Source of the DNA: a virus
Lineage: Duplodnaviria > Heunggongvirae > Uroviricota > Caudoviricetes
Virus record (IMG/VR): IMGVR_UViG_2879770953_000006
Reading direction: 5' to 3' (one strand)
Length of the DNA stretch: 18,423 bases
Part shown: in pieces, positions 1 to 18,423 of the stretch
How the letters are laid out: every line of letters begins with the position of its first letter
How positions within the stretch are numbered: position 1 is the stretch's first letter
Program-made: the position numbers and the translations under genes
The notes under the pieces: generated by a model
The model's database searches: none
What the model saw: only the letters and a program-made list of their open reading frames with translations
Told to the model about the DNA's origin: nothing

Positions 1-302
1 GAGCCGCAGAGGGGAAGTTGCGTCCATTTTGAGGGAAACGGAGCAAAAAACCGCCATTCATACCCTGAATCAATCAGAGCCATCCAGTTTAATCGTCGGT
101 TCCGTTCATATGGAGCAAAAGTGGTGTTGAAGAAACATCCGTTTTGTGGTGTTTTTTTAATCTTTTTGGGGTTTTAATTCCTATCGATGAACTGGTGGCG
201 AACTGTGCAGGGTTGGCGTAACCGGGTACGGAAACCGGCGAGCCTTTCGGCTCCCCCACACAGCCCGCCATAAATCGCGAATGTGACTGTGCAAACGATA
301 TG

Positions 303-323
303 AAAAAAGACGCGGGCGCGTCT
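303..323 (-). terminator. Rho-independent terminator (tR'-like) downstream of segment-A Q
   Basis: On the minus strand a GC-rich hairpin (AGACGCG / CGCGTCT, 308-323) is followed by a T6 run (rc of A6 at 303-308). Lies about 90 nt downstream of the Q stop. Confidence 0.55.
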
Positions 324-385
324 CATATCGCTCCGTAAACATCCGGGACGCCAATCCCGACGCCAGATTTTGCTGGCGCGTGAGG

Positions 386-415
386 AATATAGCCCCGGAT
401 AACAAATTGAGTCAA
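386..415 (-). promoter_or_regulatory. Putative late promoter (PR'-like) overlapping the Q stop codon
   Basis: Minus strand reads TTGACT (rc of 410-415), 18-nt spacer, TATATT (rc of 386-391). Position immediately after Q mirrors lambda PR'; the short distance to the terminator at 303-323 suggests a small 6S-like RNA. Confidence 0.4.
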
Positions 416-966
416 CAAACGGTTTTTAGATCCCCGGAAGAGAATGCATCACGCATCGGTAGATAGAGCATATATTCAGCAAGATTTAGCCATACATCTA
501 CCCGACTGCAGCACGTCCGGAAACACCACTCAGGGTGTGCGTCATTCAGCAATTCAGCCATTTTACGCTTAGTCATCCCCCGCCCTTCATACCGTTGCCG
601 GAGGACACTAATCAATCCAGGATGCTCTGCCAGCACCTCACTTATGACTCTATCAATACATAACGCCTCTGCATCAGTACAATGCGCCAGCCAGGTCTTT
701 TGCTTGCCATTGATCATCTCTCGCAAAAACGCTTCCAGCTCAGGTTTCTCTATTCCCGCTTTTTTCATCCTGCGCAGGGCTTCATTGACGGCTGTTTTCG
801 TCAATTTTTTGGATGCCAGCAACTGGTTAAACATATTTCCCGTCTTACCGCCGCCAATATACGACCAGCGCCCCCACATGCGCAGTTTTCCCTGAATCCA
901 GACACTTTCCAGCGTGGTGAGACGAAGGTGTTCCCCGCTTTTGCCTGTATTTGTTGGGTAAATCAT
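412..966 (-). CDS. Putative antitermination protein Q, 82/QuuD-type (184 aa)
   Basis: ORF-track ORF 412..1086; preferred start is the ATG at 966, which overlaps the upstream gene stop (ATGA) and has SD AAGGAAGG 7 nt upstream. WGRW...GGGK motif resembles QuuD-type Q proteins by recollection. Last gene of the nin block, followed by promoter and terminator. Confidence 0.55.
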   Translation of the reverse strand: MIYPTNTGKSGEHLRLTTLESVWIQGKLRMWGRWSYIGGGKTGNMFNQLLASKKLTKTAVNEALRRMKKAGIEKPELEAFLREMINGKQKTWLAHCTDAEALCIDRVISEVLAEHPGLISVLRQRYEGRGMTKRKMAELLNDAHPEWCFRTCCSRVDVWLNLAEYMLYLPMRDAFSSGDLKTVC

Positions 967-1253
967 AAATAACCTTCCTTTCTCCAGATTTCTTGTGTGC
1001 GAAAAACACCTTCTGCATGCATCAGGCGTAATTCTTCTTTGGTGTAATCGCTGGTTTTTACCCGCCCGTCGATTAAATCGTGGCATGAGCTACAGGCAAT
1101 CGCTGCCTGCATATCGTGTGGTTTTGTCGCTGTTCCGCACGTCCCCGCCAGCCTGTAATGCGCCAGCACAGAAGTTTCGGGATTGTGATTGCAGTAGCCA
1201 GGAATTCTGACGGTGCACATCTGCCCCCGCGCCGCTTTACGTAAATCCACCAT
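963..1253 (-). CDS. YbcO-like nin-region protein (DUF1364-type putative nuclease), 96 aa
   Basis: Translation MVDLRKAARGQMCTVRIPGYCNHNPETSVLAHYRLAGTCGTATKPHD...SSCHDLIDGR closely matches my recollection of E. coli DLP12 YbcO. TAATG stop/start overlap with the upstream gene. Confidence 0.75.
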   Translation of the reverse strand: MVDLRKAARGQMCTVRIPGYCNHNPETSVLAHYRLAGTCGTATKPHDMQAAIACSSCHDLIDGRVKTSDYTKEELRLMHAEGVFRTQEIWRKEGYL

Positions 1254-1852
1254 TACGCAAACTCCAGTAACTGCGCGGCCACATTTTCGACTTCCTCCGG
1301 AGAGGAAAATTTACGGAACAGGATCCAGTTCCACAGCACATTCAGTACAGATTTATAAACCTGCTGAAACTCGGTTTCGTCCATGTTCGCAAATGCGATA
1401 GATTTTGCCCTGCGCCCACGACTACCATCAGGATAAATATGCTCGGTGTAAAATCCGGCCTGAATGGTTACCCACTCGCGGAAAGCGTCAAACGACTTTA
1501 GCAATGCCGTATCCCGGGTTCTGCATGTCGCAACTGTATTAAGGTATTGCTCTGCGGCATCACTCAGGGCTGGAGTGTGTTCCCGACCTACTGATTCGCA
1601 CAGGTAATCAACGAAGCCTGATACCAGTTTTCGTTCGCGAGGCGTGATCGCCCCACCGACCGGAGTCCAGTAATCAAATCCCAGTTGCAGGAGTTTGAAA
1701 AAACGCTTGTGGAATGCGTAGTTACGCACACGCTTAAAGTCTGCGTGTATCCACTCACCTATTTTGATTTGATGCAAAAAATCGCAACTCTCCGGCGTCG
1801 CCGGGAGAAGTAATCCGGAAGAGGTTTGTTTGACCAGTTGTATATGCGCCAT
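1253..1852 (-). CDS. Conserved lambdoid nin-region protein (DUF1367-like by recollection), 199 aa
   Basis: ATG at 1850-1852 with SD GGAGAA upstream; translationally coupled to the YbcO-like gene; synteny with nin-region genes upstream of Q. Confidence 0.65.
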   Translation of the reverse strand: MAHIQLVKQTSSGLLLPATPESCDFLHQIKIGEWIHADFKRVRNYAFHKRFFKLLQLGFDYWTPVGGAITPRERKLVSGFVDYLCESVGREHTPALSDAAEQYLNTVATCRTRDTALLKSFDAFREWVTIQAGFYTEHIYPDGSRGRRAKSIAFANMDETEFQQVYKSVLNVLWNWILFRKFSSPEEVENVAAQLLEFA

Positions 1853-1985
1853 CGTAGTTCTCCGCTGGCGCAGTAGAATGGGTGTTCAGCCCGTTATGTA
1901 GTATACCAGAATTAATGCCAATACTAACAGGGTAATGCTGCCAACTTACTGATTTAGTGTATGATGGTGATTTTAAGGTGCTTGC

Positions 1986-2261
1986 GTGGCTTCCATTTCC
2001 ATCAGATGTCCTTCCTGCTCCGCTACTGAAGGCGTGGTGCGTAACGGCAAAAGCACTGCCGGACATCAGCGCTATCTCTGCTCTCATTGCCGTAAAACAT
2101 GGCAACTACAGTTCACTTACACCGCCTCTCAGCCCGGTACGCACCAGAAAATCATTGATATGGCCATGAATGGCGTCGGATGTCGCGCCAGCGCACGCAT
2201 TATGGGCGTTGGCCTCAACACGGTTTTACGTCACTTAAAAAACTCAGGCCGCAGTCGGTAA
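1986..2261 (+). CDS. insA: IS1 InsA
   Basis: Translation [66 protein letters not shown]... is near-identical to IS1 InsA. Confidence 0.95.
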
Positions 2262-2683
2262 CCTCGCGCATACAACCGGGCAGTGATGTGATTGTCTGCG
2301 CTGAAATGGACGAACATTGGGGCTACGTCGGTGCTAAATCACGTCAGCGCTGGCTGTTTTACGCGTATGACAGGATACGGAGGACGGTTGTGACGCACGT
2401 CTTCGGTGAACGCACTCTGGCCACACTGGAGCGTCTTCTGAGCCTGCTGTCGGCCTTTGAGGTCGTGGTATGGATGACGGATGGCTGGCCGCTGTATGAA
2501 TCACGCCTGAAGGGAAAGCTGCACGTTATCAGCAAGCGTTACACTCAGCGCATTGAGCGACATAATCTGAATCTGAGACAACATCTGGCAAGGCTGGGAC
2601 GGAAGTCACTGTCGTTCTCAAAATCGGTGGAGCTGCATGACAAGGTCATCGGGCATTATCTGAACATAAAACACTATCAGTAA
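2180..2683 (+). CDS. insB: IS1 InsB reading frame (expressed as InsAB' by -1 frameshift)
   Basis: Translation ...[50 protein letters not shown]... matches IS1 InsB. Coordinates are the ORF-track frame. Confidence 0.9.
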
Positions 2684-2700
2684 GTTGGAGTCATTACCTA

Positions 2701-2952
2701 CTAACAGGATGCTCTGACTCGCAATTCATCCAGCAGTTTATCATTTCCCATAATGTCACTTACCCTCATCGGTAAAAAAATTGCCTTTCGACCATTACGA
2801 TACATTATTGATTTTGGGGTTTCAGGGAAGTAATCCATTTCGACTATAACTGACAGGTCATCACGACGTATGACTGCGTATTTGCTACTAAATAGTTTCT
2901 TTATTTTTTCCACGATGCCTCCAGGTTTATAAGTACAAACGGTTATATCCAC
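2701..2952 (-). CDS. Hypothetical small protein (83 aa), weak start
   Basis: ORF between the hok locus and the nin genes. First codon is GTG with no obvious SD. The stop TAG lies inside the IS1 target-site duplication, so IS1 inserted just 3' of this ORF. Confidence 0.35.
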   Translation of the reverse strand: MDITVCTYKPGGIVEKIKKLFSSKYAVIRRDDLSVIVEMDYFPETPKSIMYRNGRKAIFLPMRVSDIMGNDKLLDELRVRASC

Positions 2953-3099
2953 ATAGAGACAAAAATATTAATCTGAAAAATATTTATTTCACGCCGTATA
3001 TTTGATTGTTTAATGTGCAAGTACAATGACTTTTATTTTTTGTTGTGTATATAATCAAATATATGGTTATTTTTCACCCTGCGTATTCAGCACGCAACA

Positions 3100-3122
3100 A
3101 AAAACCCGCCGAAGCGGGTTTA
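3100..3122 (-). terminator. Rho-independent terminator at 3' end of hok transcript (copy 1)
   Basis: Minus strand: CCCGC-TTCG-GCGGG hairpin followed by T-run (rc of AAAAAACCCGCCGAAGCGGGTTT). Confidence 0.7.
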
Positions 3123-3188
3123 GTGCGGGTGCGTTGAGGATGCCTGACACATGAGAGGTGGCGAGGGATTTCTCCCCCGCCTGGTCTC

Positions 3189-3344
3189 TTACTCCTCAGG
3201 TTCGTAAGCTGTGAAGACAGCGACCTCCGTCTGGCCGGTTCGGATTCGTACCTCGCAGAGGTCTTTCCTCGTTACCAGTGCCGTCACTATGACGGTTAAA
3301 CAGATGACGATCAGGGCGATTAACATCGCCTTTTGCTGCTTCAT
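3189..3344 (-). CDS. hok: Hok-family type I toxin (51 aa), copy 1
   Basis: Translation MKQQKAMLIALIVICLTVIVTALVTRKDLCEVRIRTGQTEVAVFTAYEPEE matches HokD/RelF. ATG at 3342-3344 with SD AAGGAG. CDS is 100% identical in nucleotides to the copy at 16525-16680. Confidence 0.9.
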   Translation of the reverse strand: MKQQKAMLIALIVICLTVIVTALVTRKDLCEVRIRTGQTEVAVFTAYEPEE

Positions 3345-3401
3345 AGCCTGCTTCTCCTTGCCTTTCGGCACGTAAGAGGCTAACCTACATTTGTGAGACA
3401 T
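3189..3401 (-). CDS. mok: Mok-like in-frame upstream extension of hok (70 aa ORF)
   Basis: An ATG at 3399-3401 opens the same frame 19 codons upstream of hok (MSHKCRLASYVPKGKEKQA-MKQQ...), as in chromosomal mok/hok pairs. Absent from the second hok copy. Confidence 0.45.
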   Translation of the reverse strand: MSHKCRLASYVPKGKEKQAMKQQKAMLIALIVICLTVIVTALVTRKDLCEVRIRTGQTEVAVFTAYEPEE

Positions 3402-3682
3402 AGATTGGGCCTCAGATTAATGTTAAGCGTCTTGCAGGACGCGTAATGTTAACTGGGGCTTTTCTCTGTCTGCCTTACAGTGGCATGCCCGAGGCAGACA
3501 GCCTCAAGCACCCGCAGCAATCTTACCGATACCGATAAGAAAACGCTATTTTTTATTGCCAGCACCTTCTATCCAGGCTAATTTATCTGCGTCAGAACGG
3601 CGCAATGCGCTCGCCTGAGATACGTTTACTTGCCATGGTAACAACAGGTAACGGCAATTGCTGTTTCTGTTTTGTTTCCTTC

Positions 3683-3713
3683 AAAAACCCCGGACCATCA
3701 ATCCGGGGTTTTT
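3683..3713. terminator. Bidirectional intrinsic terminator
   Basis: AAAAA-CCCCGGA-CCATCAA-TCCGGGG-TTTTT: 7-bp GC-rich stem flanked by an A-run and a T-run, immediately after the 27-aa ORF. Confidence 0.7.
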
Positions 3714-3718
3714 GTTTG

Positions 3719-3802
3719 TTAACCCCAACGGCAAATCGAATACACCACCAGCGCCACCGCCATCGCAATTCCTACCGTGGTGAATGCCTCAGGCCAGGTC
3801 AT
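3719..3802 (-). CDS. Small hydrophobic peptide (27 aa, MTWPEAFTTVGIAMAVALVVYSICRWG)
   Basis: Not in the ORF track because it is under 60 aa. ATG overlaps the stop of the upstream gene (ATGA at 3799-3802), SD GGAGGTGA upstream, single predicted TM helix, terminator directly downstream. Confidence 0.4.
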   Translation of the reverse strand: MTWPEAFTTVGIAMAVALVVYSICRWG

Positions 3803-4164
3803 TGATTCACCTCCTGCGGTGGTTCCGGTAGCGGCATCCAGTGAGTTGAGCTCTCTACTTCAACGCCGTCTTTGTCCACAAAAGCCATCTTATTCCCGCC
3901 ACGAGTGGGGCAAAAAACCTTATCCCAGGAACCGGGGAATACATTCCCGAGATCATCGAGAAGAATCACATCGCAATATTCAGCAGGAACTGCATCACTA
4001 CAGCTTATCCAGCCAGCCAGAGTTACCGGAGAGTTGCCAGCCTTACGCATGGCCATTTCCACGATTTCAACCATATCTCCTGGTGGAATTTTACAAAGTT
4101 GCCCAATACATTTCTGCTGCCTGGCATATTCGAGAATGTGCTCCAGTTTGGTTCGATTAATCAT
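3799..4164 (-). CDS. Hypothetical phage protein (121 aa), possibly DUF551-type
   Basis: TAATG stop/start overlap with the upstream gene. C-terminal HWMPLPEPP motif recalls DUF551 phage proteins; this is recollection only. Confidence 0.55.
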   Translation of the reverse strand: MINRTKLEHILEYARQQKCIGQLCKIPPGDMVEIVEMAMRKAGNSPVTLAGWISCSDAVPAEYCDVILLDDLGNVFPGSWDKVFCPTRGGNKMAFVDKDGVEVESSTHWMPLPEPPQEVNQ

Positions 4165-4829
4165 TATTTATCTCCCTTAAGCATGGCAGCGCGGCAGGCG
4201 TTCCAGCCATCAACATAATCAAACGTATTACTATCGTTTGGCCCGATTTCATCCGGCACTATCGGCTCTGGTTGGATAGTGACGTTGGCAAAGGCAGCAC
4301 GCAAACCGGTTTTAATTTCTTCGATTTCACCAGAGCCAAGCGATGAATCTGACAGTGCGTGATGGAATGCGTAAGCCATGTCGTCGTTTACTGCAACCGG
4401 CACTGCCGGCGCTGCGTAAAGCGGTGTTATATCTGCCCGAAAATCACATGCTTTATGCAGTCGTACCCAACGCTCAACTTCCGCTTTGTCAAAATATATA
4501 GCAGTGAACGTATTAGATTCCTGGTCAACTTGAGTAAACGTCACCTTCCACGCTACAGCTACGGCTTTCCATCCATCAGGTTGTCGCATTCGCGGGGCAG
4601 CATAAAGCTCATGCATTCCATCAGGCAGCGAGTGACCCACATACTCACCGAACCCGTCAATACACATGCCCCCATCTTCAACAATGCATTCCGCTACAGG
4701 CTCTGCTTCCAGTGATGCCAGAGCGATAAGCGCCAGTTCACGAATTTCACCGCCGTCTATATCGTCAATATCATCGCGGCCAGAAATGTTAGCCAGCCAT
4801 TGCAGTCGCTCTTTGGTAATAGTGGCCAT
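4164..4829 (-). CDS. Hypothetical acidic phage protein (221 aa) with repeated LYAAP motif
   Basis: ATG at 4827-4829 with SD AAGGGG. Overlaps the 3' end of the HNH gene by 73 nt in another frame. No recognisable catalytic motif. Confidence 0.55.
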   Translation of the reverse strand: MATITKERLQWLANISGRDDIDDIDGGEIRELALIALASLEAEPVAECIVEDGGMCIDGFGEYVGHSLPDGMHELYAAPRMRQPDGWKAVAVAWKVTFTQVDQESNTFTAIYFDKAEVERWVRLHKACDFRADITPLYAAPAVPVAVNDDMAYAFHHALSDSSLGSGEIEEIKTGLRAAFANVTIQPEPIVPDEIGPNDSNTFDYVDGWNACRAAMLKGDK

Positions 4830-5191
4830 GCCGTAGCCCCTTCTTGATATTTTTCAAACCAGAACACAACCGGGTCAGATTTCATTTCAACCAATCCCAT
4901 ACGAACCAGCGCTTTGCCTTTCCCGGACGCAAGGAATTCACGACGACCATCACTGATAATTCGTCGATAATCTTCTAGGCTACTGCAATGCTTGTGCAGA
5001 TTGCATGGGTGGCATTCTGGTACCATGTTGGATATATCGTCACGTTCCTGGTGAAGCATATTTCCATCAAAACGAATGACCGGTTTTACATGGTCTGCAT
5101 GCCACTTTTCGCCAAGTTCGCAGCCGCAATAAGCGCAGCGACCACCGAACTTCATGCGCAGTTCTGCACGTTGTTTTTTCGTCAGTGCCAT
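4757..5191 (-). CDS. HNH endonuclease (144 aa)
   Basis: ORF-track ORF 4757..5281 begins with TTG; the preferred ATG at 5189-5191 has SD AAGGAAAG. Motifs CAYCGCEL...WHADHVKPV...CHPCNLHK are typical of HNH nucleases. Confidence 0.75.
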   Translation of the reverse strand: MALTKKQRAELRMKFGGRCAYCGCELGEKWHADHVKPVIRFDGNMLHQERDDISNMVPECHPCNLHKHCSSLEDYRRIISDGRREFLASGKGKALVRMGLVEMKSDPVVFWFEKYQEGATAWPLLPKSDCNGWLTFLAAMILTI

Positions 5192-5192
5192 A

Positions 5193-5411
5193 TCAGCTTT
5201 CCTTATACGGATTAATTTTATTGTGCAGTGTGTTGAATGACGCCCATACCACGTCGTTATACAATTCAATAACTGGCTCAATTATTTTTCCGATTATCCA
5301 GACAAAAATTAGCGGGGATATCGGTGTCATCAACACGATAAACAGAATGAGAAACAGGAATTCTGTTGTTCTACTCTTTCGCGGATATTTTTTTCTAAAT
5401 AATGTAACCAT
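5193..5411 (-). CDS. Small membrane protein (72 aa), AT-rich
   Basis: Basic N-terminus (KKYPRKSR) followed by a roughly 28-residue hydrophobic stretch. Its last codons form the SD of the downstream HNH gene (stop TGA, 1-nt spacer, ATG). Base composition is markedly more AT-rich than neighbours. Confidence 0.5.
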   Translation of the reverse strand: MVTLFRKKYPRKSRTTEFLFLILFIVLMTPISPLIFVWIIGKIIEPVIELYNDVVWASFNTLHNKINPYKES

Positions 5412-5503
5412 TCATTACCGCCCTTTCGGGCGGTCTCCTGATGATTTGAGGGTGCAGAAATCCCTCCGGTTAAGGATTAAATTTTTAACAGTGCTAAATT
5501 TAA

Positions 5504-5860
5504 TTATTCAGTTCTGGATTTTGTCGCCCTGCGTATCCGCGCTTTCGCGTTACGCTCAATCTGTATCAGCTTTTCTATATTTCTCCGCCTTTCCTGTTCC
5601 TCCTGGCGCAATAGCCTTACATCATCTGCCAGTCTGGTTTCTCTTTTTGCCACAGAGAGCATCCAGTCAAACGGCTCCACAACCGCACCGCAGATTTTAC
5701 AGCGGACCTGACGCTCTTTTTCGTCAACCCGGACAGAGGCGTGATGGCAATATGGTCTTTCCGATGGTTCATAAAGAAAATTAACCTGATTACGTGGGTC
5801 ATCCTCTTTTACCGGAAATAAAACGATATTGCTTAACTCATCTTCTGGTTTTATTTCCAT
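5504..5860 (-). CDS. Hypothetical Zn-ribbon protein with basic coiled-coil C-terminus (118 aa)
   Basis: Strong SD AAGGAGAGGAG upstream of the ATG at 5858-5860. CHH...CKIC motif, then a Q/E/R-rich C-terminal segment. Confidence 0.6.
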   Translation of the reverse strand: MEIKPEDELSNIVLFPVKEDDPRNQVNFLYEPSERPYCHHASVRVDEKERQVRCKICGAVVEPFDWMLSVAKRETRLADDVRLLRQEEQERRRNIEKLIQIERNAKARIRRATKSRTE

Positions 5861-5917
5861 GCTCCTCTCCTTTGATGCGAATACCAGCGGTAATTGAAGC
5901 CTGATAGCTAATTTTAC

Positions 5918-6340
5918 TCACAGTACCGCCTCCTGAAATTTCCCCTGATAAAACGCCAGCACGCGCTGCATAGCTTCGCTCTTCCGGCACTCGCGACAGA
6001 TTATATTCAGGCGCCTGTCGTAGCGGCGTATTTCTCCGTCTGGTAATGACCAGATAAGGTCAGGATCAACCACAACCGGTTTCTTCACCTTTACCCTCGA
6101 TAGCTTTTTGCGGGCGTTTTGCCAGTCTTTATGAGCCTGTTCAGAGGGAAATACCCCGTAGCCAGAATTATATACATCACCACTTGCGACCAGTTCCATG
6201 CATAAGCGACCGACAGACGCACGACTGATACCTGTTTCATCTGACAACTGCCGAATCGTGACCCGACCGTCCTGATGCACGAGTTCCACAATTCGCGTCT
6301 TCAGTTCTTCCCGCTGTTCGGGAGTAAAAGGTTTCGCCAT
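5918..6340 (-). CDS. Putative winged-helix DNA-binding protein (140 aa)
   Basis: SD AGGAGG 7 nt upstream of the ATG. N-terminal HTH-like segment (VTIRQLSDETGISRASVGRLCMELVASGDV) and C-terminal CxxC. Confidence 0.6.
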   Translation of the reverse strand: MAKPFTPEQREELKTRIVELVHQDGRVTIRQLSDETGISRASVGRLCMELVASGDVYNSGYGVFPSEQAHKDWQNARKKLSRVKVKKPVVVDPDLIWSLPDGEIRRYDRRLNIICRECRKSEAMQRVLAFYQGKFQEAVL

Positions 6341-6354
6341 AAATCCTCCTGAAA

Positions 6355-7101
6355 CTACTTAACAACCCTCGAATGGCTAACATTCGGACGCCAGCTCTCC
6401 CAGTTAAAATTCACCCAGCGCCCGCCGTTCATGACCATGCGATCCATCACCCGCTCGCCGAGAAGTGTATTCATCGCTGCATGGTTAATATTTGTCAGCA
6501 TCCCCACACCGCGTAACGATGCCGTCCGGCGATCAACAATCTGGTTCAGTACCACCTGCTCGTTTTTCGTATCCCGCTGCATGCCAATTTCATCCAGGAC
6601 CAGCAGGTCAACACCACAAAGCTCCTGTAAAAATTTTTCACCGGATTTGCCGTTGTCGTAGCTCTCATGCAACACGCTCATGACATCGGACACGGTGACG
6701 ATAATCACGCTACGCCCCTTCGCCATCAGCCGGTTGCCAATCGCGGCTGCAAGATGATTTTTTCCGGTGCCGGGCTTACCGCTGAACACAAAATTCGTAC
6801 AGCCTGTCATCAGTTCGTCAGCTATGGATTTCGCCTGACTCAGTGCATGTCGCTGACCGTCGTTCTGCGCCCGGTAATTCGCAAACGAACACTTCCGGTG
6901 CAACGGCTGGATGCCGGAGCGGTTCAGGATTTTTTCCACCCGCAACTGACGATTCAGGCGGTTGATCTCCTCGCAACGTTTCTGGCCTTCAGCAAGTTGC
7001 CACTCGCGCCACTCCGCAACCGTTCTGAATGGGGCGGTTACATGTGGTGGGGTCAGTCTGCGGATACGCTCCAGAACGCCTCCTGTCGCAATATTTTTCA
7101 T
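6355..7101 (-). CDS. DnaC-like replication protein / helicase loader (IstB-like AAA+ ATPase, YdaV-like), 248 aa
   Basis: Walker A FSGKPGTGKNHLAAAIG and Walker B LLVLDEIG; immediately downstream of the initiator-like gene. Confidence 0.85.
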   Translation of the reverse strand: MKNIATGGVLERIRRLTPPHVTAPFRTVAEWREWQLAEGQKRCEEINRLNRQLRVEKILNRSGIQPLHRKCSFANYRAQNDGQRHALSQAKSIADELMTGCTNFVFSGKPGTGKNHLAAAIGNRLMAKGRSVIIVTVSDVMSVLHESYDNGKSGEKFLQELCGVDLLVLDEIGMQRDTKNEQVVLNQIVDRRTASLRGVGMLTNINHAAMNTLLGERVMDRMVMNGGRWVNFNWESWRPNVSHSRVVK

Positions 7102-7107
7102 GGTCTG

Positions 7108-7848
7108 TTACCCCCTGAAGCCTGGCGGGATCGCACTGTCCGGCAACGAGACGGTGTTAACCTGTCGGAGCAACGTCTCAGGCCGAACACCTTTCGGCGC
7201 GAACAGACCCTGGTATTCATTGGCGATGCTGTGTCGAATCACCTGCTCAGGTGTAAAACCCTGCTGACGGAATTTTTCCAGTTCCCGTATCGCCCCGTTA
7301 GCGCCCAGCTCCGTTCGAATCGGTTTTCGCAATGCCTGCCTGAACTGGACCCACTCATGCCAGAGTGTATCTGGCAACCAGTCGGGCAGATCAACTGACA
7401 ACGGGTCAAATTTTTTCTGGCGAACAGCCCCACCGATAACCAGAATTCCCTGCTCGGTGTGCCTTGCGATATCACTGCGCCGCAAGACACATATCCCGGT
7501 TTCAACAGCACCGATTTTGAGCAGTGATTTCTGTCGCGGAGAATTTCGGTCAAGCTCGATCCCACACCGGACACCGTTCCTGTCAGTCACGACGATATCA
7601 ATCCGCCCTCCGCAACCGTCACCACGCTCTGGCACCGGATACTCACGACAGACATCCAGGCCAGCAGCCTGCAACGCAACCACCGCAGAATTACAAAATT
7701 CCGCTGCAGTACCGCCAGATAATCTCCCCTCAAGCACTCCAGCCACAAAATCCCGAAACTCCCTTCCGGAAGGGAAGGGTTTGGGATGGGTTAGATCTGT
7801 TTTTAGATCTTTATCTGTATCTTTATTAGTTGCCTTTGTGTTGGCATC
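7108..7848 (-). pseudogene. Replication initiator (lambda O-like / YdaU-like), C-terminal portion, separated from its 5' part by IS2
   Basis: Open frame from the IS2 junction to the stop at 7108. It is in frame with the N-terminal piece at 9185-9592 once IS2 and one TSD copy are removed, giving a 382-codon gene. Confidence 0.7.
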
Positions 7849-7939
7849 TAGACTGGCCCCCTGAATCTCCAGACAACCAGTATCACTTATTTAAGTGATA
7901 GTCTTAATACTAGTTTTTAGACTAGTCATTGGAGAACAG

Positions 7940-8305
7940 ATGATTGATGTCTTAGGGCCGGAGAAACGCAGACGGCGTACCACACAGGAAAAGATCGCAA
8001 TTGTTCAGCAGAGCTTTGAACCGGGGATGACGGTCTCCCTCGTTGCCCGGCAACATGGTGTAGCAGCCAGCCAGTTATTTCTCTGGCGTAAGCAATACCA
8101 GGAAGGAAGTCTTACTGCTGTGGCCGCCGGAGAACAGGTTGTTCCTGCCTCTGAACTTGCTGCCGCCATGAAGCAGATTAAAGAACTCCAGCGCCTGCTC
8201 GGCAAGAAAACGATGGAAAATGAACTCCTCAAAGAAGCCGTTGAATATGGACGGGCAAAAAAGTGGATAGCGCACGCGCCCTTATTGCCCGGGGATGGGG
8301 AGTAA
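7940..8305 (+). CDS. insC: IS2 InsC (OrfA), 121 aa
   Basis: Translation [56 protein letters not shown]... matches IS2 InsC; ATG at 7940 with SD GGAGAA. Confidence 0.95.
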
Positions 8306-9168
8306 GCTTAGTCAGCCGTTGTCTCCGGGTGTCGCGTGCGCAGTTGCACGTCATTCTCAGACGAACCGATGACTGGATGGATGGCCGCCGCAGTCGTCAC
8401 ACTGATGATACGGATGTGCTTCTCCGTATACACCATGTTATCGGAGAGCTGCCCACGTATGGTTATCGTCGGGTATGGGCGCTGCTTCGCAGACAGGCAG
8501 AACTTGATGGTATGCCTGCGATCAATGCCAAACGTGTTTACCGGATCATGCGCCAGAATGCGCTGTTGCTTGAGCGAAAACCTGCTGTACCGCCATCGAA
8601 ACGGGCACATACAGGCAGAGTGGCCGTGAAAGAAAGCAATCAGCGATGGTGCTCTGACGGGTTCGAGTTCTGCTGTGATAACGGAGAGAGACTGCGTGTC
8701 ACGTTCGCGCTGGACTGCTGTGATCGTGAGGCACTGCACTGGGCGGTGACTACCGGCGGCTTCAACAGTGAAACAGTACAGGACGTCATGCTGGGAGCGG
8801 TGGAACGCCGCTTCGGCAACGATCTTCCGTCGTCTCCAGTGGAGTGGCTGACGGATAATGGTTCATGCTACCGGGCTAATGAAACACGCCAGTTCGCCCG
8901 GATGTTGGGACTTGAACCGAAGAACACGGCGGTGCGGAGTCCGGAGAGTAACGGAATAGCAGAGAGCTTCGTGAAAACGATAAAGCGTGACTACATCAGT
9001 ATCATGCCCAAACCAGACGGGTTAACGGCAGCAAAGAACCTTGCAGAGGCGTTCGAGCATTATAACGAATGGCATCCGCATAGTGCGCTGGGTTATCGCT
9101 CGCCACGGGAATATCTGCGGCAGCGGGCTTGTAATGGGTTAAGTGATAACAGATGTCTGGAAATATAG
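8263..9168 (+). CDS. insD: IS2 InsD (OrfB transposase), 301 aa
   Basis: Translation ...[50 protein letters not shown]... shows the DDE-type IS3-family transposase signature. Confidence 0.95.
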
Positions 9169-9184
9169 GGGCAAATCCAGCATC

Positions 9185-9592
9185 ATGTTCGAACACCACT
9201 CCAACATCTGTTTGAACACCTGTTAAATTTCTCTCTTGTTTTGTTTGAACATCTGCTTCCTTTCTGCTTCTTCTGGCCTGAACAGATGCTTTTCCTGCGG
9301 CTGATTTTTTGGTTAATTTTTCTCTGACAGATGCCAGATCTTCCTCAATCCGAAGATGCATCCATTCGTCGCCGTTATCACAAAAAAACTCCCGCAAGGA
9401 TGGTTCAACATCAACCCATCGCTCGTTAGTCAGACGGGCAATTTTTGCCAACCTGTTTTTGGGTATTGGCTTTCCTGTTTGCCAGTAATTGAACATCAGC
9501 AACAAATACGCGCCGTGCTCCTCTGCTGACAAATGCATGGTGTCAGCCAGATAATCAGCTATGTACAGTTGCATGTATGGTAATGCGGCCAT
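9185..9592 (-). pseudogene. Replication initiator (lambda O-like / YdaU-like, DUF1376-type), N-terminal 136 codons, truncated by IS2
   Basis: Translation MAALPYMQLYIADYLADTMHLSAEEHGAYLLLMFNYWQTGKPIPKNRLAKIARL... resembles YdaU-type proteins by recollection. The listed 196-aa ORF 9002..9592 is chimeric, with its tail encoded by the IS2 end. Confidence 0.7.
9186..9290. repeat. Putative origin iterons inside the initiator gene
   Basis: Direct repeats of TTTGAACA(C/T)CTG-like motifs at about 9187, 9211, 9244 and 9279 (33-bp spacing between the two best copies). An AT-rich repetitive stretch lies at 7789-7830 on the other side of IS2. Confidence 0.4.
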
Positions 9593-9695
9593 AATTGCCC
9601 CGTATGATGCTACCCGGTTGCTTAGAATAAGTGAGGTAGCCTGAGTTTAACGGACGCTCCTTCCTGAAATAGAATGGCATCAGAAGGAGCTAATA

Positions 9696-9998
9696 ATGAG
9701 CAGAAAAACCCAACGTTACTCTAAAGAGTTCAAAGCCGAAGCTGTCAGAACGGTTCTTGAAAATCAACTTTCGATCAGTGAAGGCGCTTCCCGATTATCT
9801 CTTCCTGAAGGCACTTTAGGACAATGGGTTACCGCCGCCAGAAAAGGGCTCGGTACTCCTGGTTCCCGCACGGTGGCTGAACTGGAATCTGAAATTCTGC
9901 AACTGCGTAAGGCGTTAAATGAAGCTCGCCTTGAGCGAGATATATTAAAAAAAGCAACAGCGTATTTTGCACAGGAGTCGCTGAAAAATACGCGTTAA
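9696..9998 (+). CDS. IS600-like OrfA (100 aa)
   Basis: Translation MSRKTQRYSKEFKAEAVRTVLENQLSISEGASRLSLPEGTLGQWV...; HTH plus leucine-zipper arrangement typical of IS3-family OrfA. Confidence 0.9.
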   Translation: MSRKTQRYSKEFKAEAVRTVLENQLSISEGASRLSLPEGTLGQWVTAARKGLGTPGSRTVAELESEILQLRKALNEARLERDILKKATAYFAQESLKNTR

Positions 9999-10033
9999 TC
10001 GAACAATGGCGACAACAATTTCCCATTGAAGCG

Positions 10034-10852
10034 ATGTGTCAGGTATTTGGTGTATCCAGGAGCGGTTATTACAACTGGGTACAGCATGAACCCTCAGACA
10101 GAAAACAAAGTGATGAGCGGCTAAAACTGGAGATTAAGGTGGCACATATCCGCACTCGCGAAACATATGGAACCCGGCGGCTCCAGACGGAGCTGGCAGA
10201 GAATGGCATCATCGTTGGTCGTGACCGACTGGCACGTCTTCGTAAGGAGCTGAGGCTACGCTGTAAGCAGAAACGCAAGTTCAGAGCGACTACGAACCCG
10301 AACCACAATCTGCCAGTTGCGCCAAATCTGCTGAACCAGACGTTCGCTCCTACAGCACCAAATCAGGTCTGGGTGGCGGACCTGACGTATGTTGCCACAC
10401 AGGAGGGATGGTTGTACCTCGCTGGCATCAAAGATGTTTATACGTGCGAAATTGTCGGCTACGCCATGGGAGAGCGCATGACAAAAGAGCTGACAGGTAA
10501 AGCCCTGTTTATGGCGCTCAGGAGCCAGCGCCCACCTGCCGGGCTAATCCACCACTCTGATCGAGGTTCACAGTACTGCGCATACGATTACCGGGTCATA
10601 CAGGAGCAGTTTGGTCTGAAAACATCAATGTCGCGTAAAGGTAACTGTTACGACAACGCTCCGATGGAAAGCTTCTGGGGAACGCTGAAAAATGAGAGCC
10701 TGAGCCACTATCGTTTTAATAACCGGGATGAAGCCATCTCAGTAATACGGGAATACATTGAGATTTTCTACAATCGTCAGCGTCGTCACTCTCGTCTGGG
10801 GAATATCTCCCCGGCAGCCTTCAGGGAAAAATATCATCAGATGGCTGCTTAA
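10034..10852 (+). CDS. IS600-like OrfB transposase frame (272 aa; normally an OrfAB frameshift fusion)
   Basis: DDE transposase motifs (...WVADLTYV...HHSDRGSQY...NAPMESFWGTLK...). Confidence 0.9.
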   Translation: MCQVFGVSRSGYYNWVQHEPSDRKQSDERLKLEIKVAHIRTRETYGTRRLQTELAENGIIVGRDRLARLRKELRLRCKQKRKFRATTNPNHNLPVAPNLLNQTFAPTAPNQVWVADLTYVATQEGWLYLAGIKDVYTCEIVGYAMGERMTKELTGKALFMALRSQRPPAGLIHHSDRGSQYCAYDYRVIQEQFGLKTSMSRKGNCYDNAPMESFWGTLKNESLSHYRFNNRDEAISVIREYIEIFYNRQRRHSRLGNISPAAFREKYHQMAA

Positions 10853-10895
10853 AAAAAGAACAAATGGTAGTGTCCGCTATTGCCAGTACACCTCA

Positions 10896-11056
10896 GTCAG
10901 ATATGTCAGCAGCCCAAACAGCAGACTCCCCAGCACGCCTATTGCCGCCCACTGAGACGGGGAAAACCTGTCCAGCAACTGCAGGAACCAGTAGCCCGTT
11001 CCCACCGCTGACGTGGTGTATGACACACCTGTTGTGATTTTTTCCATCTGGTCCAT
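10896..11056 (-). pseudogene. S21-type pinholin, 3'-truncated by IS600
   Basis: Translation [54 protein letters not shown] closely resembles phage 21 holin S21 over 53 native codons. The reading frame then runs 5 codons into the IS600 end (EVYWQ, stop). Dual-start motif M-D-Q-M present; SD GGGAGA. Confidence 0.75.
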
Positions 11057-11363
11057 ACCCCGTCTCCCGTTATCCGGAAGCTGACAACAATAAAAAAGCC
11101 ACCAGTTAACTACTGATGGCTCTGATAACTCATGCAAGCGTCTCAGACGACCCACTGACACTACCGGTGAGTTTAACGATACCTTCCATTTGACTGGCTC
11201 ACTTTTTATGATGATGCCGGTGCATTTATCTCCAGCACCAGACTTTCTATCTCAACGCCATACGTTGCATTTTTGGTAATATCCGTCAGCGTCAGTGCAT
11301 TTAGTCCCACTGCCAGACTGTCTTTTATGGCCTGGAATGCCGGGCCAGTACGATGACGTAGTA

Positions 11364-11552
11364 TCACTCCGGCTCAGTTGCACCACTGACCACCACATCA
11401 CCTTCTGCTGCAATCGCCTGCATCAGGGTATAAGGGGTTATGGCCACCGGACTACCAAACGGCTGCCAGCCCTCTTTCAGTTTATGTGTCAGCTTTTCCG
11501 CAAGATCTGACGGCGGCGCCGCCCTGACAACATCATAGTGTTTAAATGCCAT
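11364..11552 (-). CDS. Small conserved phage protein (DUF1737-like by recollection), 62 aa
   Basis: ORF-track ORF 11364..11567; preferred ATG at 11550-11552 with SD GGTGGA. Lies upstream of the holin, as in Stx-phage lysis regions. Confidence 0.5.
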   Translation of the reverse strand: MAFKHYDVVRAAPPSDLAEKLTHKLKEGWQPFGSPVAITPYTLMQAIAAEGDVVVSGATEPE

Positions 11553-11811
11553 GGTTCTTTCCACCATCTGAAAAATAATTCTTTAAAATACCTGACATGT
11601 AATACAGAAAAAACACAAAACCATACCTTAAATAAAAACCTGATTATCAAGCAGATATGCATGGATAAACTACAAGACGAGATATAAACCACCCTGCATT
11701 TAAATAAACAATAAACAACATCAGAAAAATAATTCTGCTCTATGGTTTAATTCAAAAATATCATTTATACTTTTCAGAACATCACCAGCAAGGCATAAAC
11801 AAGGAAACTAA

Positions 11812-12147
11812 ATGAAGTGGATTGTGATTGATACAGTTATCCAGCCATCATGCGGAATATCTTTTTCAGTCATATGGAGTAAAATAAAATTAATAATCTG
11901 GTATCAATCGGATGCTTTCTTACCTCCTGAAAGTATATTTACACTGACTCACACAGGCATCATGCTCAATAACAAAGTGCTACCTGTAACCATTTACAAC
12001 GTAGTACCATTCAATAAAACATTCTGGAATTTAATCAAAAACAGCCAGGAATGCCCTACAAATACAGATAACGTATTGAATGAATGCTTTAATAACCGTT
12101 GCACTCTGCAAATATGTCCTTATGGACTAAAACAACAAAGTCCATAA
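11812..12147 (+). CDS. Hypothetical protein (111 aa), AT-rich cargo ORF
   Basis: ATG with SD AGGAAA 6 nt upstream. The only plus-strand ORF with good signals inside the prophage; AT-rich codon usage; C-terminal Cys cluster. A hairpin at 12184-12199 (CCCCTC-CGGA-GAGGGG) lies about 37 nt downstream. Confidence 0.45.
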
Positions 12148-12594
12148 GGAGTTTACTCACATCTGACAAAATCAATATAAACAGCCCCTCCGGAGAGGGG
12201 CTGGAGAGTGGCGCTATGTGCCATTGCATGGTGCCGGGTGCCTCCCGGTGAATTCAGTACCAGCACCTGAATCCGCGATTATCCCATATACCTACTCGCT
12301 GATTGCCCCTCCGCACAGGGGGATTCACCATGCCAGTTTCTTTTAACAAACTCCCCGCAAACCAGACAACAGTCAACCGCCTGAATTGTGAAGTATTTAA
12401 AAATTTCTCCCGCTAACTGATACCCGGCTAACAGTCTGGCGTTTTCTTTTTCAGCAACGGGAAAGCAACAACCACCACACCCGCCACCAGCACACCGTCA
12501 GCCGGCACTGACATTATCCGGCTGCTGCAATGCCATTCACAAAAACAGTAAGCAATCACTTTTTACCGTAACAGGTGATAATCCAGATATGTAT

Positions 12595-12948
12595 CTACCC
12601 CAGATGAGTAATCCGAAGTTCATCCATACCACAGGTCCTGGCTATTCTGTTGTACTCCTGAACAAGAGCAAATAATTCTGAATTAGCAACCATGAACTCA
12701 TCGCAAACCCTCTGTATAGCATCACTATTCAGAATAATAACGTCTCTTCCCGAAAGACGATCAGGAGTACAGAACAAAACTGTCAAACGGCTGAAGGCCT
12801 TTGCTCGTGCTGCATTGACTATATCAATACGCTGCCTAAGGATGAAACACCCCGACGCCTCATCAATATTCACTCTACCCACACCATATGAATGATAAAT
12901 ACTTAATGCTGAAAAAACCATTAGACCGTATAACAAATACTCAATCAA
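12595..12948 (-). CDS. Hypothetical protein (117 aa from TTG; 108 aa from ATG at 12921), first ORF downstream of the tRNA genes
   Basis: Six-frame ORF with no strong SD. Sits at the position stxAB occupies in Stx phages. No motif recognised. Confidence 0.4.
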   Translation of the reverse strand: MIEYLLYGLMVFSALSIYHSYGVGRVNIDEASGCFILRQRIDIVNAARAKAFSRLTVLFCTPDRLSGRDVIILNSDAIQRVCDEFMVANSELFALVQEYNRIARTCGMDELRITHLG

Positions 12949-13058
12949 TACTTAACAGAACTTTTATTTTTGACAAATATATAATATTTTCAACAATATC
13001 CTGAGCCAGGTATATTTCAGTATAAGGCTCTGCCGGAAGGAATCTGGAAGAATGAATA

Positions 13059-13135
13059 TGGCGCGCTGTACTGGATTCGAACCAGTGACCGATTGCTTAG
13101 AAGGCAATTGCTCTGTCCGGCTGAGCTAACAACGC
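13059..13135 (-). tRNA. tRNA-Arg (anticodon UCU), phage-encoded
   Basis: rc reads GCGTTGTTAGCTCAGCCGGACAGAGCAATTGCCTTCTAAGCAATCGGTCACTGGTTCGAATCCAGTACAGCGCGCCA. Cloverleaf is consistent: 7-bp acceptor stem with one G-U pair, T-loop GGTTCGAATCC, anticodon loop CTTCTAA, 3' CCA. Confidence 0.85.
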
Positions 13136-13236
13136 TGAATACCGATAATGGACCGCCATCGGGGACCCGCCCCCCGCACCAACAACCCTGTTATCGTGTC
13201 GTCTGCTCTTCCTGATAAGCTAATGGCGGTTTGTGA

Positions 13237-13312
13237 TGGTGGCCCTTGCTGGATTTGAACCAGCGACCTGGCGATTATGAGTCGCTCGCTCTCACCACTG
13301 AGCTAAAGGGCC
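13237..13312 (-). tRNA. tRNA-Ile2 (anticodon CAU, ileX-like; formally could be a Met tRNA)
   Basis: rc reads GGCCCTTTAGCTCAGTGGTGAGAGCGAGCGACTCATAATCGCCAGGTCGCTGGTTCAAATCCAGCAAGGGCCACCA, which closely resembles E. coli ileX. Confidence 0.8.
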
Positions 13313-13351
13313 GGGAGCAGAATAATAACGGTCCGTAATTAATTTCGCAAT

Positions 13352-13373
13352 AAAAAACCCGCTCAGCGGCGGG
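13352..13373 (-). terminator. tR'-like intrinsic terminator downstream of PR'
   Basis: Minus strand: CCCGC-CGCTGA-GCGGG hairpin followed by T6 (rc of AAAAAACCCGCTCAGCGGCGGG). Confidence 0.65.
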
Positions 13374-13407
13374 TTGTAGAAACTCTTCTAACGTCAGGCA
13401 TAAAACG

Positions 13408-13450
13408 CCCATCATTATGACGAATTTACCACAGATTCCGGAAAAATCAA
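13408..13450 (-). promoter_or_regulatory. Lambda PR'-like late promoter with qut/pause element
   Basis: Minus strand TTGATT-16 nt-TAAATT-cgtcaTAATGATGGG, compared with lambda PR' TTGACT-17 nt-TAAATT-tgactcAACGATGGG (from memory). Sits 5 nt after the Q stop. Confidence 0.7.
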
Positions 13451-13455
13451 CCTTG

Positions 13456-14277
13456 TTACCTAGTTACCTTTTTTAACTGCCGCTCAGCCCATGCTTCTTC
13501 AATATCAAACCGGGTCACCAGCGCATCATAAAATTTCTTAACTGTTTTTTCCCATGACGCGCGTGTTATCTGGTTTGTCACCTCGCATATAGCATTAAAT
13601 GCCTCCGTTGATGGTAGTCTTTCATAGCCACGACCACCACAACGCTGGCAGTCTCTGATAACAGGCATACCACGTTTTACCGACTCTTCACGATGAATGG
13701 CGACACCACGCCCACGGCAATCCTTACAGGCGGTGGAAACCTCACCCTTTCCGCCACACTCCGGACAGGCAACTTTTACCACCTCCCTGACTTTTTTCCA
13801 TTCTTCCCAGTAAGACGGATACACACCTTTCGTGCACTTTGCCCATACCGGCGGCTTACCATCCGGATACTGGATCTTGTTTGTAAAAACTATGCTTTCA
13901 ATAAATTTTTCCCCATAGCAACAAGGGCACTGCTTTTTACTCGCTGCGCTGCGGGCATAATCCTCAAAAGCGTACGAAGCCATAATGCGCATCACTACCG
14001 GTTTTATTTCTGCCGGAAGTTTTCTCAACGCCGCCACACGATCGCACCGACTGAGTGCATAATCTGCCAGTAATTCTGTTGCCCGCGCCCTGTCATTCAT
14101 ACTGATGCCCATTTTCCCCAGGAACGCAGAAAAACCCATCTCAGCCCGATTCTGTGTCATGCCCTGCGCGGCCATCACATCAGTGATACTCAGCGCATCT
14201 TTTGACGTTGAGGCCGATGCATCGGTCAGGCCAGGGGATTTTGGGGAGTAGTATTTCGGTAAATCTTCCAGTTTCAT
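13456..14277 (-). CDS. Q: Antitermination protein Q, lambda type (273 aa), with extra Cys-rich insertion
   Basis: Collinear with lambda Q: KYYSPKSP / KFHSPKSP, SITDVMAAQGM / SGTDVMAAMGM, ASYAFEDYARSAA / ATFAYADYCRSAA, C-terminal ...WEKTVKKFYDALV...VTR. Four CxxC motifs, three of them CxxCxGxG. Confidence 0.85.
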   Translation of the reverse strand: MKLEDLPKYYSPKSPGLTDASASTSKDALSITDVMAAQGMTQNRAEMGFSAFLGKMGISMNDRARATELLADYALSRCDRVAALRKLPAEIKPVVMRIMASYAFEDYARSAASKKQCPCCYGEKFIESIVFTNKIQYPDGKPPVWAKCTKGVYPSYWEEWKKVREVVKVACPECGGKGEVSTACKDCRGRGVAIHREESVKRGMPVIRDCQRCGGRGYERLPSTEAFNAICEVTNQITRASWEKTVKKFYDALVTRFDIEEAWAERQLKKVTR

Positions 14278-14291
14278 TTTTTGACCTGCTC

Positions 14292-14648
14292 TTAATGCAT
14301 TATGGGGTAAATCTTCACCCCCAGACGTCCACCAGATACTGGCTGACCACGAACGATATTGATTTCATCAAACTGCTCATCGTCCATTAACACTCCCGCA
14401 TGCGTCAGCGCATCCAGCGGTGCTTTCAGGATATTGTCCAGGTCGCGACGACGCTTATCCGGTGGCTCTGCAATCACCTTTATCGCCAGCCTTCCGGACA
14501 GGCTTAATTTCAGCCGCTGCTGGCGAACAATAAGCGCCACAGCCCGGCGATAACGCTTTCCCTCCTCCGAGATAAAATATGTGCTGCCACGGCGTCGCCA
14601 GTAAGTGTTCACCGTCGGCGGGTAAGGTAAAACCAAATCTATGAGCAT
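14292..14648 (-). CDS. rusA: RusA-family Holliday-junction resolvase (118 aa)
   Basis: Motif PDKRRRDLDN, overall similarity to RusA, SD AGAGGTGA, position just upstream of Q. Confidence 0.85.
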   Translation of the reverse strand: MLIDLVLPYPPTVNTYWRRRGSTYFISEEGKRYRRAVALIVRQQRLKLSLSGRLAIKVIAEPPDKRRRDLDNILKAPLDALTHAGVLMDDEQFDEINIVRGQPVSGGRLGVKIYPIMH

Positions 14649-14660
14649 CAGTCACCTCTT

Positions 14661-15710
14661 TTACCCAAGCACGCCAGTTGCAAAGGCGTGATCAAGAAAA
14701 CGAAAAATTAAATCAACCTGAGAACCATGCTTTTCTTCGAACGCCAGAGGATCCGCATGAAGCTCGTTGTGATGCTCCCGACACAGCGGTAGCGTGAAAA
14801 TATCGTGAGATTTTGTCCCCATTCCGCCCTGACCATGACCAATCAGGTGATGGGGATCGTCGGCTGGCTTACCACAACACGCACACGGCTGTGTCTTCAC
14901 CCAGCGTTTGTATTTCTCGTTAACCCAACTGCGACGTTTAGGTCGTTTCATGAAAGATTCCGGAGACTCAGGATCAACGGCAATGCTGACCACCGTCTTT
15001 TCCTGTTGTGGGTTCTGTTGCTGGTGGGCGTGAGGCAGCGGCGCAAGATTTTTTGTGCGCTGTTTCAGTATGCTGGTGGCGGTCTGCTCTCCCGGTACGA
15101 TGTCGCTTTCACGGTACATTGAGCGGATTTTTTCCGCACGCAACCCCAGCGAACGACGTAATACCGCTTCCGGTAGCGCGTCCGCCACCTGATTGCGGAC
15201 CGCCCACCAGGATAATTCAGCCAGAGATAATTCACGCTCCTGCGTACCGCTTATTGCGTGACCGATGACGTCAATCATCCATGCTGACAGGTTTTGATGA
15301 GCAAGTTGCTCGAGTGATTCGGATGTCTGGTCACGCAACTGGTTGTCGCAGTGCCAGCACAACACCATTGCGCCGGTACCATAACGGTGAATGACGGTTT
15401 CGCTGTGATGATAATCGCCGTGTGGCCACTGGCAGGATTTAATATGGCGCAACAGCCAGTCAGACAATGCACCAGCACCACCAGCAGCACGAATCACCTG
15501 TGCGTTACTGAAAAACGGCAGCAATGTTTTGTCTTCCACCAGCGGCTGGCGAACGGCAGGAACGACCCCGGACGGCAGATTACGCATGCTTTTCGGTTCC
15601 GGCTCCACCAGTAACCGGGTATTGTGGAATACCGGCATGGATTCACGACCGGGCTTAAGGACCACCAGCCCGAGTTCCGGAACCAGAACAGGTCGAAGTA
15701 ATACCCGCAC
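14661..15710 (-). CDS. YdfU-like phage protein (DUF968-type by recollection; 349 aa) with C-terminal HNH-like Cys/His motif
   Basis: GTG start with SD GGAGG 5 nt upstream. C-terminus CACCGKPADDPHHLIGHGQGGMGTKSHDIFTLPLCREHHNELH. Same length and synteny as Qin-prophage YdfU as I recall it. Confidence 0.65.
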   Translation of the reverse strand: MRVLLRPVLVPELGLVVLKPGRESMPVFHNTRLLVEPEPKSMRNLPSGVVPAVRQPLVEDKTLLPFFSNAQVIRAAGGAGALSDWLLRHIKSCQWPHGDYHHSETVIHRYGTGAMVLCWHCDNQLRDQTSESLEQLAHQNLSAWMIDVIGHAISGTQERELSLAELSWWAVRNQVADALPEAVLRRSLGLRAEKIRSMYRESDIVPGEQTATSILKQRTKNLAPLPHAHQQQNPQQEKTVVSIAVDPESPESFMKRPKRRSWVNEKYKRWVKTQPCACCGKPADDPHHLIGHGQGGMGTKSHDIFTLPLCREHHNELHADPLAFEEKHGSQVDLIFRFLDHAFATGVLG

Positions 15711-15711
15711 G

Positions 15712-15990
15712 TTACCTCCAGATCCGTTGCTGGAATGTGCGGGACGGACGCGGTGGCTGTTCGGAGTAAGGGAGCCTGACGGAGATTATCCAGTGACGGT
15801 AGTCGAGGCTAAGGGCTTTTTTAACCTCGCATCCGCGCCTGCGGTAACACTGAATGAGCCATTCGGCCTGTTCTTCAGTGCATGAGGGATGCTGGTACCA
15901 GTCTGACTTAAATGCGTGAGAATACCGCTCGTGCGTGTGGGCAAGAACGGTCGAATTATCATGATTGTAATATTTTGCGTTGCGTGCCAT
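15712..15990 (-). CDS. Hypothetical protein (92 aa)
   Basis: ATG with SD GGAG; its stop is 1 nt from the downstream start and its 3' end supplies that gene's SD. Confidence 0.5.
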   Translation of the reverse strand: MARNAKYYNHDNSTVLAHTHERYSHAFKSDWYQHPSCTEEQAEWLIQCYRRRGCEVKKALSLDYRHWIISVRLPYSEQPPRPSRTFQQRIWR

Positions 15991-16056
15991 CGGTTTTCTC
16001 CGGTGGCACGGTGTTACTCAGCGGGAGTTCAGCCCCGCGCAAGATTGTAGATGAGT

Positions 16057-16307
16057 TTATTCTTCTGAAAAAGCAGAAAAGCCAGCTTTTATTCCGGTCT
16101 CTTTCAATGCCTGTAATGAAGTGACAAACTCACCGTCGCGCAAGATAAATCCGTCCGTCACTCGGGCATCCACAAAATTAATTAACGCAGCCCCATTTTT
16201 TGCAAACACACAATGCGGTAATGACTAACAATATTTCCATTTTCAACGCACACAGCATAGAGGCCATCTTCACAAAAAATTTTACGCAGTTCTTCGATGT
16301 TCATCAT
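16057..16307 (-). pseudogene. 83-codon small ORF (rem-like by size and synteny) interrupted by a -1 frame break in an A6 tract
   Basis: ATGATG start at 16307 with SD GGAAGGA. Reading MMNIEELRKIFCEDGLYAVCVENGNIVSHYRIVCLQK stops after 41 codons. The -1 frame continues NGAALINFVDARVTDGFILRDGEFVTSLQALKETGIKAGFSAFSEE to the stop at 16057. One extra A in the tract (T6 at 16196-16201 on plus) restores a single 83-codon ORF. Confidence 0.5.
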
Positions 16308-16435
16308 CAGAATCCTTCCAGATAAGTAGCACTCCCCTGTTCGGGGTCCATCCCTTTTATCCCTGCGCGCTACTTAAGTATTTTTGATTCTATTCCGGCA
16401 CCATCCAGAACTTCAAATGCGTTGAAAATAAAAAC

Positions 16436-16456
16436 AAAAACCCGCCGAAGCGGGTT
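16436..16456 (-). terminator. Rho-independent terminator at 3' end of relBE-hokD transcript
   Basis: Same CCCGC-TTCG-GCGGG hairpin plus T-run as at 3100-3122. Confidence 0.7.
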
Positions 16457-16524
16457 AAGTGCGGGTGCGTTGAGGATGCCTGCCACATCAGAGGTGGCGA
16501 GGGATTTCTCACTCGCCGGGTCTC

Positions 16525-16680
16525 TTACTCCTCAGGTTCGTAAGCTGTGAAGACAGCGACCTCCGTCTGGCCGGTTCGGATTCGTACCTCGCAGAGGTCT
16601 TTCCTCGTTACCAGTGCCGTCACTATGACGGTTAAACAGATGACGATCAGGGCGATTAACATCGCCTTTTGCTGCTTCAT
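16525..16680 (-). CDS. hokD: HokD (RelF) type I toxin, 51 aa
   Basis: Identical CDS to 3189-3344, SD AGGAGAAG, located 71 nt downstream of relE as in the relBEF operon. Under 60 aa, so absent from the ORF track. Confidence 0.9.
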   Translation of the reverse strand: MKQQKAMLIALIVICLTVIVTALVTRKDLCEVRIRTGQTEVAVFTAYEPEE

Positions 16681-16751
16681 AGCCTGCTTCTCCTGTCAAC
16701 GCAAAGCAGAAGTGTCACCTTCGGTGCGAAACAGAGATGTCATGCTTTGGT

Positions 16752-17039
16752 TCAGAGAATGCGTTTGACCGCCTCGCTATATACTTCCGAGCGTTCTCTT
16801 TTCCCAACAGAAATCACGAAAACGACAACTTTCTCGTCTATAACCTGGTATACAAGGCGATAGCCTGAAGACCGGAGCTTAATCTTGTAACAATCAGGCA
16901 TACCACGGAGCTTGTTTGCTTCAATCCGGGGTGACTCAAGTACTTCAACCAGCTTCTTTTTCAACTGTTCACGTACCGTCGAGCCCAGCTTTCGCCATTC
17001 CTTTAGTGCCCGCTCGTCAAAATCCAGAAAATACGCCAT
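16752..17039 (-). CDS. relE: RelE mRNA interferase toxin (95 aa)
   Basis: Translation MAYFLDFDERALKEWRKLGSTVREQLKKKLVEVLESPRIEANKLRGMPDCYKIKLRSSGYRLVYQVIDEKVVVFVISVGKRERSEVYSEAVKRIL is essentially identical to E. coli RelE as I recall it. Confidence 0.95.
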   Translation of the reverse strand: MAYFLDFDERALKEWRKLGSTVREQLKKKLVEVLESPRIEANKLRGMPDCYKIKLRSSGYRLVYQVIDEKVVVFVISVGKRERSEVYSEAVKRIL

Positions 17040-17278
17040 CAGAGTTCATCCAGCGTCACACGTACTGGCTTAGGATTACGAAGCCGTTCTTTCACTATCT
17101 CCACAAGTTCAGCATCTTCATCACTCAGGAGTGTCTGTTTGAACGGCAAGCGTTCATTGTCAGCGATATACTCGAGCATGAGACGAAGCGCTTCAGAAGG
17201 AGTTACACCCATTTTTTCAAGCGCGGCGTAAGAACGCGCTTTAAGTTCATCGTCAATACGCAGGTTAATGCTACCCAT
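17039..17278 (-). CDS. relB: RelB antitoxin (79 aa)
   Basis: Translation MGSINLRIDDELKARSYAALEKMGVTPSEALRLMLEYIADNERLPFKQTLLSDEDAELVEIVKERLRNPKPVRVTLDEL; ATGA overlap with relE. Confidence 0.95.
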   Translation of the reverse strand: MGSINLRIDDELKARSYAALEKMGVTPSEALRLMLEYIADNERLPFKQTLLSDEDAELVEIVKERLRNPKPVRVTLDEL

Positions 17279-17282
17279 GTCT

Positions 17283-17345
17283 TACACCTCTTGTAATTAC
17301 AAATGTCATTACAAGTATCGCACTACAACATGCTTAGGGCAAGTC
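17283..17345 (-). promoter_or_regulatory. relBE promoter and relO operator
   Basis: Minus strand reads ...TTGCCCTAAGCATGTTGTAGTGCGATACTTGTAATGACATTTGTAATTACAAGAGGTGTAAGAC-ATG; the TTGTAAT/ATTACAA hexad repeats are the RelB-RelE operator. Confidence 0.7.
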
Positions 17346-17561
17346 ACGAAGGAAGTCAGAAAGTAGTCGTAAGAACGGTGATCACTGTCCGCTTTGTGCC
17401 AGGAGCAGCCATTGCTAAGTCCATCCTGTATTGTGCAGGTCAGCTCTTTTTTAAAGAGTCCGGCCATCATCTTACTGGTACAGACACCATATACTTTGTG
17501 ACGGTCAGGCTACATATGCACAACTCAACTTATTCATCTATTTTTTGCTTTAGCATGTCAG

Positions 17562-18423
17562 TGAGGTGTACTGGCAATAGCGGACACTACCATTTGTTCT
17601 TTTTTTAAGCAGCCATCTGATGATATTTTTCCCTGAAGGCTGCCGGGGAGATATTCCCCAGACGAGAGTGACGACGCTGACGATTGTAGAAAATCTCAAT
17701 GTATTCCCGTATTACTGAGATGGCTTCATCCCGGTTATTAAAACGATAGTGGCTCAGGCTCTCATTTTTCAGCGTTCCCCAGAAGCTTTCCATCGGAGCG
17801 TTGTCGTAACAGTTACCTTTACGCGACATTGATGTTTTCAGACCAAACTGCTCCTGTATGACCCGGTAATCGTATGCGCAGTACTGTGAACCTCGATCAG
17901 AGTGGTGGATTAGCCCGGCAGGTGGGCGCTGGCTCCTGAGCGCCATAAACAGGGCTTTACCTGTCAGCTCTTTTGCCATACGCTCTCCCATGGCGTAGCC
18001 GACAATTTCGCACGTATAAACATCTTTGATGCCAGCGAGGTACAACCATCCCTCCTGTGTGGCAACATACGTCAGGTCCGCCACCCAGACCTGATTTGGT
18101 GCTGTAGGAGCGAACGTCTGGTTCAGCAGATTTGGCGCAACTGGCAGATTGTGGTTCGGGTTCGTAGTCGCTCTGAACTTGCGTTTCTGCTTACAGCGTA
18201 GCCTCTGCTCCTTACGAAGACGTGCCAGTCGGTCACGACCAACGATGATGCCATTCTCTGCCAGCTCCGTCTGGAGCCGCCGGGTTCCATATGTTTCGCG
18301 AGTGCGGATATGTGCCACCTTAATCTCCAGTTTTAGCCGCTCATCACTTTGTTTTCTGTCTGAGGGTTCATGCTGTACCCAGTTGTAATAACCGCTCCTG
18401 GATACACCAAATACCTGACACAT
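17562..18423 (-). mobile_element. IS600-like element, second copy, inverted; partial (runs off the window)
   Basis: rc of 17562-17604 matches the right end of copy 1 (…GTACACCTCA). OrfB is complete; OrfA and the left end lie beyond the window. Confidence 0.85.
17605..18423 (-). CDS. IS600-like OrfB transposase (272 aa)
   Basis: Differs from copy-1 OrfB at 2 residues (L/Q in RLRKE(L/Q)RLR and T/A in GERM(T/A)KE). Confidence 0.9.
   Translation of the reverse strand: MCQVFGVSRSGYYNWVQHEPSDRKQSDERLKLEIKVAHIRTRETYGTRRLQTELAENGIIVGRDRLARLRKEQRLRCKQKRKFRATTNPNHNLPVAPNLLNQTFAPTAPNQVWVADLTYVATQEGWLYLAGIKDVYTCEIVGYAMGERMAKELTGKALFMALRSQRPPAGLIHHSDRGSQYCAYDYRVIQEQFGLKTSMSRKGNCYDNAPMESFWGTLKNESLSHYRFNNRDEAISVIREYIEIFYNRQRRHSRLGNISPAAFREKYHQMAA

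Follow-up and report, generated by a model that had tools for sequence, protein, structure and literature searches.

The closest described relatives of the locus analyzed here are the hokW-sokW loci of the Stx2 phage 933W and the Sakai prophage Sp5. The 933W record (1999, AF125520) annotates mokW, hokW, and sokW, and the Sp5 locus was functionally validated as a type I toxin-antitoxin (TA) system in which a dedicated promoter drives sokW (Takada et al. 2021, PMC8621323). In Sp5, mutations in the sokW promoter unmask toxicity, and repression depends partly on RNase III and Hfq (PMC8621323). For the hok/sok (parB) locus of R1, the inactive full-length conformation of the hok mRNA and the mechanism involving the tac, fbi, ucb, and dcb elements have been described (PMC9841398). 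Since annotation of this locus type dates back to the 933W genome (1999) and its functional validation to 2021, another member carries little weight as a discovery. PGAP annotation gives such loci no label beyond "HokD" or "Hok/Gef family protein," and Sok, mok, and the regulatory RNA elements remain unannotated. A second arrangement, in which a truncated hokD lies behind relBE, has been textbook matter since the 1980s and 1990s. Both arrangements are found in the window, by which we mean the whole stretch of 18,423 nucleotides of a Caudoviricetes record (IMGVR_UViG_2879770953_000006): a locus of the hokW-sokW type (copy 1) and, about 13 kb away, a classical relBE-hokD (copy 2), both of them locus types already known. 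In the window, an intact hokD-type locus can therefore be compared directly with its truncated, relBE-linked derivative, and the comparison places the truncation point within the hok SD region. We read copy 1 as an apparently complete hok/mok/sok type I TA module of the hokW-sokW subfamily, located in a lambdoid prophage remnant, and we give this reading, including a proposed mechanism like that of R1 and Sp5, a probability of about three in four.

An earlier note, made from the letters of the window, had described two identical hok genes, the first of them preceded by a mok-like frame, and both descriptions hold. Pairwise alignment of the two CDSs, both on the minus strand (3189-3344 and 16525-16680), gave 156 identical nucleotides out of 156. 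The copy 1 product (51 aa) is identical to K-12 HokD and matches the Pfam family PF01848 (HOK_GEF) with 82.9 bits, for a cut-off of 22. The list of open reading frames also contains the ATG-started frame of 70 codons (3189-3401, minus strand) in frame with hok, and such an in-frame 70-aa mok frame is the norm for the subfamily, being present in 57 of 66 distinct related loci. Furthermore, the Rfam model RF01794 ("sok") matches positions 3339-3513 of the minus strand with 118.1 bits (gathering score, 59) over its full length (model positions 1-157), with only four non-canonical pairs flagged. This match ends in GCUAUGAAG, the start of hok, so that the model describes the leader of the sense-strand hok mRNA rather than the Sok strand, a point that matters for annotation given the name of the model. 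In a permissive Rfam scan of 3000-3900, the further matches were all sub-threshold and driven by terminator hairpins; an isrK-like match (30.6 bits, in the hok 3' UTR) and those to STnc30 and others (3612-3720) were taken as chance or architecture matches. The interval originally proposed for the locus (3096-3802) proved too long: the hok/sok module occupies about 3096-3525, and the remainder (3526-3802) is a spacer outside the module that contains a separate 27-codon ORF and a terminator hairpin. This hairpin, located by a terminator scan at 3682-3714 between hok and the upstream DUF551 gene, would provide insulation. The features of both loci are collected in Table 1.

Table 1. Positions of hok, mok, and Sok features of copy 1 and of the relBE-hokD features of copy 2, numbered along the window.
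Feature	Position	Strand	Basis or remark
Copy 1: intrinsic terminator of hok mRNA, stem 3102-3121 then U-run	3096-3121	-	Terminator scan and fold
Copy 1: fbi element CCUCAACGCACCC, complementary to tac	3127-3139	-	Fold; alignment of relatives
Copy 1: hok toxin CDS, 51 aa	3189-3344	-	Pfam PF01848; identity to K-12 hokD
Copy 1: mok reading frame, 70 codons, in frame with hok	3189-3401	-	ORF list; annotated mokW in 933W
Copy 1: hok SD AAGGAG	3354-3359	-	Base-paired in predicted full-length fold
Copy 1: Sok promoter, -35 TTGCCT (3358-3363), 17-nt spacer, -10 TAACCT (3381-3386)	3358-3386	+	Alignment
Copy 1: predicted Sok RNA, 71 nt: 14-nt single-stranded 5' tail, long stem-loop, UUUU	3393-3463	+	Ends from 933W sokW feature
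Copy 1: mok SD GAGG	3410-3413	-	8 nt upstream of ATG at 3401
Copy 1: ucb / anti-SD box GCCCCAG	3453-3459	-	Pairs with CUGAGGC (3408-3414), the mok SD region, in full-length fold
Copy 1: conserved 5' hairpin of hok mRNA	3466-3501	-	Rfam consensus structure
Copy 1: hok mRNA 5' end and tac element GGGUGCUUGAGG	3502-3513	-	RF01794 match start; pairs with fbi in MFE fold
Copy 1: predicted hok -10 hexamer TAAGAT, 6 nt upstream of 5' GGG	3520-3525	-	Aligns with TAGAAT (933W) and TATGAT (R1)
Copy 2: hokD CDS (16525-16680) with SD and 3' UTR	16432-16694	-	Alignment to copy 1 and K-12 hokD
Copy 2: terminator	about 16438-16457	-	
Copy 2: fbi	16463-16475	-	
relE	16752-17039	-	NCBIfam TIGR02385 RelE/StbE; upstream of copy 2
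relB	17039-17278	-	NCBIfam NF008412 RelB; upstream of copy 2

Both loci were aligned to characterized hok/sok loci, namely, those of R1 and 933W and the hokD of K-12. The copy 1 locus is 92.8% identical in nucleotide sequence to that of phage 933W and 92-97% identical to those of many other lambdoid phages. It has the same architecture as the 933W and Sp5 hokW-sokW loci and occupies the same site, between early/nin-like genes and the Q antiterminator module. With 933W, it also shares the Sok promoter, a nearly identical Sok stem-loop, an in-frame 70-codon mok, and the same tac and fbi elements. However, the 933W hok CDS differs at 8 nt, HokW ending in VFVDYESEK whereas the product of copy 1 ends in VFTAYEPEE as HokD does, and the Sok 5' tail and mok codons 2 to 4 differ as well (GUGAGACAUAGAUUG against GUUCAGCAUGGAUUG). 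The 933W copy also lacks the GC-rich terminator stem of copy 1, and its sequence upstream of the -10 hexamer is unrelated. Compared with the Qin hokD (relF) of K-12, which encodes the same 51-aa peptide, copy 1 adds a complete 5' region comprising tac, ucb, mok, and sok. In the hokC/mokC (gef) and hokB/mokB loci of K-12, mok is presumably in frame with hok and shares its stop coordinates, as in copy 1, whereas the mok of R1, which we take to be out of frame with hok, departs from this arrangement. The hokC-type loci (L017-L024) nevertheless show only about 86% CDS identity to copy 1, and their leader could be aligned over only about 59 nt. hokC and hokB are core-chromosomal and the R1 locus is plasmid-borne, while copy 1 is borne by a prophage. 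In R1 and copy 1, the elements follow one another in the same order, from tac through the 5' hairpin and ucb to the mok SD, then the Sok promoter (located within the mok leader), the hok SD, and finally fbi, which lies some 45-50 nt beyond the stop codon; the Sok promoter occupies the same aligned position in both. The two loci differ in their Sok RNA, the 71-nt Sok of copy 1 having an extended stem tip, seen as an insertion of 16 nt when compared with the Rfam consensus, and in their toxins, R1 Hok being only about 44% identical to the Hok of copy 1 (PMC8621323).

Folding of the copy 1 transcript (3096-3513, minus strand) gave a predicted energy of -178.4 kcal/mol (z = -8.0) and revealed the tac/fbi pairing anticipated by the earlier note, which closes the predicted full-length fold. 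This pairing is found in both the MFE and centroid folds and involves the first 12 nt of the mRNA. In the same predicted fold, the mok SD is paired with ucb and the hok SD is paired as well. Across the aligned relatives, the 12-bp tac-fbi helix is paired in 66 of 66 sequences and the ucb-mok SD helix (helix 3) is 99.8% paired, although most pairs are invariant in this close-family alignment, which makes covariation weak, and the structure used was itself predicted from the window, so that these figures support conservation and are not independent proof. Beyond this alignment, loci from Escherichia, Kluyvera, Photorhabdus, Pantoea, and Erwinia likewise have a tac-complementary fbi 45-50 nt beyond the stop codon, and the two elements covary across genera (GGUGC/GCACC to GGCGC/GCGCC). 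A 9-bp inverted repeat, reported from the letters of the window, is present (CTGTCTGCC at 3466-3474 and GGCAGACAG at 3493-3501) and forms the stem of a hairpin conserved at the 5' end of hok mRNA. In this hairpin, a compensatory change from A-U to G-C at alignment columns 15/47 separates 57 sequences from 6, the window being among the 6. As modelled, the full-length fold of copy 1 is the inactive conformation known from the R1 hok mRNA. A tac-ucb stem was also sought in the MFE fold of the 3'-trimmed mRNA, where the 5' end lay in a local hairpin and no clear tac-ucb stem was seen; simple MFE folding does not reproduce the refolding step, and the fold of the trimmed RNA speaks neither for nor against it.

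Promoters were placed by alignment to R1 and 933W and by reference to published mutagenesis rather than by consensus scan. On the plus strand, a TTGCCT-17-TAACCT sequence previously singled out as a weak Sok promoter candidate falls exactly at the Sok promoter position of R1 and of 933W sokW. It is identical to 933W over the -35, the spacer, and the -10, aligns with TTGCGC-17-TATCCT in R1, and matches the consensus at 7 of 12 positions. Mutation of the sokW -10 in Sp5 abolished antitoxin activity (PMC8621323). The ends of the predicted Sok RNA were transferred from the sokW annotation of 933W (L001, 1559-1629), and the RNA is predicted to fold with -29.2 kcal/mol (z = -5.3) into the architecture of the annotated SokW. 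On the Sok strand, its stem is predicted to be more stable (-29.2 kcal/mol) than on the hok strand (-17.8 kcal/mol), because several of the pairs are G-U. Such a Sok-strand stem-loop with G-U pairs also explains why the earlier note had seen a direct repeat here: the two copies of TAATGTTAA (3418-3426 and 3444-3452) are indeed present around a palindrome (GCGTC-N6-GACGC), the repeats being the two arms of the Sok terminator stem-loop and the palindrome its tip. The putative Sok thus matches expectation in sequence and predicted fold, and its promoter is identical to that of the experimentally validated sokW (PMC8621323).

Copy 1 appears to carry hok-family sequence elements throughout, with a weak hok promoter that is probably its weakest and least secure element. 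Both the Sok and the hok promoter deviate from the consensus and were therefore missed by a consensus promoter scan. For hok, the -10 is TAGAAT in 71 of 80 loci and TAAGAT in the window and three others, while the -35 is poor (TAGCGT). The usual -35-like TTTGCG/TTGGCG of most relatives is replaced in the window by a rare upstream spacer, found in 39 of 5,426 E. coli genomes. A minority -10, the missing -35-like element, and the rare spacer would all be consistent with a copy 1 that is intact in structure and silent in function, a relic like most chromosomal hok loci, either because its hok promoter is too weak or because the full-length mRNA is never activated, so that only Sok, or nothing, would be expressed. 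The host genome, which is IS-ridden, decaying, and Shigella-like and in which the neighboring rem is frameshifted, would suit such a relic. Moreover, post-segregational killing was not mediated by the chromosomal loci hokA, hokB, and hokC, and earlier work summarized in a recent preprint (bioRxiv 10.1101/2025.08.07.668861) reported this failure for chromosomal hok loci with intact elements. Against a silent relic, all RNA elements, both reading frames, and the Sok promoter of copy 1 are intact and identical or near-identical to those of the functional hokW-sokW. Weak promoters are moreover a matter of design in hok loci. The identical locus is also kept in several Shigella/E. coli genomes, copy 1 being 100% identical over leader, CDS, and 3' UTR to the loci of a Shigella flexneri genome (L012) and of a 4.4-Mb E. 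coli genome (L007). We consider it unlikely that copy 1 is silent.

From the anatomy of copy 1, its predicted folds, its homology, and the population pattern of its relatives, we infer how it would be transcribed, processed, and regulated in this strain and how its product would exert toxicity, using the R1 and Sp5 paradigms as models. Read as a complete hok/mok/sok module, copy 1 would give rise, from a weak constitutive promoter, to a full-length hok mRNA that is stable and about 415 nt long and in which the 5' tac is locked to the 3' fbi and both SDs are base-paired, so that the mRNA would be neither translated nor bound by Sok. Slow trimming from the 3' end would strip fbi and allow the mRNA to refold, exposing the mok start region, in which the Sok target also lies. 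The unstable 71-nt Sok would then pair with this region through its single-stranded 5' tail, blocking the translation of mok, and hence the coupled translation of hok, and triggering cleavage by RNase III. Should the supply of Sok stop, upon loss of the element or upon prophage induction as shown for Sp5, the 51-aa membrane toxin would be made.

The gene order around copy 1 (DUF977, DUF4014, DUF551, hok, DUF1367, YbcO, and a Q-like antiterminator) fits a lambdoid early-right region in a Shigella-like chromosome, and the position upstream of the Q-antiterminator module is common to copy 1 and K-12 hokD. The ORF downstream of copy 1 (2701-2952) was considered as a Rem homologue, which would have added an argument from hokD-rem synteny; it showed no similarity, and the argument was dropped. 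The window is 99.99% identical to CP054892.1 (locus L141) over positions 1-14164. The segment at 10897-17561, which includes copy 2, is bracketed by inverted IS copies, and the two hok copies lie hundreds of kilobases apart in related genomes, so that their proximity here is explained by an IS-mediated rearrangement. This setting also bears on the role of the locus. In Sp5, hokW-sokW promotes lysis and raises phage release twofold after mitomycin C treatment (PMC8621323), and copy 1 might likewise serve mainly as a phage-lysis helper, or as a phage-defense element, and not as a maintenance (addiction) module. However, the prophage is a remnant broken by IS elements, which makes a role in phage release unlikely in this strain, and we regard such a main role as rather doubtful. 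This alternative concerns the biological role and not the molecular mechanism, and it is compatible with the hok/mok/sok explanation.

By its sequence, copy 2 is a member of the relBE-hokD (relBEF) operon type, and copy 1 is not. Copy 2 was said in the earlier note to follow relBE as in the classical relBEF operon, and its relB-relE-hokD order is indeed that of K-12 Qin, with an identical CDS and an identical relE-hok junction. Alignment to copy 1 showed that copy 2 is devoid of tac, ucb, the mok start, and sok, and RF01794 gave no match at copy 2 even at E<=1. Its 3' UTR also has a weaker predicted fold than that of copy 1 (-34.6 versus -45.3 kcal/mol), and two private substitutions in the 3' UTR hairpin (GGCGAGTGAG versus GGCGGGGGAG), a variant found in 1 of 86 sampled loci, would weaken this hairpin. 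Since copy 2 is missing the whole Sok-complementary region, Sok from copy 1 would be unable to act on it. With its hok cut 14 nt upstream of the ATG and its SD, CDS, fbi, and terminator kept, copy 2 would be transcribed from the relBE promoter and escape Sok control. The contrast first drawn between an autonomous hok/mok/sok module and an operon-embedded hok devoid of its regulator is thus supported by the RF01794 match, the predicted tac-fbi fold, and the position of the Sok promoter. hokD has been described as inactivated by rearrangement (PMC12214031). In Kluyvera, the hok allele that follows relBE at this same junction is a different one, which matches a sok-linked Citrobacter locus.

Before the ATG, the two copies are similar over exactly 14 nt (AGGAGAAGCAGGCT), where about 14 bp had been claimed. 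The 3' regions (3096-3188 versus 16432-16524) differ by six substitutions and by a T-run of 6 versus 5, in agreement with the roughly six changes and one run indel counted before. With 0 differences over 170 nt against 6 over 93 nt (Fisher p = 0.0018), the contrast between CDS and UTR is real under a uniform-rate model. It had been attributed to gene conversion or to strong selection on the peptide, an explanation that turned out to be half right. A recent gene conversion between copy 1 and copy 2, with a tract limited to the CDS, would account for this contrast, and hok segments clearly exchange among loci, the alignment of 66 loci being mosaic and the Kluyvera relBE being joined at the same point to a hok allele of the sok-linked Citrobacter type. 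However, the CDS nucleotide haplotype of the window is the commonest one, carried by 44 of 84 sok-linked loci drawn from IMG/VR and GTDB genomes, and the sok-linked loci carry 46 different leaders; among all 91 sampled loci, 51 different 3' UTR windows were found. K-12 hokD has the same CDS too, and a contig scan of the K-12-like genome CP178308.1 found no sok-linked hokD-type copy. In addition, the six UTR differences mix two common shared polymorphisms with two rare changes private to copy 1 and two rare changes private to copy 2. Among 66 distinct full-length sequences, nucleotide diversity was 0.065 in the leader, 0.0096 in the CDS, and 0.087 in the 3' UTR, so 7 to 9 times lower in the CDS than in either flank, and 0.015 at third codon positions, with the qualification that the viral sample was chosen for 100% Hok identity, which biases the CDS value downward and affects third positions less. 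At the ratio of 0.0096 to 0.087, about one CDS difference is expected for six UTR differences, and finding none is therefore unremarkable. Because the shared haplotype is the modal allele of a CDS conserved throughout the family, no conversion between the copies is needed, and we judge such an event highly improbable. As for the other half of the explanation, conservation of the CDS extends to third codon positions, so the peptide is not the only thing under constraint. As read from these alignments, a frozen CDS with variable, recombining UTRs on either side is a property of the family, and both copies carry the modal CDS.

Alongside this almost frozen toxin CDS, the prophage hok subfamily displays a hypervariable Sok 5' tail, i.e., the 15 nt of the mok start region. 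Twelve variants of the tail were found among 66 distinct loci, and 10 of the 15 tail columns vary, compared with 7 of the 56 columns of the Sok stem-loop (p = 7e-5). Moreover, one S. flexneri genome carries three co-resident loci with three different Sok tails. We tentatively suggest that the hypervariability of the tail, a possibly new observation of an evolutionary kind, may reflect selection for mutually orthogonal antitoxins, by which each co-resident prophage would keep its own addiction, perhaps together with the modular exchange of hok segments.

The same IS3-family element, whose ORFs encode 100 and 272 aa, is present in two inverted copies that flank the Qin-like segment bearing relBE-hokD, and an additional IS lies elsewhere in the window (see table). 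Identity between the window and CP054892.1 (L141) is 99.99%. Related Shigella-like genomes do not have the two prophage remnants side by side, and the 13-kb distance between the hok copies is therefore a product of IS-mediated rearrangement. Downstream of copy 2 (hokD), the rem gene has lost 1 nt within GTTTGC-AAAAAATGG compared with its K-12 counterpart, and is thereby divided into ORFs of 41 and 50 codons; the rem of the window is probably a pseudogene. Further RNA genes were located in both segments: the C4/isrK/c4-a1b1 region is an immunity or antirepressor control region, and the tRNA genes sit downstream of the Qin-like Q gene.

Features located around the two hok copies and elsewhere in the window
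Feature	Position	Strand	Remark
C4 antisense RNA, isrK, c4-a1b1 target	191-392	-	Adjoin Q-like gene of segment A
Copy 1 hok 3' UTR	3099-3180	-	Two hairpins and terminator
Tyr47 codon UAC, copy 1	3204-3206	-	
Rfam RF01794 match	3339-3513	-	
Sok 5' tail	3393-3407	+	Single-stranded; mok start region on minus strand
Spacer, 27-codon ORF to hok promoter	3514-3718		
Terminator hairpin	3682-3714		Inside spacer
27-codon hydrophobic ORF	3719-3802	-	MTWPEAFTTVGIAMAVALVVYSICRWG
Additional IS	~8260-9600		
IS3-family element, first copy	9630-10896	+	
STnc100, tRNA-Arg(tct), tRNA-Met(cat)	12173-12362 and 13059-13312	-	
rem	16057-16307	-	Downstream of copy 2
Tyr47 codon UAC, copy 2	16540-16542	-	
IS3-family element, second copy	17562-18423	-	

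Upstream of copy 1, the ATG of the 27-codon ORF overlaps the stop codon of the DUF551 gene (ATGA). This ORF matched nothing in Pfam or NCBIfam and was found upstream of hok in 8 of the 89 sampled loci; it is conserved in phage 933W (L001:1384-1467, MTWPEAFANVGTVMAVVLVVYSICRWR), where it carries no annotation. The spacer that follows contains a strong bidirectional terminator hairpin, with the better T-run on the plus strand. The occurrence of this spacer among complete E. coli genomes is limited to 39 of 5426, in which it is likewise unannotated, and its matches in Rfam were all sub-threshold.

The Rfam model RF01794, named sok antitoxin, matches the hok-sense strand and stops at the hok start codon. 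The real Sok lies within the matched interval on the opposite strand, and strand calls made with RF01794 should be inverted. The isrK model also matched the hok 3' UTR of copy 1 below threshold (30.6 bits for a gathering score of 50) and that of copy 2 at 20.7 bits, which probably reflects architectural likeness only.

Among loci with a near-identical toxin CDS, the Sok tail was found to be hypervariable, with 12 variants in 66 sequences and 10 of the 15 tail columns variable, versus 7 of 56 in the Sok stem-loop (p = 7e-5). S. flexneri SFBU1023 has three different tails on its three co-resident loci (L010, L012, and L016). Within the hok CDS, the context of the Tyr47 codon is invariant and kept in both copies (CUUACGAA, a tRNA-Arg-like TadA motif); low-level A-to-I editing of hokD mRNA, recoding Tyr47 to Cys, has been reported (PMC12214031).

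The relBE-hok junction was compared, over 16420-16900 of the window, with loci from Kluyvera sp. CHPC 1.2972 (L030:480-970) and Citrobacter youngae (L051). The Kluyvera locus shares relE and the relE-hok spacer with the window at about 97% identity up to ...TTGACAG, past which a different hok allele (75% identity) takes over. This allele shows 94.8% identity to a sok-linked Citrobacter hok, and the homology between them sets in at the same position within the hok SD. Two different hok alleles are thus attached to the relBE module at one and the same junction, suggesting modular exchange or conversion bounded by the extent of homology.

What the first reader, a model, noticed from the sequence alone, without database searches (positions are those of the whole stretch)
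3719..3802. Unannotated 27-aa hydrophobic peptide coupled to the upstream gene and followed by a terminator
MTWPEAFTTVGIAMAVALVVYSICRWG has a start overlapping the preceding stop (ATGA), an SD (GGAGGTGA), one predicted TM helix, and a bidirectional terminator 5 nt downstream. It is below the ORF-track cutoff. Small single-helix peptides in prophages are often membrane-active toxins or regulators, and this one sits next to the hok locus.
Basis: seen in the sequence. Interest (0 to 1): 0.5.

Follow-up and report, generated by a model that had tools for sequence, protein, structure and literature searches.

The report
Conserved unannotated 27-residue phage membrane peptide
The 27-codon reading frame is very probably a real gene for a tiny membrane-spanning protein that many E. 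coli, Shigella and Salmonella phages carry but annotation pipelines skip; nothing links it mechanistically to the neighbouring hok toxin, and its function is unknown.

Summary
On the minus strand at 3802..3719 there is an ATG-started 27-codon ORF (MTWPEAFTTVGIAMAVALVVYSICRWG). Its ATG overlaps the TGA of a DUF551 gene, GGAGG lies 7 nt upstream, and a strong hairpin with a U-tract starts 5 nt after the stop.

A 27-codon ORF alone means nothing; the comparative data decide it.
- The block recurs in about 2,000 of 5,426 complete E. coli genomes, 94 phage records and 181 mostly P1-like plasmids.
- All 133 pattern matches were in frame and stop-free. Length variants were 75, 78 and 90 nt.
- Between deep clades, synonymous sites are near saturation (pS about 0.8) while pN is about 0.35. 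The hydrophobic core and the MTWPEA and CRWG ends persist.
- Similarity starts at the ribosome-binding site or ATG and ends at the stop codon, with at least 14 unrelated upstream proteins and more than 10 downstream contexts.
- None of 19 inspected phage and non-K-12 E. coli records annotates it, and no Pfam, NCBIfam, PADLOC or PDB match exists.

Best reading: a translationally coupled, early-operon, single-pass inner-membrane small protein. Hok adjacency is frequent (60/133) but not obligatory, and the ORF lacks the hallmarks of a type I toxin. It is a new, unnamed family of a known kind, of moderate interest.

The parts
3719..3802 (-). 27-codon small ORF plus stop: MTWPEAFTTVGIAMAVALVVYSICRWG, a predicted single-pass membrane peptide
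   Evidence: for sequence and translation. for frame conservation, pN/pS 0.38, in-frame indels and conservative replacements. for the homology block that starts near the ribosome-binding site/ATG and ends at the stop.
3807..3814 (-). Shine-Dalgarno GGAGGTGA, with GGAGG 7 nt before the ATG, lying inside the 3' end of the DUF551 gene
   Evidence: A GGAGG/GAGG-type motif lies upstream of the ATG in almost all of the 133 copies, whatever the upstream gene.
3799..4164 (-). Upstream DUF551-domain gene (121 aa) whose TGA stop overlaps the small ORF's ATG (ATGA); the translational-coupling partner
   Evidence: and Pfam PF04448 E 3.4e-19. In 115/133 copies an ORF of at least 60 codons ends in the overlapping TGA.
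3683..3713 (.). Intrinsic-terminator-like hairpin flanked by an A-tract and a U-tract, beginning 5 nt after the stop codon
   Evidence: -25.2 kcal/mol, z -3.4; 13-pair stem, 7 GC pairs. The same terminator follows the ORF in about 11 other loci, and different hairpins follow it in others.

Best explanation
It is a genuine protein-coding gene for a 27-residue single-pass inner-membrane protein that belongs to the accessory early genes of enterobacterial temperate phages.

Expression (inferred). It is transcribed as part of the early operon, here the rightward operon between the replication genes and the nin/Q region; in other phages it sits in the exo-xis/b region of the leftward operon. It is translated by coupling or re-initiation at the ATGA overlap with the preceding ea22/DUF551-type gene, using a ribosome-binding site embedded in that gene's last codons. 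In this window it is the last cistron before a terminator.

Product (inferred). The peptide inserts with its short acidic N-terminus (MTWPEA) outside and its R25-W-G end inside. It acts within the membrane through its conserved small-residue positions (G11, A13, A15, A17, S22) and conserved interfacial ends. The most likely action is packing against a host or phage membrane protein, or against itself, during early lytic development.

What is shown: the ORF, the coupling geometry, the ribosome-binding site, the terminator, purifying selection on the peptide frame, modular mobility and wide distribution.

What is inferred: translation in vivo, membrane insertion and topology, timing of expression, and the mode of action, which is the weakest step. 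The confidence given is for 'real, translated small membrane protein gene'. Confidence in the helix-packing or modulator mechanism specifically is about 0.3.
For: Anatomy
- ATG/TGA overlap, GGAGG at -7, hairpin terminator.

Distribution
- blastn: matches in 2,076 of 5,426 complete E. coli genomes, up to 9 places per genome. About five sixths of the sampled rows cover the ORF itself.
- tblastn: 94 phage records, including 933W, VT2-Sakai, Min27, BP-4795, P1-like SJ46 and Vequintavirinae TH18.
- tblastn: 181 plasmids, mostly 90-100 kb and non-mobilizable; E. coli 155, Salmonella 25, Klebsiella 1.

Reading frame
- 133 of 133 pattern matches in the loci held at that point (all but one of the loci; 120 of them IMG/VR viral contigs) are in frame with no internal stop. 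Lengths are 84 nt (128 copies), 75 nt (3), 78 nt (1) and 90 nt (1), all multiples of 3.
- A second scan that required a different proline codon gave 25 of 25 intact 27-codon ORFs.
- By contrast, of 24 chance matches in unrelated genomes only 4 were in frame and stop-free, and none is hydrophobic.

Selection
- 58 unique 84-nt sequences. Within codons 7-25, which the search pattern did not fix, pN/pS is 0.38, against 1.05-1.83 in three of the five other frames; the fourth, wobble-matched antisense frame is dealt with in the Against line.
- Deepest pairs: pS 0.73-0.85 against pN 0.33-0.39.
- Replaced residues average +0.45 in BLOSUM62.
- All 40 variants stay hydrophobic. M1, W3, P4, A6, G11 and W26 are invariant; A15, S22, C24, R25 and G27 are at least 90% conserved.

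Modularity
- Similarity begins at the ribosome-binding site/ATG and stops at the stop codon in nine contexts.
- There are 14 clusters of upstream proteins: DUF551-ending, a 114-aa family with no Pfam match, the 933W L0139 type and an EaA-like type.
- There are more than 10 downstream sequences.

Gap filling
- In tightly packed co-directional operons the ORF exactly fills an unannotated gap of about 80 nt: SJ46 1501-1578, TH18 1504-1587, PhiR12_1 1504-1589, 813R1 1204-1287.
Against: - There is no direct evidence of translation. The peptide string is absent from the searchable literature and from the supplements of two EHEC ribosome-profiling papers.
- The antisense frame that shares wobble positions shows an equally low pN/pS (0.33). 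The substitution ratio alone therefore does not choose the strand. The choice rests on start and stop placement, the ribosome-binding site, replacement quality and gap filling.
- The sample is dominated by closely related E. coli prophages and is not phylogenetically independent.
- Conservation does not follow an alpha-helical 100-degree periodicity (permutation p = 0.83), so a single conserved helix face is not demonstrated. The pattern has period 2.
- Shigella phage POCJ13 carries TGG>TAG at codon 3, so the gene is dispensable in at least one isolate.
- Topology rests on a single arginine.
Confidence: 0.8

Rival explanations
1. It is a small membrane-active toxin of the type I kind (like Hok, TisB, Ibs or DinQ), or a phage 'kil'-type host-killing peptide, possibly working together with the neighbouring hok/sok locus.
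For: - Its size and hydrophobicity are typical of such toxins.
- Hok lies within 1.2 kb downstream in 60 of 133 copies. In about 55 of these the hok promoter region starts directly after the stop codon (933W).
- Alternating small residues (G11/A13/A15/A17) and a sub-threshold match to a glycine-zipper region (PF19029, E 0.042) would suit a self-associating, pore-forming helix.
Against: - No antisense RNA family overlaps it, and the consensus scan finds no promoter of its own.
- It is always ATGA-coupled to an upstream early gene.
- It has no similarity to Hok/Gef or to any toxin or defence model.
- It occurs without hok in more than half of the copies, next to other modules.
- It is present in up to 9 places per genome, including decayed prophages such as this IS-riddled one.
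Confidence: 0.15
2. The peptide sequence is irrelevant. The block is a conserved non-coding element: a recombination 'boundary/linker' sequence between mosaic modules, an RNA structure, or an ORF whose act of translation matters, for example by keeping ribosomes on the mRNA up to the terminator or modulating hairpin formation 5 nt downstream.
For: - The block sits exactly at mosaic junctions.
- In this window the stop codon is only 5 nt from the terminator stem, so a terminating ribosome would cover part of the left arm.
Against: - The substitution pattern is codon-periodic, and amino-acid replacements are conservative.
- All indels are in frame.
- The invariant residues are spread along the peptide.
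- The downstream element is not conserved: it may be a terminator, the hok promoter or the next gene. A fixed attenuation geometry therefore does not exist.
Confidence: 0.05
3. The real gene is on the opposite (+) strand, and the minus-strand ORF is its shadow. An example is the 127-codon ORF 3777..4160(+).
For: The wobble-matched antisense frame is open in 57 of 58 unique sequences and has pN/pS 0.33.
Against: - That frame has no ATG in 87 of 133 loci and no start codon at all in 18. Where a start exists, it usually lies 58-61 nt into the block, and the ORF lengths are erratic.
- Replaced residues score -0.69 in BLOSUM62, against +0.45 for the sense frame.
- In the window this ORF runs antisense through the Pfam-supported DUF551 gene.
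- An open antisense frame is expected opposite Ala/Val/Gly/Ile-rich codons.
Confidence: 0.02
4. It is not a separate protein but a C-terminal membrane anchor added to the upstream protein by programmed frameshifting at the ATGA overlap.
For: - It is always fused head to tail with an upstream ORF, in the -1 frame relative to it.
- DUF551 is described in the literature as a portable C-terminal domain (PMC10834534).
Against: - There is no slippery heptamer before the overlap in either main junction type (GTGAATCAATGA, ATTTTACGATGA).
- A ribosome-binding site lies at proper spacing in nearly every copy; the ATG itself was fixed by the search pattern, but the independent tblastn alignments in phages and plasmids start at residue 1.
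- In SJ46 a stop codon lies 4 codons upstream in the peptide's frame.
- The upstream proteins belong to unrelated families.
Confidence: 0.03

Closest known systems
Bacterial small single-pass membrane proteins that bind and modulate larger membrane proteins (KdpF 29 aa, MgtS 31 aa, PmrR 29 aa, AcrZ 49 aa, MgrB 47 aa). The names and sizes are from my own knowledge of the field.
   Same: Length, one hydrophobic helix with very short tails, no signal peptide, conserved small residues within the helix, and routine omission by gene callers.
   Different: There is no sequence relationship: the best match, KdpF TIGR02115, scores 14.7 bits against a cutoff of 26.85 and covers 12 residues. This peptide is phage-borne and mobile, is ATGA-coupled to ea22/DUF551-type genes, and has no known partner.
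Type I toxin peptides: Hok/Gef (the neighbouring locus at 3189-3513), TisB, Ibs, DinQ
   Same: A small hydrophobic inner-membrane peptide on a prophage that frequently sits directly next to hok/sok.
   Different: It has no antisense RNA, no promoter of its own, no long folded leader and no Hok homology. It is expressed as the distal cistron of an operon.
Accessory genes of the lambda exo-xis/b region and nin region (ea22, ea8.5, orf60a/61/63/73, nin genes)
   Same: The genomic address and presumably the timing are the same. The ORF follows Ea22-like or DUF551 genes and precedes ea8.5-position genes, xis and int in several Stx phages, or lies between the replication and nin/Q genes, as in this window. 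These regions are mosaic and non-essential.
   Different: The exo-xis papers read here do not mention it. It was not found in the first 9 kb of phage 24B, where the DUF551 gene's ribosome-binding site serves a different downstream gene. The characterised exo-xis proteins are soluble.
PHROG family phrog_4612 (unknown function, 57-position profile)
   Same: A weak match of residues 1-23 to profile positions 33-54 (E 0.019, 16.3 bits).
   Different: The match is not significant for a hydrophobic 27-mer. The profile is twice as long, and no function is attached to it.

Membership tests
Protein-coding gene (general criteria) | Reading frame kept open, with start and stop conserved across diverged homologues; indels in multiples of three | tested here: met
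   133/133 and 25/25 copies are intact, with lengths 75, 78, 84 and 90 nt. The one exception is POCJ13, with TGG>TAG.
Protein-coding gene (general criteria) | Excess of synonymous over non-synonymous change in this frame relative to other frames | tested here: met
   pN/pS is 0.38, against 1.05-1.83 in three of the five other frames. The wobble-matched antisense frame is equally low (0.33) and was excluded on other grounds.
Protein-coding gene (general criteria) | Ribosome occupancy or a detectable product | not testable with these tools
   No profiling data are available. The peptide is absent from two EHEC Ribo-seq supplements.
Single-pass membrane protein | Uncharged hydrophobic stretch of about 18-20 residues, retained in all homologues | tested here: met
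   Residues 7-24 have mean Kyte-Doolittle values of 1.36 (min), 2.11 (mean) and 2.82 (max) over 40 variants.
Single-pass membrane protein | Demonstrated membrane localisation and topology | not testable with these tools
   The N-out/C-in topology is inferred from R25 alone (positive-inside rule).
Hok/Gef type I toxin-antitoxin | Homology to the Hok/Gef peptide family | tested here: not met
   No Pfam, PHROG (phrog_251) or NCBIfam hit for the peptide, whereas the neighbouring ORF 3189..3401 hits phrog_251 at 7.7e-33.
Hok/Gef type I toxin-antitoxin | Cis-encoded antisense RNA antitoxin and a promoter of its own | tested here: not met
   The Rfam sok match is confined to 3339-3513. There is no promoter-like site near 3800-3900 on the minus strand. 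The consensus scan is weak evidence.
KdpF (TIGR02115) | Score above the curated cutoff, and adjacency to kdpABC | tested here: not met
   14.7 bits against a cutoff of 26.85. The context is a prophage early operon.
Intrinsic terminator | GC-rich hairpin followed by a U-tract | tested here: met
   Termination activity itself was not tested.
phrog_4612 | Significant profile match over most of the profile | tested here: inconclusive
   E 0.019, covering 22 of 57 profile positions.

The most novel reading that the evidence does not exclude
The peptide is a widespread, so far unrecognised effector of temperate enterobacterial phages: lambdoid and Stx phages, P1-like phage-plasmids and some Vequintavirinae. 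It would be made early after induction or infection and would target a specific host inner-membrane protein, for instance to block superinfection, to counter a membrane-based defence, or to tune the lysis-lysogeny decision. Because it overlaps the stop codon of ea22/DUF551-type genes, and its ribosome-binding site lies inside them, some phenotypes assigned to deletions or clones of those genes in phages that carry it could be partly due to this peptide.
Probability: 0.25. Interest if true: 0.65.

Novelty: new member of a known kind. Interest (0 to 1): 0.42.

Why it matters
- Small phage proteins are a recognised blind spot. This one is unusually well supported by comparative evidence alone, and it is very common: roughly a third of complete E. 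coli genomes, often in several copies, the Shiga-toxin phages 933W and VT2-Sakai, and P1-like phage-plasmids of E. coli and Salmonella.
- RefSeq and most phage records omit it, and it has no family model.
- It is absent from the five E. coli K-12 prophages checked. K-12 is the strain in which small proteins have been catalogued most systematically, which probably explains why this peptide has no name.
- Adding it to annotation would close a recurrent 80-nt 'intergenic' gap.
- It would also flag a possible polar or overlap confound in genetic work on ea22/DUF551 genes, and it gives a short, easily synthesised candidate for studies of phage-host membrane interactions.

Tried and rejected
By their stated 30-aa minimum, the search of protein representatives and structure prediction could not take it either and were not called. 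No deep protein-database search or structure model was therefore possible.
- Family libraries. Pfam, NCBIfam, PADLOC and a PDB profile search gave nothing above threshold. PHROGs gave one weak hit.
- Literature. The peptide string has no hit. It is absent from the supplements of two EHEC translatome papers. The exo-xis and Ea22 papers do not mention such an ORF.
- Conserved helix face. A test at 100 degrees was negative (p = 0.83), so I do not claim a defined interaction face.
- One-genome-per-species scan. Besides chance matches, it found only E. coli, Shigella flexneri and a 431-bp contig in a Xanthomonas pisi assembly. No evidence was found for the family outside enterobacterial phages.
- A scan for copies with other proline codons found only more of the same family.
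- Phage 24B. I checked whether the ea22_V2 gene of this well-studied phage is followed by the ORF. It is not, at least within the first 9 kb. The 'confound for ea22 studies' argument was narrowed accordingly.
- Frameshift-anchor idea. Considered and rejected: there is no slippery site, and the ORF has its own ribosome-binding site and ATG.

Full report
**1. What is in the window**

Read on the minus strand, positions 3802-3719 are an ATG-started ORF of 27 codons plus TAA, encoding MTWPEAFTTVGIAMAVALVVYSICRWG.

- The ATG (3802-3800) shares two bases with the TGA (3801-3799) of the ORF 3799..4164(-). That ORF is a 121-aa DUF551-domain protein (Pfam PF04448, E 3.4e-19).
- GGAGGTGA lies at 3814-3807, so GGAGG is 7 nt from the ATG.
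- Five bases after the stop begins AAAAACCCCGGA...TCCGGGGUUUUU (3713-3683). It folds at -25.2 kcal/mol, with z = -3.4 against shuffles. The consensus scan reports it as a 13-pair, 7-GC stem. Because it is flanked by an A-tract and a U-tract, it is bidirectional in form.

By itself this means little, because the first 8 kb of the window contain 136 ORFs of at least 20 codons.

**2. Surroundings**

The ORF lies in a minus-strand operon of a lambdoid prophage interrupted by IS elements. The order is:

- a DnaC-like ATPase (6355..7101);
- DUF977 (5918..6340);
- several small genes;
- a 221-aa protein (4164..4829);
- the DUF551 gene;
- the small ORF;
- the terminator;
- a hok/mok/sok locus (Rfam sok at 3339-3513, 118 bits; the Mok/Hok ORF 3189..3401 hits phrog_251 at 7.7e-33);
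- an IS1;
- DUF1367, DUF1364 and DUF1133 (nin/Q-type) genes.

A near-identical arrangement in E. coli FDAARGOS_944 is annotated in the same way, with nothing between the DUF551 gene and hok.

**3. Distribution**

- A 171-nt query centred on the ORF matches 2,145 records in 2,076 of 5,426 complete E. coli genomes, with up to 9 places per genome. In an evenly spaced sample of the ranking, about five sixths of the rows cover the ORF itself. Many alignments begin exactly at query base 39, which is the ATG, under an unrelated upstream 'hypothetical protein'.
- tblastn with the peptide finds 94 phage records. They include 933W, VT2-Sakai, Min27, Stx2 I/II, BP-4795, YYZ-2008, ArgO145, the P1-like SJ46 and 813R1, and Vequintavirinae TH18.
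- tblastn also finds 181 plasmids, mostly 90-100 kb and non-mobilizable, which fits P1-like phage-plasmids. By organism: Escherichia 155, Salmonella 25, Klebsiella 1.
- In a collection with one genome per species, only E. coli and Shigella flexneri carry it, two copies each. A 431-bp contig in a Xanthomonas pisi assembly is identical to the 933W variant and is probably contamination.
- The exact window peptide is on 79 contigs in the public protein collection. A few submitters named it 'bacteriophage protein' or 'hypothetical protein'.
- In all 19 phage and non-K-12 E. coli records I opened, it is not annotated.

**4. Is the frame conserved?**

I scanned IMG/VR with a degenerate pattern that fixes only M-[ST]-W-P-[DE]-A at the start and W-[GR]-stop at the end, with a free gap of 40-70 nt.

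- Together with the loci already fetched, this gave 133 matches. All are in frame and free of internal stops. Lengths are 84 nt (128 copies), 75 (3), 78 (1) and 90 (1), all multiples of three.
- The same pattern in unrelated genomes gave 24 chance matches. Only 4 of them were in frame and stop-free, and none is hydrophobic.
- A second scan that required a non-CCT proline codon returned 25 further copies, all intact.
- There are 40 peptide variants and 58 unique 84-nt sequences.
- Within codons 7-25, which the pattern did not constrain, pN/pS is 0.38. Between the deepest clades (for example MTWPEAF..YSICRWG against MSWPDAIVTLGVVFAAAFVVFSICRWG), pS is 0.73-0.85, near saturation, and pN is 0.33-0.39.
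- M1, W3, P4, A6, G11 and W26 are invariant. A15, S22, C24, R25 and G27 are at least 90% conserved.
- The core stays hydrophobic in every variant: mean Kyte-Doolittle 1.36-2.82.
- The single defective copy seen is in Shigella phage POCJ13 (TGG>TAG at codon 3).

**5. A caveat and its resolution**

The antisense frame that shares third positions with the sense frame shows an equally low pN/pS (0.33) and is open in 57 of 58 sequences. This is expected opposite Ala/Val/Gly/Ile codons, and it means the ratio alone cannot assign the strand. Four other observations do:

- In that antisense frame, 87 of 133 loci have no ATG and 18 have no start codon at all. Where a start exists, it usually lies 58-61 nt inside the block.
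- Replaced residues average -0.69 in BLOSUM62, against +0.45 in the sense frame.
- In the window the antisense ORF (3777..4160+) is simply the shadow of the Pfam-supported DUF551 gene.
- The sense ORF has an ATG, a ribosome-binding site and a stop that coincide with the limits of the conserved block.

**6. Modularity**

An alignment of nine contexts shows similarity starting at the ribosome-binding site/ATG and ending at the stop codon, with unrelated flanks.

Upstream:
- In 115 of 133 copies an ORF of at least 60 codons ends in the overlapping TGA.
- These upstream proteins fall into 14 clusters.
- About 70 of 116 are architectures ending in DUF551.
- 30 belong to a 114-aa family with no Pfam match.
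- 10 are the 933W L0139 type (zinc-ribbon/coiled-coil).
- One is an EaA-like protein.
- A GGAGG/GAGG motif precedes the ATG throughout.

Downstream:
- About 55 copies run straight into the hok promoter region, as in 933W.
- About 32 are followed after 5 nt by a gene starting MFALIQRG.., close to xis and int.
- About 11 have the window's terminator.
- The rest have at least five other hairpins, a KilA-N gene or another toxin-antitoxin pair.

In compact co-directional operons the ORF exactly fills an otherwise unexplained gap: SJ46 1501-1578, TH18 1504-1587, PhiR12_1 1504-1589 and 813R1 1204-1287.

A discrete block that keeps its frame while everything around it is exchanged is the signature of a gene in mosaic phage genomes.

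**7. What it most likely is and does**

Shown:
- a conserved, mobile, ATGA-coupled 27-codon gene under purifying selection;
- a product consisting of one hydrophobic helix bracketed by conserved MTWPEA and C-R-W-G ends.

Inferred:
- translation by coupling or re-initiation from the upstream early gene;
- expression with early transcripts, either the rightward operon as here or the leftward exo-xis/b region as in Stx phages;
- membrane insertion with the N-terminus out and the C-terminus in, which rests on R25 only.

Mode of action is the weakest step. The conserved small residues at positions 11, 13, 15 and 17, plus S22 and C24, point to helix packing with a partner or with itself. However, conservation has period 2 and not the 3.6-residue periodicity of a single helix face (p = 0.83). 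I therefore hold the 'modulator of a membrane protein' reading at about 0.3 and a toxin-like action at about 0.15.

**8. Relation to hok**

Adjacency is frequent (60/133) but not required. The ORF shows none of the defining features of a type I toxin locus:
- no homology to such toxins;
- no antisense RNA family over it;
- no promoter of its own in the scan.

It is always the distal cistron of another gene. The window holds a second, identical hok copy at 16528-16680(-), next to a relBE-like pair, and that copy has no copy of the peptide beside it.

**9. Comparison with what is known**

There is no Pfam, NCBIfam, PADLOC or PDB relative. The best sub-threshold matches are KdpF (14.7 bits against a cutoff of 26.85), a glycine-zipper region (E 0.042) and phrog_4612 (E 0.019). 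None establishes membership.

In kind, the peptide resembles the small single-pass membrane proteins of E. coli and the many predicted small phage proteins. In address, it belongs with the exo-xis and nin accessory genes, but the Ea22 and exo-xis papers read here do not mention it.

It is absent from the K-12 prophages Rac, Qin, CPS-53, DLP12 and e14. That probably explains why it has no name.

In phage 24B, the DUF551-type ea22 gene is followed by a different gene that uses the same ribosome-binding site, and the peptide is not within the first 9 kb. Any confounding of ea22 genetics therefore applies only to phages that carry the ORF behind such a gene, for example WGPS2 and PhiR12 and, from the tblastn coordinates, BP-4795, YYZ-2008 and VT1-Sakai.

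**10. Verdict**

- The interpretation as a real small membrane-peptide gene is supported, with confidence about 0.8.
- The toxin and hok link is not supported.
- It is a new, unnamed family of a known kind. It is widespread and cheap to test, but not surprising in principle. Interest is 0.42.

Noticed in passing
window 16528-17278 (-): There is a second hok copy, with a peptide 100% identical to the one at 3192-3344. It lies directly downstream of a RelE-like (16752..17039) and RelB-like (17039..17278) pair, the same order as relB-relE-hokD in the K-12 Qin prophage. Rfam reported only one sok match in the window, and no copy of the 27-aa ORF lies beside this second hok.
   Followed up: partly
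window 3514-3682 (-): About 170 nt of spacer lie between the terminator and the hok/sok locus. This spacer is absent in 933W-type loci, where the hok promoter region starts right after the small ORF's stop. It contains a weak second terminator-like site at 3650-3665 (+). Its function is unknown.
   Followed up: no
window 191-392 (-): Rfam matches to C4 antisense RNA (77.6 bits), its a1/b1 target (52.2 bits) and isrK (75.6 bits). They lie just downstream of the DUF1133 (Q-like) gene and form a P1/P7-type C4 immunity-like element in a lambdoid context.
   Followed up: no
window 12173-12362 (-) and 13062-13312 (-): An sRNA STnc100 match (132 bits) and two tRNA genes, in a second, Qin-like prophage segment (Q-like 13456..14277, RusA 14292..14648, DUF968-like 14661..15710).
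   Followed up: no
window 1986-2683 (+), 7895-9168 (+), 9696-10852 (+), 17605-18423 (-): Several insertion sequences interrupt the prophage genes: an IS1-like element, an IS3-family element with a 301-aa transposase, and two almost identical copies of a 272-aa IS3-family orfB. The DUF551 protein is named 'MULTISPECIES [Shigella]' on more than 1,000 contigs. The window is therefore probably from a Shigella chromosome with decaying prophages.
   Followed up: partly
L011 (Shigella phage POCJ13, NC_025434.1) 1501-1584: This is the only defective copy seen: TGG>TAG at codon 3 of an otherwise conserved ORF. The record annotates two small ORFs on the opposite strand there (gp72, gp73), which are probably spurious.
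   Followed up: partly
L151 (Xanthomonas pisi DSM 18956, contig of 431 bp): This contig carries the 933W-type variant of the peptide gene. It is almost certainly E. coli or Stx-phage contamination of that assembly.
   Followed up: no
L224 (phage 24B, HM208303.1) about 2830: The DUF551-type ea22 gene ends ..PLPEPPQEVNRG*. Its embedded GGAGG serves a different, GTG-started downstream gene. Similarity with the window breaks right after the ribosome-binding site, so that site is a shared feature of the DUF551 3' end and is reused for whichever gene follows. The record also annotates a 23-codon CDS (vb_24B_5c) inside the gene.
   Followed up: partly
protein collection: The 27-aa peptide is filed in the same 90%-identity cluster as the 121-aa DUF551 proteins (229 members). 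This looks like a clustering artefact and would hide the peptide from searches based on cluster representatives.
   Followed up: no
window 5504..5860 (-): This 118-aa ORF has a CxxC...CxxC zinc-ribbon followed by a coiled-coil-like tail. By eye it resembles the 933W L0139-type protein that precedes the small ORF in 933W. In this window it sits 1.7 kb upstream and is not coupled to the peptide. No alignment was run.
   Followed up: no

Follow-up and report, generated by a model that had tools for sequence, protein, structure and literature searches.

The locus at positions 7,108 to 9,592 of this Caudoviricetes record, set in a window (the whole stretch of DNA analysed) of 18,423 nucleotides, raises the question of whether an IS2 element has broken just a gene or has also parted the components of a replication origin lying within that gene. 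Our analysis makes it quite probable that this is an IS2-cut YdaU-family replication module of a Rac-like prophage, with the origin inside the linker of the initiator gene and its repeats and A-rich unwinding region split by the insertion.

The insertion itself is confirmed as a clean, 5-bp-duplicating entry of IS2 into a prophage replication-initiator gene. The element spans 7849-9179 on the plus strand (1331 bp) and its two overlapping transposase ORFs (7895-8305 and 8263-9168) lie on that strand, opposite to the initiator gene; its ends form imperfect terminal inverted repeats (TAGACTGGCCCC... and ...GGGGCAAATCCA) and it is 99.9% identical over its full length to copies annotated as "IS3-like element IS2 family transposase". 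It thus shows the length of about 1331 bp, the imperfect inverted repeats, the overlapping pair of ORFs and the 5-bp target duplication by which IS2 is recognized. The duplication, GCATC, lies at 7844-7848 on the left (gene nucleotides 409-413) and at 9180-9184 on the right. An earlier, sequence-only reading had proposed that removal of IS2 and one GCATC restores a single 382-codon frame, and so it does: the minus-strand join of 9592..9185 with 7848..7108 is 1149 nt long, i.e., 382 codons plus a stop. The uninterrupted alleles that it suggested seeking in relatives are present in E. coli FDAARGOS_944 and VL40, at 99.6-99.7% identity, and there GCATC stands just once. As the gene now stands, its 5' part runs on into IS2 to give a 196-aa product (ORF 9002-9592), and IS2 would truncate the initiator protein after residue 136. 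The same reading called the insertion "recent, clean"; the duplication and the preserved frame bear out the second adjective. The exact junction recurs in S. flexneri SFBU1023 and in ECMA0423, the exact 196-aa YdaU::IS2 fusion product in 25 contigs and a close variant of it in 68, all named S. flexneri; since the insertion is shared by so many S. flexneri assemblies, "recent" is unsupported.

The interrupted gene can be assigned to a family with some precision. Its 5' part (9185..9592, minus strand; codons 1-136) encodes a DUF1376 winged-helix domain of the YdaU family and the linker that contains the iteron-like repeats, and its 3' part (7108..7848, minus strand) codons 137-382 and the stop. 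DUF1376 (Pfam PF07120) is found in residues 5-87 with 87.8 bits against a cut-off of 30.1 (E 6.6e-25), which upholds the YdaU/DUF1376-like N-terminal domain recognized earlier. The AlphaFold2 model of residues 1-110 (9263..9592, minus strand; pLDDT 92.4) shows a winged helix with a long helix after it, and its nearest folds are replication-initiator winged helices; a profile search of this domain against PDB sequences returned no match, leaving the fold search alone informative. A search of the restored gene against initiators, the check proposed at the outset, recovered DUF1376, PHROG families named "primosomal protein" and, for the C-terminal part, "O-like", as well as the C-domain of the Gifsy-2 O protein. 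One fragment of the VL40 allele carries the NCBI pipeline label "phage replication initiator YdaU family protein"; here there is also an annotation problem, in that this pipeline calls intact three-domain alleles two pseudogene fragments. In K-12, ydaU probably starts 17 codons downstream of its annotated start codon.

The neighborhood is that of a replication module. Six nucleotides after the initiator stop begins a ydaV-type gene for a DnaC-like helicase loader (6355..7101, minus strand), which scores 506.9 bits against the NF009043 cut-off of 389. The order of cI/cro/cII-type genes, DUF1376 gene and DnaC-like loader recurs in E. coli, Salmonella and three Pseudomonas phages, and a DUF1376 gene directly upstream of a loader or helicase gene in phages of E. 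coli, Salmonella, Pseudomonas, Ralstonia and Acinetobacter. The initiator gene thereby occupies the place of O in lambda, between a cII-type gene and the helicase-loader gene. The earlier label "lambda-O-like" is apt for this position, for the architecture and for a C-domain held in common with Gifsy-type O (E 5e-28), but not for similarity to lambda O itself: BLASTP against lambda O gives an E-value of 1.7, and Phage_rep_O (PF04492), which lambda O and Gifsy-2 O each match, is absent from the initiator, in which Pfam detects DUF1376 alone. Unlike lambda O, with its Phage_rep_O N-domain, the protein has DUF1376 at its N-terminus, a DnaC-like AAA+ loader rather than lambda P as its partner, an extra nuclease-like domain, and a C-domain not homologous to that of lambda O.

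The initiator would thus comprise three domains: the DUF1376 winged helix, a restriction-endonuclease-like middle and a DnaT-like C-domain. The linker followed by one C-terminal domain described earlier is correct as to the linker; beyond it lies not a single domain but a restriction-endonuclease-like module and then a DnaT-like three-helix bundle. The middle domain (residues ~155-285; 7402..7794, minus strand) has an alpha-beta-beta-beta-alpha-beta core whose modeled topology fits a PD-(D/E)xK-like fold, with pLDDT of only 56-78; in Foldseek, proteins of nuclease fold make up most of its best matches, at non-significant E-values of at least 0.06, and a match to Pfam MTES_1575, at 13.5 bits, falls below the cut-off. 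It also matches phrog_1347 and contains a conserved motif, RGDG..G.ID...IELD..PR.KS, with the E, D, E-x-D and K columns near-invariant among 68 homologues. A homology search with this domain alone gave five matches and hence a shallow alignment for a second structure model, and the initiator fragment had no match in the PADLOC defence-system library. The family has 296 cluster representatives, either free-standing (~100-140 aa) or embedded at residues ~150-300 of proteins of 300-500 aa, where it follows at least nine families of winged-helix/HTH N-domains (e.g., DUF1376, Phage_rep_O, HTH_36, DUF6291 and DnaD_N). Some relatives have an HNH or a T5orf172 (GIY-YIG-like) domain at the corresponding place, and in one locus (L102) the ORF for a DUF1376-HNH fusion precedes a second initiator-like ORF of a different kind. 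Lambdoid phages are well known to swap the N-domain and its iterons as one module. We raise, as a speculative and rather doubtful possibility, that the unannotated middle domain is one of several recurrent nuclease cassettes lodged in frame in phage initiators just downstream of the origin-encoding linker, where they would either drive such swaps, as homing endonucleases at the level of domains, or nick the origin.

The C-terminal domain (residues 290-382; 7111..7389, minus strand; phrog_678) is a three-helix bundle with helices modeled at residues 160-172, 180-195 and 200-216 of the fragment (pLDDT 84-94), ending in the tail VNTVSLPDSAIPPGFRG. It aligns with residues 92-179 of E. coli DnaT (E 1.6e-4 to 2ru8_A and 6.4e-4 to 9zbt_D), with a near-identical C-terminal tail (VNTVS.PDS.IPPGFRG), and, as in the dnaT-dnaC operon, a DnaC-family loader gene follows; in contrast, the N-terminal two thirds of the initiator are unrelated to DnaT. 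Over the C-terminal 100 residues it is 50% identical to Gifsy-2 O, and the Gifsy-1 and Gifsy-2 (phi80 gp15-type) O proteins likewise have a DnaC-like loader as partner, but their N-domain is Phage_rep_O. The C-domain of DnaT forms ssDNA filaments at the helicase-loading site, and DnaT is brought by PriA/PriB to abandoned forks rather than to a sequence-defined origin (PMC13377028).

The DNA that encodes the linker carries, on the N-terminal side of IS2, an array of iteron-like repeats. The sequence TGTTYRAACA occurs three times in the 18.4-kb window, all inside 66 bp (9186-9251), against an expectation of 0.09, and none of 200 shuffles reached three. In gene order the array consists of a degenerate copy (sense TGTTCAGGCC; 9275..9284, gene nt 309-318), two near-palindromes (sense TGTTCAAACA) at 9242..9251 (nt 342-351) and 9209..9218 (nt 375-384), a second degenerate copy (sense TGTTGGAGTG; 9197..9206, nt 387-396) and, last, the palindrome TGTTCGAACA at 9186..9195 (nt 398-407), 1 nt from the IS2 target duplication. 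The four or five repeats first counted are right if the two degenerate copies are taken with the three TGTTYRAACA; the five are spaced by 33/33/12/11 nt. Four of them share a single frame and fall on an xVQx repeat of the peptide, whereas the final palindrome, the strongest copy, lies in another. IS2 sits one base beyond this palindrome and before an A-rich stretch (7791..7836; gene nt 421-466), a candidate DNA-unwinding element with short ATAAAG/ACAGAT repeats, two GATC sites and a sense strand that counts 26 A to 8 T. At 74% AT it includes the 40-nt window of highest AT content in the restored gene, and only 1.8% of 46-nt windows across the whole window are as AT-rich. Repeats on one side of IS2 and an AT-rich stretch on the other, as reported from the letters, are hence both there, the two now lying 1.3 kb apart. 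A search for DnaA boxes found none, and matches to the oriC 13-mer were poor (2-3 mismatches).

The layout resembles that of lambda ori: both lie in linker DNA after an N-terminal DNA-binding domain (iterons at nt 349-433 in lambda, nt 309-407 here), with an AT-rich region directly downstream and dyad symmetry in each repeat, though the repeats are 10 bp here as against 18-19 bp. A local-repeat scan, which finds the known iterons of lambda (its peak falls at nt 346; they are annotated at nt 349-433), peaks at nt 301-391 in 9 of 11 DUF1376 genes, with the most AT-rich window following at nt 386-431 in six of the eleven. In five distant DUF1376 genes Tandem Repeats Finder detects repeats of period 11 at nt ~330-400, followed in two of these by period-7 A-rich repeats; a Pseudomonas phage and a Moraxella phage share one identical unit, AACGACCGTTC, though their proteins have diverged. 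As neither period is a multiple of 3, such arrays cannot be peptide repeats. Codon repetition alone, which the sequence-only reading had named as grounds for abandoning the origin, is therefore contradicted both by the out-of-frame last copy and by the period-11 and period-7 repeats of homologues. Further, an alternative allele (P0055) couples a different N-domain to different repeats (GTTAC/GTAAC, five copies) at the equivalent place, followed by the same middle and C-domains; thus, as in lambda O, N-domain and repeats are exchanged together as one module.

Tests within single genes were more equivocal. On synonymous recoding of the E. coli linker the observed repeat count, by a "9-mer family" statistic, was reached in 2 of 300 trials; the test was also significant for PfDIW6 (16/300) and the alternative allele (12/300), and not for three of the seven genes (Salmonella, PfAn1 and AH02), the statistic being too coarse for 6-7-bp cores. 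The repeats show no special conservation among 35 closely related IMG/VR alleles (0.29 variable sites per nt in the linker vs. 0.15 in the N-domain), a comparison that is uninformative or mildly negative, most alleles being those of cryptic prophages. A viral-contig scan for diverse relatives yielded only E. coli/Shigella loci 96-100% identical to this one, good for allele counts only.

Among the closest known counterparts is the Rac prophage of E. coli K-12, which carries an active origin, oriJ (PMC3945230); a passage of PMC11014345, citing Potrykus 2000, describes oriJ as a defined origin that supports plasmids. The N-domain, linker, repeats, A-rich stretch and C-domain of Rac ydaU are ~95-96% identical in DNA to those here and a ydaV-type loader gene comes next, but K-12 YdaU (285 aa as annotated) is without the ~115-aa middle domain, and only here is the gene cut by IS2 and its upstream region lost to IS600. 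In the 3.7 kb from racR to ydaW of K-12, the ydaU linker contains all eight of the windows densest in repeats. We found no base-level position for oriJ in the literature searched. The primers said to frame it in PMC3945230 amplify 155 bp within ydaV, not ydaU; this amplicon has background repeat density, with neither repeats nor AT-richness, and we set it aside as a map position and take it for a nearby marker. The linker DNA is likely to be the equivalent of oriJ.

Could the repeats and the A-rich stretch instead be by-products of a low-complexity lysine/aspartate/threonine-rich linker, with the true origin elsewhere (e.g., in ydaV or the upstream intergenic region) and IS2 having broken just a gene? 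Protein-level causes also make such linkers repeat-rich, and the frame shared by four of the five copies with the xVQx repeat, the unremarkable conservation in the 35 alleles, the three genes that failed the recoding test and the ydaV position of the published primers are all as this would have it. Yet the strongest copy is out of frame with the others, the period-11 and period-7 repeats of distant homologues are impossible as peptide repeats, and the Pseudomonas and Moraxella phages share their 11-mer despite diverged proteins; moreover, the repeat sequence switches with the type of N-domain, the scan that finds these arrays recovers the true lambda iterons, and the ydaV amplicon stands at background. 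We accordingly regard a by-product as unlikely.

Two other explanations accept the elements and deny them an origin role. YdaU might serve as a primosome adaptor of the DnaT kind, loading DnaB at D-loops or R-loops, rather than as a sequence-specific origin binder, leaving no defined origin for IS2 to split; the DnaT homology of the C-domain, the "primosomal protein" name of the PHROG families and the mirroring of dnaT-dnaC by ydaU-ydaV speak for it. The winged helix, however, resembles origin-binding initiator domains and not the DnaT N-domain, Gifsy-2 joins the same DnaT-like C-domain to a true Phage_rep_O origin-binding domain, the gene takes the O position in lambdoid genomes, and Rac has, by the passage of PMC11014345 noted above, a defined plasmid-supporting origin; we consider an adaptor of this kind very unlikely. 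Alternatively, the palindromes might be operator-like, serving autoregulation or a different regulator of the phage (e.g., of YdaS/YdaT type). Palindromic 10-mers are the usual site shape for dimeric regulators, and initiators often autoregulate through their own iterons; against this, the sites lie 300-400 nt into the coding sequence and distant from promoters, an A-rich region comes after them just as it does in lambda ori, and phages that lack ydaS/ydaT keep the arrangement, making a purely regulatory role highly improbable.

Returning to an origin within the linker, we advance the following probable mechanism. The origin would comprise some five copies of TGTTYRAACA in helical phase (gene nt 309-407) and, after them, the A-rich unwinding region (nt 421-466), placed, as lambda ori is inside O, in the DNA for the linker that follows the N-domain. 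Judging from the sequence comparisons, the N-domain would bind the repeats and the linker DNA would fire as the origin, while the C-domain would coat the unwound strand and/or recruit the DnaB-loader complex. IS2 entered GCATC one base beyond the last repeat, putting the repeats 1.3 kb from the putative unwinding region. As to the split internal iteron origin first claimed, an iteron-like array parted from an A-rich region in a lambda-ori layout is there, and its function as an origin is putative.

IS2 is not the only lesion. An IS600 (9632-10895, plus strand; 1264 bp, with no matching target duplication) lies 39 nt upstream of the initiator ATG, where intact relatives have ydaT/ydaS, the repressor gene and the promoter; the first reading overlooked it. 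The window holds IS1, IS2 and two copies of IS600. An IS600-mediated rearrangement, separate from the IS2 insertion, removed the promoter and immunity region, and the window is probably the remnant of a Rac-like lambdoid prophage in a Shigella flexneri-type genome. The claim that IS2 inactivates replication of this prophage thus stands as regards the split gene and falls as regards a sole cause: since ydaT, ydaS, the repressor gene and the promoter have given way to IS600, the replication module was or would be dead anyway. IS-broken prophage genes are abundant in Shigella genomes, and the IS2 insertion per se is ordinary prophage decay of little import.

What the locus offers lies in the module rather than in its breakage. 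It provides a base-level candidate origin for Rac-type (YdaU/YdaV) modules, whose type of origin is poorly mapped; such modules are present in 1506 of 5426 complete E. coli genomes, more than one in four. The DnaT-like C-domain on a putative origin-binding winged helix ties the phage initiator to the host DnaT-DnaC pair, an architecture consistent with the recent idea that the C-domain of DnaT marks the helicase-loading site on ssDNA. Finally, the rule known from lambda, that the origin lies in the linker of the initiator gene and its repeats co-vary with the N-domain, would thereby extend to the DUF1376 family across Proteobacteria.

An IS2 element (7849-9179, 1331 bp, starting TAGACTGGCCCCC and finishing GGGGCAAATCCA) splits the minus-strand YdaU-family initiator gene, as the sequence-only reading had held, and we regard this insertion as nearly certain. 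The element encodes two overlapping plus-strand ORFs (7895-8305 and 8263-9168), shows full-length 99.9% identity to elements that thousands of E. coli records label 'IS3-like element IS2 family transposase', and has a GCATC duplication on either side (7844-7848 and 9180-9184). Removing it with one GCATC fuses 9592..9185 to 7848..7108, yielding a 1149-nt frame of 382 codons plus a stop. A search for uninterrupted alleles recovered them, each with a single GCATC at the site, from E. coli FDAARGOS_944 (99.7% identity) and VL40 (99.6%); hence, the restored gene is the real pre-insertion state. IMG/VR holds nine further intact 382-codon alleles, and exact 382-aa proteins are recorded from E. coli and Salmonella. 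The insertion had also been taken to be recent, which the comparison does not support. Shigella flexneri SFBU1023 and 'E. coli' ECMA0423, whose genome measures 4.44 Mb, share the identical IS2/gene junction; their flanks show mismatches to those of the window at 12 of 4035 positions (SFBU1023) and 51 of 7872 (ECMA0423). The present-day product is a 196-aa fusion (136 YdaU residues and 60 read from IS2), found as an exact sequence on 25 contigs and as a close variant on 68, all named S. flexneri, alongside many 'partial' versions from drafts broken at the IS. The insertion is therefore fixed in a Shigella lineage and is not a recent event of a single strain.

The N-terminal domain of the restored protein matches DUF1376 at residues 5-87 (87.8 bits; cut-off 30.1). 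An AlphaFold2 model of residues 1-110, built from 65 diverse homologues (mean pLDDT 92.4), is a winged helix with helices at 23-39, 45-51 and 56-67, a beta wing at 71-78 and a long helix at 80-109. At the other end, residues 290-382, confidently modeled as a three-helix bundle, can be aligned to E. coli DnaT over its C-terminal domain (2ru8_A, E 1.6e-4; 9zbt_D, E 6.4e-4), with a nearly identical tail, VNTVS-PDS-IPPGFRG. This C-domain also shares 50% identity (E 5e-28) with the C-terminal end of the 'lambda gpO homolog' from Gifsy-2, a protein whose own N-domain is Phage_rep_O and whose partner is DnaC-like. The gene immediately downstream (6355-7101) is a ydaV-type DnaC paralogue (NF009043, 506.9 bits), and in E. 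coli, Salmonella, Pseudomonas, Ralstonia and Acinetobacter phages, DUF1376 genes are preceded by cI/cro/cII-type genes and followed by a helicase loader or helicase gene. Together, the domains, the loader neighbor and the genomic position identify an O-position replication initiator made of parts other than those of lambda O, an identity we hold with high confidence; NCBI's annotation pipeline already uses the label 'phage replication initiator YdaU family protein'. The description 'lambda-O-like' thus stands only for the position, the architecture and the Gifsy-2 O-like C-domain: the protein shows no similarity to lambda O (E 1.7), and the module falls outside the lambda O family because the Phage_rep_O domain is absent. 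As to gene starts, the annotated start of K-12 ydaU in the Rac locus (L004 3120-3977; MLFVLILS...) is 17 codons upstream of MAALPYMQ, whereas MAALPY is the exact start of the Salmonella and Pseudomonas-phage homologues; the K-12 gene has therefore probably been annotated to begin too far upstream. IS600 interrupts this putative 17-codon extension ahead of the initiator ATG (window 9593-9631).

The four or five direct repeats noticed beside IS2 were counted as three strong and two weak copies in the linker-coding DNA (gene nt 1 being the A of the ATG at 9592): weak at nt 309 (sense TGTTCAGGCC), strong at nt 342 and nt 375 (both TGTTCAAACA), weak at nt 387 (TGTTGGAGTG) and strong, as a perfect palindrome, at nt 398 (TGTTCGAACA). 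Their start-to-start distances (33, 33, 12 and 11 nt) are near whole helical turns. Across the 18.4-kb window, TGTTYRAACA has three matches, all within 66 bp, against 0.09 expected, a count reached in none of 200 shuffles. Also as anticipated, an A-rich stretch lies on the other side of IS2 (nt 421-466; 74% AT; 26 A and 8 T on the sense strand), with short ATAAAG/ACAGAT repeats, two GATC sites and the gene's most AT-rich 40-nt window. The layout is as in lambda, where four annotated iterons occupy O nt 349-433 and the window richest in AT begins at nt 436. The IS2 duplication corresponds to nt 409-413, one base past the last repeat. That last iteron is the center of a 32-bp imperfect palindrome (9181-9212 with IS2 removed; sense TGTTGGAGTGGTGTTCGAACATGATGCCAACA), whose 16-nt arms are 81% complementary in the intact allele and whose right arm contains the IS2 target, GATGC.

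Might these repeats be no more than a by-product of a repetitive linker peptide? In 35 close alleles the linker is indeed more polymorphic than the N-domain, the repeats show no protection, and the published 'oriJ' primers map to ydaV. Of 300 synonymous recodings of the linker, only 2 attained as many repeats as observed, although this test failed for three genes. Moreover, the strongest copy is read in another frame than the rest, and peptide repeats cannot be encoded by the periods of 11 and 7 seen in related genes. Five genes gave repeats of period 11 at nt ~330-400 in Tandem Repeats Finder, namely those of Pseudomonas phages PfDIW6 and PfAn1, Moraxella Mcat18, Ralstonia UAM5 and a Rhizobium phage. 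A-rich repeats of period 6 and period 7 (ATACAG, AACCAAG, AACCAAT) come next, at nt ~400-460. A blind local-repeat scan that finds the lambda iterons covered 11 DUF1376 genes from six bacterial orders, and in 9 of these its densest window fell at nt 301-391; a rough binomial (~7 of 50 possible positions) gives a chance of the order of 1e-6, which is overstated, linkers being repeat-prone. From K-12 racR to ydaW, all eight of the densest repeat windows fall in the ydaU linker. Finally, an alternative allele (P0055), which keeps the middle and C-domains while its N-domain is unrelated, has five GTTAC/GTAAC copies at the same place, the pattern of N-domain and repeat co-variation known from lambdoid O genes. 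We thus consider the peptide by-product improbable, and an in-gene origin, as predicted from these sequence patterns, likely. An 11-bp tandem unit, AACGACCGTTC, common to the linkers of UFJF_PfDIW6 (L007 2858-2878) and Mcat18 (L098 1879-1903), suggests a single DNA specificity for a DUF1376 subgroup across genera. In place of this unit, ATGCAAA repeats are seen in those alphaproteobacterial phages that were examined (Rhizobium, Acetobacter).

The single C-terminal domain of the sequence-only reading proved to be the DnaT-like domain preceded by a separate middle domain (residues ~155-285; 7402-7794, minus strand; also L001 6001-7200 and L101 988-2160 among the comparison loci). This putative restriction-endonuclease-like module, missing from K-12 Rac YdaU, matches phrog_1347 and is unannotated; NCBI's pipeline splits intact three-domain alleles into two pseudogene pieces. 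Its low-confidence model (alpha-alpha-beta-beta-beta-alpha-beta) has only weak fold matches, mostly to restriction-endonuclease-like proteins, and it bears the motif RGDG..G.ID...IELD..PR.KS. In 68 homologues the E, D, E-x-D and K columns are almost invariant. The family comprises 296 cluster representatives; some are free-standing (~100-140 aa), and others lie at residues ~150-300 of 300-500-aa proteins behind HTH_36, DUF1376, Phage_rep_O (as in Providencia phage PSTCR7lys), DUF6291, DnaD_N, MarR-like or other N-domains. In some other DUF1376 genes (P0138, P0147, P0178), an HNH or T5orf172 (GIY-YIG-like) nuclease domain is fused directly behind the winged helix, where the origin linker normally begins; in L102 (2001-2994) such a fusion ORF is followed, with an overlap, by a second ORF that has a TDTDTD linker and an initiator-like N-domain of another type. 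These domains may be nuclease cassettes that move between genes, or they may be functional components of the initiator.

Loss of replication had been ascribed to IS2, which did hit the gene but is not the only lesion. A complete IS600 (9632-10895), 39 nt upstream of the initiator ATG, stands in place of ydaT, ydaS, the repressor gene and the promoter, whereas intact relatives have ydaT, followed by a cro-like gene and a divergent repressor gene, at this position; thus, the promoter and immunity region were lost via an IS600 rearrangement independent of IS2. Beyond it, 6.7 kb of an unrelated lambdoid late-control region (Q antiterminator, RusA, DUF968, two tRNAs, STnc100) extends to a second, inverted IS600 (17562-18423, the window end). 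The complete copy has no matching 3-bp target duplication at its ends (AAG left, GTC right), and the arrangement as a whole suggests that IS600 mediated an inversion or a deletion. The complete IS600 has yet another far flank in SFBU1023. An IS1 (1931-2698, 768 bp; 9-bp target duplication TACTAACAG) lies within the nin-like region of the same remnant. Rfam and ARAGORN matches typical of lambdoid prophages comprise C4 antisense RNA/isrK/c4-a1b1 adjoining a DUF1133/Q-like gene (191-392), sok antitoxin RNA (3339-3513), STnc100 (12173-12362), and tRNA-Arg(tct) with tRNA-Met downstream of the second Q gene (13059-13312).

In sum, the original observation is confirmed and its interpretation is right in its core, with corrections on 'lambda-O-like', 'recent' and IS2 as the cause of inactivation. 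The gene is an IS-broken member of the YdaU/DUF1376 family, closely related to ydaU of Rac, which is known to hold an active origin, oriJ (PMC3945230; also PMC11014345); our literature search found no base-level map of oriJ. In order, the replication module carries the winged helix, repeats, A-rich stretch, middle and DnaT-like domains, and loader gene. We propose that it works like lambda O/ori: (i) winged-helix dimers would bind the phased palindromes; (ii) the adjacent A-rich DNA would open; (iii) the C-domain would coat or mark the single strand, as that of DnaT does at restart sites (PMC13377028); (iv) the YdaV loader would bring DnaB. The ydaU-ydaV pair would then parallel the dnaT-dnaC operon. 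By cutting the protein short after residue 136 and separating the repeats from the unwinding region by 1.3 kb, IS2 would have disabled both protein and site, an overall explanation (insertion, initiator, in-gene origin and disabling) that we consider likely.

Follow-up and report, generated by a model that had tools for sequence, protein, structure and literature searches.

Exchanged flanks at an inverted IS600 pair in Shigella flexneri point to recombination between dispersed copies

Insertion sequences and rearrangement in Shigella

IS elements, IS600 among them, have been named as the cause of inversions that distinguish Shigella flexneri strains, in the comparison of Sf8401 with Sf301 (Nie et al. 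2006, PMC1550401), and rearrangement hotspots carry IS elements (Seferbekova et al. 2021, PMC8072062). Five IS have expanded in all Shigella, IS600 being one of them, and chromosomes carry 229–348 IS (PMC7373316). The phenomenon described here is therefore an already known and ordinary mode of Shigella genome scrambling, without mechanistic novelty. What the locus offers, positive and negative controls included, is a worked example of how missing target duplications combined with re-pairing of half-junctions identify joints made by crossover between IS copies.

The stretch of DNA analysed (18,423 nucleotides, hereafter the window) is catalogued as a viral record, IMGVR_UViG_2879770953_000006. 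Its positions 877–18423 are 100% identical to CP026098.1 (S. flexneri 3a FDAARGOS_74); in the E. coli collection, every record covers less than 80% of the window. The DNA of the window is chromosomal and comes from S. flexneri of serotype 3a, FDAARGOS_74 type. It is a patchwork of two prophage remnants joined via IS600, rather than a single prophage (Table 1), so prophage calls based on gene order and synteny analyses are misleading here.

Table 1. Features of the window, with positions counted from its first nucleotide
Feature	Position	Strand	Remark
IS1 (768 bp)	1931..2698	+	Simple insertion, 9-bp duplication TACTAACAG
ydaV-type DnaC/IstB-like ATPase	6355..7101	-	Rac-type replication module
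ydaU, C-terminal fragment	7108..7848	-	
IS2 (1331 bp)	7849..9179	+	Splits ydaU; simple insertion, 5-bp duplication GCATC
YdaU-family (DUF1376, PF07120) replication initiator, N-terminal fragment	9185..9592	-	Rac-type remnant
IS600 copy 1, complete	9632..10895	+	Joint of Rac-type and Qin-type remnants
IS600 copy 1 orfA	9696-9998		
IS600 copy 1 orfB	10034-10852		
Qin-type cryptic prophage remnant	10896..17561	-	6,666 bp
Truncated class II (S21-type) holin (PF04971)	10896..11056	-	Fused ORF ends in IS at 10877
Q-type antiterminator	13456..14277	-	Qin-type remnant
rusA	14292-14648		
ydfU (DUF968)	14661-15710		
hokD	16525-16680		
relE	16752-17039		
relB antitoxin	17039..17278	-	Start ATG 17278
ydfV'	17303..17561	+	Last 47 nt absent; ORF continues into IS600 copy 2 to 17608
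IS600 copy 2, inverted	17562..18423	-	Cut by window end; would end at 18825

Anatomy of the IS600 pair and origin of its flanks

Copy 1 is an element of 1264 bp in + orientation, with termini TGAGGTAG...ACACCTCA and terminal inverted repeats TGAGGTAGCC...GTACACCTCA. Its length, imperfect repeats, TG start and CA end are those of IS600 (~1264 bp), and it is 99.7% identical over 1264 bp to an element of E. coli VL40 annotated as 'IS3-like element IS600 family transposase'. The orfA product has 100 aa (PF01527, HTH) and the orfB product 272 aa (PF00665, PF13276, DDE/rve). A fused IS600 product of 385 aa is called in public annotations, with 'programmed frameshift' noted in the VL40 entry, in agreement with a -1 frameshift between orfA and orfB. 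Copy 2, whose IRR end at 17562 abuts ydfV', has its full length of 1264 bp in another locus compared (L003). Between the complete copies there are 4 nt differences and, as originally predicted, the visible OrfB of copy 2 differs at two residues (L to Q and T to A). With their IRR ends facing inward, the two inverted copies enclose the Qin-type remnant.

The 3-bp target duplication that accompanies simple insertion of IS600 is absent at both copies. Copy 1 lies between AAG (9629–9631) and GTC (10896–10898), the same triplets and element boundaries that had been read from the window beforehand. Copy 2 is flanked, in IS orientation, by ATT and CTG; its outer side was taken from CP026098.1, where the IRL end abuts ydeS, and the matching duplication that the original prediction had looked to beyond the window is not present there. 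Controls gave the expected result: a nearby IS600, in the ORF6N gene of eight related genomes, lies between CAG and CAG, and its reconstructed empty site, with one CAG, is 100% contiguous in four E. coli genomes. The IS1 and IS2 elements of the window likewise keep intact duplications. Given the CAG/CAG duplication of the sister copy, the absence at the window copies reflects later rearrangement, and their membership of IS600 stands.

Redrawing the boundaries of the elements does not recover a 3-bp repeat, as the match to the uninterrupted counterparts (ydaU-upstream, holin and ydfV) breaks off precisely where IS600 begins. Also rejected was a simple inversion between copies 1 and 2: it does not restore the duplications, and would give AAG/CTG and ATT/GTC. 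The pentamer GTCAG does occur at both inner junctions (10896–10900 and 17557–17561), as had been noted with the proviso that it might be fortuitous. Relative to the IS, it points in opposite directions at the two copies, and so is not a shared duplication; it is native target sequence at both sites, and we treat its recurrence as chance. The BLAST match between the copies extends 24 nt into their IRL-side flanks, with 3 gaps, and this too is treated as chance, since other IRL flanks have no such similarity.

The two sides of each copy have unrelated origins. To the left of copy 1 is the Rac-type ydaU replication gene, in a module whose counterpart, at 98–99.5% identity, is in the E. coli VL40 prophage at intR-ttcA; in related strains, an integrase, tail-fibre fragments and a sit-like ABC transporter come next after the remnant. 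Copy 1 lies 39 nt upstream of the start of the ydaU-type ORF (ATG 9592), close to the 40 bp first estimated. The longer ydaU start chosen by PGAP in VL40 would put copy 1 within codons 4–5. To the right is an S21-type holin on the minus strand, which matches a lambdoid prophage holin and is truncated, as predicted, keeping 54 of 71 codons; these are followed by EVYWQ and a stop encoded by IS sequence. None of 5426 complete E. coli genomes has the two flanks of copy 1 next to each other without interruption; matches end at the joint, and thus the IS600-free neighbours that could have overturned the original prediction were not found in that set.

At copy 2 the inner flank is Qin ydfV, with the insertion inside this gene and 283 bp from the relB start, a distance that had been given as 215 bp. 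The outer flank is the chromosomal, K-12-type fimbrial gene ydeS, where homology to uninterrupted E. coli sequence likewise breaks off right at the IS end; in K-12 ydeS and Qin are ~57 kb apart. Judged by the homology of the flanks, copy 1 alone is a prophage–prophage joint and copy 2 connects Qin ydfV with fimbrial ydeS; the proposed joint between two prophages thus holds for copy 1 (Rac-type/Qin-type) and fails for copy 2.

These origins bear on two readings of the inverted pair. That both copies are simple insertions, with duplications lost by mutation or never formed, is almost certainly wrong. Unmatched flanks are seen at another IS600, in recE of E. coli VL40 (ATG and CAG), but in the window each copy's sides come from different loci, two prophages at copy 1 and Qin versus ydeS at copy 2, which refutes this reading. 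It is also hardly credible that IS600, remnant and IS600 moved in together as a composite transposon, even though a 6.7-kb passenger with the addiction modules relBE and hokD lies between two inverted copies of the same IS. The outer flanks of such a unit, AAG and AAT, show no duplication, no reference has the ydaU-upstream sequence next to ydeS, no empty site was found, and in most S. flexneri genomes the passenger has kept ydfJ, its native neighbour, beside it.

The enclosed remnant contains holin', DUF1737, an iraM-like gene, two tRNAs, the Q antiterminator, rusA, ydfU, the rem region, hokD, relE, relB and ydfV'. It is assigned to the Qin type by the conserved order holin-Q-ydfU-rem-hokD-relE-relB-ydfV, which it shares with K-12 Qin together with 99.9% identity over the relE-ydfV stretch (relB-ydfV included) and ydfJ as neighbour of the element, a flank that ydaU replaces in the window strain. 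The remnant differs from K-12 Qin in being reduced to 6.7 kb, with lysis, late and early/immunity genes lost, in carrying rusA, and in its Q-to-holin interval, which is like that of other lambdoid prophages (iraM-like, DUF1737, tRNAs) instead of holding cspB/cspF.

Re-pairing of half-junctions among strains

Identical half-junctions pair differently across S. flexneri genomes. Through IS600, the ydaU half is joined to holin in the window and in L002, L003 and L025, and to pgrR in L014, L016 and L019–L022; the ydfJ half is joined to holin in L026–28, L036–38 and L042–43, and to ydfV in L024, L029, L031–32, L034–35 and L039. Two of these loci, L027 and L032, are exact inversion isomers of the 6.7-kb Qin remnant, at ~99.8% identity. 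In the assemblies compared, each orientation occurs about as often as the other; arbitrary orientation of the segment in some of the older 'complete' assemblies could inflate the number of isomers. Inversion isomers, the existence of which the original prediction had raised, are thus real, and they are observed between strains.

Our preferred explanation, to which we give a probability of roughly 85%, is that homologous recombination between dispersed IS600 copies made the joints. IS600 has expanded in the lineage, and its dispersed and near-identical 1.26-kb copies would serve as portable homology for host general recombination, so that a crossover inside the element, probably of RecA type, would exchange the DNA beyond both copies. 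The resulting recombinant element would have the IRL flank of one ancestral insertion and the IRR flank of another, and therefore no matching 3-bp duplication. Copy 1 would be such a hybrid, with its IRL side from an insertion just upstream of the Rac-type ydaU and its IRR side from an insertion in the Qin-type holin, while in copy 2 an insertion in Qin ydfV would have been joined to one in ydeS. The enclosed 6.7-kb remnant could flip by the same IS600 recombination. A plausible order of events is loss of the Qin late region, then the ydeS-ydfV inversion, then, in the 3a lineage, replacement of ydfJ by ydaU as the flank; this last event may have been an inversion, or may derive from a duplication or translocation. 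The junctions, the flank origins and the re-pairing among strains all support the initial proposal of IS-mediated rearrangement rather than simple insertion.

The comparison of strains speaks for recombination between copies of IS600 rather than transposition-coupled deletion. A segment that lies inverted between two inverted copies of an IS is what replicative intramolecular transposition classically produces, and this mechanism could also account for the ydfJ'-IS600-holin' arrangement of other strains, a joint of colinear deletion. We nevertheless consider it unlikely that transposition of IS600 itself, by adjacent deletion or by inversion with a duplicated inverted copy, made the joints. 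Such transposition predicts that one target repeat is found just inside one copy and, as its reverse complement, just outside the other. The observed pairs do not fit: GTC inside copy 1 stands against AAT outside copy 2, and CAG inside copy 2 against AAG outside copy 1. Fresh transposition would not reproduce the identical half-junctions that re-pair among strains. A further point against it is that IS3-family elements move by copy-out/paste-in via a circle and normally give simple insertions. The ancestral deletion ydfJ'-IS600-holin', taken by itself, could equally stem from transposition-linked deletion.

Short reads cannot bridge inverted 1.26-kb repeats, and an assembler could mispair flanks across the repeat or orient the 6.7-kb segment arbitrarily. 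An artefact of this kind is very unlikely as the source of the joints: two complete genomes sequenced independently (USA, Nigeria) and a 1.17-Mb contig show exactly the arrangement of the window, the joint is also present in many short-read assemblies, each flank–IS junction occurs in many such assemblies (35 blocks), and both isomers recur in many independent assemblies.

The reciprocal products of crossover are absent from the loci compared, which speaks against recombination between IS600 copies. Neither the predicted partner junctions (IRR+AAGCACAAACAGC, ACAGGTTAGTC+IRL and AAGCAACACTG+IRL), in which the other half of each presumed duplication would be expected, nor the reciprocal ydfJ-IS600-pgrR junction (CGTCACCAGCAAGATGGG-IS600-GGACGCCTGCATC) occurs in these loci, and a look-up with the truncated YdfJ protein (P0001) for the 3a reciprocal junction gave matches in other strains only. 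The SNP patterns of 76 IS600 copies are mosaic, and crossover points are not identifiable from them. In the reference arrangement of CP026772.1, the IS600 copies at ydaU and at the holin lie in direct repeat, ~186 kb apart; a single crossover between these would delete the DNA between them and leave another joint, and hence at least one extra step is needed.

As to consequences, the remnant might owe its survival to the relBE and hokD addiction modules, and its orientation might alter read-through from the Q-dependent late promoter, towards the ydfJ/ydaU side in one case and the ydeP/ydeS side in the other. It is quite unlikely, however, that the 6.7-kb remnant flips recurrently and reversibly within S. 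flexneri populations as an accidental, IS-based phase switch.

Comparison with known systems

The IS-mediated inversions and deletions of Shigella (PMC1550401, PMC8072062) resemble the present locus in that dispersed IS, IS600 included, bound the rearranged segments and in that strains within one species differ by these events; the Sf8401 locus (L039) itself carries the ydfJ-IS600-ydfV isomer. The published events differ in being described at whole-genome scale; 'inversion 4 (IS600)' among them might correspond to the 6.7-kb segment, and the 3a ydaU-holin joint is not mentioned in those two papers.

Composite transposons of the Tn5/Tn10 type likewise hold a passenger between two inverted copies of one IS. 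The window unit, in contrast, has neither an outer duplication nor any sign of movement, and its arms would act as recombination substrates instead of transposon ends. With invertible segments of the Pin/Gin/Hin type it has in common a segment found in both orientations between inverted repeats. A site-specific switch was nevertheless rejected, as there is no recombinase ORF in 10896–17561: in place of an invertase gene and short crossover sites, the window has repeats that are complete IS600 elements, on which general recombination presumably acts.

Flanks of the two IS600 copies

The original prediction attributed the two inverted IS600 elements to IS-mediated deletion or rearrangement rather than simple insertion, and this is supported by the absence of duplications, the unrelated flanks and the re-pairing of half-junctions (one IS600 end plus the non-IS sequence abutting it). 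The observation is confirmed, and its interpretation, that these IS600 copies are crossover joints in a Shigella chromosome, is supported. The only long inverted repeat that a scan of the window picks up pairs 10034-10902 with 17555-18423; its arms are 99% complementary, and the window end cuts it. Copy 1 is 99.7% identical to an E. coli VL40 element that carries the IS600 annotation. Copy 2 is complete in the chromosomes CP026098.1 and CP054892.1 (1264 bp, 4 positions different from copy 1), and the two residue differences claimed for its OrfB are seen in the visible part.

Features of the window, with boundaries of copy 1 read from the sequence
Feature	Position	Size	Details
IS1	1931-2698		intact 9-bp duplication TACTAACAG
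IS2	7849-9179		splits ydaU replication gene; intact 5-bp duplication GCATC
IS600 copy 1	9632-10895	1264 bp	TGAGGTAGCC...GTACACCTCA; orfA 100 aa, orfB 272 aa
IS600 copy 2	right (IRR) end at 17562		inverted; cut by window end
Qin-type remnant	between copies 1 and 2	6,666 bp	holin', Q, rusA, ydfU, hokD, relE, relB, ydfV' (prime, truncated)
tRNA-Arg(tct) and cat-anticodon tRNA	13059-13135 and 13237-13312		between Q and holin
hok-type direct repeat	3100-3358 and 16436-16694	259 bp	98% identical, 13.3 kb apart

Copy 1 is flanked by the triplets AAG (left) and GTC (right), as first described. A matching duplication at the outer flank of copy 2, proposed as a check, was sought in CP026098.1; in IS orientation the flanks in the complete genomes are ATT and CTG, thus there is no duplication, and all four triplets are different. 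Inverting the segment between the copies would swap partners to AAG/CTG and ATT/GTC, which restores no duplication, and simple inversion was rejected. Replicative intramolecular transposition would place inverted target repeats in specific positions, whereas the triplets compared are GTC versus AAT and CAG versus AAG, and its prediction is not seen.

The pentamer GTCAG is indeed present at the inner junctions of both copies. The suspicion that this was chance is borne out: the pentamer already exists in both uninterrupted targets, facing opposite ways with respect to the two IS copies, and we discarded it as a mechanistic signal. Separately, CAG or CTG stands at the start or within 5 nt of four of ~10 distinct IRR-side IS600 flanks (GTCAG, CTGAC, CAGAT and CAGAA, from the window and loci L001, L003 and L015 of other genomes, L001 being VL40), the verified CAG duplication among them; in so small a sample this may hint at a weak target preference.

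When all flanks were compared, homology to uninterrupted sequences stopped precisely at the IS600 termini, leaving no 3-bp repeat under a shifted IS boundary, a result that had been named as a possible refutation. The left flank of copy 1 lies immediately upstream of the YdaU-family replication initiator, after which comes a ydaV-type ATPase, and its region matches at 99.5% the prophage adjoining intR-ttcA in VL40, where the uninterrupted sequence reads ...AATAAG and then CACAAACAGC, heading toward ydaT. The right flank is a class II (S21-type) holin truncated after codon 54 of 71; uninterrupted, the E. coli sequence runs on into ydfR, lysozyme and Rz genes. Copy 2 lies within ydfV of the Qin prophage (relE-relB-ydfV 99.9% identical to K-12), 283 bp from the relB start codon and not 215 bp as had been given, and its outer flank is the fimbrial gene ydeS, which in K-12 lies ~57 kb from ydfV and in the window's strain has the opposite relative orientation. 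These separate origins indicate that copy 1 joins prophage to prophage and copy 2 prophage to chromosome; the proposed joint between two prophages thus stands for copy 1 (ydaU/holin) but not for copy 2 (ydfV/ydeS).

Several neighbouring features were also recorded. The cat-anticodon tRNA is annotated as tRNA-Ile in a matching E. coli prophage. The direct repeat formed by the hok-type toxin loci of both remnants is an additional deletion substrate, and deletion would take out IS2 and IS600 copy 1 along with the greater part of the Qin remnant. Window positions 1-~190 have no match to S. flexneri or E. coli prophage sequence, which is colinear from 189 onward, and correspond instead to one end of an IS3-family element found mostly on E. 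coli plasmids. Here a further IS boundary cuts the Rac-type remnant short, on the downstream side of its Q-like gene. Past the right end, outside copy 2, locus L003 (600-2231) is an IS scar field, in which a partial IS1 and solo 24-bp IS1 end fragments accompany a ~490-bp piece of ydeR repeated in tandem and the repeated end of another IS3-family element.

Target duplications in simple insertions

The argument presupposes that IS600 insertion usually generates a 3-bp duplication, a premise that we tested. An IS600 in an ORF6N gene, just past the left end of the window, has CAG on both sides in eight related genomes, and four E. coli genomes contain the reconstructed single-CAG empty site, 100% contiguous across its 297 nt. 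Joined without IS600, an arrangement also named as a possible refutation, the copy 1 flanks have no continuous match among 5426 complete E. coli genomes, all matches ending at the joint. The duplications of IS1 and IS2 are intact, therefore simple insertions are easily recognised in this region; the same IS2 insertion in ydaU is found in most related S. flexneri loci. Had IS600-remnant-IS600 moved as a composite transposon, its outer ends should be flanked by a duplication and an empty site should exist; neither was found. Elsewhere, the IS600 in recE of VL40 (L001 20443-21706) has unmatched flanks, ATG and CAG, and may be another rearranged copy.

Re-pairing of half-junctions among strains

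The ORF fusing the truncated holin to IS600 is present in drafts and in the complete chromosomes CP026098.1 and CP054892.1. The two chromosomes are from S. flexneri of predicted serotype 3a, FDAARGOS_74 (USA) and FDAARGOS_713 (Nigeria) respectively (PMC9455713), and CP026098.1 is 100% identical to window positions 877-18423. An assembly error is unlikely to explain the window arrangement, which two complete genomes show independently and a 1.17-Mb contig shares, although errors in older assemblies could raise the count of isomers.

Every IS600 junction was catalogued in ~40 loci of other genomes, found via the ydfV'-IS600 fusion ORF, the neighbouring Q-like protein and truncated YdfJ, which is named as a protein of Shigella flexneri. 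Half-junctions identical to the nucleotide recur in different pairings: ydaU on the left-end (IRL) side pairs with holin (window, L002, L003, L025) or pgrR (L014, L016, L019-L022), and ydfJ on that side with holin (L026-28, L036-38, L042-43) or ydfV (L024, L029, L031-32, L034-35 and L039, which is S. flexneri 8401). Fresh transpositions would not reproduce identical junction nucleotides; crossovers inside the IS account for all pairings. The inversion isomers that had been envisaged are seen between strains: directly compared, L027 and L032 share outer flanks around a flipped 6.7-kb remnant of ~99.8% identity and are exact isomers. Deletion is represented by L014 (CP182555.1; 10879-12142) versus L015 (10879-17673), where a full IS600 and a 5'-truncated downstream partner in direct orientation have recombined with loss of ~5.8 kb, an ORF6N gene and a 534-aa integrase included. 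IS600 copies at one chromosomal junction also vary between strains as a mosaic of ~20 shared SNPs (L002-L043), which suggests frequent gene conversion among them.

Proposed history and known Shigella rearrangements

The rearrangements would have begun with a Qin-type prophage at ydfJ losing its late region, giving ydfJ'-IS600-holin' colinear with K-12. Inversion between the ydeS and ydfV copies would then have given ydfV'-IS600-ydeS, and in some strains one IS600 would later have lost its outer 315-340 bp through an IS1-associated truncation. The holin-side copy would have traded its ydfJ flank for the ydaU flank in the 3a lineage; that ydaU flank pairs with pgrR in most strains. The ydaU and holin IS600 copies of CP026772.1 are direct repeats ~186 kb apart; one crossover from that arrangement yields another joint, therefore the 3a lineage would need at least one extra inversion or duplication intermediate. 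No reciprocal junction was found among the loci compared. The 3a chromosomes, at 4.58-4.59 Mb, fall within the 4.43-4.68 Mb of the other complete chromosomes returned, which weakly counts against a net loss of ~180 kb.

Expansion of IS600 is documented (PMC7373316), IS elements have been implicated at rearrangement hotspots (PMC8072062), and inversions between S. flexneri strains have already been ascribed to IS elements including IS600 (PMC1550401). The IS600 crossover joints are thus real but ordinary, the phenomenon having been known since the first Shigella genome comparisons.

Follow-up and report, generated by a model that had tools for sequence, protein, structure and literature searches.

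The cargo interval in the late region of this viral DNA (18,423 nucleotides in all, referred to here as the window) belongs to a lambdoid prophage that is now defective, and forms its mosaic moron region. Very probably it is the moron region of a prophage near-identical to the potB prophage of Escherichia coli CFT073, with iraL, a gene expressed in the lysogen, as its main functional cargo. An earlier note made from the sequence alone had described the interval as uncharacterised AT-rich cargo at the stx position, and recognised no family for either of its two ORFs, of 117 and 111 aa. Both ORFs are at the coordinates it gave (Table 1), but the 111-aa ORF is, by sequence, identical to the experimentally studied IraL of CFT073 and belongs to the IraL/IraM family (NF007393), and the other (ORF117) belongs to phrog_2873. 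The locus is largely ordinary, and the supposed new toxin slot is published biology. This explanation covers about one quarter of the interval, and the remainder consists of ORF92 (the probable 92-codon form of ORF117), a DUF3927 gene and a copy of the STnc100 sRNA gene.

Table 1. Features of the late region and cargo interval, listed in the direction of late transcription (coordinates are those of the window).
Feature	Coordinates	Strand	Basis
Late antiterminator Q, 273 aa	13456-14277	-	Pfam PF03589 Antiterm, 183.7 bits
Putative PR'-like promoter region and tR' terminator	13356-13450	-	Hairpin at 13356-13375; function inferred
pT-like promoter site 5′ of the tRNAs	13322-13350	-	TTGCGA-17-TATTAT (scan)
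tRNA, CAU anticodon (tRNA-Ile2, ileZ type)	13237-13312	-	ARAGORN; Rfam tRNA, 72.5 bits
tRNA-Arg(UCU), argO type	13059-13135	-	ARAGORN; Rfam tRNA, 68 bits
ORF117 (probably 92 aa from GTG 12873)	12595-12948	-	phrog_2873
DUF3927 gene, 43 aa, TciB-like small membrane protein	12428-12559	-	Pfam PF13064
STnc100-family sRNA gene (PasD relative)	12173-12362	-	Rfam RF02076
iraL, RssB anti-adaptor, 111 aa	11812-12147	+	Identical to CFT073 IraL
iraL promoter region, start site 11779 and 5′ UTR	11743-11811	+	Match to CFT073 5′ RACE sequence
DUF1737 ORF, N-terminal remnant of nanS-p-type sialate esterase	11364-11567	-	PF08410, 62 bits
C-terminal esterase remnant (same gene)	11206-11367	-	phrog_143 positions 582-632 of 634
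S21-type holin, cut after codon 54 by IS600	10893-11056	-	PF04971, 80 bits

The 111-aa ORF matches CFT073 IraL (WP_000871291.1) at 111 of 111 residues. Identity of at least 95% to CFT073 iraL (Hryckowian et al. 2014, PMC4045071) was taken to separate iraL from iraM, and places this gene with iraL. It scores 162 bits against the NCBIfam IraM model NF007393 (cutoff 121) over residues 1-110 of 111, and is 62% identical to K-12 IraM over 107 aa, the published IraL-IraM identity being 58.9% (PMC4045071). Each of its five cysteines (14, 81, 92, 97 and 102) has an aligned counterpart in IraM, and residues 1-78 match the IraM structure in PDB 8TWD (E = 9e-32). We conclude that the ORF is IraL, an already known and studied gene. 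The CFT073 protein (c1429) has been characterised experimentally as an RssB anti-adaptor; it interacts with RssB and raises both the level and the stability of RpoS in log phase, is active in unstressed log-phase cells, and contacts RssB differently from IraM (PMC4045071). RssB binding and RpoS stabilisation would be expected of the identical protein encoded here. The earlier proposal holds in so far as this cargo acts on host physiology, and iraL is reported to be commoner among isolates from UPEC, prostatitis and Shigella than it is among commensals (PMC4045071). IraM (YcgW/ElbA) of K-12 and RssC of Salmonella are in the same NF007393 family and likewise target RssB and RpoS stability. However, the likeness to the K-12 locus is confined to the coding sequence (70.6% nucleotide identity); the flanks, including the promoter, are unrelated, and K-12 iraM adjoins e14. 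The idea that AppY stabilises RpoS via IraM was set aside.

The expression signals of iraL are located by comparison with CFT073, where 5′ RACE on uninduced log-phase cells mapped the gene's own sigma-70-type start (PMC4045071). The CFT073 start-site sequence corresponds to window positions 11779-11810 with a single mismatch (31 of 32 nucleotides), and the -10 hexamer TATACT (11766-11771), the start site and the Shine-Dalgarno sequence are all kept. Direct comparison of promoter alleles between sequences shows that a TTTACA hexamer upstream of iraL in CFT073, which we infer to be the authors' -35 hexamer, reads TTTA-AT in the window through a 1-bp deletion that removes the C. The remaining differences are a G-to-A change at -1 and a C-to-T change in the UTR. 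Among 5426 complete E. coli genomes, 1438 contain the 80-mer spanning the iraL promoter; the exact allele of the window is a minority form (163 of the 1438), and across strains the C of TTTACA is present, changed to T (giving TTTATA, as in AR_0162), or deleted. Because this C is lost, iraL expression in the strain that carries the window may be reduced relative to CFT073. For a second iraL copy, the published study describes the effect of its -35 mutation as unknown (PMC4045071).

The iraL gene is antisense to the late transcript, being on the plus strand relative to transcription from PR', and the sigma-70 start mapped for it in CFT073 corresponds to 11779, so that initiation there would be independent of Q. 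The suggestion that cargo here would be expressed on prophage induction does not fit iraL, which is on the opposite strand with a start site used in CFT073 without induction. In uninduced cultures, iraL (c1429) mRNA responds when fur is lost and when the temperature is shifted to 37 C.

The late region itself has the gene order Q, terminator, tRNA-Ile2, tRNA-Arg(UCU), approximately 1.5 kb of cargo, the DUF1737 ORF and an S21-type holin, and the proposed Stx-phage layout of a lambdoid late operon is borne out by four homology blocks common to the window and Stx2 phage 933W. Q, whose strand is the late strand, is an antiterminator as had been proposed, but of the PF03589 family rather than of lambda type: a Pfam search of Q gave no report of the lambda-Q family PF06530 at E<=0.1. 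In addition to the PF03589 match it contains a DnaJ-type CXXCXGXG zinc finger, and its equivalents in E. coli 042 and CFT073 are named 'antitermination protein' by PGAP. Of the two signals postulated downstream, tR' was recovered by a terminator scan as AACCCGCCGCTGAGCGGGTT, then TTTTATTG, a terminator-like hairpin with a T-run at 13375-13356(-); the hexamers of PR' (TTGATT-16-TAAATT) are readable by eye, but score below the promoter-scan threshold. The pT-like site lies within an 86.6% homology block that starts at position 1581 of the 933W locus, and positions 1583-1611 of the 933W record are annotated as 'pT; putative tRNA promoter'. Both expected tRNAs were called; the one with the CAU anticodon is reported as Met by ARAGORN, and the identical gene is a tRNA-Ile according to PGAP in 042 and CFT073. 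The DUF1737 ORF and the S21/P21-type holin are similarly confirmed by their Pfam matches. The description of the cargo as AT-rich holds only in part. The GC content of the interval is 0.39 compared to 0.49 for the window, but low values are found only in 11568-12172 (the iraL cassette, 0.32) and 12874-13058 (0.31), and not in the STnc100 gene (0.55 in 12173-12362), the DUF3927 gene (0.52) or the ORF117 core (0.44).

The locus is approximately 99% identical to the CFT073 potB prophage, with gene order kept. Window positions 11300-13460 align with it base for base barring IS200C and the stretch between the tRNAs, and the shared context includes DUF968, RusA, Q, the tRNAs, DUF3927, iraL, DUF1737 and the holin. 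In CFT073 an IS200C follows Q, and the divergent stretch between the tRNAs contains a third tRNA gene, argN; ARAGORN makes no argN call in the window, whereas CFT073 has three tRNAs. The window, in turn, differs in the truncation of its holin by IS600. Relative to phi296 the window has two extra blocks. No complete E. coli genome covering at least 80% of the window was found. Repeats on either side of iraL, which could have indicated a mobile cassette, were looked for, but only short ones turned up and these are probably due to chance.

The prophage is decayed, with nanS-p internally deleted, the holin truncated by IS600 and the iraL promoter altered by its 1-bp deletion. The DUF1737 ORF corresponds to positions 1-58 of the 634-position phrog_143 profile and shares 84% nucleotide identity with the 5′ end of the esterase gene in 933W; in 042 and CFT073 the equivalent is annotated by PGAP as a pseudogene missing its C-terminus. 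The holin covers positions 1-54 of the 64-position PF04971 profile and matches the CFT073 holin at 54 of 59 residues, with similarity ending after '...TYLT'. The adjoining element is annotated as IS600 in an E. coli genome, and the IS600-holin junction is also present in E. coli ECMA0423 at 99.6% identity. These lesions, together with the uncalled argN and the minority promoter allele, could be taken to mean that the whole locus is a decaying remnant, in which iraL is silenced by the promoter lesion, the rest is debris, and the prophage is unable to lyse the cell. We consider this unlikely. The iraL ORF is unbroken, its product is 100% identical to a functional protein, and its -10, start site and Shine-Dalgarno sequence are retained; at least 163 complete genomes, and also ECMA0423, have kept the deletion allele; and neither ORF92 nor DUF3927 has lost its open reading frame.

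Slots were assigned from the 933W homology blocks together with Rfam matches for STnc100 and AsxR in 933W. The four homologous blocks (pT with the tRNAs, STnc100, the nanS-p 5′ end, and the holin) are in the same order in both, and in the 86.6% identical tRNA-cluster block two of the three genes ileZ, argN and argO are called in the window. There are four differences. First, stxAB is absent from the window, and ORF92 and DUF3927 occupy the slot between tRNA-Arg and STnc100; this true stx slot spans approximately 12401-13050, and nothing in the window is similar to 933W positions 1963-3203, the stx slot of that phage. Second, AsxR is absent: the stretch from STnc100 to nanS-p, in 933W a short spacer with the antisense sRNA AsxR, is taken up here by the protein-coding iraL cassette (~630 bp, 32% GC). 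Third, Q in the window is of another family (PF03589) than in 933W, and fourth, nanS-p and the holin are broken. The placing of the cargo at the stx position is thus right for ORF117 and DUF3927 but not for iraL, which is in the slot equivalent to that of AsxR. The iraL gene resembles AsxR in being a lysogen-type gene on the opposite strand between STnc100 and nanS-p, and since the two share both position and antisense orientation, this slot appears repeatedly to carry lysogen-expressed regulators.

The STnc100 copy, a feature absent from the earlier note, scores 132.4 bits (gathering score 47) and covers model positions 1-206 of 206. In common with the STnc100/PasD family, it fits the full covariance model and has a 3′ intrinsic terminator (a 9-pair hairpin with a T-run at 12203-12182(-)), and it is located upstream of a sialate esterase gene (Zhu, Shabalina and Storz 2026 preprint; PMC12370729). 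The fold z-score of the window's copy by itself is -1.79. The 933W copy occupies the same position, between stxB2 and nanS-p; it scores higher (208 compared to 132 bits), and the two are 71% identical in nucleotide sequence.

ORF117 and DUF3927 are the sole late-strand genes in the true stx slot, and may be expressed in a Q-dependent manner. The DUF3927 gene, also unmentioned previously, scores 90.7 bits against PF13064 (gathering score 25), is 'TciB-like' in phrog_1470, and corresponds to PGAP protein WP_000562553.1 in 042 and CFT073; because profile coverage begins at position 7 of 53 and runs to the end, its N-terminus as called may be slightly short. ORF117 matches phrog_2873 over the whole profile (E = 2e-69), and when 1.8 billion proteins were searched exhaustively with a profile, relatives were recovered in no more than 22 cluster representatives. 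Its reading could still be a chance one, with iraL as the sole real gene of the interval: PGAP leaves it unannotated in 042, in CFT073 and in the 19 full-length hits checked out of 1185 genomes, its N-terminal 25 codons are modelled at pLDDT <50, and neither its TTG nor its ATG is preceded by a visible Shine-Dalgarno sequence. We regard this as most improbable, as comparison with a 56%-identical homologue gives an in-frame dN/dS of 0.32 (dS 1.1) but values near one in the other two frames (1.2 and 0.8). The family moreover has its own PHROG, with conserved motifs common to 11 homologues down to 21-40% identity, and AlphaFold2 gives a confident model of the 92-aa core (pLDDT 88.6). Homologues begin at the equivalent GTG, where the L009 homologue has an AGGAG Shine-Dalgarno sequence. 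The substitution pattern and conservation argue that ORF117 is a real gene, probably encoding 92 aa from GTG 12873 (ORF92).

HMM and structure-based searches gave no informative family or fold for ORF92. There is no meaningful match in Pfam, NCBIfam or PADLOC, and Foldseek against PDB and BFVD returned nothing at E <= 0.001, just generic helical hairpins. A UPF0335/GapR-like match in a PDB-sequence profile search (best E 0.04) was treated as noise. P0033, at 21% identity the weakest of the relatives, is situated within a Mu-like baseplate module and was dropped as family context. ORF92 is present in 1185 of the 5426 complete E. coli genomes (about one fifth), unannotated wherever checked; its homologues lie downstream of Q in other prophages, and adjacent AraC regulators (YdeO/GadX/AppY-like) accompany it in diverged prophages, for instance at the L009 locus. 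The same block is found in the viable phage mEp460. The idea that the interval carries a toxin or other virulence moron of a new kind, expressed late and Q-dependently on induction, now has only ORF92 and DUF3927 as candidates. Their late-strand position where 933W has stxAB is consistent with it, as are the purifying selection on ORF92, its distribution, and its lack of a match to a known family, fold or defence system. We nonetheless judge it quite unlikely, as the known iraL, which is on the opposite strand, makes up the larger and more AT-rich share of the cargo, and ORF92 is predicted to be a 92-aa two-helix hairpin, with no signal peptide or enzyme-like domain seen (as judged without a dedicated signal-peptide or TM predictor) and no link to toxicity. 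The pT-like promoter 5′ of the tRNAs could, in addition, drive ORF92 without Q. A further proposal, that ORF92 is a host-directed factor (e.g. a partner or modulator of stress or acid-resistance regulators) within a coordinated RpoS-tuning prophage module, is very doubtful.

We return to iraL as the main functional cargo. RssB is the adaptor through which the protease ClpXP receives RpoS, the stress sigma factor. In the mechanism that we favour, IraL (111 aa) would bind RssB such that RpoS degradation is blocked and RpoS rises in exponential growth. Expression would be from the gene's own sigma-70-type promoter on the strand opposite the late operon, with transcription, as in CFT073, occurring without induction. 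Q-antiterminated transcription from PR' would run antisense through iraL, and it is conceivable that late transcription interferes with its expression. For lysogens, IraL would mean higher RpoS in exponential phase, and the strain variation at the C of TTTACA may account for differences in RpoS level. The real stx slot of this prophage carries a conserved 92-aa gene that RefSeq has overlooked wherever checked. Were the host-directed role of ORF92 true, the PR' leader, ORF92, DUF3927, the STnc100-type sRNA and iraL would together form a module tuning the RpoS stress response of the lysogen.

The principal cargo of this late region is already known. By its sequence the 111-aa plus-strand ORF is the published IraL, an RssB anti-adaptor that stabilises RpoS: it scores 162 bits on the NCBIfam model NF007393 'anti-adapter protein IraM' (cutoff 121), shares 62% identity with K-12 IraM with five of five cysteines aligned, and matches the solved IraM structure 8TWD (E = 9e-32). 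By megablast, 864 of 5426 complete E. coli genomes cover at least 80% of the block 11400–13140, which PGAP there labels 'anti-adapter protein IraM | DUF1737 | DUF3927 | hypothetical | tRNA-Arg'. The same block is carried by the CFT073 prophage adjoining potB, in the order DUF968, RusA, Q, (IS200C), tRNA-Ile, two tRNA-Arg genes, DUF3927, a pseudo-hypothetical, and then an IraM-family gene on the opposite strand, DUF1737, a hypothetical and the holin. The two IraM-family proteins are identical (111/111), and the DNA of 11300–13460 aligns near base-for-base except for IS200C (in CFT073) and a divergent stretch between two tRNAs. In CFT073 the gene is iraL (c1429). Hryckowian et al. 2014 (PMC4045071) reported that it raises RpoS level and stability in logarithmic growth, that its RssB interaction differs from that of IraM, and that UPEC, prostatitis and Shigella isolates carry it significantly more often than commensals, and EHEC/STEC less often. 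The earlier note, largely right in what it observed and partly right in how it read it, saw here a slot for virulence morons with uncharacterised cargo of no recognised family; a host-modulating gene does occupy it, but the family-model and IraM-structure matches place the 111-aa ORF in a known anti-adaptor family. Two 12-nt arms in perfect inverted repeat, separated by a loop of 10 nt (TCCTTATGGACT ... AGTCCATAAGGA; 12117–12150, plus strand), cover the final codons and stop of iraL. With no T-run after it, the repeat might form a hairpin with a stabilising or terminating role at the 3′ end.

The features of the proposed Stx-phage layout are all present by Pfam, tRNA and terminator calls (Q, a tR'-like terminator, two tRNAs, both ORFs, the DUF1737 ORF and the holin; see table), although a DUF3927 gene and an STnc100 sRNA had been overlooked. 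Q was called lambda-type; it belongs instead to PF03589, and no match to the lambda-Q family PF06530 was reported by Pfam at E≤0.1. The STnc100 sRNA, of an already catalogued family now linked to PasD, has as its 3′ end a hairpin and T-run at 12203–12182 (terminator scan). A partial 'hypothetical protein' pseudogene that PGAP calls in 042 and CFT073 (12218–12346, plus strand) is probably spurious, because it lies wholly within STnc100 on the other strand and matches no family. The description of the interval as AT-rich holds for 11568–12172 and 12874–13058 (GC 0.32 and 0.31) and fails for 12173–12362 (0.55), the DUF3927 gene (0.52) and the core of ORF117, the 117-aa ORF (0.44).

Features of the window and of the Stx2 phage 933W (933W coordinates are locus positions in the 933W record)
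Feature	Coordinates	Strand	Remark
IS orfA	9696-9998	+	IS3-family element
IS orfB	10034-10852	+	IS3-family element
P21-type (S21-type) holin		-	Pfam; after DUF1737 ORF
DUF1737 ORF, 67 aa	11364-11567	-	Pfam
TATACT hexamer	11766-11771	+	iraL promoter region
iraL, 111 aa	11812-12147	+	
STnc100 sRNA	12173-12362	-	132 bits (gathering score 47), full-length model
DUF3927 gene, 43 aa	12428-12559	-	Pfam, 90.7 bits
ORF117	12595-12948	-	
tRNA-Arg(UCU)	13059-13135	-	tRNA call
tRNA, anticodon CAU	13237-13312	-	tRNA-Ile per PGAP in near-identical 042 and CFT073 loci
Promoter-like TTGCGA-17-TATTAT	13350-13322	-	corresponds to annotated 933W tRNA promoter pT
Terminator-like hairpin + T-run	13375-13356	-	terminator scan
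Antiterminator Q, 273 aa	13456-14277	-	Pfam PF03589, 183.7 bits
933W pT, ileZ, argN, argO	1583-1872		
933W stxA2B2	1963-3203		
933W STnc100	3278-3483	+	208 bits
933W AsxR	3485-3537		opposite strand to STnc100
933W nanS-p	3690-5627		
933W holin	6331		
Shared block, 933W pT plus tRNAs	window 13352-13051		86.6% identity
Shared block, 933W STnc100	window 12391-12225		71% identity
Shared block, 933W nanS-p 5′ end	window 11553-11445		84% identity
Shared block, 933W holin upstream region + 5′ end	window 11125-10896		94% identity

Four homology blocks are common to the window and 933W, and they place the stx-equivalent slot at about 12401–13050, with ORF117 and the DUF3927 gene as its contents. The assignment of the cargo to the stx position therefore stands for these two and not for iraL, whose cassette (about 11554–12182) lies where AsxR lies in 933W and, like it, in antisense. 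Phage phi296, with tRNAs, STnc100 and NanS without a toxin, confirms the two extra blocks in the window; its counterpart of a 629-bp window stretch is 232 bp long. The viable phage mEp460_ev081 shares 99% identity with the window across 12225–13200, which takes in ORF117, DUF3927 and a portion of STnc100, but beyond this has different genes in place of iraL. The slot is thus mosaic, with cargo that varies between phages (phi296 and mEp460_ev081 lack the iraL block). Since the pT-like site matches 933W pT, the tRNAs, and perhaps the ORF117 gene, may also be transcribed without Q. The ~100 bp between tRNA-Ile2 and tRNA-Arg(UCU) (13136–13236, minus strand) has no tRNA call, as in strain 042, and argN was not detected as a tRNA in the window; in CFT073 and 933W this second tRNA-Arg (argN) occupies the place, and the window segment, alignable only in its 3′ part, looks like a decayed argN.

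ORF117 matches phrog_2873 (108 positions, function unknown) at E = 2e-69, so that here too a family exists; other family models, fold comparisons and defence-system searches gave no match. Close homologues occur in many assemblies, others share 56–57% identity, and an exhaustive profile search yielded only 22 cluster representatives. Against a 56%-identical homologue the differences at the three codon positions number 35, 33 and 55, and dN/dS is 0.32 in frame (dS 1.1), against 1.2 and 0.8 in the two alternative frames. The ORF117 frame is coding and under purifying selection. Distant members (21–63% identity) are 92–95 aa long and start at the position of V26; in one (locus L009) AGGAG precedes the GTG start, where the window has GGGTAGA. 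Residues 1–23 of the 117-aa version are poorly modelled, and the 92-aa core is confidently modelled (pLDDT 88.6, pTM 0.75) as two long helices with a conserved TPDRxSG loop between them. The product is therefore likely the 92 aa from GTG 12873 (ORF92). Homologues elsewhere lie downstream of Q, and in the diverged prophages of L004, L005, L009 and L010 directly after a YdeO/GadX-like AraC regulator, followed in L009 by a TerB-like gene, DUF3927 and a holin; from this recurrent module the regulator and TerB have been lost in the window. Nothing in the ORF92 searches, model or context points to a toxin. The ORF occurs at ≥95% identity in 1185 of 5426 complete genomes, with no annotation beneath it in the 19 full-length matches listed and 'hypothetical protein' at one partial match, which, for a gene with such selection and a confident model, looks like a systematic RefSeq annotation gap at phrog_2873 (12595–12873, minus strand).

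The prophage itself is damaged. In the esterase family phrog_143 (634 positions) the DUF1737 ORF corresponds to positions 1–58 and the 53-aa ORF after it to positions 582–632; as these are opposite ends, nanS-p has suffered an internal deletion, and its equivalent in 042 and CFT073 is a pseudogene per PGAP. The ~150-bp spacer from the esterase remnant to the holin start (11057–11205, minus strand) ends in a good hairpin and T-run (GAGCCATCAGTAGTTAACTGGTGGCTTTTTTATTG); related prophages have PasA/PasC sRNAs between esterase and holin, and the spacer matches no Rfam family. The holin agrees with that of CFT073 as far as codon 54, where an IS3-family element (9696–10892, plus strand; junction ~10892/10893) interrupts it; this element bears the label IS600 in a matching E. 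coli genome. The lysis cassette is therefore broken, and the prophage is unable to lyse normally. The same junction is present in E. coli ECMA0423 (CP178302.1; 99.6% identity over window 9972–13546). A second IS600-type orfB copy (17605–18423, minus strand) continues past the window's right edge, and positions 4487–5348 of locus L014 match both orfB places (17605–18423 and 10034–10852) at ~99%. With two such copies the window is bracketed or rearranged by IS elements, which fits the finding that none of the complete E. coli genomes is collinear with it. Another segment has Rfam matches above gathering score to C4 antisense RNA (191–275), isrK (303–379), c4-a1b1 (340–392) and sok antitoxin RNA (3339–3513), all on the minus strand; these are immunity and hok/sok elements of a kind usual in prophages.

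Expression of the cargo on induction had been proposed, which does not fit iraL. The gene is on the plus strand, opposite to Q, the tRNAs and the holin (minus strand), so that PR' transcription is antisense to iraL and would presumably interfere with it. In uninduced mid-log CFT073 the iraL 5′ end was mapped as ACATCACCAGCAAGGCATAAACAAGGAAACCA and a sigma-70 promoter was proposed (PMC4045071); this sequence is found once in the window, with one mismatch (11779–11810, plus strand). Because it was mapped in uninduced cells, on the strand opposite to PR', this start site is independent of Q. Later transcriptomics reported more iraL mRNA when CFT073 lacked fur and when cultures were shifted to 37 °C, without prophage induction. 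Outside known biology little is left to explain, namely ORF92, DUF3927 and what a promoter deletion does. We compared promoter alleles across the window and homologous loci (L003, L001, L016–L018, L014). Upstream of TATACT, CFT073, 042 and two sampled genomes (WP3-W18 and 400625) have TTTACA and AR_0162 has TTTATA (C-to-T), and the window (11743–11750) and ECMA0423 have TTTA-AT, with the C of the hexamer lost. Of 5426 genomes, 1438 contain the promoter 80-mer and 163 have exactly the allele of the window; among those sampled, most other alleles span 81 bp, with the extra base kept. We infer that the position discussed in the IraL paper is this variable C, a site at which iraL expression may repeatedly have been tuned or inactivated.

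Follow-up and report, generated by a model that had tools for sequence, protein, structure and literature searches.

From its sequence, we think it highly probable that the window (the whole stretch of 18,423 nucleotides of DNA that we analysed) contains a complete Q-dependent regulatory cassette for late genes, belonging to the lambda Q family and located in a Qin-like defective prophage. All parts of the cassette are on the minus strand: the gene for Q (13456..14277, with its ATG at 14277), which encodes a QuuQ-like long form of 273 amino acids; a PR'-like promoter with a pause element; and a terminator close behind. The cassette is ordinary and widespread, it is already annotated, and its class is well understood. 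One feature is of real interest: besides the lambda-type cysteines, Q has a second Cys4 module, which is uncharacterised and strictly conserved and lies where lambda Q touches the polymerase.

A lambda-type Q with a 68-residue insertion

The protein is a member of the lambda Q family. It matches Pfam's Antiterm family (PF03589) with 183.7 bits (the cut-off is 26.7; E = 6e-55), and its residues 178-265 cover the full profile (1-87). It also matches PHROG 127 ("anti-termination protein Q-like") from end to end, in a single stretch (E = 5.8e-111). Its nearest relatives with solved structures are chains of lambda Q (7UBM/7UBN, 4MO1, and 7UBJ-L). At E <=0.01, a Pfam scan reported only Antiterm and DnaJ_CXXCXGXG, so there was no match to the Pfam families for Q82 (PF06530) or Q21. 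PF27659 (CHP02642, which corresponds to TIGR02642) is listed for many homologues; its match to this protein is faint, lambda Q also matches it weakly, and we consider it uninformative about the insertion.

According to BLASTP, Q from the window is 31% identical to lambda Q (E = 3e-41), with gaps in the central region only. In HMMER's alignment, residues 1-113 pair with residues 1-113 of lambda Q, and residues 182-273 pair with residues 116-207. Lambda Q has 207 amino acids, and the 66 extra residues form one insertion (residues 114-181, or 68 residues in place of two from lambda). An earlier reading of the sequence without database searches (the sequence-only reading) had described a protein of 273 amino acids that was collinear with lambda Q (about 207 amino acids) and had an inserted segment with additional CxxC motifs. 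These alignments agree with that description: the insertion holds two of the protein's four cysteine motifs.

The collinear regions include the N-terminal torus segment, the four-helix body with its helix-turn-helix, and the C-terminal helix. In lambda Q, residues 61-113 and 153-207 make up a helical body with a helix-turn-helix, while residues 114-152 are a zinc-ribbon arm (PMC9388147). Given these boundaries and the split in the HMMER alignment, the insertion lies exactly at the junction of the body and the arm. Codons 1-44 (14146..14277, minus strand) are collinear with lambda 1-44 and are the counterpart of the N-terminal segment of lambda Q that refolds into a torus at the RNA exit channel. 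This segment has low pLDDT, as one would expect if it were disordered in the free protein. G39, L268, and T272 are invariant across the window's Q, YdfT from E. coli K-12, and lambda Q (as G39, L202, and T206), and all three are residues that matter for lambda Q (PMC9388147).

Two additional cysteine pairs are strictly conserved

The translation of Q contains four cysteine motifs (all on the minus strand): CPCCYGEK (motif 1; C117 and C120; 13906..13929), CPECGGKG (motif 2; C171 and C174; 13744..13767), CKDCRGRG (motif 3; C184 and C187; 13705..13728), and CQRCGGRG (motif 4; C210 and C213; 13627..13650). Three of the four fit CxxCxGxG exactly, as had been noted from the sequence alone. Motif 1 is degenerate in this protein; most relatives have the full CxxCxGxG there, and most have four exact repeats.

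Both HMMER and MAFFT align motif 3 with C118/C121 of lambda Q and motif 4 with C144/C147. The 22-residue spacing of motifs 3 and 4 is the same as in lambda, and in both alignments the flanking residues agree (G.PV...C.RC.G.GY.R.P). BLASTP placed lambda C118 on motif 1 instead, and this is less supported than the placement on motif 3 by the other two tools. Given the HMMER and MAFFT alignments, the preserved spacing, and the complete Antiterm match at residues 178-265, motifs 1 and 2 are the additions. This rules out that the extra cysteines are misaligned parts of the canonical zinc finger, which was the refutation that the sequence-only reading had set for itself.

When Q is aligned with 55 full-length relatives (55-97% identity), which come from Klebsiella, Enterobacter, Salmonella, Citrobacter, Serratia, Pantoea, and others, none of the eight cysteines varies. 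More distant representatives often have CxC at motif 3, yet they keep the four cysteine pairs. Some shorter forms (231-242 amino acids) also have four cysteine pairs, and in these only ~10 residues separate motif 1 from motif 2. The stretch between these two motifs exists in at least five unrelated versions that differ in length, which give rise to classes with 260, 271, 273, 276, and 277 amino acids. Both ends of the stretch are conserved (GFIEA.VFT.K and VRE..RV.C). In comparison to the copy from E. albertii, dN/dS is 0.15 for the insertion and 0.14 for all of Q, so the insertion is under purifying selection. We did not find any description of a four-motif lambda-type Q in the literature that we searched, and this absence holds for that literature only.

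Lambda Q appears to be the exception rather than the rule. We counted the motifs in representatives of at least 180 amino acids, taken from the 150 clusters (at 50% identity) that scored best, a set that is biased by the choice of query: 36 have three or four CxxC-type motifs and 13 have two. Also, the PHROG 127 profile has 253 positions, and it is matched by the window's Q in one piece and by lambda Q in two, so lambda Q looks like a short form of its own family. Judging from these sequences, the long form is the commoner build among the representatives that we retrieved, as well as the consensus of PHROG 127.

A predicted second zinc site

We analysed two AlphaFold models with DSSP, one for the full-length protein (mean pLDDT of 74.5) and one for residues 108-222 (mean pLDDT of 76.4). 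Both models have the same order of elements: a short strand, the knuckle of motif 1, a 12-residue strand, two short helices at the tip, a 12-residue return strand, the knuckle of motif 2, another short strand, the knuckle of motif 3, a strand-helix-strand arm like that of lambda Q, and the knuckle of motif 4. The two long strands (residues 125-136 and 159-170) form a 12+12-residue beta-hairpin, and motifs 1 and 2 are at its two ends, that is, at its base. Across the insertion, pLDDT is only 61-86. From the sequence conservation and the models, it is most likely that a second zinc ion is coordinated by C117/C120 and C171/C174, and that these pairs clamp a long beta-hairpin, with a variable tip, at its base. 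The segment that encodes the insertion, and hence this probable zinc site, is at 13735..13938 (minus strand; delimited using HMMER and DSSP).

The sequence-only reading had called three of the four motifs DnaJ-type. This is borne out for the motifs and the local fold, and not for the profile score or the likely pairing of the motifs. Pfam's DnaJ_CXXCXGXG (PF00684) gives 28.4 bits, which is below its cut-off of 32.7, and this sub-threshold match includes motifs 2-4 only (residues 171-218, aligned to positions 1-52 of 65). NCBIfam's DnaJ models score far under their cut-offs, and the Pfam scan of the protein found neither a J domain nor a DnaJ C-terminal domain. The PF00684 match puts motifs 2, 3, and 4 on motifs 1, 2, and 3 of DnaJ. 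We read this as a likeness in the motifs and the local fold, in which the lambda-type site (motifs 3 and 4) would correspond to the inner zinc centre of DnaJ. From the homology to the solved site in lambda Q and from the secondary structure, we infer tandem pairing (1 with 2 and 3 with 4) in a two-zinc module that resembles the cysteine-rich domain of DnaJ.

If the resemblance to DnaJ were complete, then the pairing would be nested (1 with 4 and 2 with 3), the two motifs of lambda Q would be the counterparts of 1 and 4, and the inserted residues would make up an inner zinc hairpin. We consider this to be unlikely. As described above, HMMER and MAFFT put lambda's motifs on 3 and 4, with the spacing and the flanks kept, and the Antiterm profile is fully matched at residues 178-265. 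Even the alignment to PF00684 maps motifs 2-4 to the first three motifs of DnaJ, and both of the extra motifs are N-terminal to the lambda-type site, so the nested order cannot be reproduced. Finally, the variation in length falls between motifs 1 and 2, which fits a hairpin that is clamped at its base. We therefore prefer the tandem arrangement.

The promoter, the pause element, and a candidate Q-binding element

Downstream of Q, we found a promoter that resembles PR' of lambda. Its -35 hexamer, TTGATT (13445..13450, minus strand), aligns with TTGACT of lambda. The hexamer was described as fourteen bases past the stop codon of Q; by coordinates, it starts at 13450 and the gene ends at 13456. 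It is followed, on the same strand, by a 16-nt spacer (TTTCCGGAATCTGTGG; 13429..13444), a -10 hexamer that is the same as in lambda (TAAATT; 13423..13428), six nucleotides (CGTCAT), and a sigma-dependent pause element (13408..13416), which is AATGAT (13416-13411) and then GGG (13410-13408). As in lambda, where the pause element is AACGAT-GGG, it is 6 nt from the -10 hexamer. Overall, TTGATT-16-TAAATT-6-AATGAT-GGG in the window compares to TTGACT-17-TAAATT-TGACTC-AACGAT-GGG in lambda. By analogy, we predict that transcription starts at 13416 and that the polymerase pauses near 13401-13400 (+16/+17).

The window has a single occurrence of the pattern TAAATT-N6-AAYGATGGG, and in shuffled sequences we expect 0.01 occurrences, even with one mismatch. 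At the pause element, AACGATGGG is kept in most of the related loci. The earlier suggestion that this layout is close to that of lambda PR' thus holds up. A generic sigma-70 scanner did not call the promoter, which can be explained by its fitting only 8 of the 12 consensus positions, so the argument for the promoter comes from its homology to lambda and from how well it is conserved in related loci. In lambda, a -35-like TTGACT precedes the pause element; this is not recognisable in the window, where TCGTCA fits 3 of the 6 positions.

To describe this conservation, we compared 46 loci that encode relatives of this Q, with one genome per species. Thirty-six of these (36 distinct loci, with Q proteins that are 47-100% identical to that of the window) share an ungapped block downstream of Q. 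The best-conserved part of the block is the spacer and not the hexamers; its consensus is TTTCC[CG]GAAWCTGTG, or TTTTCC[CG]GAA[AT]CTG[TG]G in longer form. This motif occurs once in the window, as compared to 0.13 times expected by chance (with two mismatches allowed). The spacer of a promoter is normally unconstrained, and the Q-binding element of lambda sits between the -35 and the -10, so it is probable, from these sequences, that the conserved spacer is the Q-binding element of this subgroup. (The element in lambda is described in PMC9388147.)

The same spacer element is common to Q proteins that are only 47-60% identical and to all five classes of hairpin tip, which argues that the variable tip does not read the element. 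The loci with more distant Q proteins, including Qin of K-12, have other spacers and retain the pause element (AAYGATGG).

The terminator and a short leader RNA

A terminator scan identified an intrinsic terminator, similar to tR', at 13352..13375 (minus strand). It has a GC-rich 7-bp stem (AACCCGC/GCGGGTT, at 13375-13356), a 6-nt loop, and a T run that ends at 13352. With a start at 13416, the predicted terminated RNA would be about 65 nt long (13352..13416, minus strand) and would be an analogue of the 6S RNA of lambda. These coordinates match the very short 6S-like RNA, with a terminator about 65 nt downstream, that had been predicted from the sequence alone. In the relatives, there are terminators at the same position with different stem sequences, and for 30 of 39 modules we predict an RNA of 58-76 nt. 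A very short terminated RNA thus appears to be typical of the subgroup and not peculiar to the window.

No family in Rfam 15 matched 13352-13416 at the gathering score. With relaxed thresholds, there were matches to isrK (16.5 bits, with 50 needed), which overlaps this position almost exactly, and to Trp_leader (26.7 bits, with 41 needed). We rejected both and read them as the generic resemblance of RNAs with a hairpin and a terminator, not as homology. Elsewhere in the window, at 303-1086, there is a DUF1133/Q82-like gene, which has a short RNA of its own (isrK).

Could the terminated RNA be the point of the cassette, with antitermination of lesser importance in this defective prophage? Transcription from PR' promoters is constitutive, and the terminated products accumulate, with StxS, IsrK, and the 6S RNA of lambda as precedents (PMC7547250), and the predicted RNA (folded as 13416-13348) forms three hairpins with -19.6 kcal/mol and a z score of -2.2. 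However, it reaches the threshold of no Rfam family, with isrK far below, and the sequence from the pause element to the terminator is poorly conserved among the relatives, so we find this very unlikely.

The surrounding prophage and the distribution of the cassette

The neighbours of Q are those of a typical boundary between the nin region and the late genes in a Qin-like lambdoid prophage. Upstream of Q are genes for RusA (14292-14648) and a DUF968 protein (14661-15710), both identified with Pfam, and beyond these are hokD, relE, and relB. The first gene past the terminator is a tRNA with a CAT anticodon (13237..13312, minus strand; annotated as tRNA-Ile by RefSeq), followed by tRNA-Arg (TCT; 13059..13135, minus strand). 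Both tRNAs are supported by ARAGORN, by Rfam, and by the RefSeq annotation of near-identical loci. Past the tRNAs are a DUF3927 gene, a PmrD/IraM-like gene on the opposite strand, a DUF1737 gene, and a class II holin. A plus-strand open reading frame that is antisense to Q (13693-14073, 126 amino acids) has no Pfam match, and we take it to be spurious.

The holin's profile has 64 positions, of which the reading frame covers only 1-54, and the frame adjoins an IS600-like element of the IS3 family (9696-10852). A second IS600-like copy is at 17605-18423. These copies hint at Shigella or a closely related E. coli as the host. With these copies on both sides and the holin cut off, this prophage segment is bracketed by insertion sequences and its late operon is truncated. 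In this window, the cassette may have little left to control.

The cassette is found far beyond this prophage. At 80% identity or above, the 1-kb cassette is present in 2609 of 5426 complete genomes of E. coli, with up to seven copies per genome. It is also present in phage mEp460_ev081 (99.3%), where it lies ~2.6 kb upstream of the lysis genes, in other coliphage records, and in an Stx2a-converting phage (88.6%). As for the window as a whole, no complete E. coli genome matches more than 44% of it in one place, and its exact context is present in four genomes.

[quoted passage not shown] The IS600-like flanks and the interruption of the late operon within the holin gene would fit, and the annotation of Qin of K-12, where there is a similar cassette, is that of a cryptic prophage. 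On the other hand, the open reading frame is intact and under purifying selection (dN/dS of 0.14), different genera retain the eight cysteines and the promoter elements, and the same cassette is in deposited phage genomes, including mEp460_ev081 and the Stx2a-converting phage. Decay may describe this copy, yet it leaves the design unexplained, so as an account of the cassette we consider it very unlikely. We return to the reading that this is a complete antitermination cassette.

Proposed mechanism

In lambda, sigma-70 re-binds DNA and causes a pause, Q docks on the paused polymerase, and the N-terminal part of Q forms a nozzle (PMC9388147). We propose that the cassette in the window would work in the same way. 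By homology to lambda, RNA polymerase would start at about 13416 from the TTGATT-16-TAAATT promoter. Region 2 of sigma-70 would re-bind the -10-like AATGAT-GGG (+1 to +9), and the polymerase would pause near +16/+17. Without Q, transcription would end at the hairpin and T run, leaving an RNA of about 65 nt. With Q, the helix-turn-helix body and the zinc-ribbon arm would bind the conserved spacer element (TTTCCGGAATCTGTG), and Q would dock on the paused polymerase. The disordered N-terminus (44 residues) would then become a folded nozzle at the exit channel for RNA, which would block the terminator hairpin and allow transcription to go on into the tRNAs and the lysis genes.

What might the predicted second zinc module do? 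In lambda Q, residues 110-112, 117, and 122-126 touch the zinc-binding domain of beta', and the tip of the arm touches the repositioned region 4 of sigma (PMC9388147). By analogy, the insertion would emerge from the middle of the surface that contacts the beta' zinc-binding domain in lambda. The extra module probably makes the arm stiffer or longer and changes the contact with the polymerase, rather than reading the Q-binding element. We also considered that, through the predicted second zinc-clamped hairpin, the Q proteins of the majority subgroup dock on the paused polymerase differently. This is a tentative and rather doubtful proposal. Several variants can be imagined: an added contact to polymerase or sigma, a fixed arm, or a reduced dependence on NusA. 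If docking does differ, then lambda Q, the textbook example, would be reduced and atypical for its own family, and the variable tip of the hairpin could be a sign that Q has adapted to the host or to elements that compete with it.

What is known about the mechanism of the Q family derives from lambda Q, a protein with only one zinc site. Should the extra module change the loading of Q onto RNA polymerase, then lambda would be an incomplete model for the control of late genes in many prophages, and perhaps also for the control of toxins in some of them. From the -35 hexamer through the terminator, the cassette takes up about 100 bp, and this part contains a clearly conserved candidate element, so it would be a handy template for experiments in vitro.

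Comparison with known systems

Lambda itself is the best-understood comparison. The N-terminal region, body, arm, and C-terminal region of lambda Q (PDB 4MO1 and 7UBJ-7UBN) are collinear with those of the window's Q. At PR', the -10 hexamer is identical, as are the 6-nt distance to the -10-like pause hexamer and the GGG that follows, and there is a terminator before the late genes. However, the two proteins are only 31% identical, and lambda Q lacks the 68-residue insertion and its two cysteine pairs. The spacer is 17 nt in lambda instead of 16 nt and has a different sequence, so the Q-binding element is probably different. The terminated RNA is also longer in lambda (~194 nt versus ~65 nt).

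The Qin prophage of K-12 has a Q of the same architecture. This is YdfT (QuuQ, 250 amino acids; a putative antitermination protein Q), and its alignment with the window's Q shows that both are built with four motifs. Its gene has the same neighbours, with DUF968 (ydfU) upstream and relBE-hokD further upstream, and the -10 hexamer, 6 nt, and AACGAT-GGG are again followed by a close terminator. Nevertheless, YdfT is only 44% identical to the window's Q, and its loop between motifs 1 and 2 is shorter. The spacer of its promoter, TTTTTCAAAAAATATGGA, differs from that of the window, which implies a different DNA specificity.

The leader RNA has the same genetic position and origin as StxS and the 6S RNA of lambda: all of these come from a constitutive late promoter with a terminator ahead of the late genes (PMC7547250). 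StxS is 258 nt and is processed to 74 nt, and 6S is ~194 nt, whereas the predicted RNA from the window is ~65 nt and shows no similarity to these in sequence or by Rfam. The phages with StxS have a Q of 144 amino acids, and the leader in the window goes with a lambda-type Q.

Outside of phage regulation, the closest comparison is the cysteine-rich domain of DnaJ/Hsp40 (PF00684; PDB 1EXK) and its relatives BSD2 and anti-TRAP. In DnaJ the pairing is nested, whereas we predict tandem pairing for the window's Q, which also carries a hairpin of ~50 residues between motifs 1 and 2. The DnaJ domain is part of a chaperone, while the module in the window is part of an arm that would bind DNA and RNA polymerase. 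The Q21 and Q82 families share the regulatory logic and the genome position of the window's Q.

Antiterminator cassettes from two prophages

At the left end of the window (191-1086, minus strand) we noticed another late-control module, which is unrelated to the Q cassette. Its open reading frame (412-1086, minus strand, 224 amino acids) matches the DUF1133 profile (E = 5e-108) and also has a weak match to Phage_antitermQ (Q82-type). On the 3' side of this gene lie the sequence TTGACT-17-TATATT and then the small RNA isrK (303-379, 75.6 bits). The C4 antisense RNA follows at 191-275 and has its a1b1 target at 340-392; all of these elements are on the minus strand. With both the DUF1133/isrK/C4 module and the Q cassette, the window contains antiterminator cassettes derived from two different prophages. 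A sok antitoxin RNA (3339-3513, minus strand, 118 bits) belongs to the left-hand prophage segment.

The Qin-like segment is flanked on either side by IS600-like IS3 copies (copy 1, orfA at 9696-9998 and orfB at 10034-10852, plus strand; copy 2, orfB at 17605-18423, minus strand). The holin ORF (10877-11161) ends early, at profile position 54 of 64. Four genomes of 4.5-4.6 Mb (CP026765, CP054892, CP097828, and CP026810) have the same IS-flanked arrangement and an identical Q protein. Upstream of the Q region is a hokD-relE-relB cluster (16525-17278, minus strand), as in the Qin prophage of E. coli K-12.

RNA genes downstream of Q

Directly past the terminator of the Q cassette, and upstream of the tRNA with a CAT anticodon (13237-13312, minus strand), there is a sigma-70-like promoter match (TTGCGA-17-TATTAT, 9/12; 13322-13350, minus strand). 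Given the location of this match, both this tRNA and the following tRNA-Arg (TCT; 13059-13135, minus strand) may be expressed independently of Q. The spacer of about 100 nt that separates the two tRNA genes (13136-13236, minus strand) has a G-rich tract (GGTGCGGGGGGCGGGTCCCC), and no tRNA was called within it. Stx phages are reported to have three tRNAs at the corresponding position, so the spacer may be a remnant.

Within the predicted Q-controlled transcription unit, the Rfam family of the small RNA STnc100 is matched strongly at 12173-12362 (minus strand; 132 bits, threshold 47). This match sits between a DUF3927 gene (12428-12559) and a PmrD/IraM-like gene (11812-12147, plus strand).

Variation around the PR'-like promoter

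In loci L005-L040, relatives from outside E. coli have an inverted repeat, AAATAGC...GCTATTT, in the interval that separates the stop codon of Q from the -35 hexamer (TTTACT); it lies immediately ahead of the hexamer and overlaps it. Variation in the inner arms is compensatory. This repeat, which has no counterpart in the window, could either terminate the transcript coming from upstream or be bound by a protein.

In some relatives (loci L028 and L042, and L016 and L032), the leader is longer and resembles in sequence the 6S RNA region of lambda (GAGGCGG.GCTTA.CAC.GATTCCGCCTAGTTGGT.ACTTCG); the terminator of these loci falls at about +130 to +170. Promoter and pause element on the one hand, and leader and terminator on the other, thus appear to form blocks that recombine independently.

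Follow-up and report, generated by a model that had tools for sequence, protein, structure and literature searches.

An 18,423-nt stretch of prophage DNA (here called the window) carries a rem gene whose reading frame was very probably broken when an A7 run lost one base, which would make the gene an ordinary inherited pseudogene of the homopolymer-deletion type. Both the gene and the kind of event were already known. The original prediction, made from the letters of the DNA, had described an 83-codon frame interrupted in an A6 tract, had likened it in size and position to rem of Qin-like prophages, and had offered a homopolymer indel pseudogene, a sequencing error, or a low-level slippage site as explanations. 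The first of these was borne out by orthologues that carry A7 and by intact relatives of rem, and the identity, size, and position proposed for rem were upheld by matches to Rem proteins and by gene order.

Structure of the broken gene

Direct rechecking of the sequence placed the coding strand of the broken ORF on the minus strand and confirmed the two frames of 41 and 46 codons, their coordinates, the sequence quoted for them, and the A6 joint between them. The rem pseudogene occupies positions 16057 to 16307 (minus strand) and is 251 nt long, compared with 252 nt and 83 codons in the intact allele. Its A6 run (16196-16201, minus) lies within CAAAAAATGGGG and marks the site of the 1-nt deletion; in intact orthologues an A7 run encodes Gln36-Lys37-Asn38. 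In the zero frame, which opens at ATG 16307-16305, the run is read in the context TTG CAA AAA ATG GGG, and the frame closes at TAA 16182-16184. The translated remnant (16182-16307, minus) is thus 41 codons long and consists of Rem residues 1 to 37 followed by an aberrant tail, MGLR. The remaining 46 codons and a stop, corresponding to Rem residues 38 to 83, form an out-of-frame remnant (16057-16197, minus) in the -1 frame, which is open from inside the 41-codon ORF to TAA 16057-16059. The two frames overlap at A6, and the addition of one A produces a single 83-codon ORF with one start preceded by a Shine-Dalgarno sequence, as predicted: GGAAGGA (16313-16319, minus) stands 5 nt upstream of the ATG. 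The downstream piece can also be delimited as a 50-aa ORF that starts at a GTG at 16209, inside the upstream ORF; since this GTG has no Shine-Dalgarno sequence, independent initiation there is unlikely.

Upstream, a terminator-like hairpin with a T run (16439-16456, minus) follows hokD, and between it and rem lies a promoter-like TTGAAG-18-TAGAAT (16387-16416, minus), recognized only as a consensus match. By analogy with Gifsy antirepressors we looked for a LexA box and found none in the 223 nt upstream of rem. A small leader hairpin (16334-16346, minus), 14 nt upstream of the rem Shine-Dalgarno sequence, varies in sequence by haplotype while keeping its pairing. It reads CCCC-GAACA-GGGG in S. 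flexneri and the window but CCCTT-A-AAGGG on the A7 haplotype of E. coli, and it may be a conserved structural element of the rem leader. The gene also contains a second homopolymer, T6 (16274-16279, minus) in codons 10 to 12 (AAA ATT TTT TGT), which is intact in every allele examined.

Identity of the restored protein

The restored 83-aa protein is identical to WP_000980987.1, annotated as "protein Rem," at 82 of 83 residues and to K-12 Rem (b1561) at 78 of 83, agreement that places the restored ORF far beyond chance and extends the similarity to the characterized K-12 protein over its full length. The fused translation, which the original prediction would have abandoned had it lacked homologues, therefore has a family to belong to, and the orthologues carry one gene rather than two separate conserved small ones. 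Precomputed annotations tag every homologue, and the exact 41-aa product itself, as PF27490:Rem; a local Pfam-A scan of the 83-, 41-, and 50-aa sequences returned no family, the Pfam versions behind the two evidently being different. Position is conserved as well: rem follows hokD and precedes the 92-aa ORF and ydfU (DUF968), within a nin-like region of lambdoid type. The window copy lacks an uninterrupted frame of about 83 codons, and because the frame breaks after codon 37 it is filed as a Rem-family pseudogene.

K-12 Rem is an antirepressor of DicA (Ragunathan et al., J Bacteriol 2023, PMC10448788), and its ectopic expression raised dicBp transcription 165-fold and caused filamentation through DicB and DicF (PMC10448788). 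Functional temperate phages, mEp460_ev081 among them, also carry an intact rem. Compared with rem of the K-12 Qin prophage, the window holds the same gene, with the same start and stop and the same hokD-rem-ydfU position, but it is one base short and truncated after residue 37, and the window lacks the dicA, dicC, and dicBF target module. The allele encoding WP_000980987.1, found in E. coli 55989, CFSAN064035, and many other strains, is closer still: its coding DNA differs only in run length and at one base, it is A7 and intact, and the same genes follow it. Its surroundings differ on the other side, where it has another small upstream hairpin and a left flank of SMEK/methyltransferase genes in place of relBE.

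The frameshift removes Rem residues 38 to 83, and with them the sequence that alignment shows to be best conserved in the family, TDGFILR..EFVTSL..LKE..KAGFSAF. In an AlphaFold model of an intact homologue with 96% identity, which is of low confidence (pLDDT 62, pTM 0.47) and mostly beta, the break would fall in a loop between predicted strands 3 and 4. The 41-aa truncated product is probably inactive.

A prophage reshaped by insertion sequences

The gene order relB-relE-hokD-rem-orf92-ydfU(DUF968)-rusA-Q is that of Qin and related prophages. On the minus strand, hokD (16525-16680), relB (17039-17278), and relE (16752-17039) each encode proteins 100% identical to their K-12 counterparts, and the 92-aa ORF (15712-15990, minus) and the DUF968 gene ydfU (14661-15710, minus) are intact downstream of rem. 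Exact matches to the YdfU and 92-aa proteins of the window carry source labels of Shigella or S. flexneri. When the whole window was searched against complete E. coli genomes, coverage peaked at 44%, so it does not belong to that set, and S. flexneri is very probably its source.

On the far side of relBE, an IS600-type element (17562-18423, minus) cuts ydfV at residue 85, extends past the end of the window, and stands where the prophage would have its flxA-dicC-dicA-dicF-dicB side. Searches of the window with tblastn, blastn, and Rfam found no flxA, dicC, dicA, dicB, or dicF. With the only known Rem target module missing from the locus, loss of rem was plausibly neutral. A consideration on the other side is that a DicA-like target could exist elsewhere in the source genome, the searches having covered the window.

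The window is heavily decayed, with four insertion sequences in 18.4 kb: IS1 at about 2000 to 2700, an IS2-type element at 7895-9168, and IS600 at about 9632 to 10895 and at 17562-18423. The two IS600 copies are in opposite orientation and 99.7% identical over their shared 862 nt, and a P21-type holin ORF (10877-11161, minus) abuts one IS600 copy. The IS2-type element interrupts genes of the replication region (DUF1376, DnaC-like), and related contigs have a host MFS transporter gene beyond the IS. The overall picture is of two fragments of prophage that IS elements have brought together.

A second hokD (3192-3344, minus), also 100% identical to K-12 HokD at the protein level, is accompanied by a sok RNA (RF01794) at 3339-3513; Rfam gave no sok match at the relBE-linked hokD (16525-16680). 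A small ORF after the second hokD (2701-2952, minus; probable product MEKIKKLFSS..., about 70 aa) has its 3' end cut by the terminal repeat of IS1. It occupies the place that rem has after the other hokD and was considered as another rem copy and rejected, as BLASTP produced no alignment and hhalign a probability of 0.25%. Rfam identified a P1/P7-type immunity module at 191-392 (minus), comprising a C4 antisense RNA, isrK, and c4 a1/b1 targets, upstream of a DUF1133/Q-like gene. At 12173-12362 and 13059-13312 (both minus), Rfam and ARAGORN placed the sRNA STnc100 and, on the downstream side of the Q antiterminator, genes for tRNA-Arg(tct) and tRNA-Met(cat).

Orthologues carry A7

If A6 arose by deletion, close relatives should carry A7 and an intact gene, and they do. 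The near-identical E. coli loci, 97.5% identical over 401 nt, are A7 and have an annotated, uninterrupted rem, as had been predicted for the orthologues. When complete-genome E. coli records were searched with an 83-nt A6 probe, 2277 matched and none did so at ≥99% identity; the corresponding 84-nt A7 probe had exact matches in 198. The roughly 1900 remaining records, at 90 to 95% identity, presumably carry the K-12-type allele, in which these codons read TTG CGA AAG AAT GGG with no homopolymer. All intact relatives have one ORF of 82 to 87 codons. Shigella falls within E. coli in the GTDB taxonomy.

Alignment of other Rem family members revealed a four-residue insertion at the position of the run. 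Together with the missing homopolymer in K-12, insertions at this site argue that the A run is an incidental codon choice for Gln-Lys-Asn in a variable loop, and to judge from these alleles it is not a conserved signal. No expansion to A8 was present among cluster members, whose 43-aa proteins were contig-end partials or the result of other frameshifts on the K-12-type allele.

Inheritance of A6 and the order of events in Shigella

The A6 allele recurs with flanks 100% or 99.8% identical to the window in at least six assemblies (L003, L005, L006, L010, L011, and L012), a count that is a lower bound and whose six loci come from different assemblies and projects. The exact 41-aa product is recorded in at least 45 contigs and 88 collection blocks. 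Because the same allele appears in six different assemblies and in so many collection blocks, A6 is heritable.

A sister lineage preserves the state before the deletion. The complete S. flexneri chromosome CP026803.1 (L015) shares the locus, with IS600, a truncated ydfV, relBE, and hokD on the left flank of rem and no difference in upstream haplotype. Its rem is also dead, but it was killed there by IS911, inserted after codon 65 (L015 4197-5440), rather than by a deletion in the run, and it keeps both A7 and Ile71. The ancestor therefore carried an intact A7 gene, A6 is derived, and rem was inactivated twice independently. A further A7 allele, in Shigella sp. FC2833 (L019, 1-322), is cut by an IS near codon 27. 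Seen across Shigella, rem has been lost in three ways: A7 to A6, IS911 after codon 65, and an IS near codon 27. This triple loss could have come from neutral decay driven by IS elements or from selection acting against the antirepressor.

A substitution nested within the A6 carriers extends the sequence of events. Codon 71 (16096-16098, minus) is ACC (Thr) in the window, L003, and L010, the change being at 16097, and ATC (Ile) in L005, L006, and L011, which are also A6. As the A7 alleles and the older A6 alleles carry Ile, the change to Thr came after the frameshift, and the order that the alleles indicate is A7/Ile71, then A6/Ile71, then A6/Thr71. The aligned homologues all have I, A, or V at residue 71, and the restored Thr71 protein was absent from the approximately 15 billion sequences searched. 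A threonine here is what relaxed constraint after inactivation would predict, an argument from drift that rests on a single substitution.

A few draft assemblies (L004 and L007 to L009) likewise show A6, in their case on the E. coli haplotype. The A6 runs of L007 and L008 are likely read errors, since other genes (DUF968, antiterminator) are also split there. In L004 (E. coli, GG749217.1, 2889-3842), the A6 copy of rem extends over just the first 252 nt of the region, and a complete A7 rem follows about 270 nt after the truncated copy; the hokD-rem region of this assembly is a partial tandem duplication or a recombination scar.

Recoding, error, and switching as alternatives

A more elaborate explanation is that recoding is maintained at A6, with a -1 ribosomal shift or the insertion of an A by RNA polymerase setting a low dose of full-length Rem, so that the deletion would be a "savior indel." Several features make the idea worth weighing. 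The tetramer A-AAA is in register at the run, and a back-slip of P-site tRNA-Lys would read AAT, restoring exactly the wild-type sequence. Slippage by a single tRNA at IS1-type sites occurs at 0.3 to 1% (PMC1851650), and E. coli suppresses 1-nt deletions, without any programmed signal, at approximately 1 to 10% (PMC10861913), so comparable events are measurable. Shigella itself uses transcriptional slippage in mxiE, spa13, spa33, and mxiA (PMC5009743), and attenuation of an antirepressor that is toxic when overexpressed (PMC10448788) is conceivable.

The site nevertheless has little of the architecture of a programmed shift. Its zero frame, CAA AAA ATG, does not form a slippery heptamer of the type X XXY YYZ, and A-AAA is the only tetramer in register, the A-site tRNA-Met being unable to re-pair. 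No Shine-Dalgarno-like stimulator lies 10 to 14 nt upstream of the run, and the 20 nt preceding it contain nothing resembling GGAGG. Folding of the 86 nt downstream was no stronger than that of shuffled sequences (z = -0.74), and the sole downstream hairpin begins about 33 nt after the run, outside the 5 to 9 nt expected of a stimulator. The site is also unconserved: no complete E. coli genome has A6, whereas 198 such records have exact A7, and K-12-type alleles lack the tract altogether. Like IS1 insAB' (A AAA AAC) and dnaX (A AAA AAG), rem has an A-rich run on which tRNA-Lys can slip by -1; unlike them, it has no second slippery codon (the next is ATG), no Shine-Dalgarno-like or stem-loop stimulator, and no conservation, and in rem the unshifted form is the mutant one. 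Transcriptional slippage fares no better. Bacterial examples have been described on runs of 9 A or T (review, PMC5009743), well above the six found here. The Shigella slippage genes come from the same genus and likewise have an A/T homopolymer inside coding sequence, but the rem run is only 6 and its intact relatives need no slippage.

The history of the locus points the same way, in that the sister lineage destroyed rem with IS911, a nonconservative change arose after the frameshift at a position that is hydrophobic throughout the family, and the target module of Rem is missing from the locus. With no heptamer, stimulator, or conservation, and with the IS911 knockout in the sister lineage, programmed recoding is not supported, and we regard maintained recoding as very unlikely. 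The same low standing applies to the specific proposal that A6 is attenuated rather than dead, with approximately 0.3 to 1% full-length Rem kept as a safe low dose of a toxic antirepressor. A weaker variant, in which the three independent Shigella knockouts reflect selection for loss of the antirepressor and not neutral decay, could still hold. The slippage site proposed in the original prediction thus does not stand as a recoding site, while generic, unprogrammed -1 slippage at a low level is possible. It is plausible that an unprogrammed tRNA-Lys slip on A-AAA yields traces of full-length protein, which would not be a designed feature, and by analogy with the rates cited above some full-length Rem(T71) may be made.

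A sequencing or assembly error, in which the true genome would be A7 and the gene intact, is less probable again. Homopolymers are the classic site of indel errors for 454, Ion Torrent, and Nanopore data, and the E. coli-haplotype A6 of L007 and L008, beside other split genes, suggests error-prone data in those two assemblies. Against this, the Shigella-type A6 recurs with its near-identical flanks in the six assemblies, its product is recorded in the 88 collection blocks, and the change from Ile71 to Thr71 is nested among A6 carriers as in a real inherited allele. The recurrence of an identical allele across many independent assemblies excludes the error that the original prediction had listed.

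Smaller still is the chance that the run is a phase-variable switch, toggling at high frequency between A7 (ON) and A6 (OFF). The observation in its favor is that A6 occurs on at least two haplotypes, one typical of Shigella and one of E. coli (L004 and L007 to L009), so the run has been contracted or misread more than once. Against a switch, the complete E. coli records hold 198 exact A7 matches and no exact A6 match, no A8 product appears among cluster members, and within Shigella the state of the tract follows clonal structure with its nested substitutions. There is likewise no sign of reversion, the restored Thr71 protein being unrecorded in the sequences searched. Frequent, reversible change of tract length within lineages, the mark of a contingency locus, was not seen. 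A 7-nt run is also short for such a locus.

That the 41- and 50-aa ORFs are two genuine small genes is barely credible, even though each appears in the ORF list and gene calling has at times reported the pair, because comparison with the single 82- to 87-codon ORF of every intact relative refutes it, the 50-aa ORF would have to start at its GTG inside the upstream ORF, and the exact 50-aa product is absent from the protein collection.

Decay of rem

The pseudogene reading is accordingly the one that we favor. One A was lost from the A7 run, most likely by replication slippage, and A6 is fixed in a Shigella lineage of the S. flexneri type, in the rem gene of a Qin-type lambdoid prophage. The native Shine-Dalgarno sequence and ATG would now direct synthesis of Rem 1-37, MGLR, and a stop, at the cost of the conserved C-terminal 46 residues. 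Loss of the gene was probably tolerated or neutral, its target module of dicA, dicC, and dicBF having gone from the prophage remnant.

The proper label for this locus is "rem, pseudogene (frameshift in A-run)," in place of two hypothetical small proteins or a recoding candidate. Its wider value is as a small example of stepwise prophage decay in which the order of events could be resolved, with at least three lesions in rem alongside the IS-mediated loss of dicA-dicBF.
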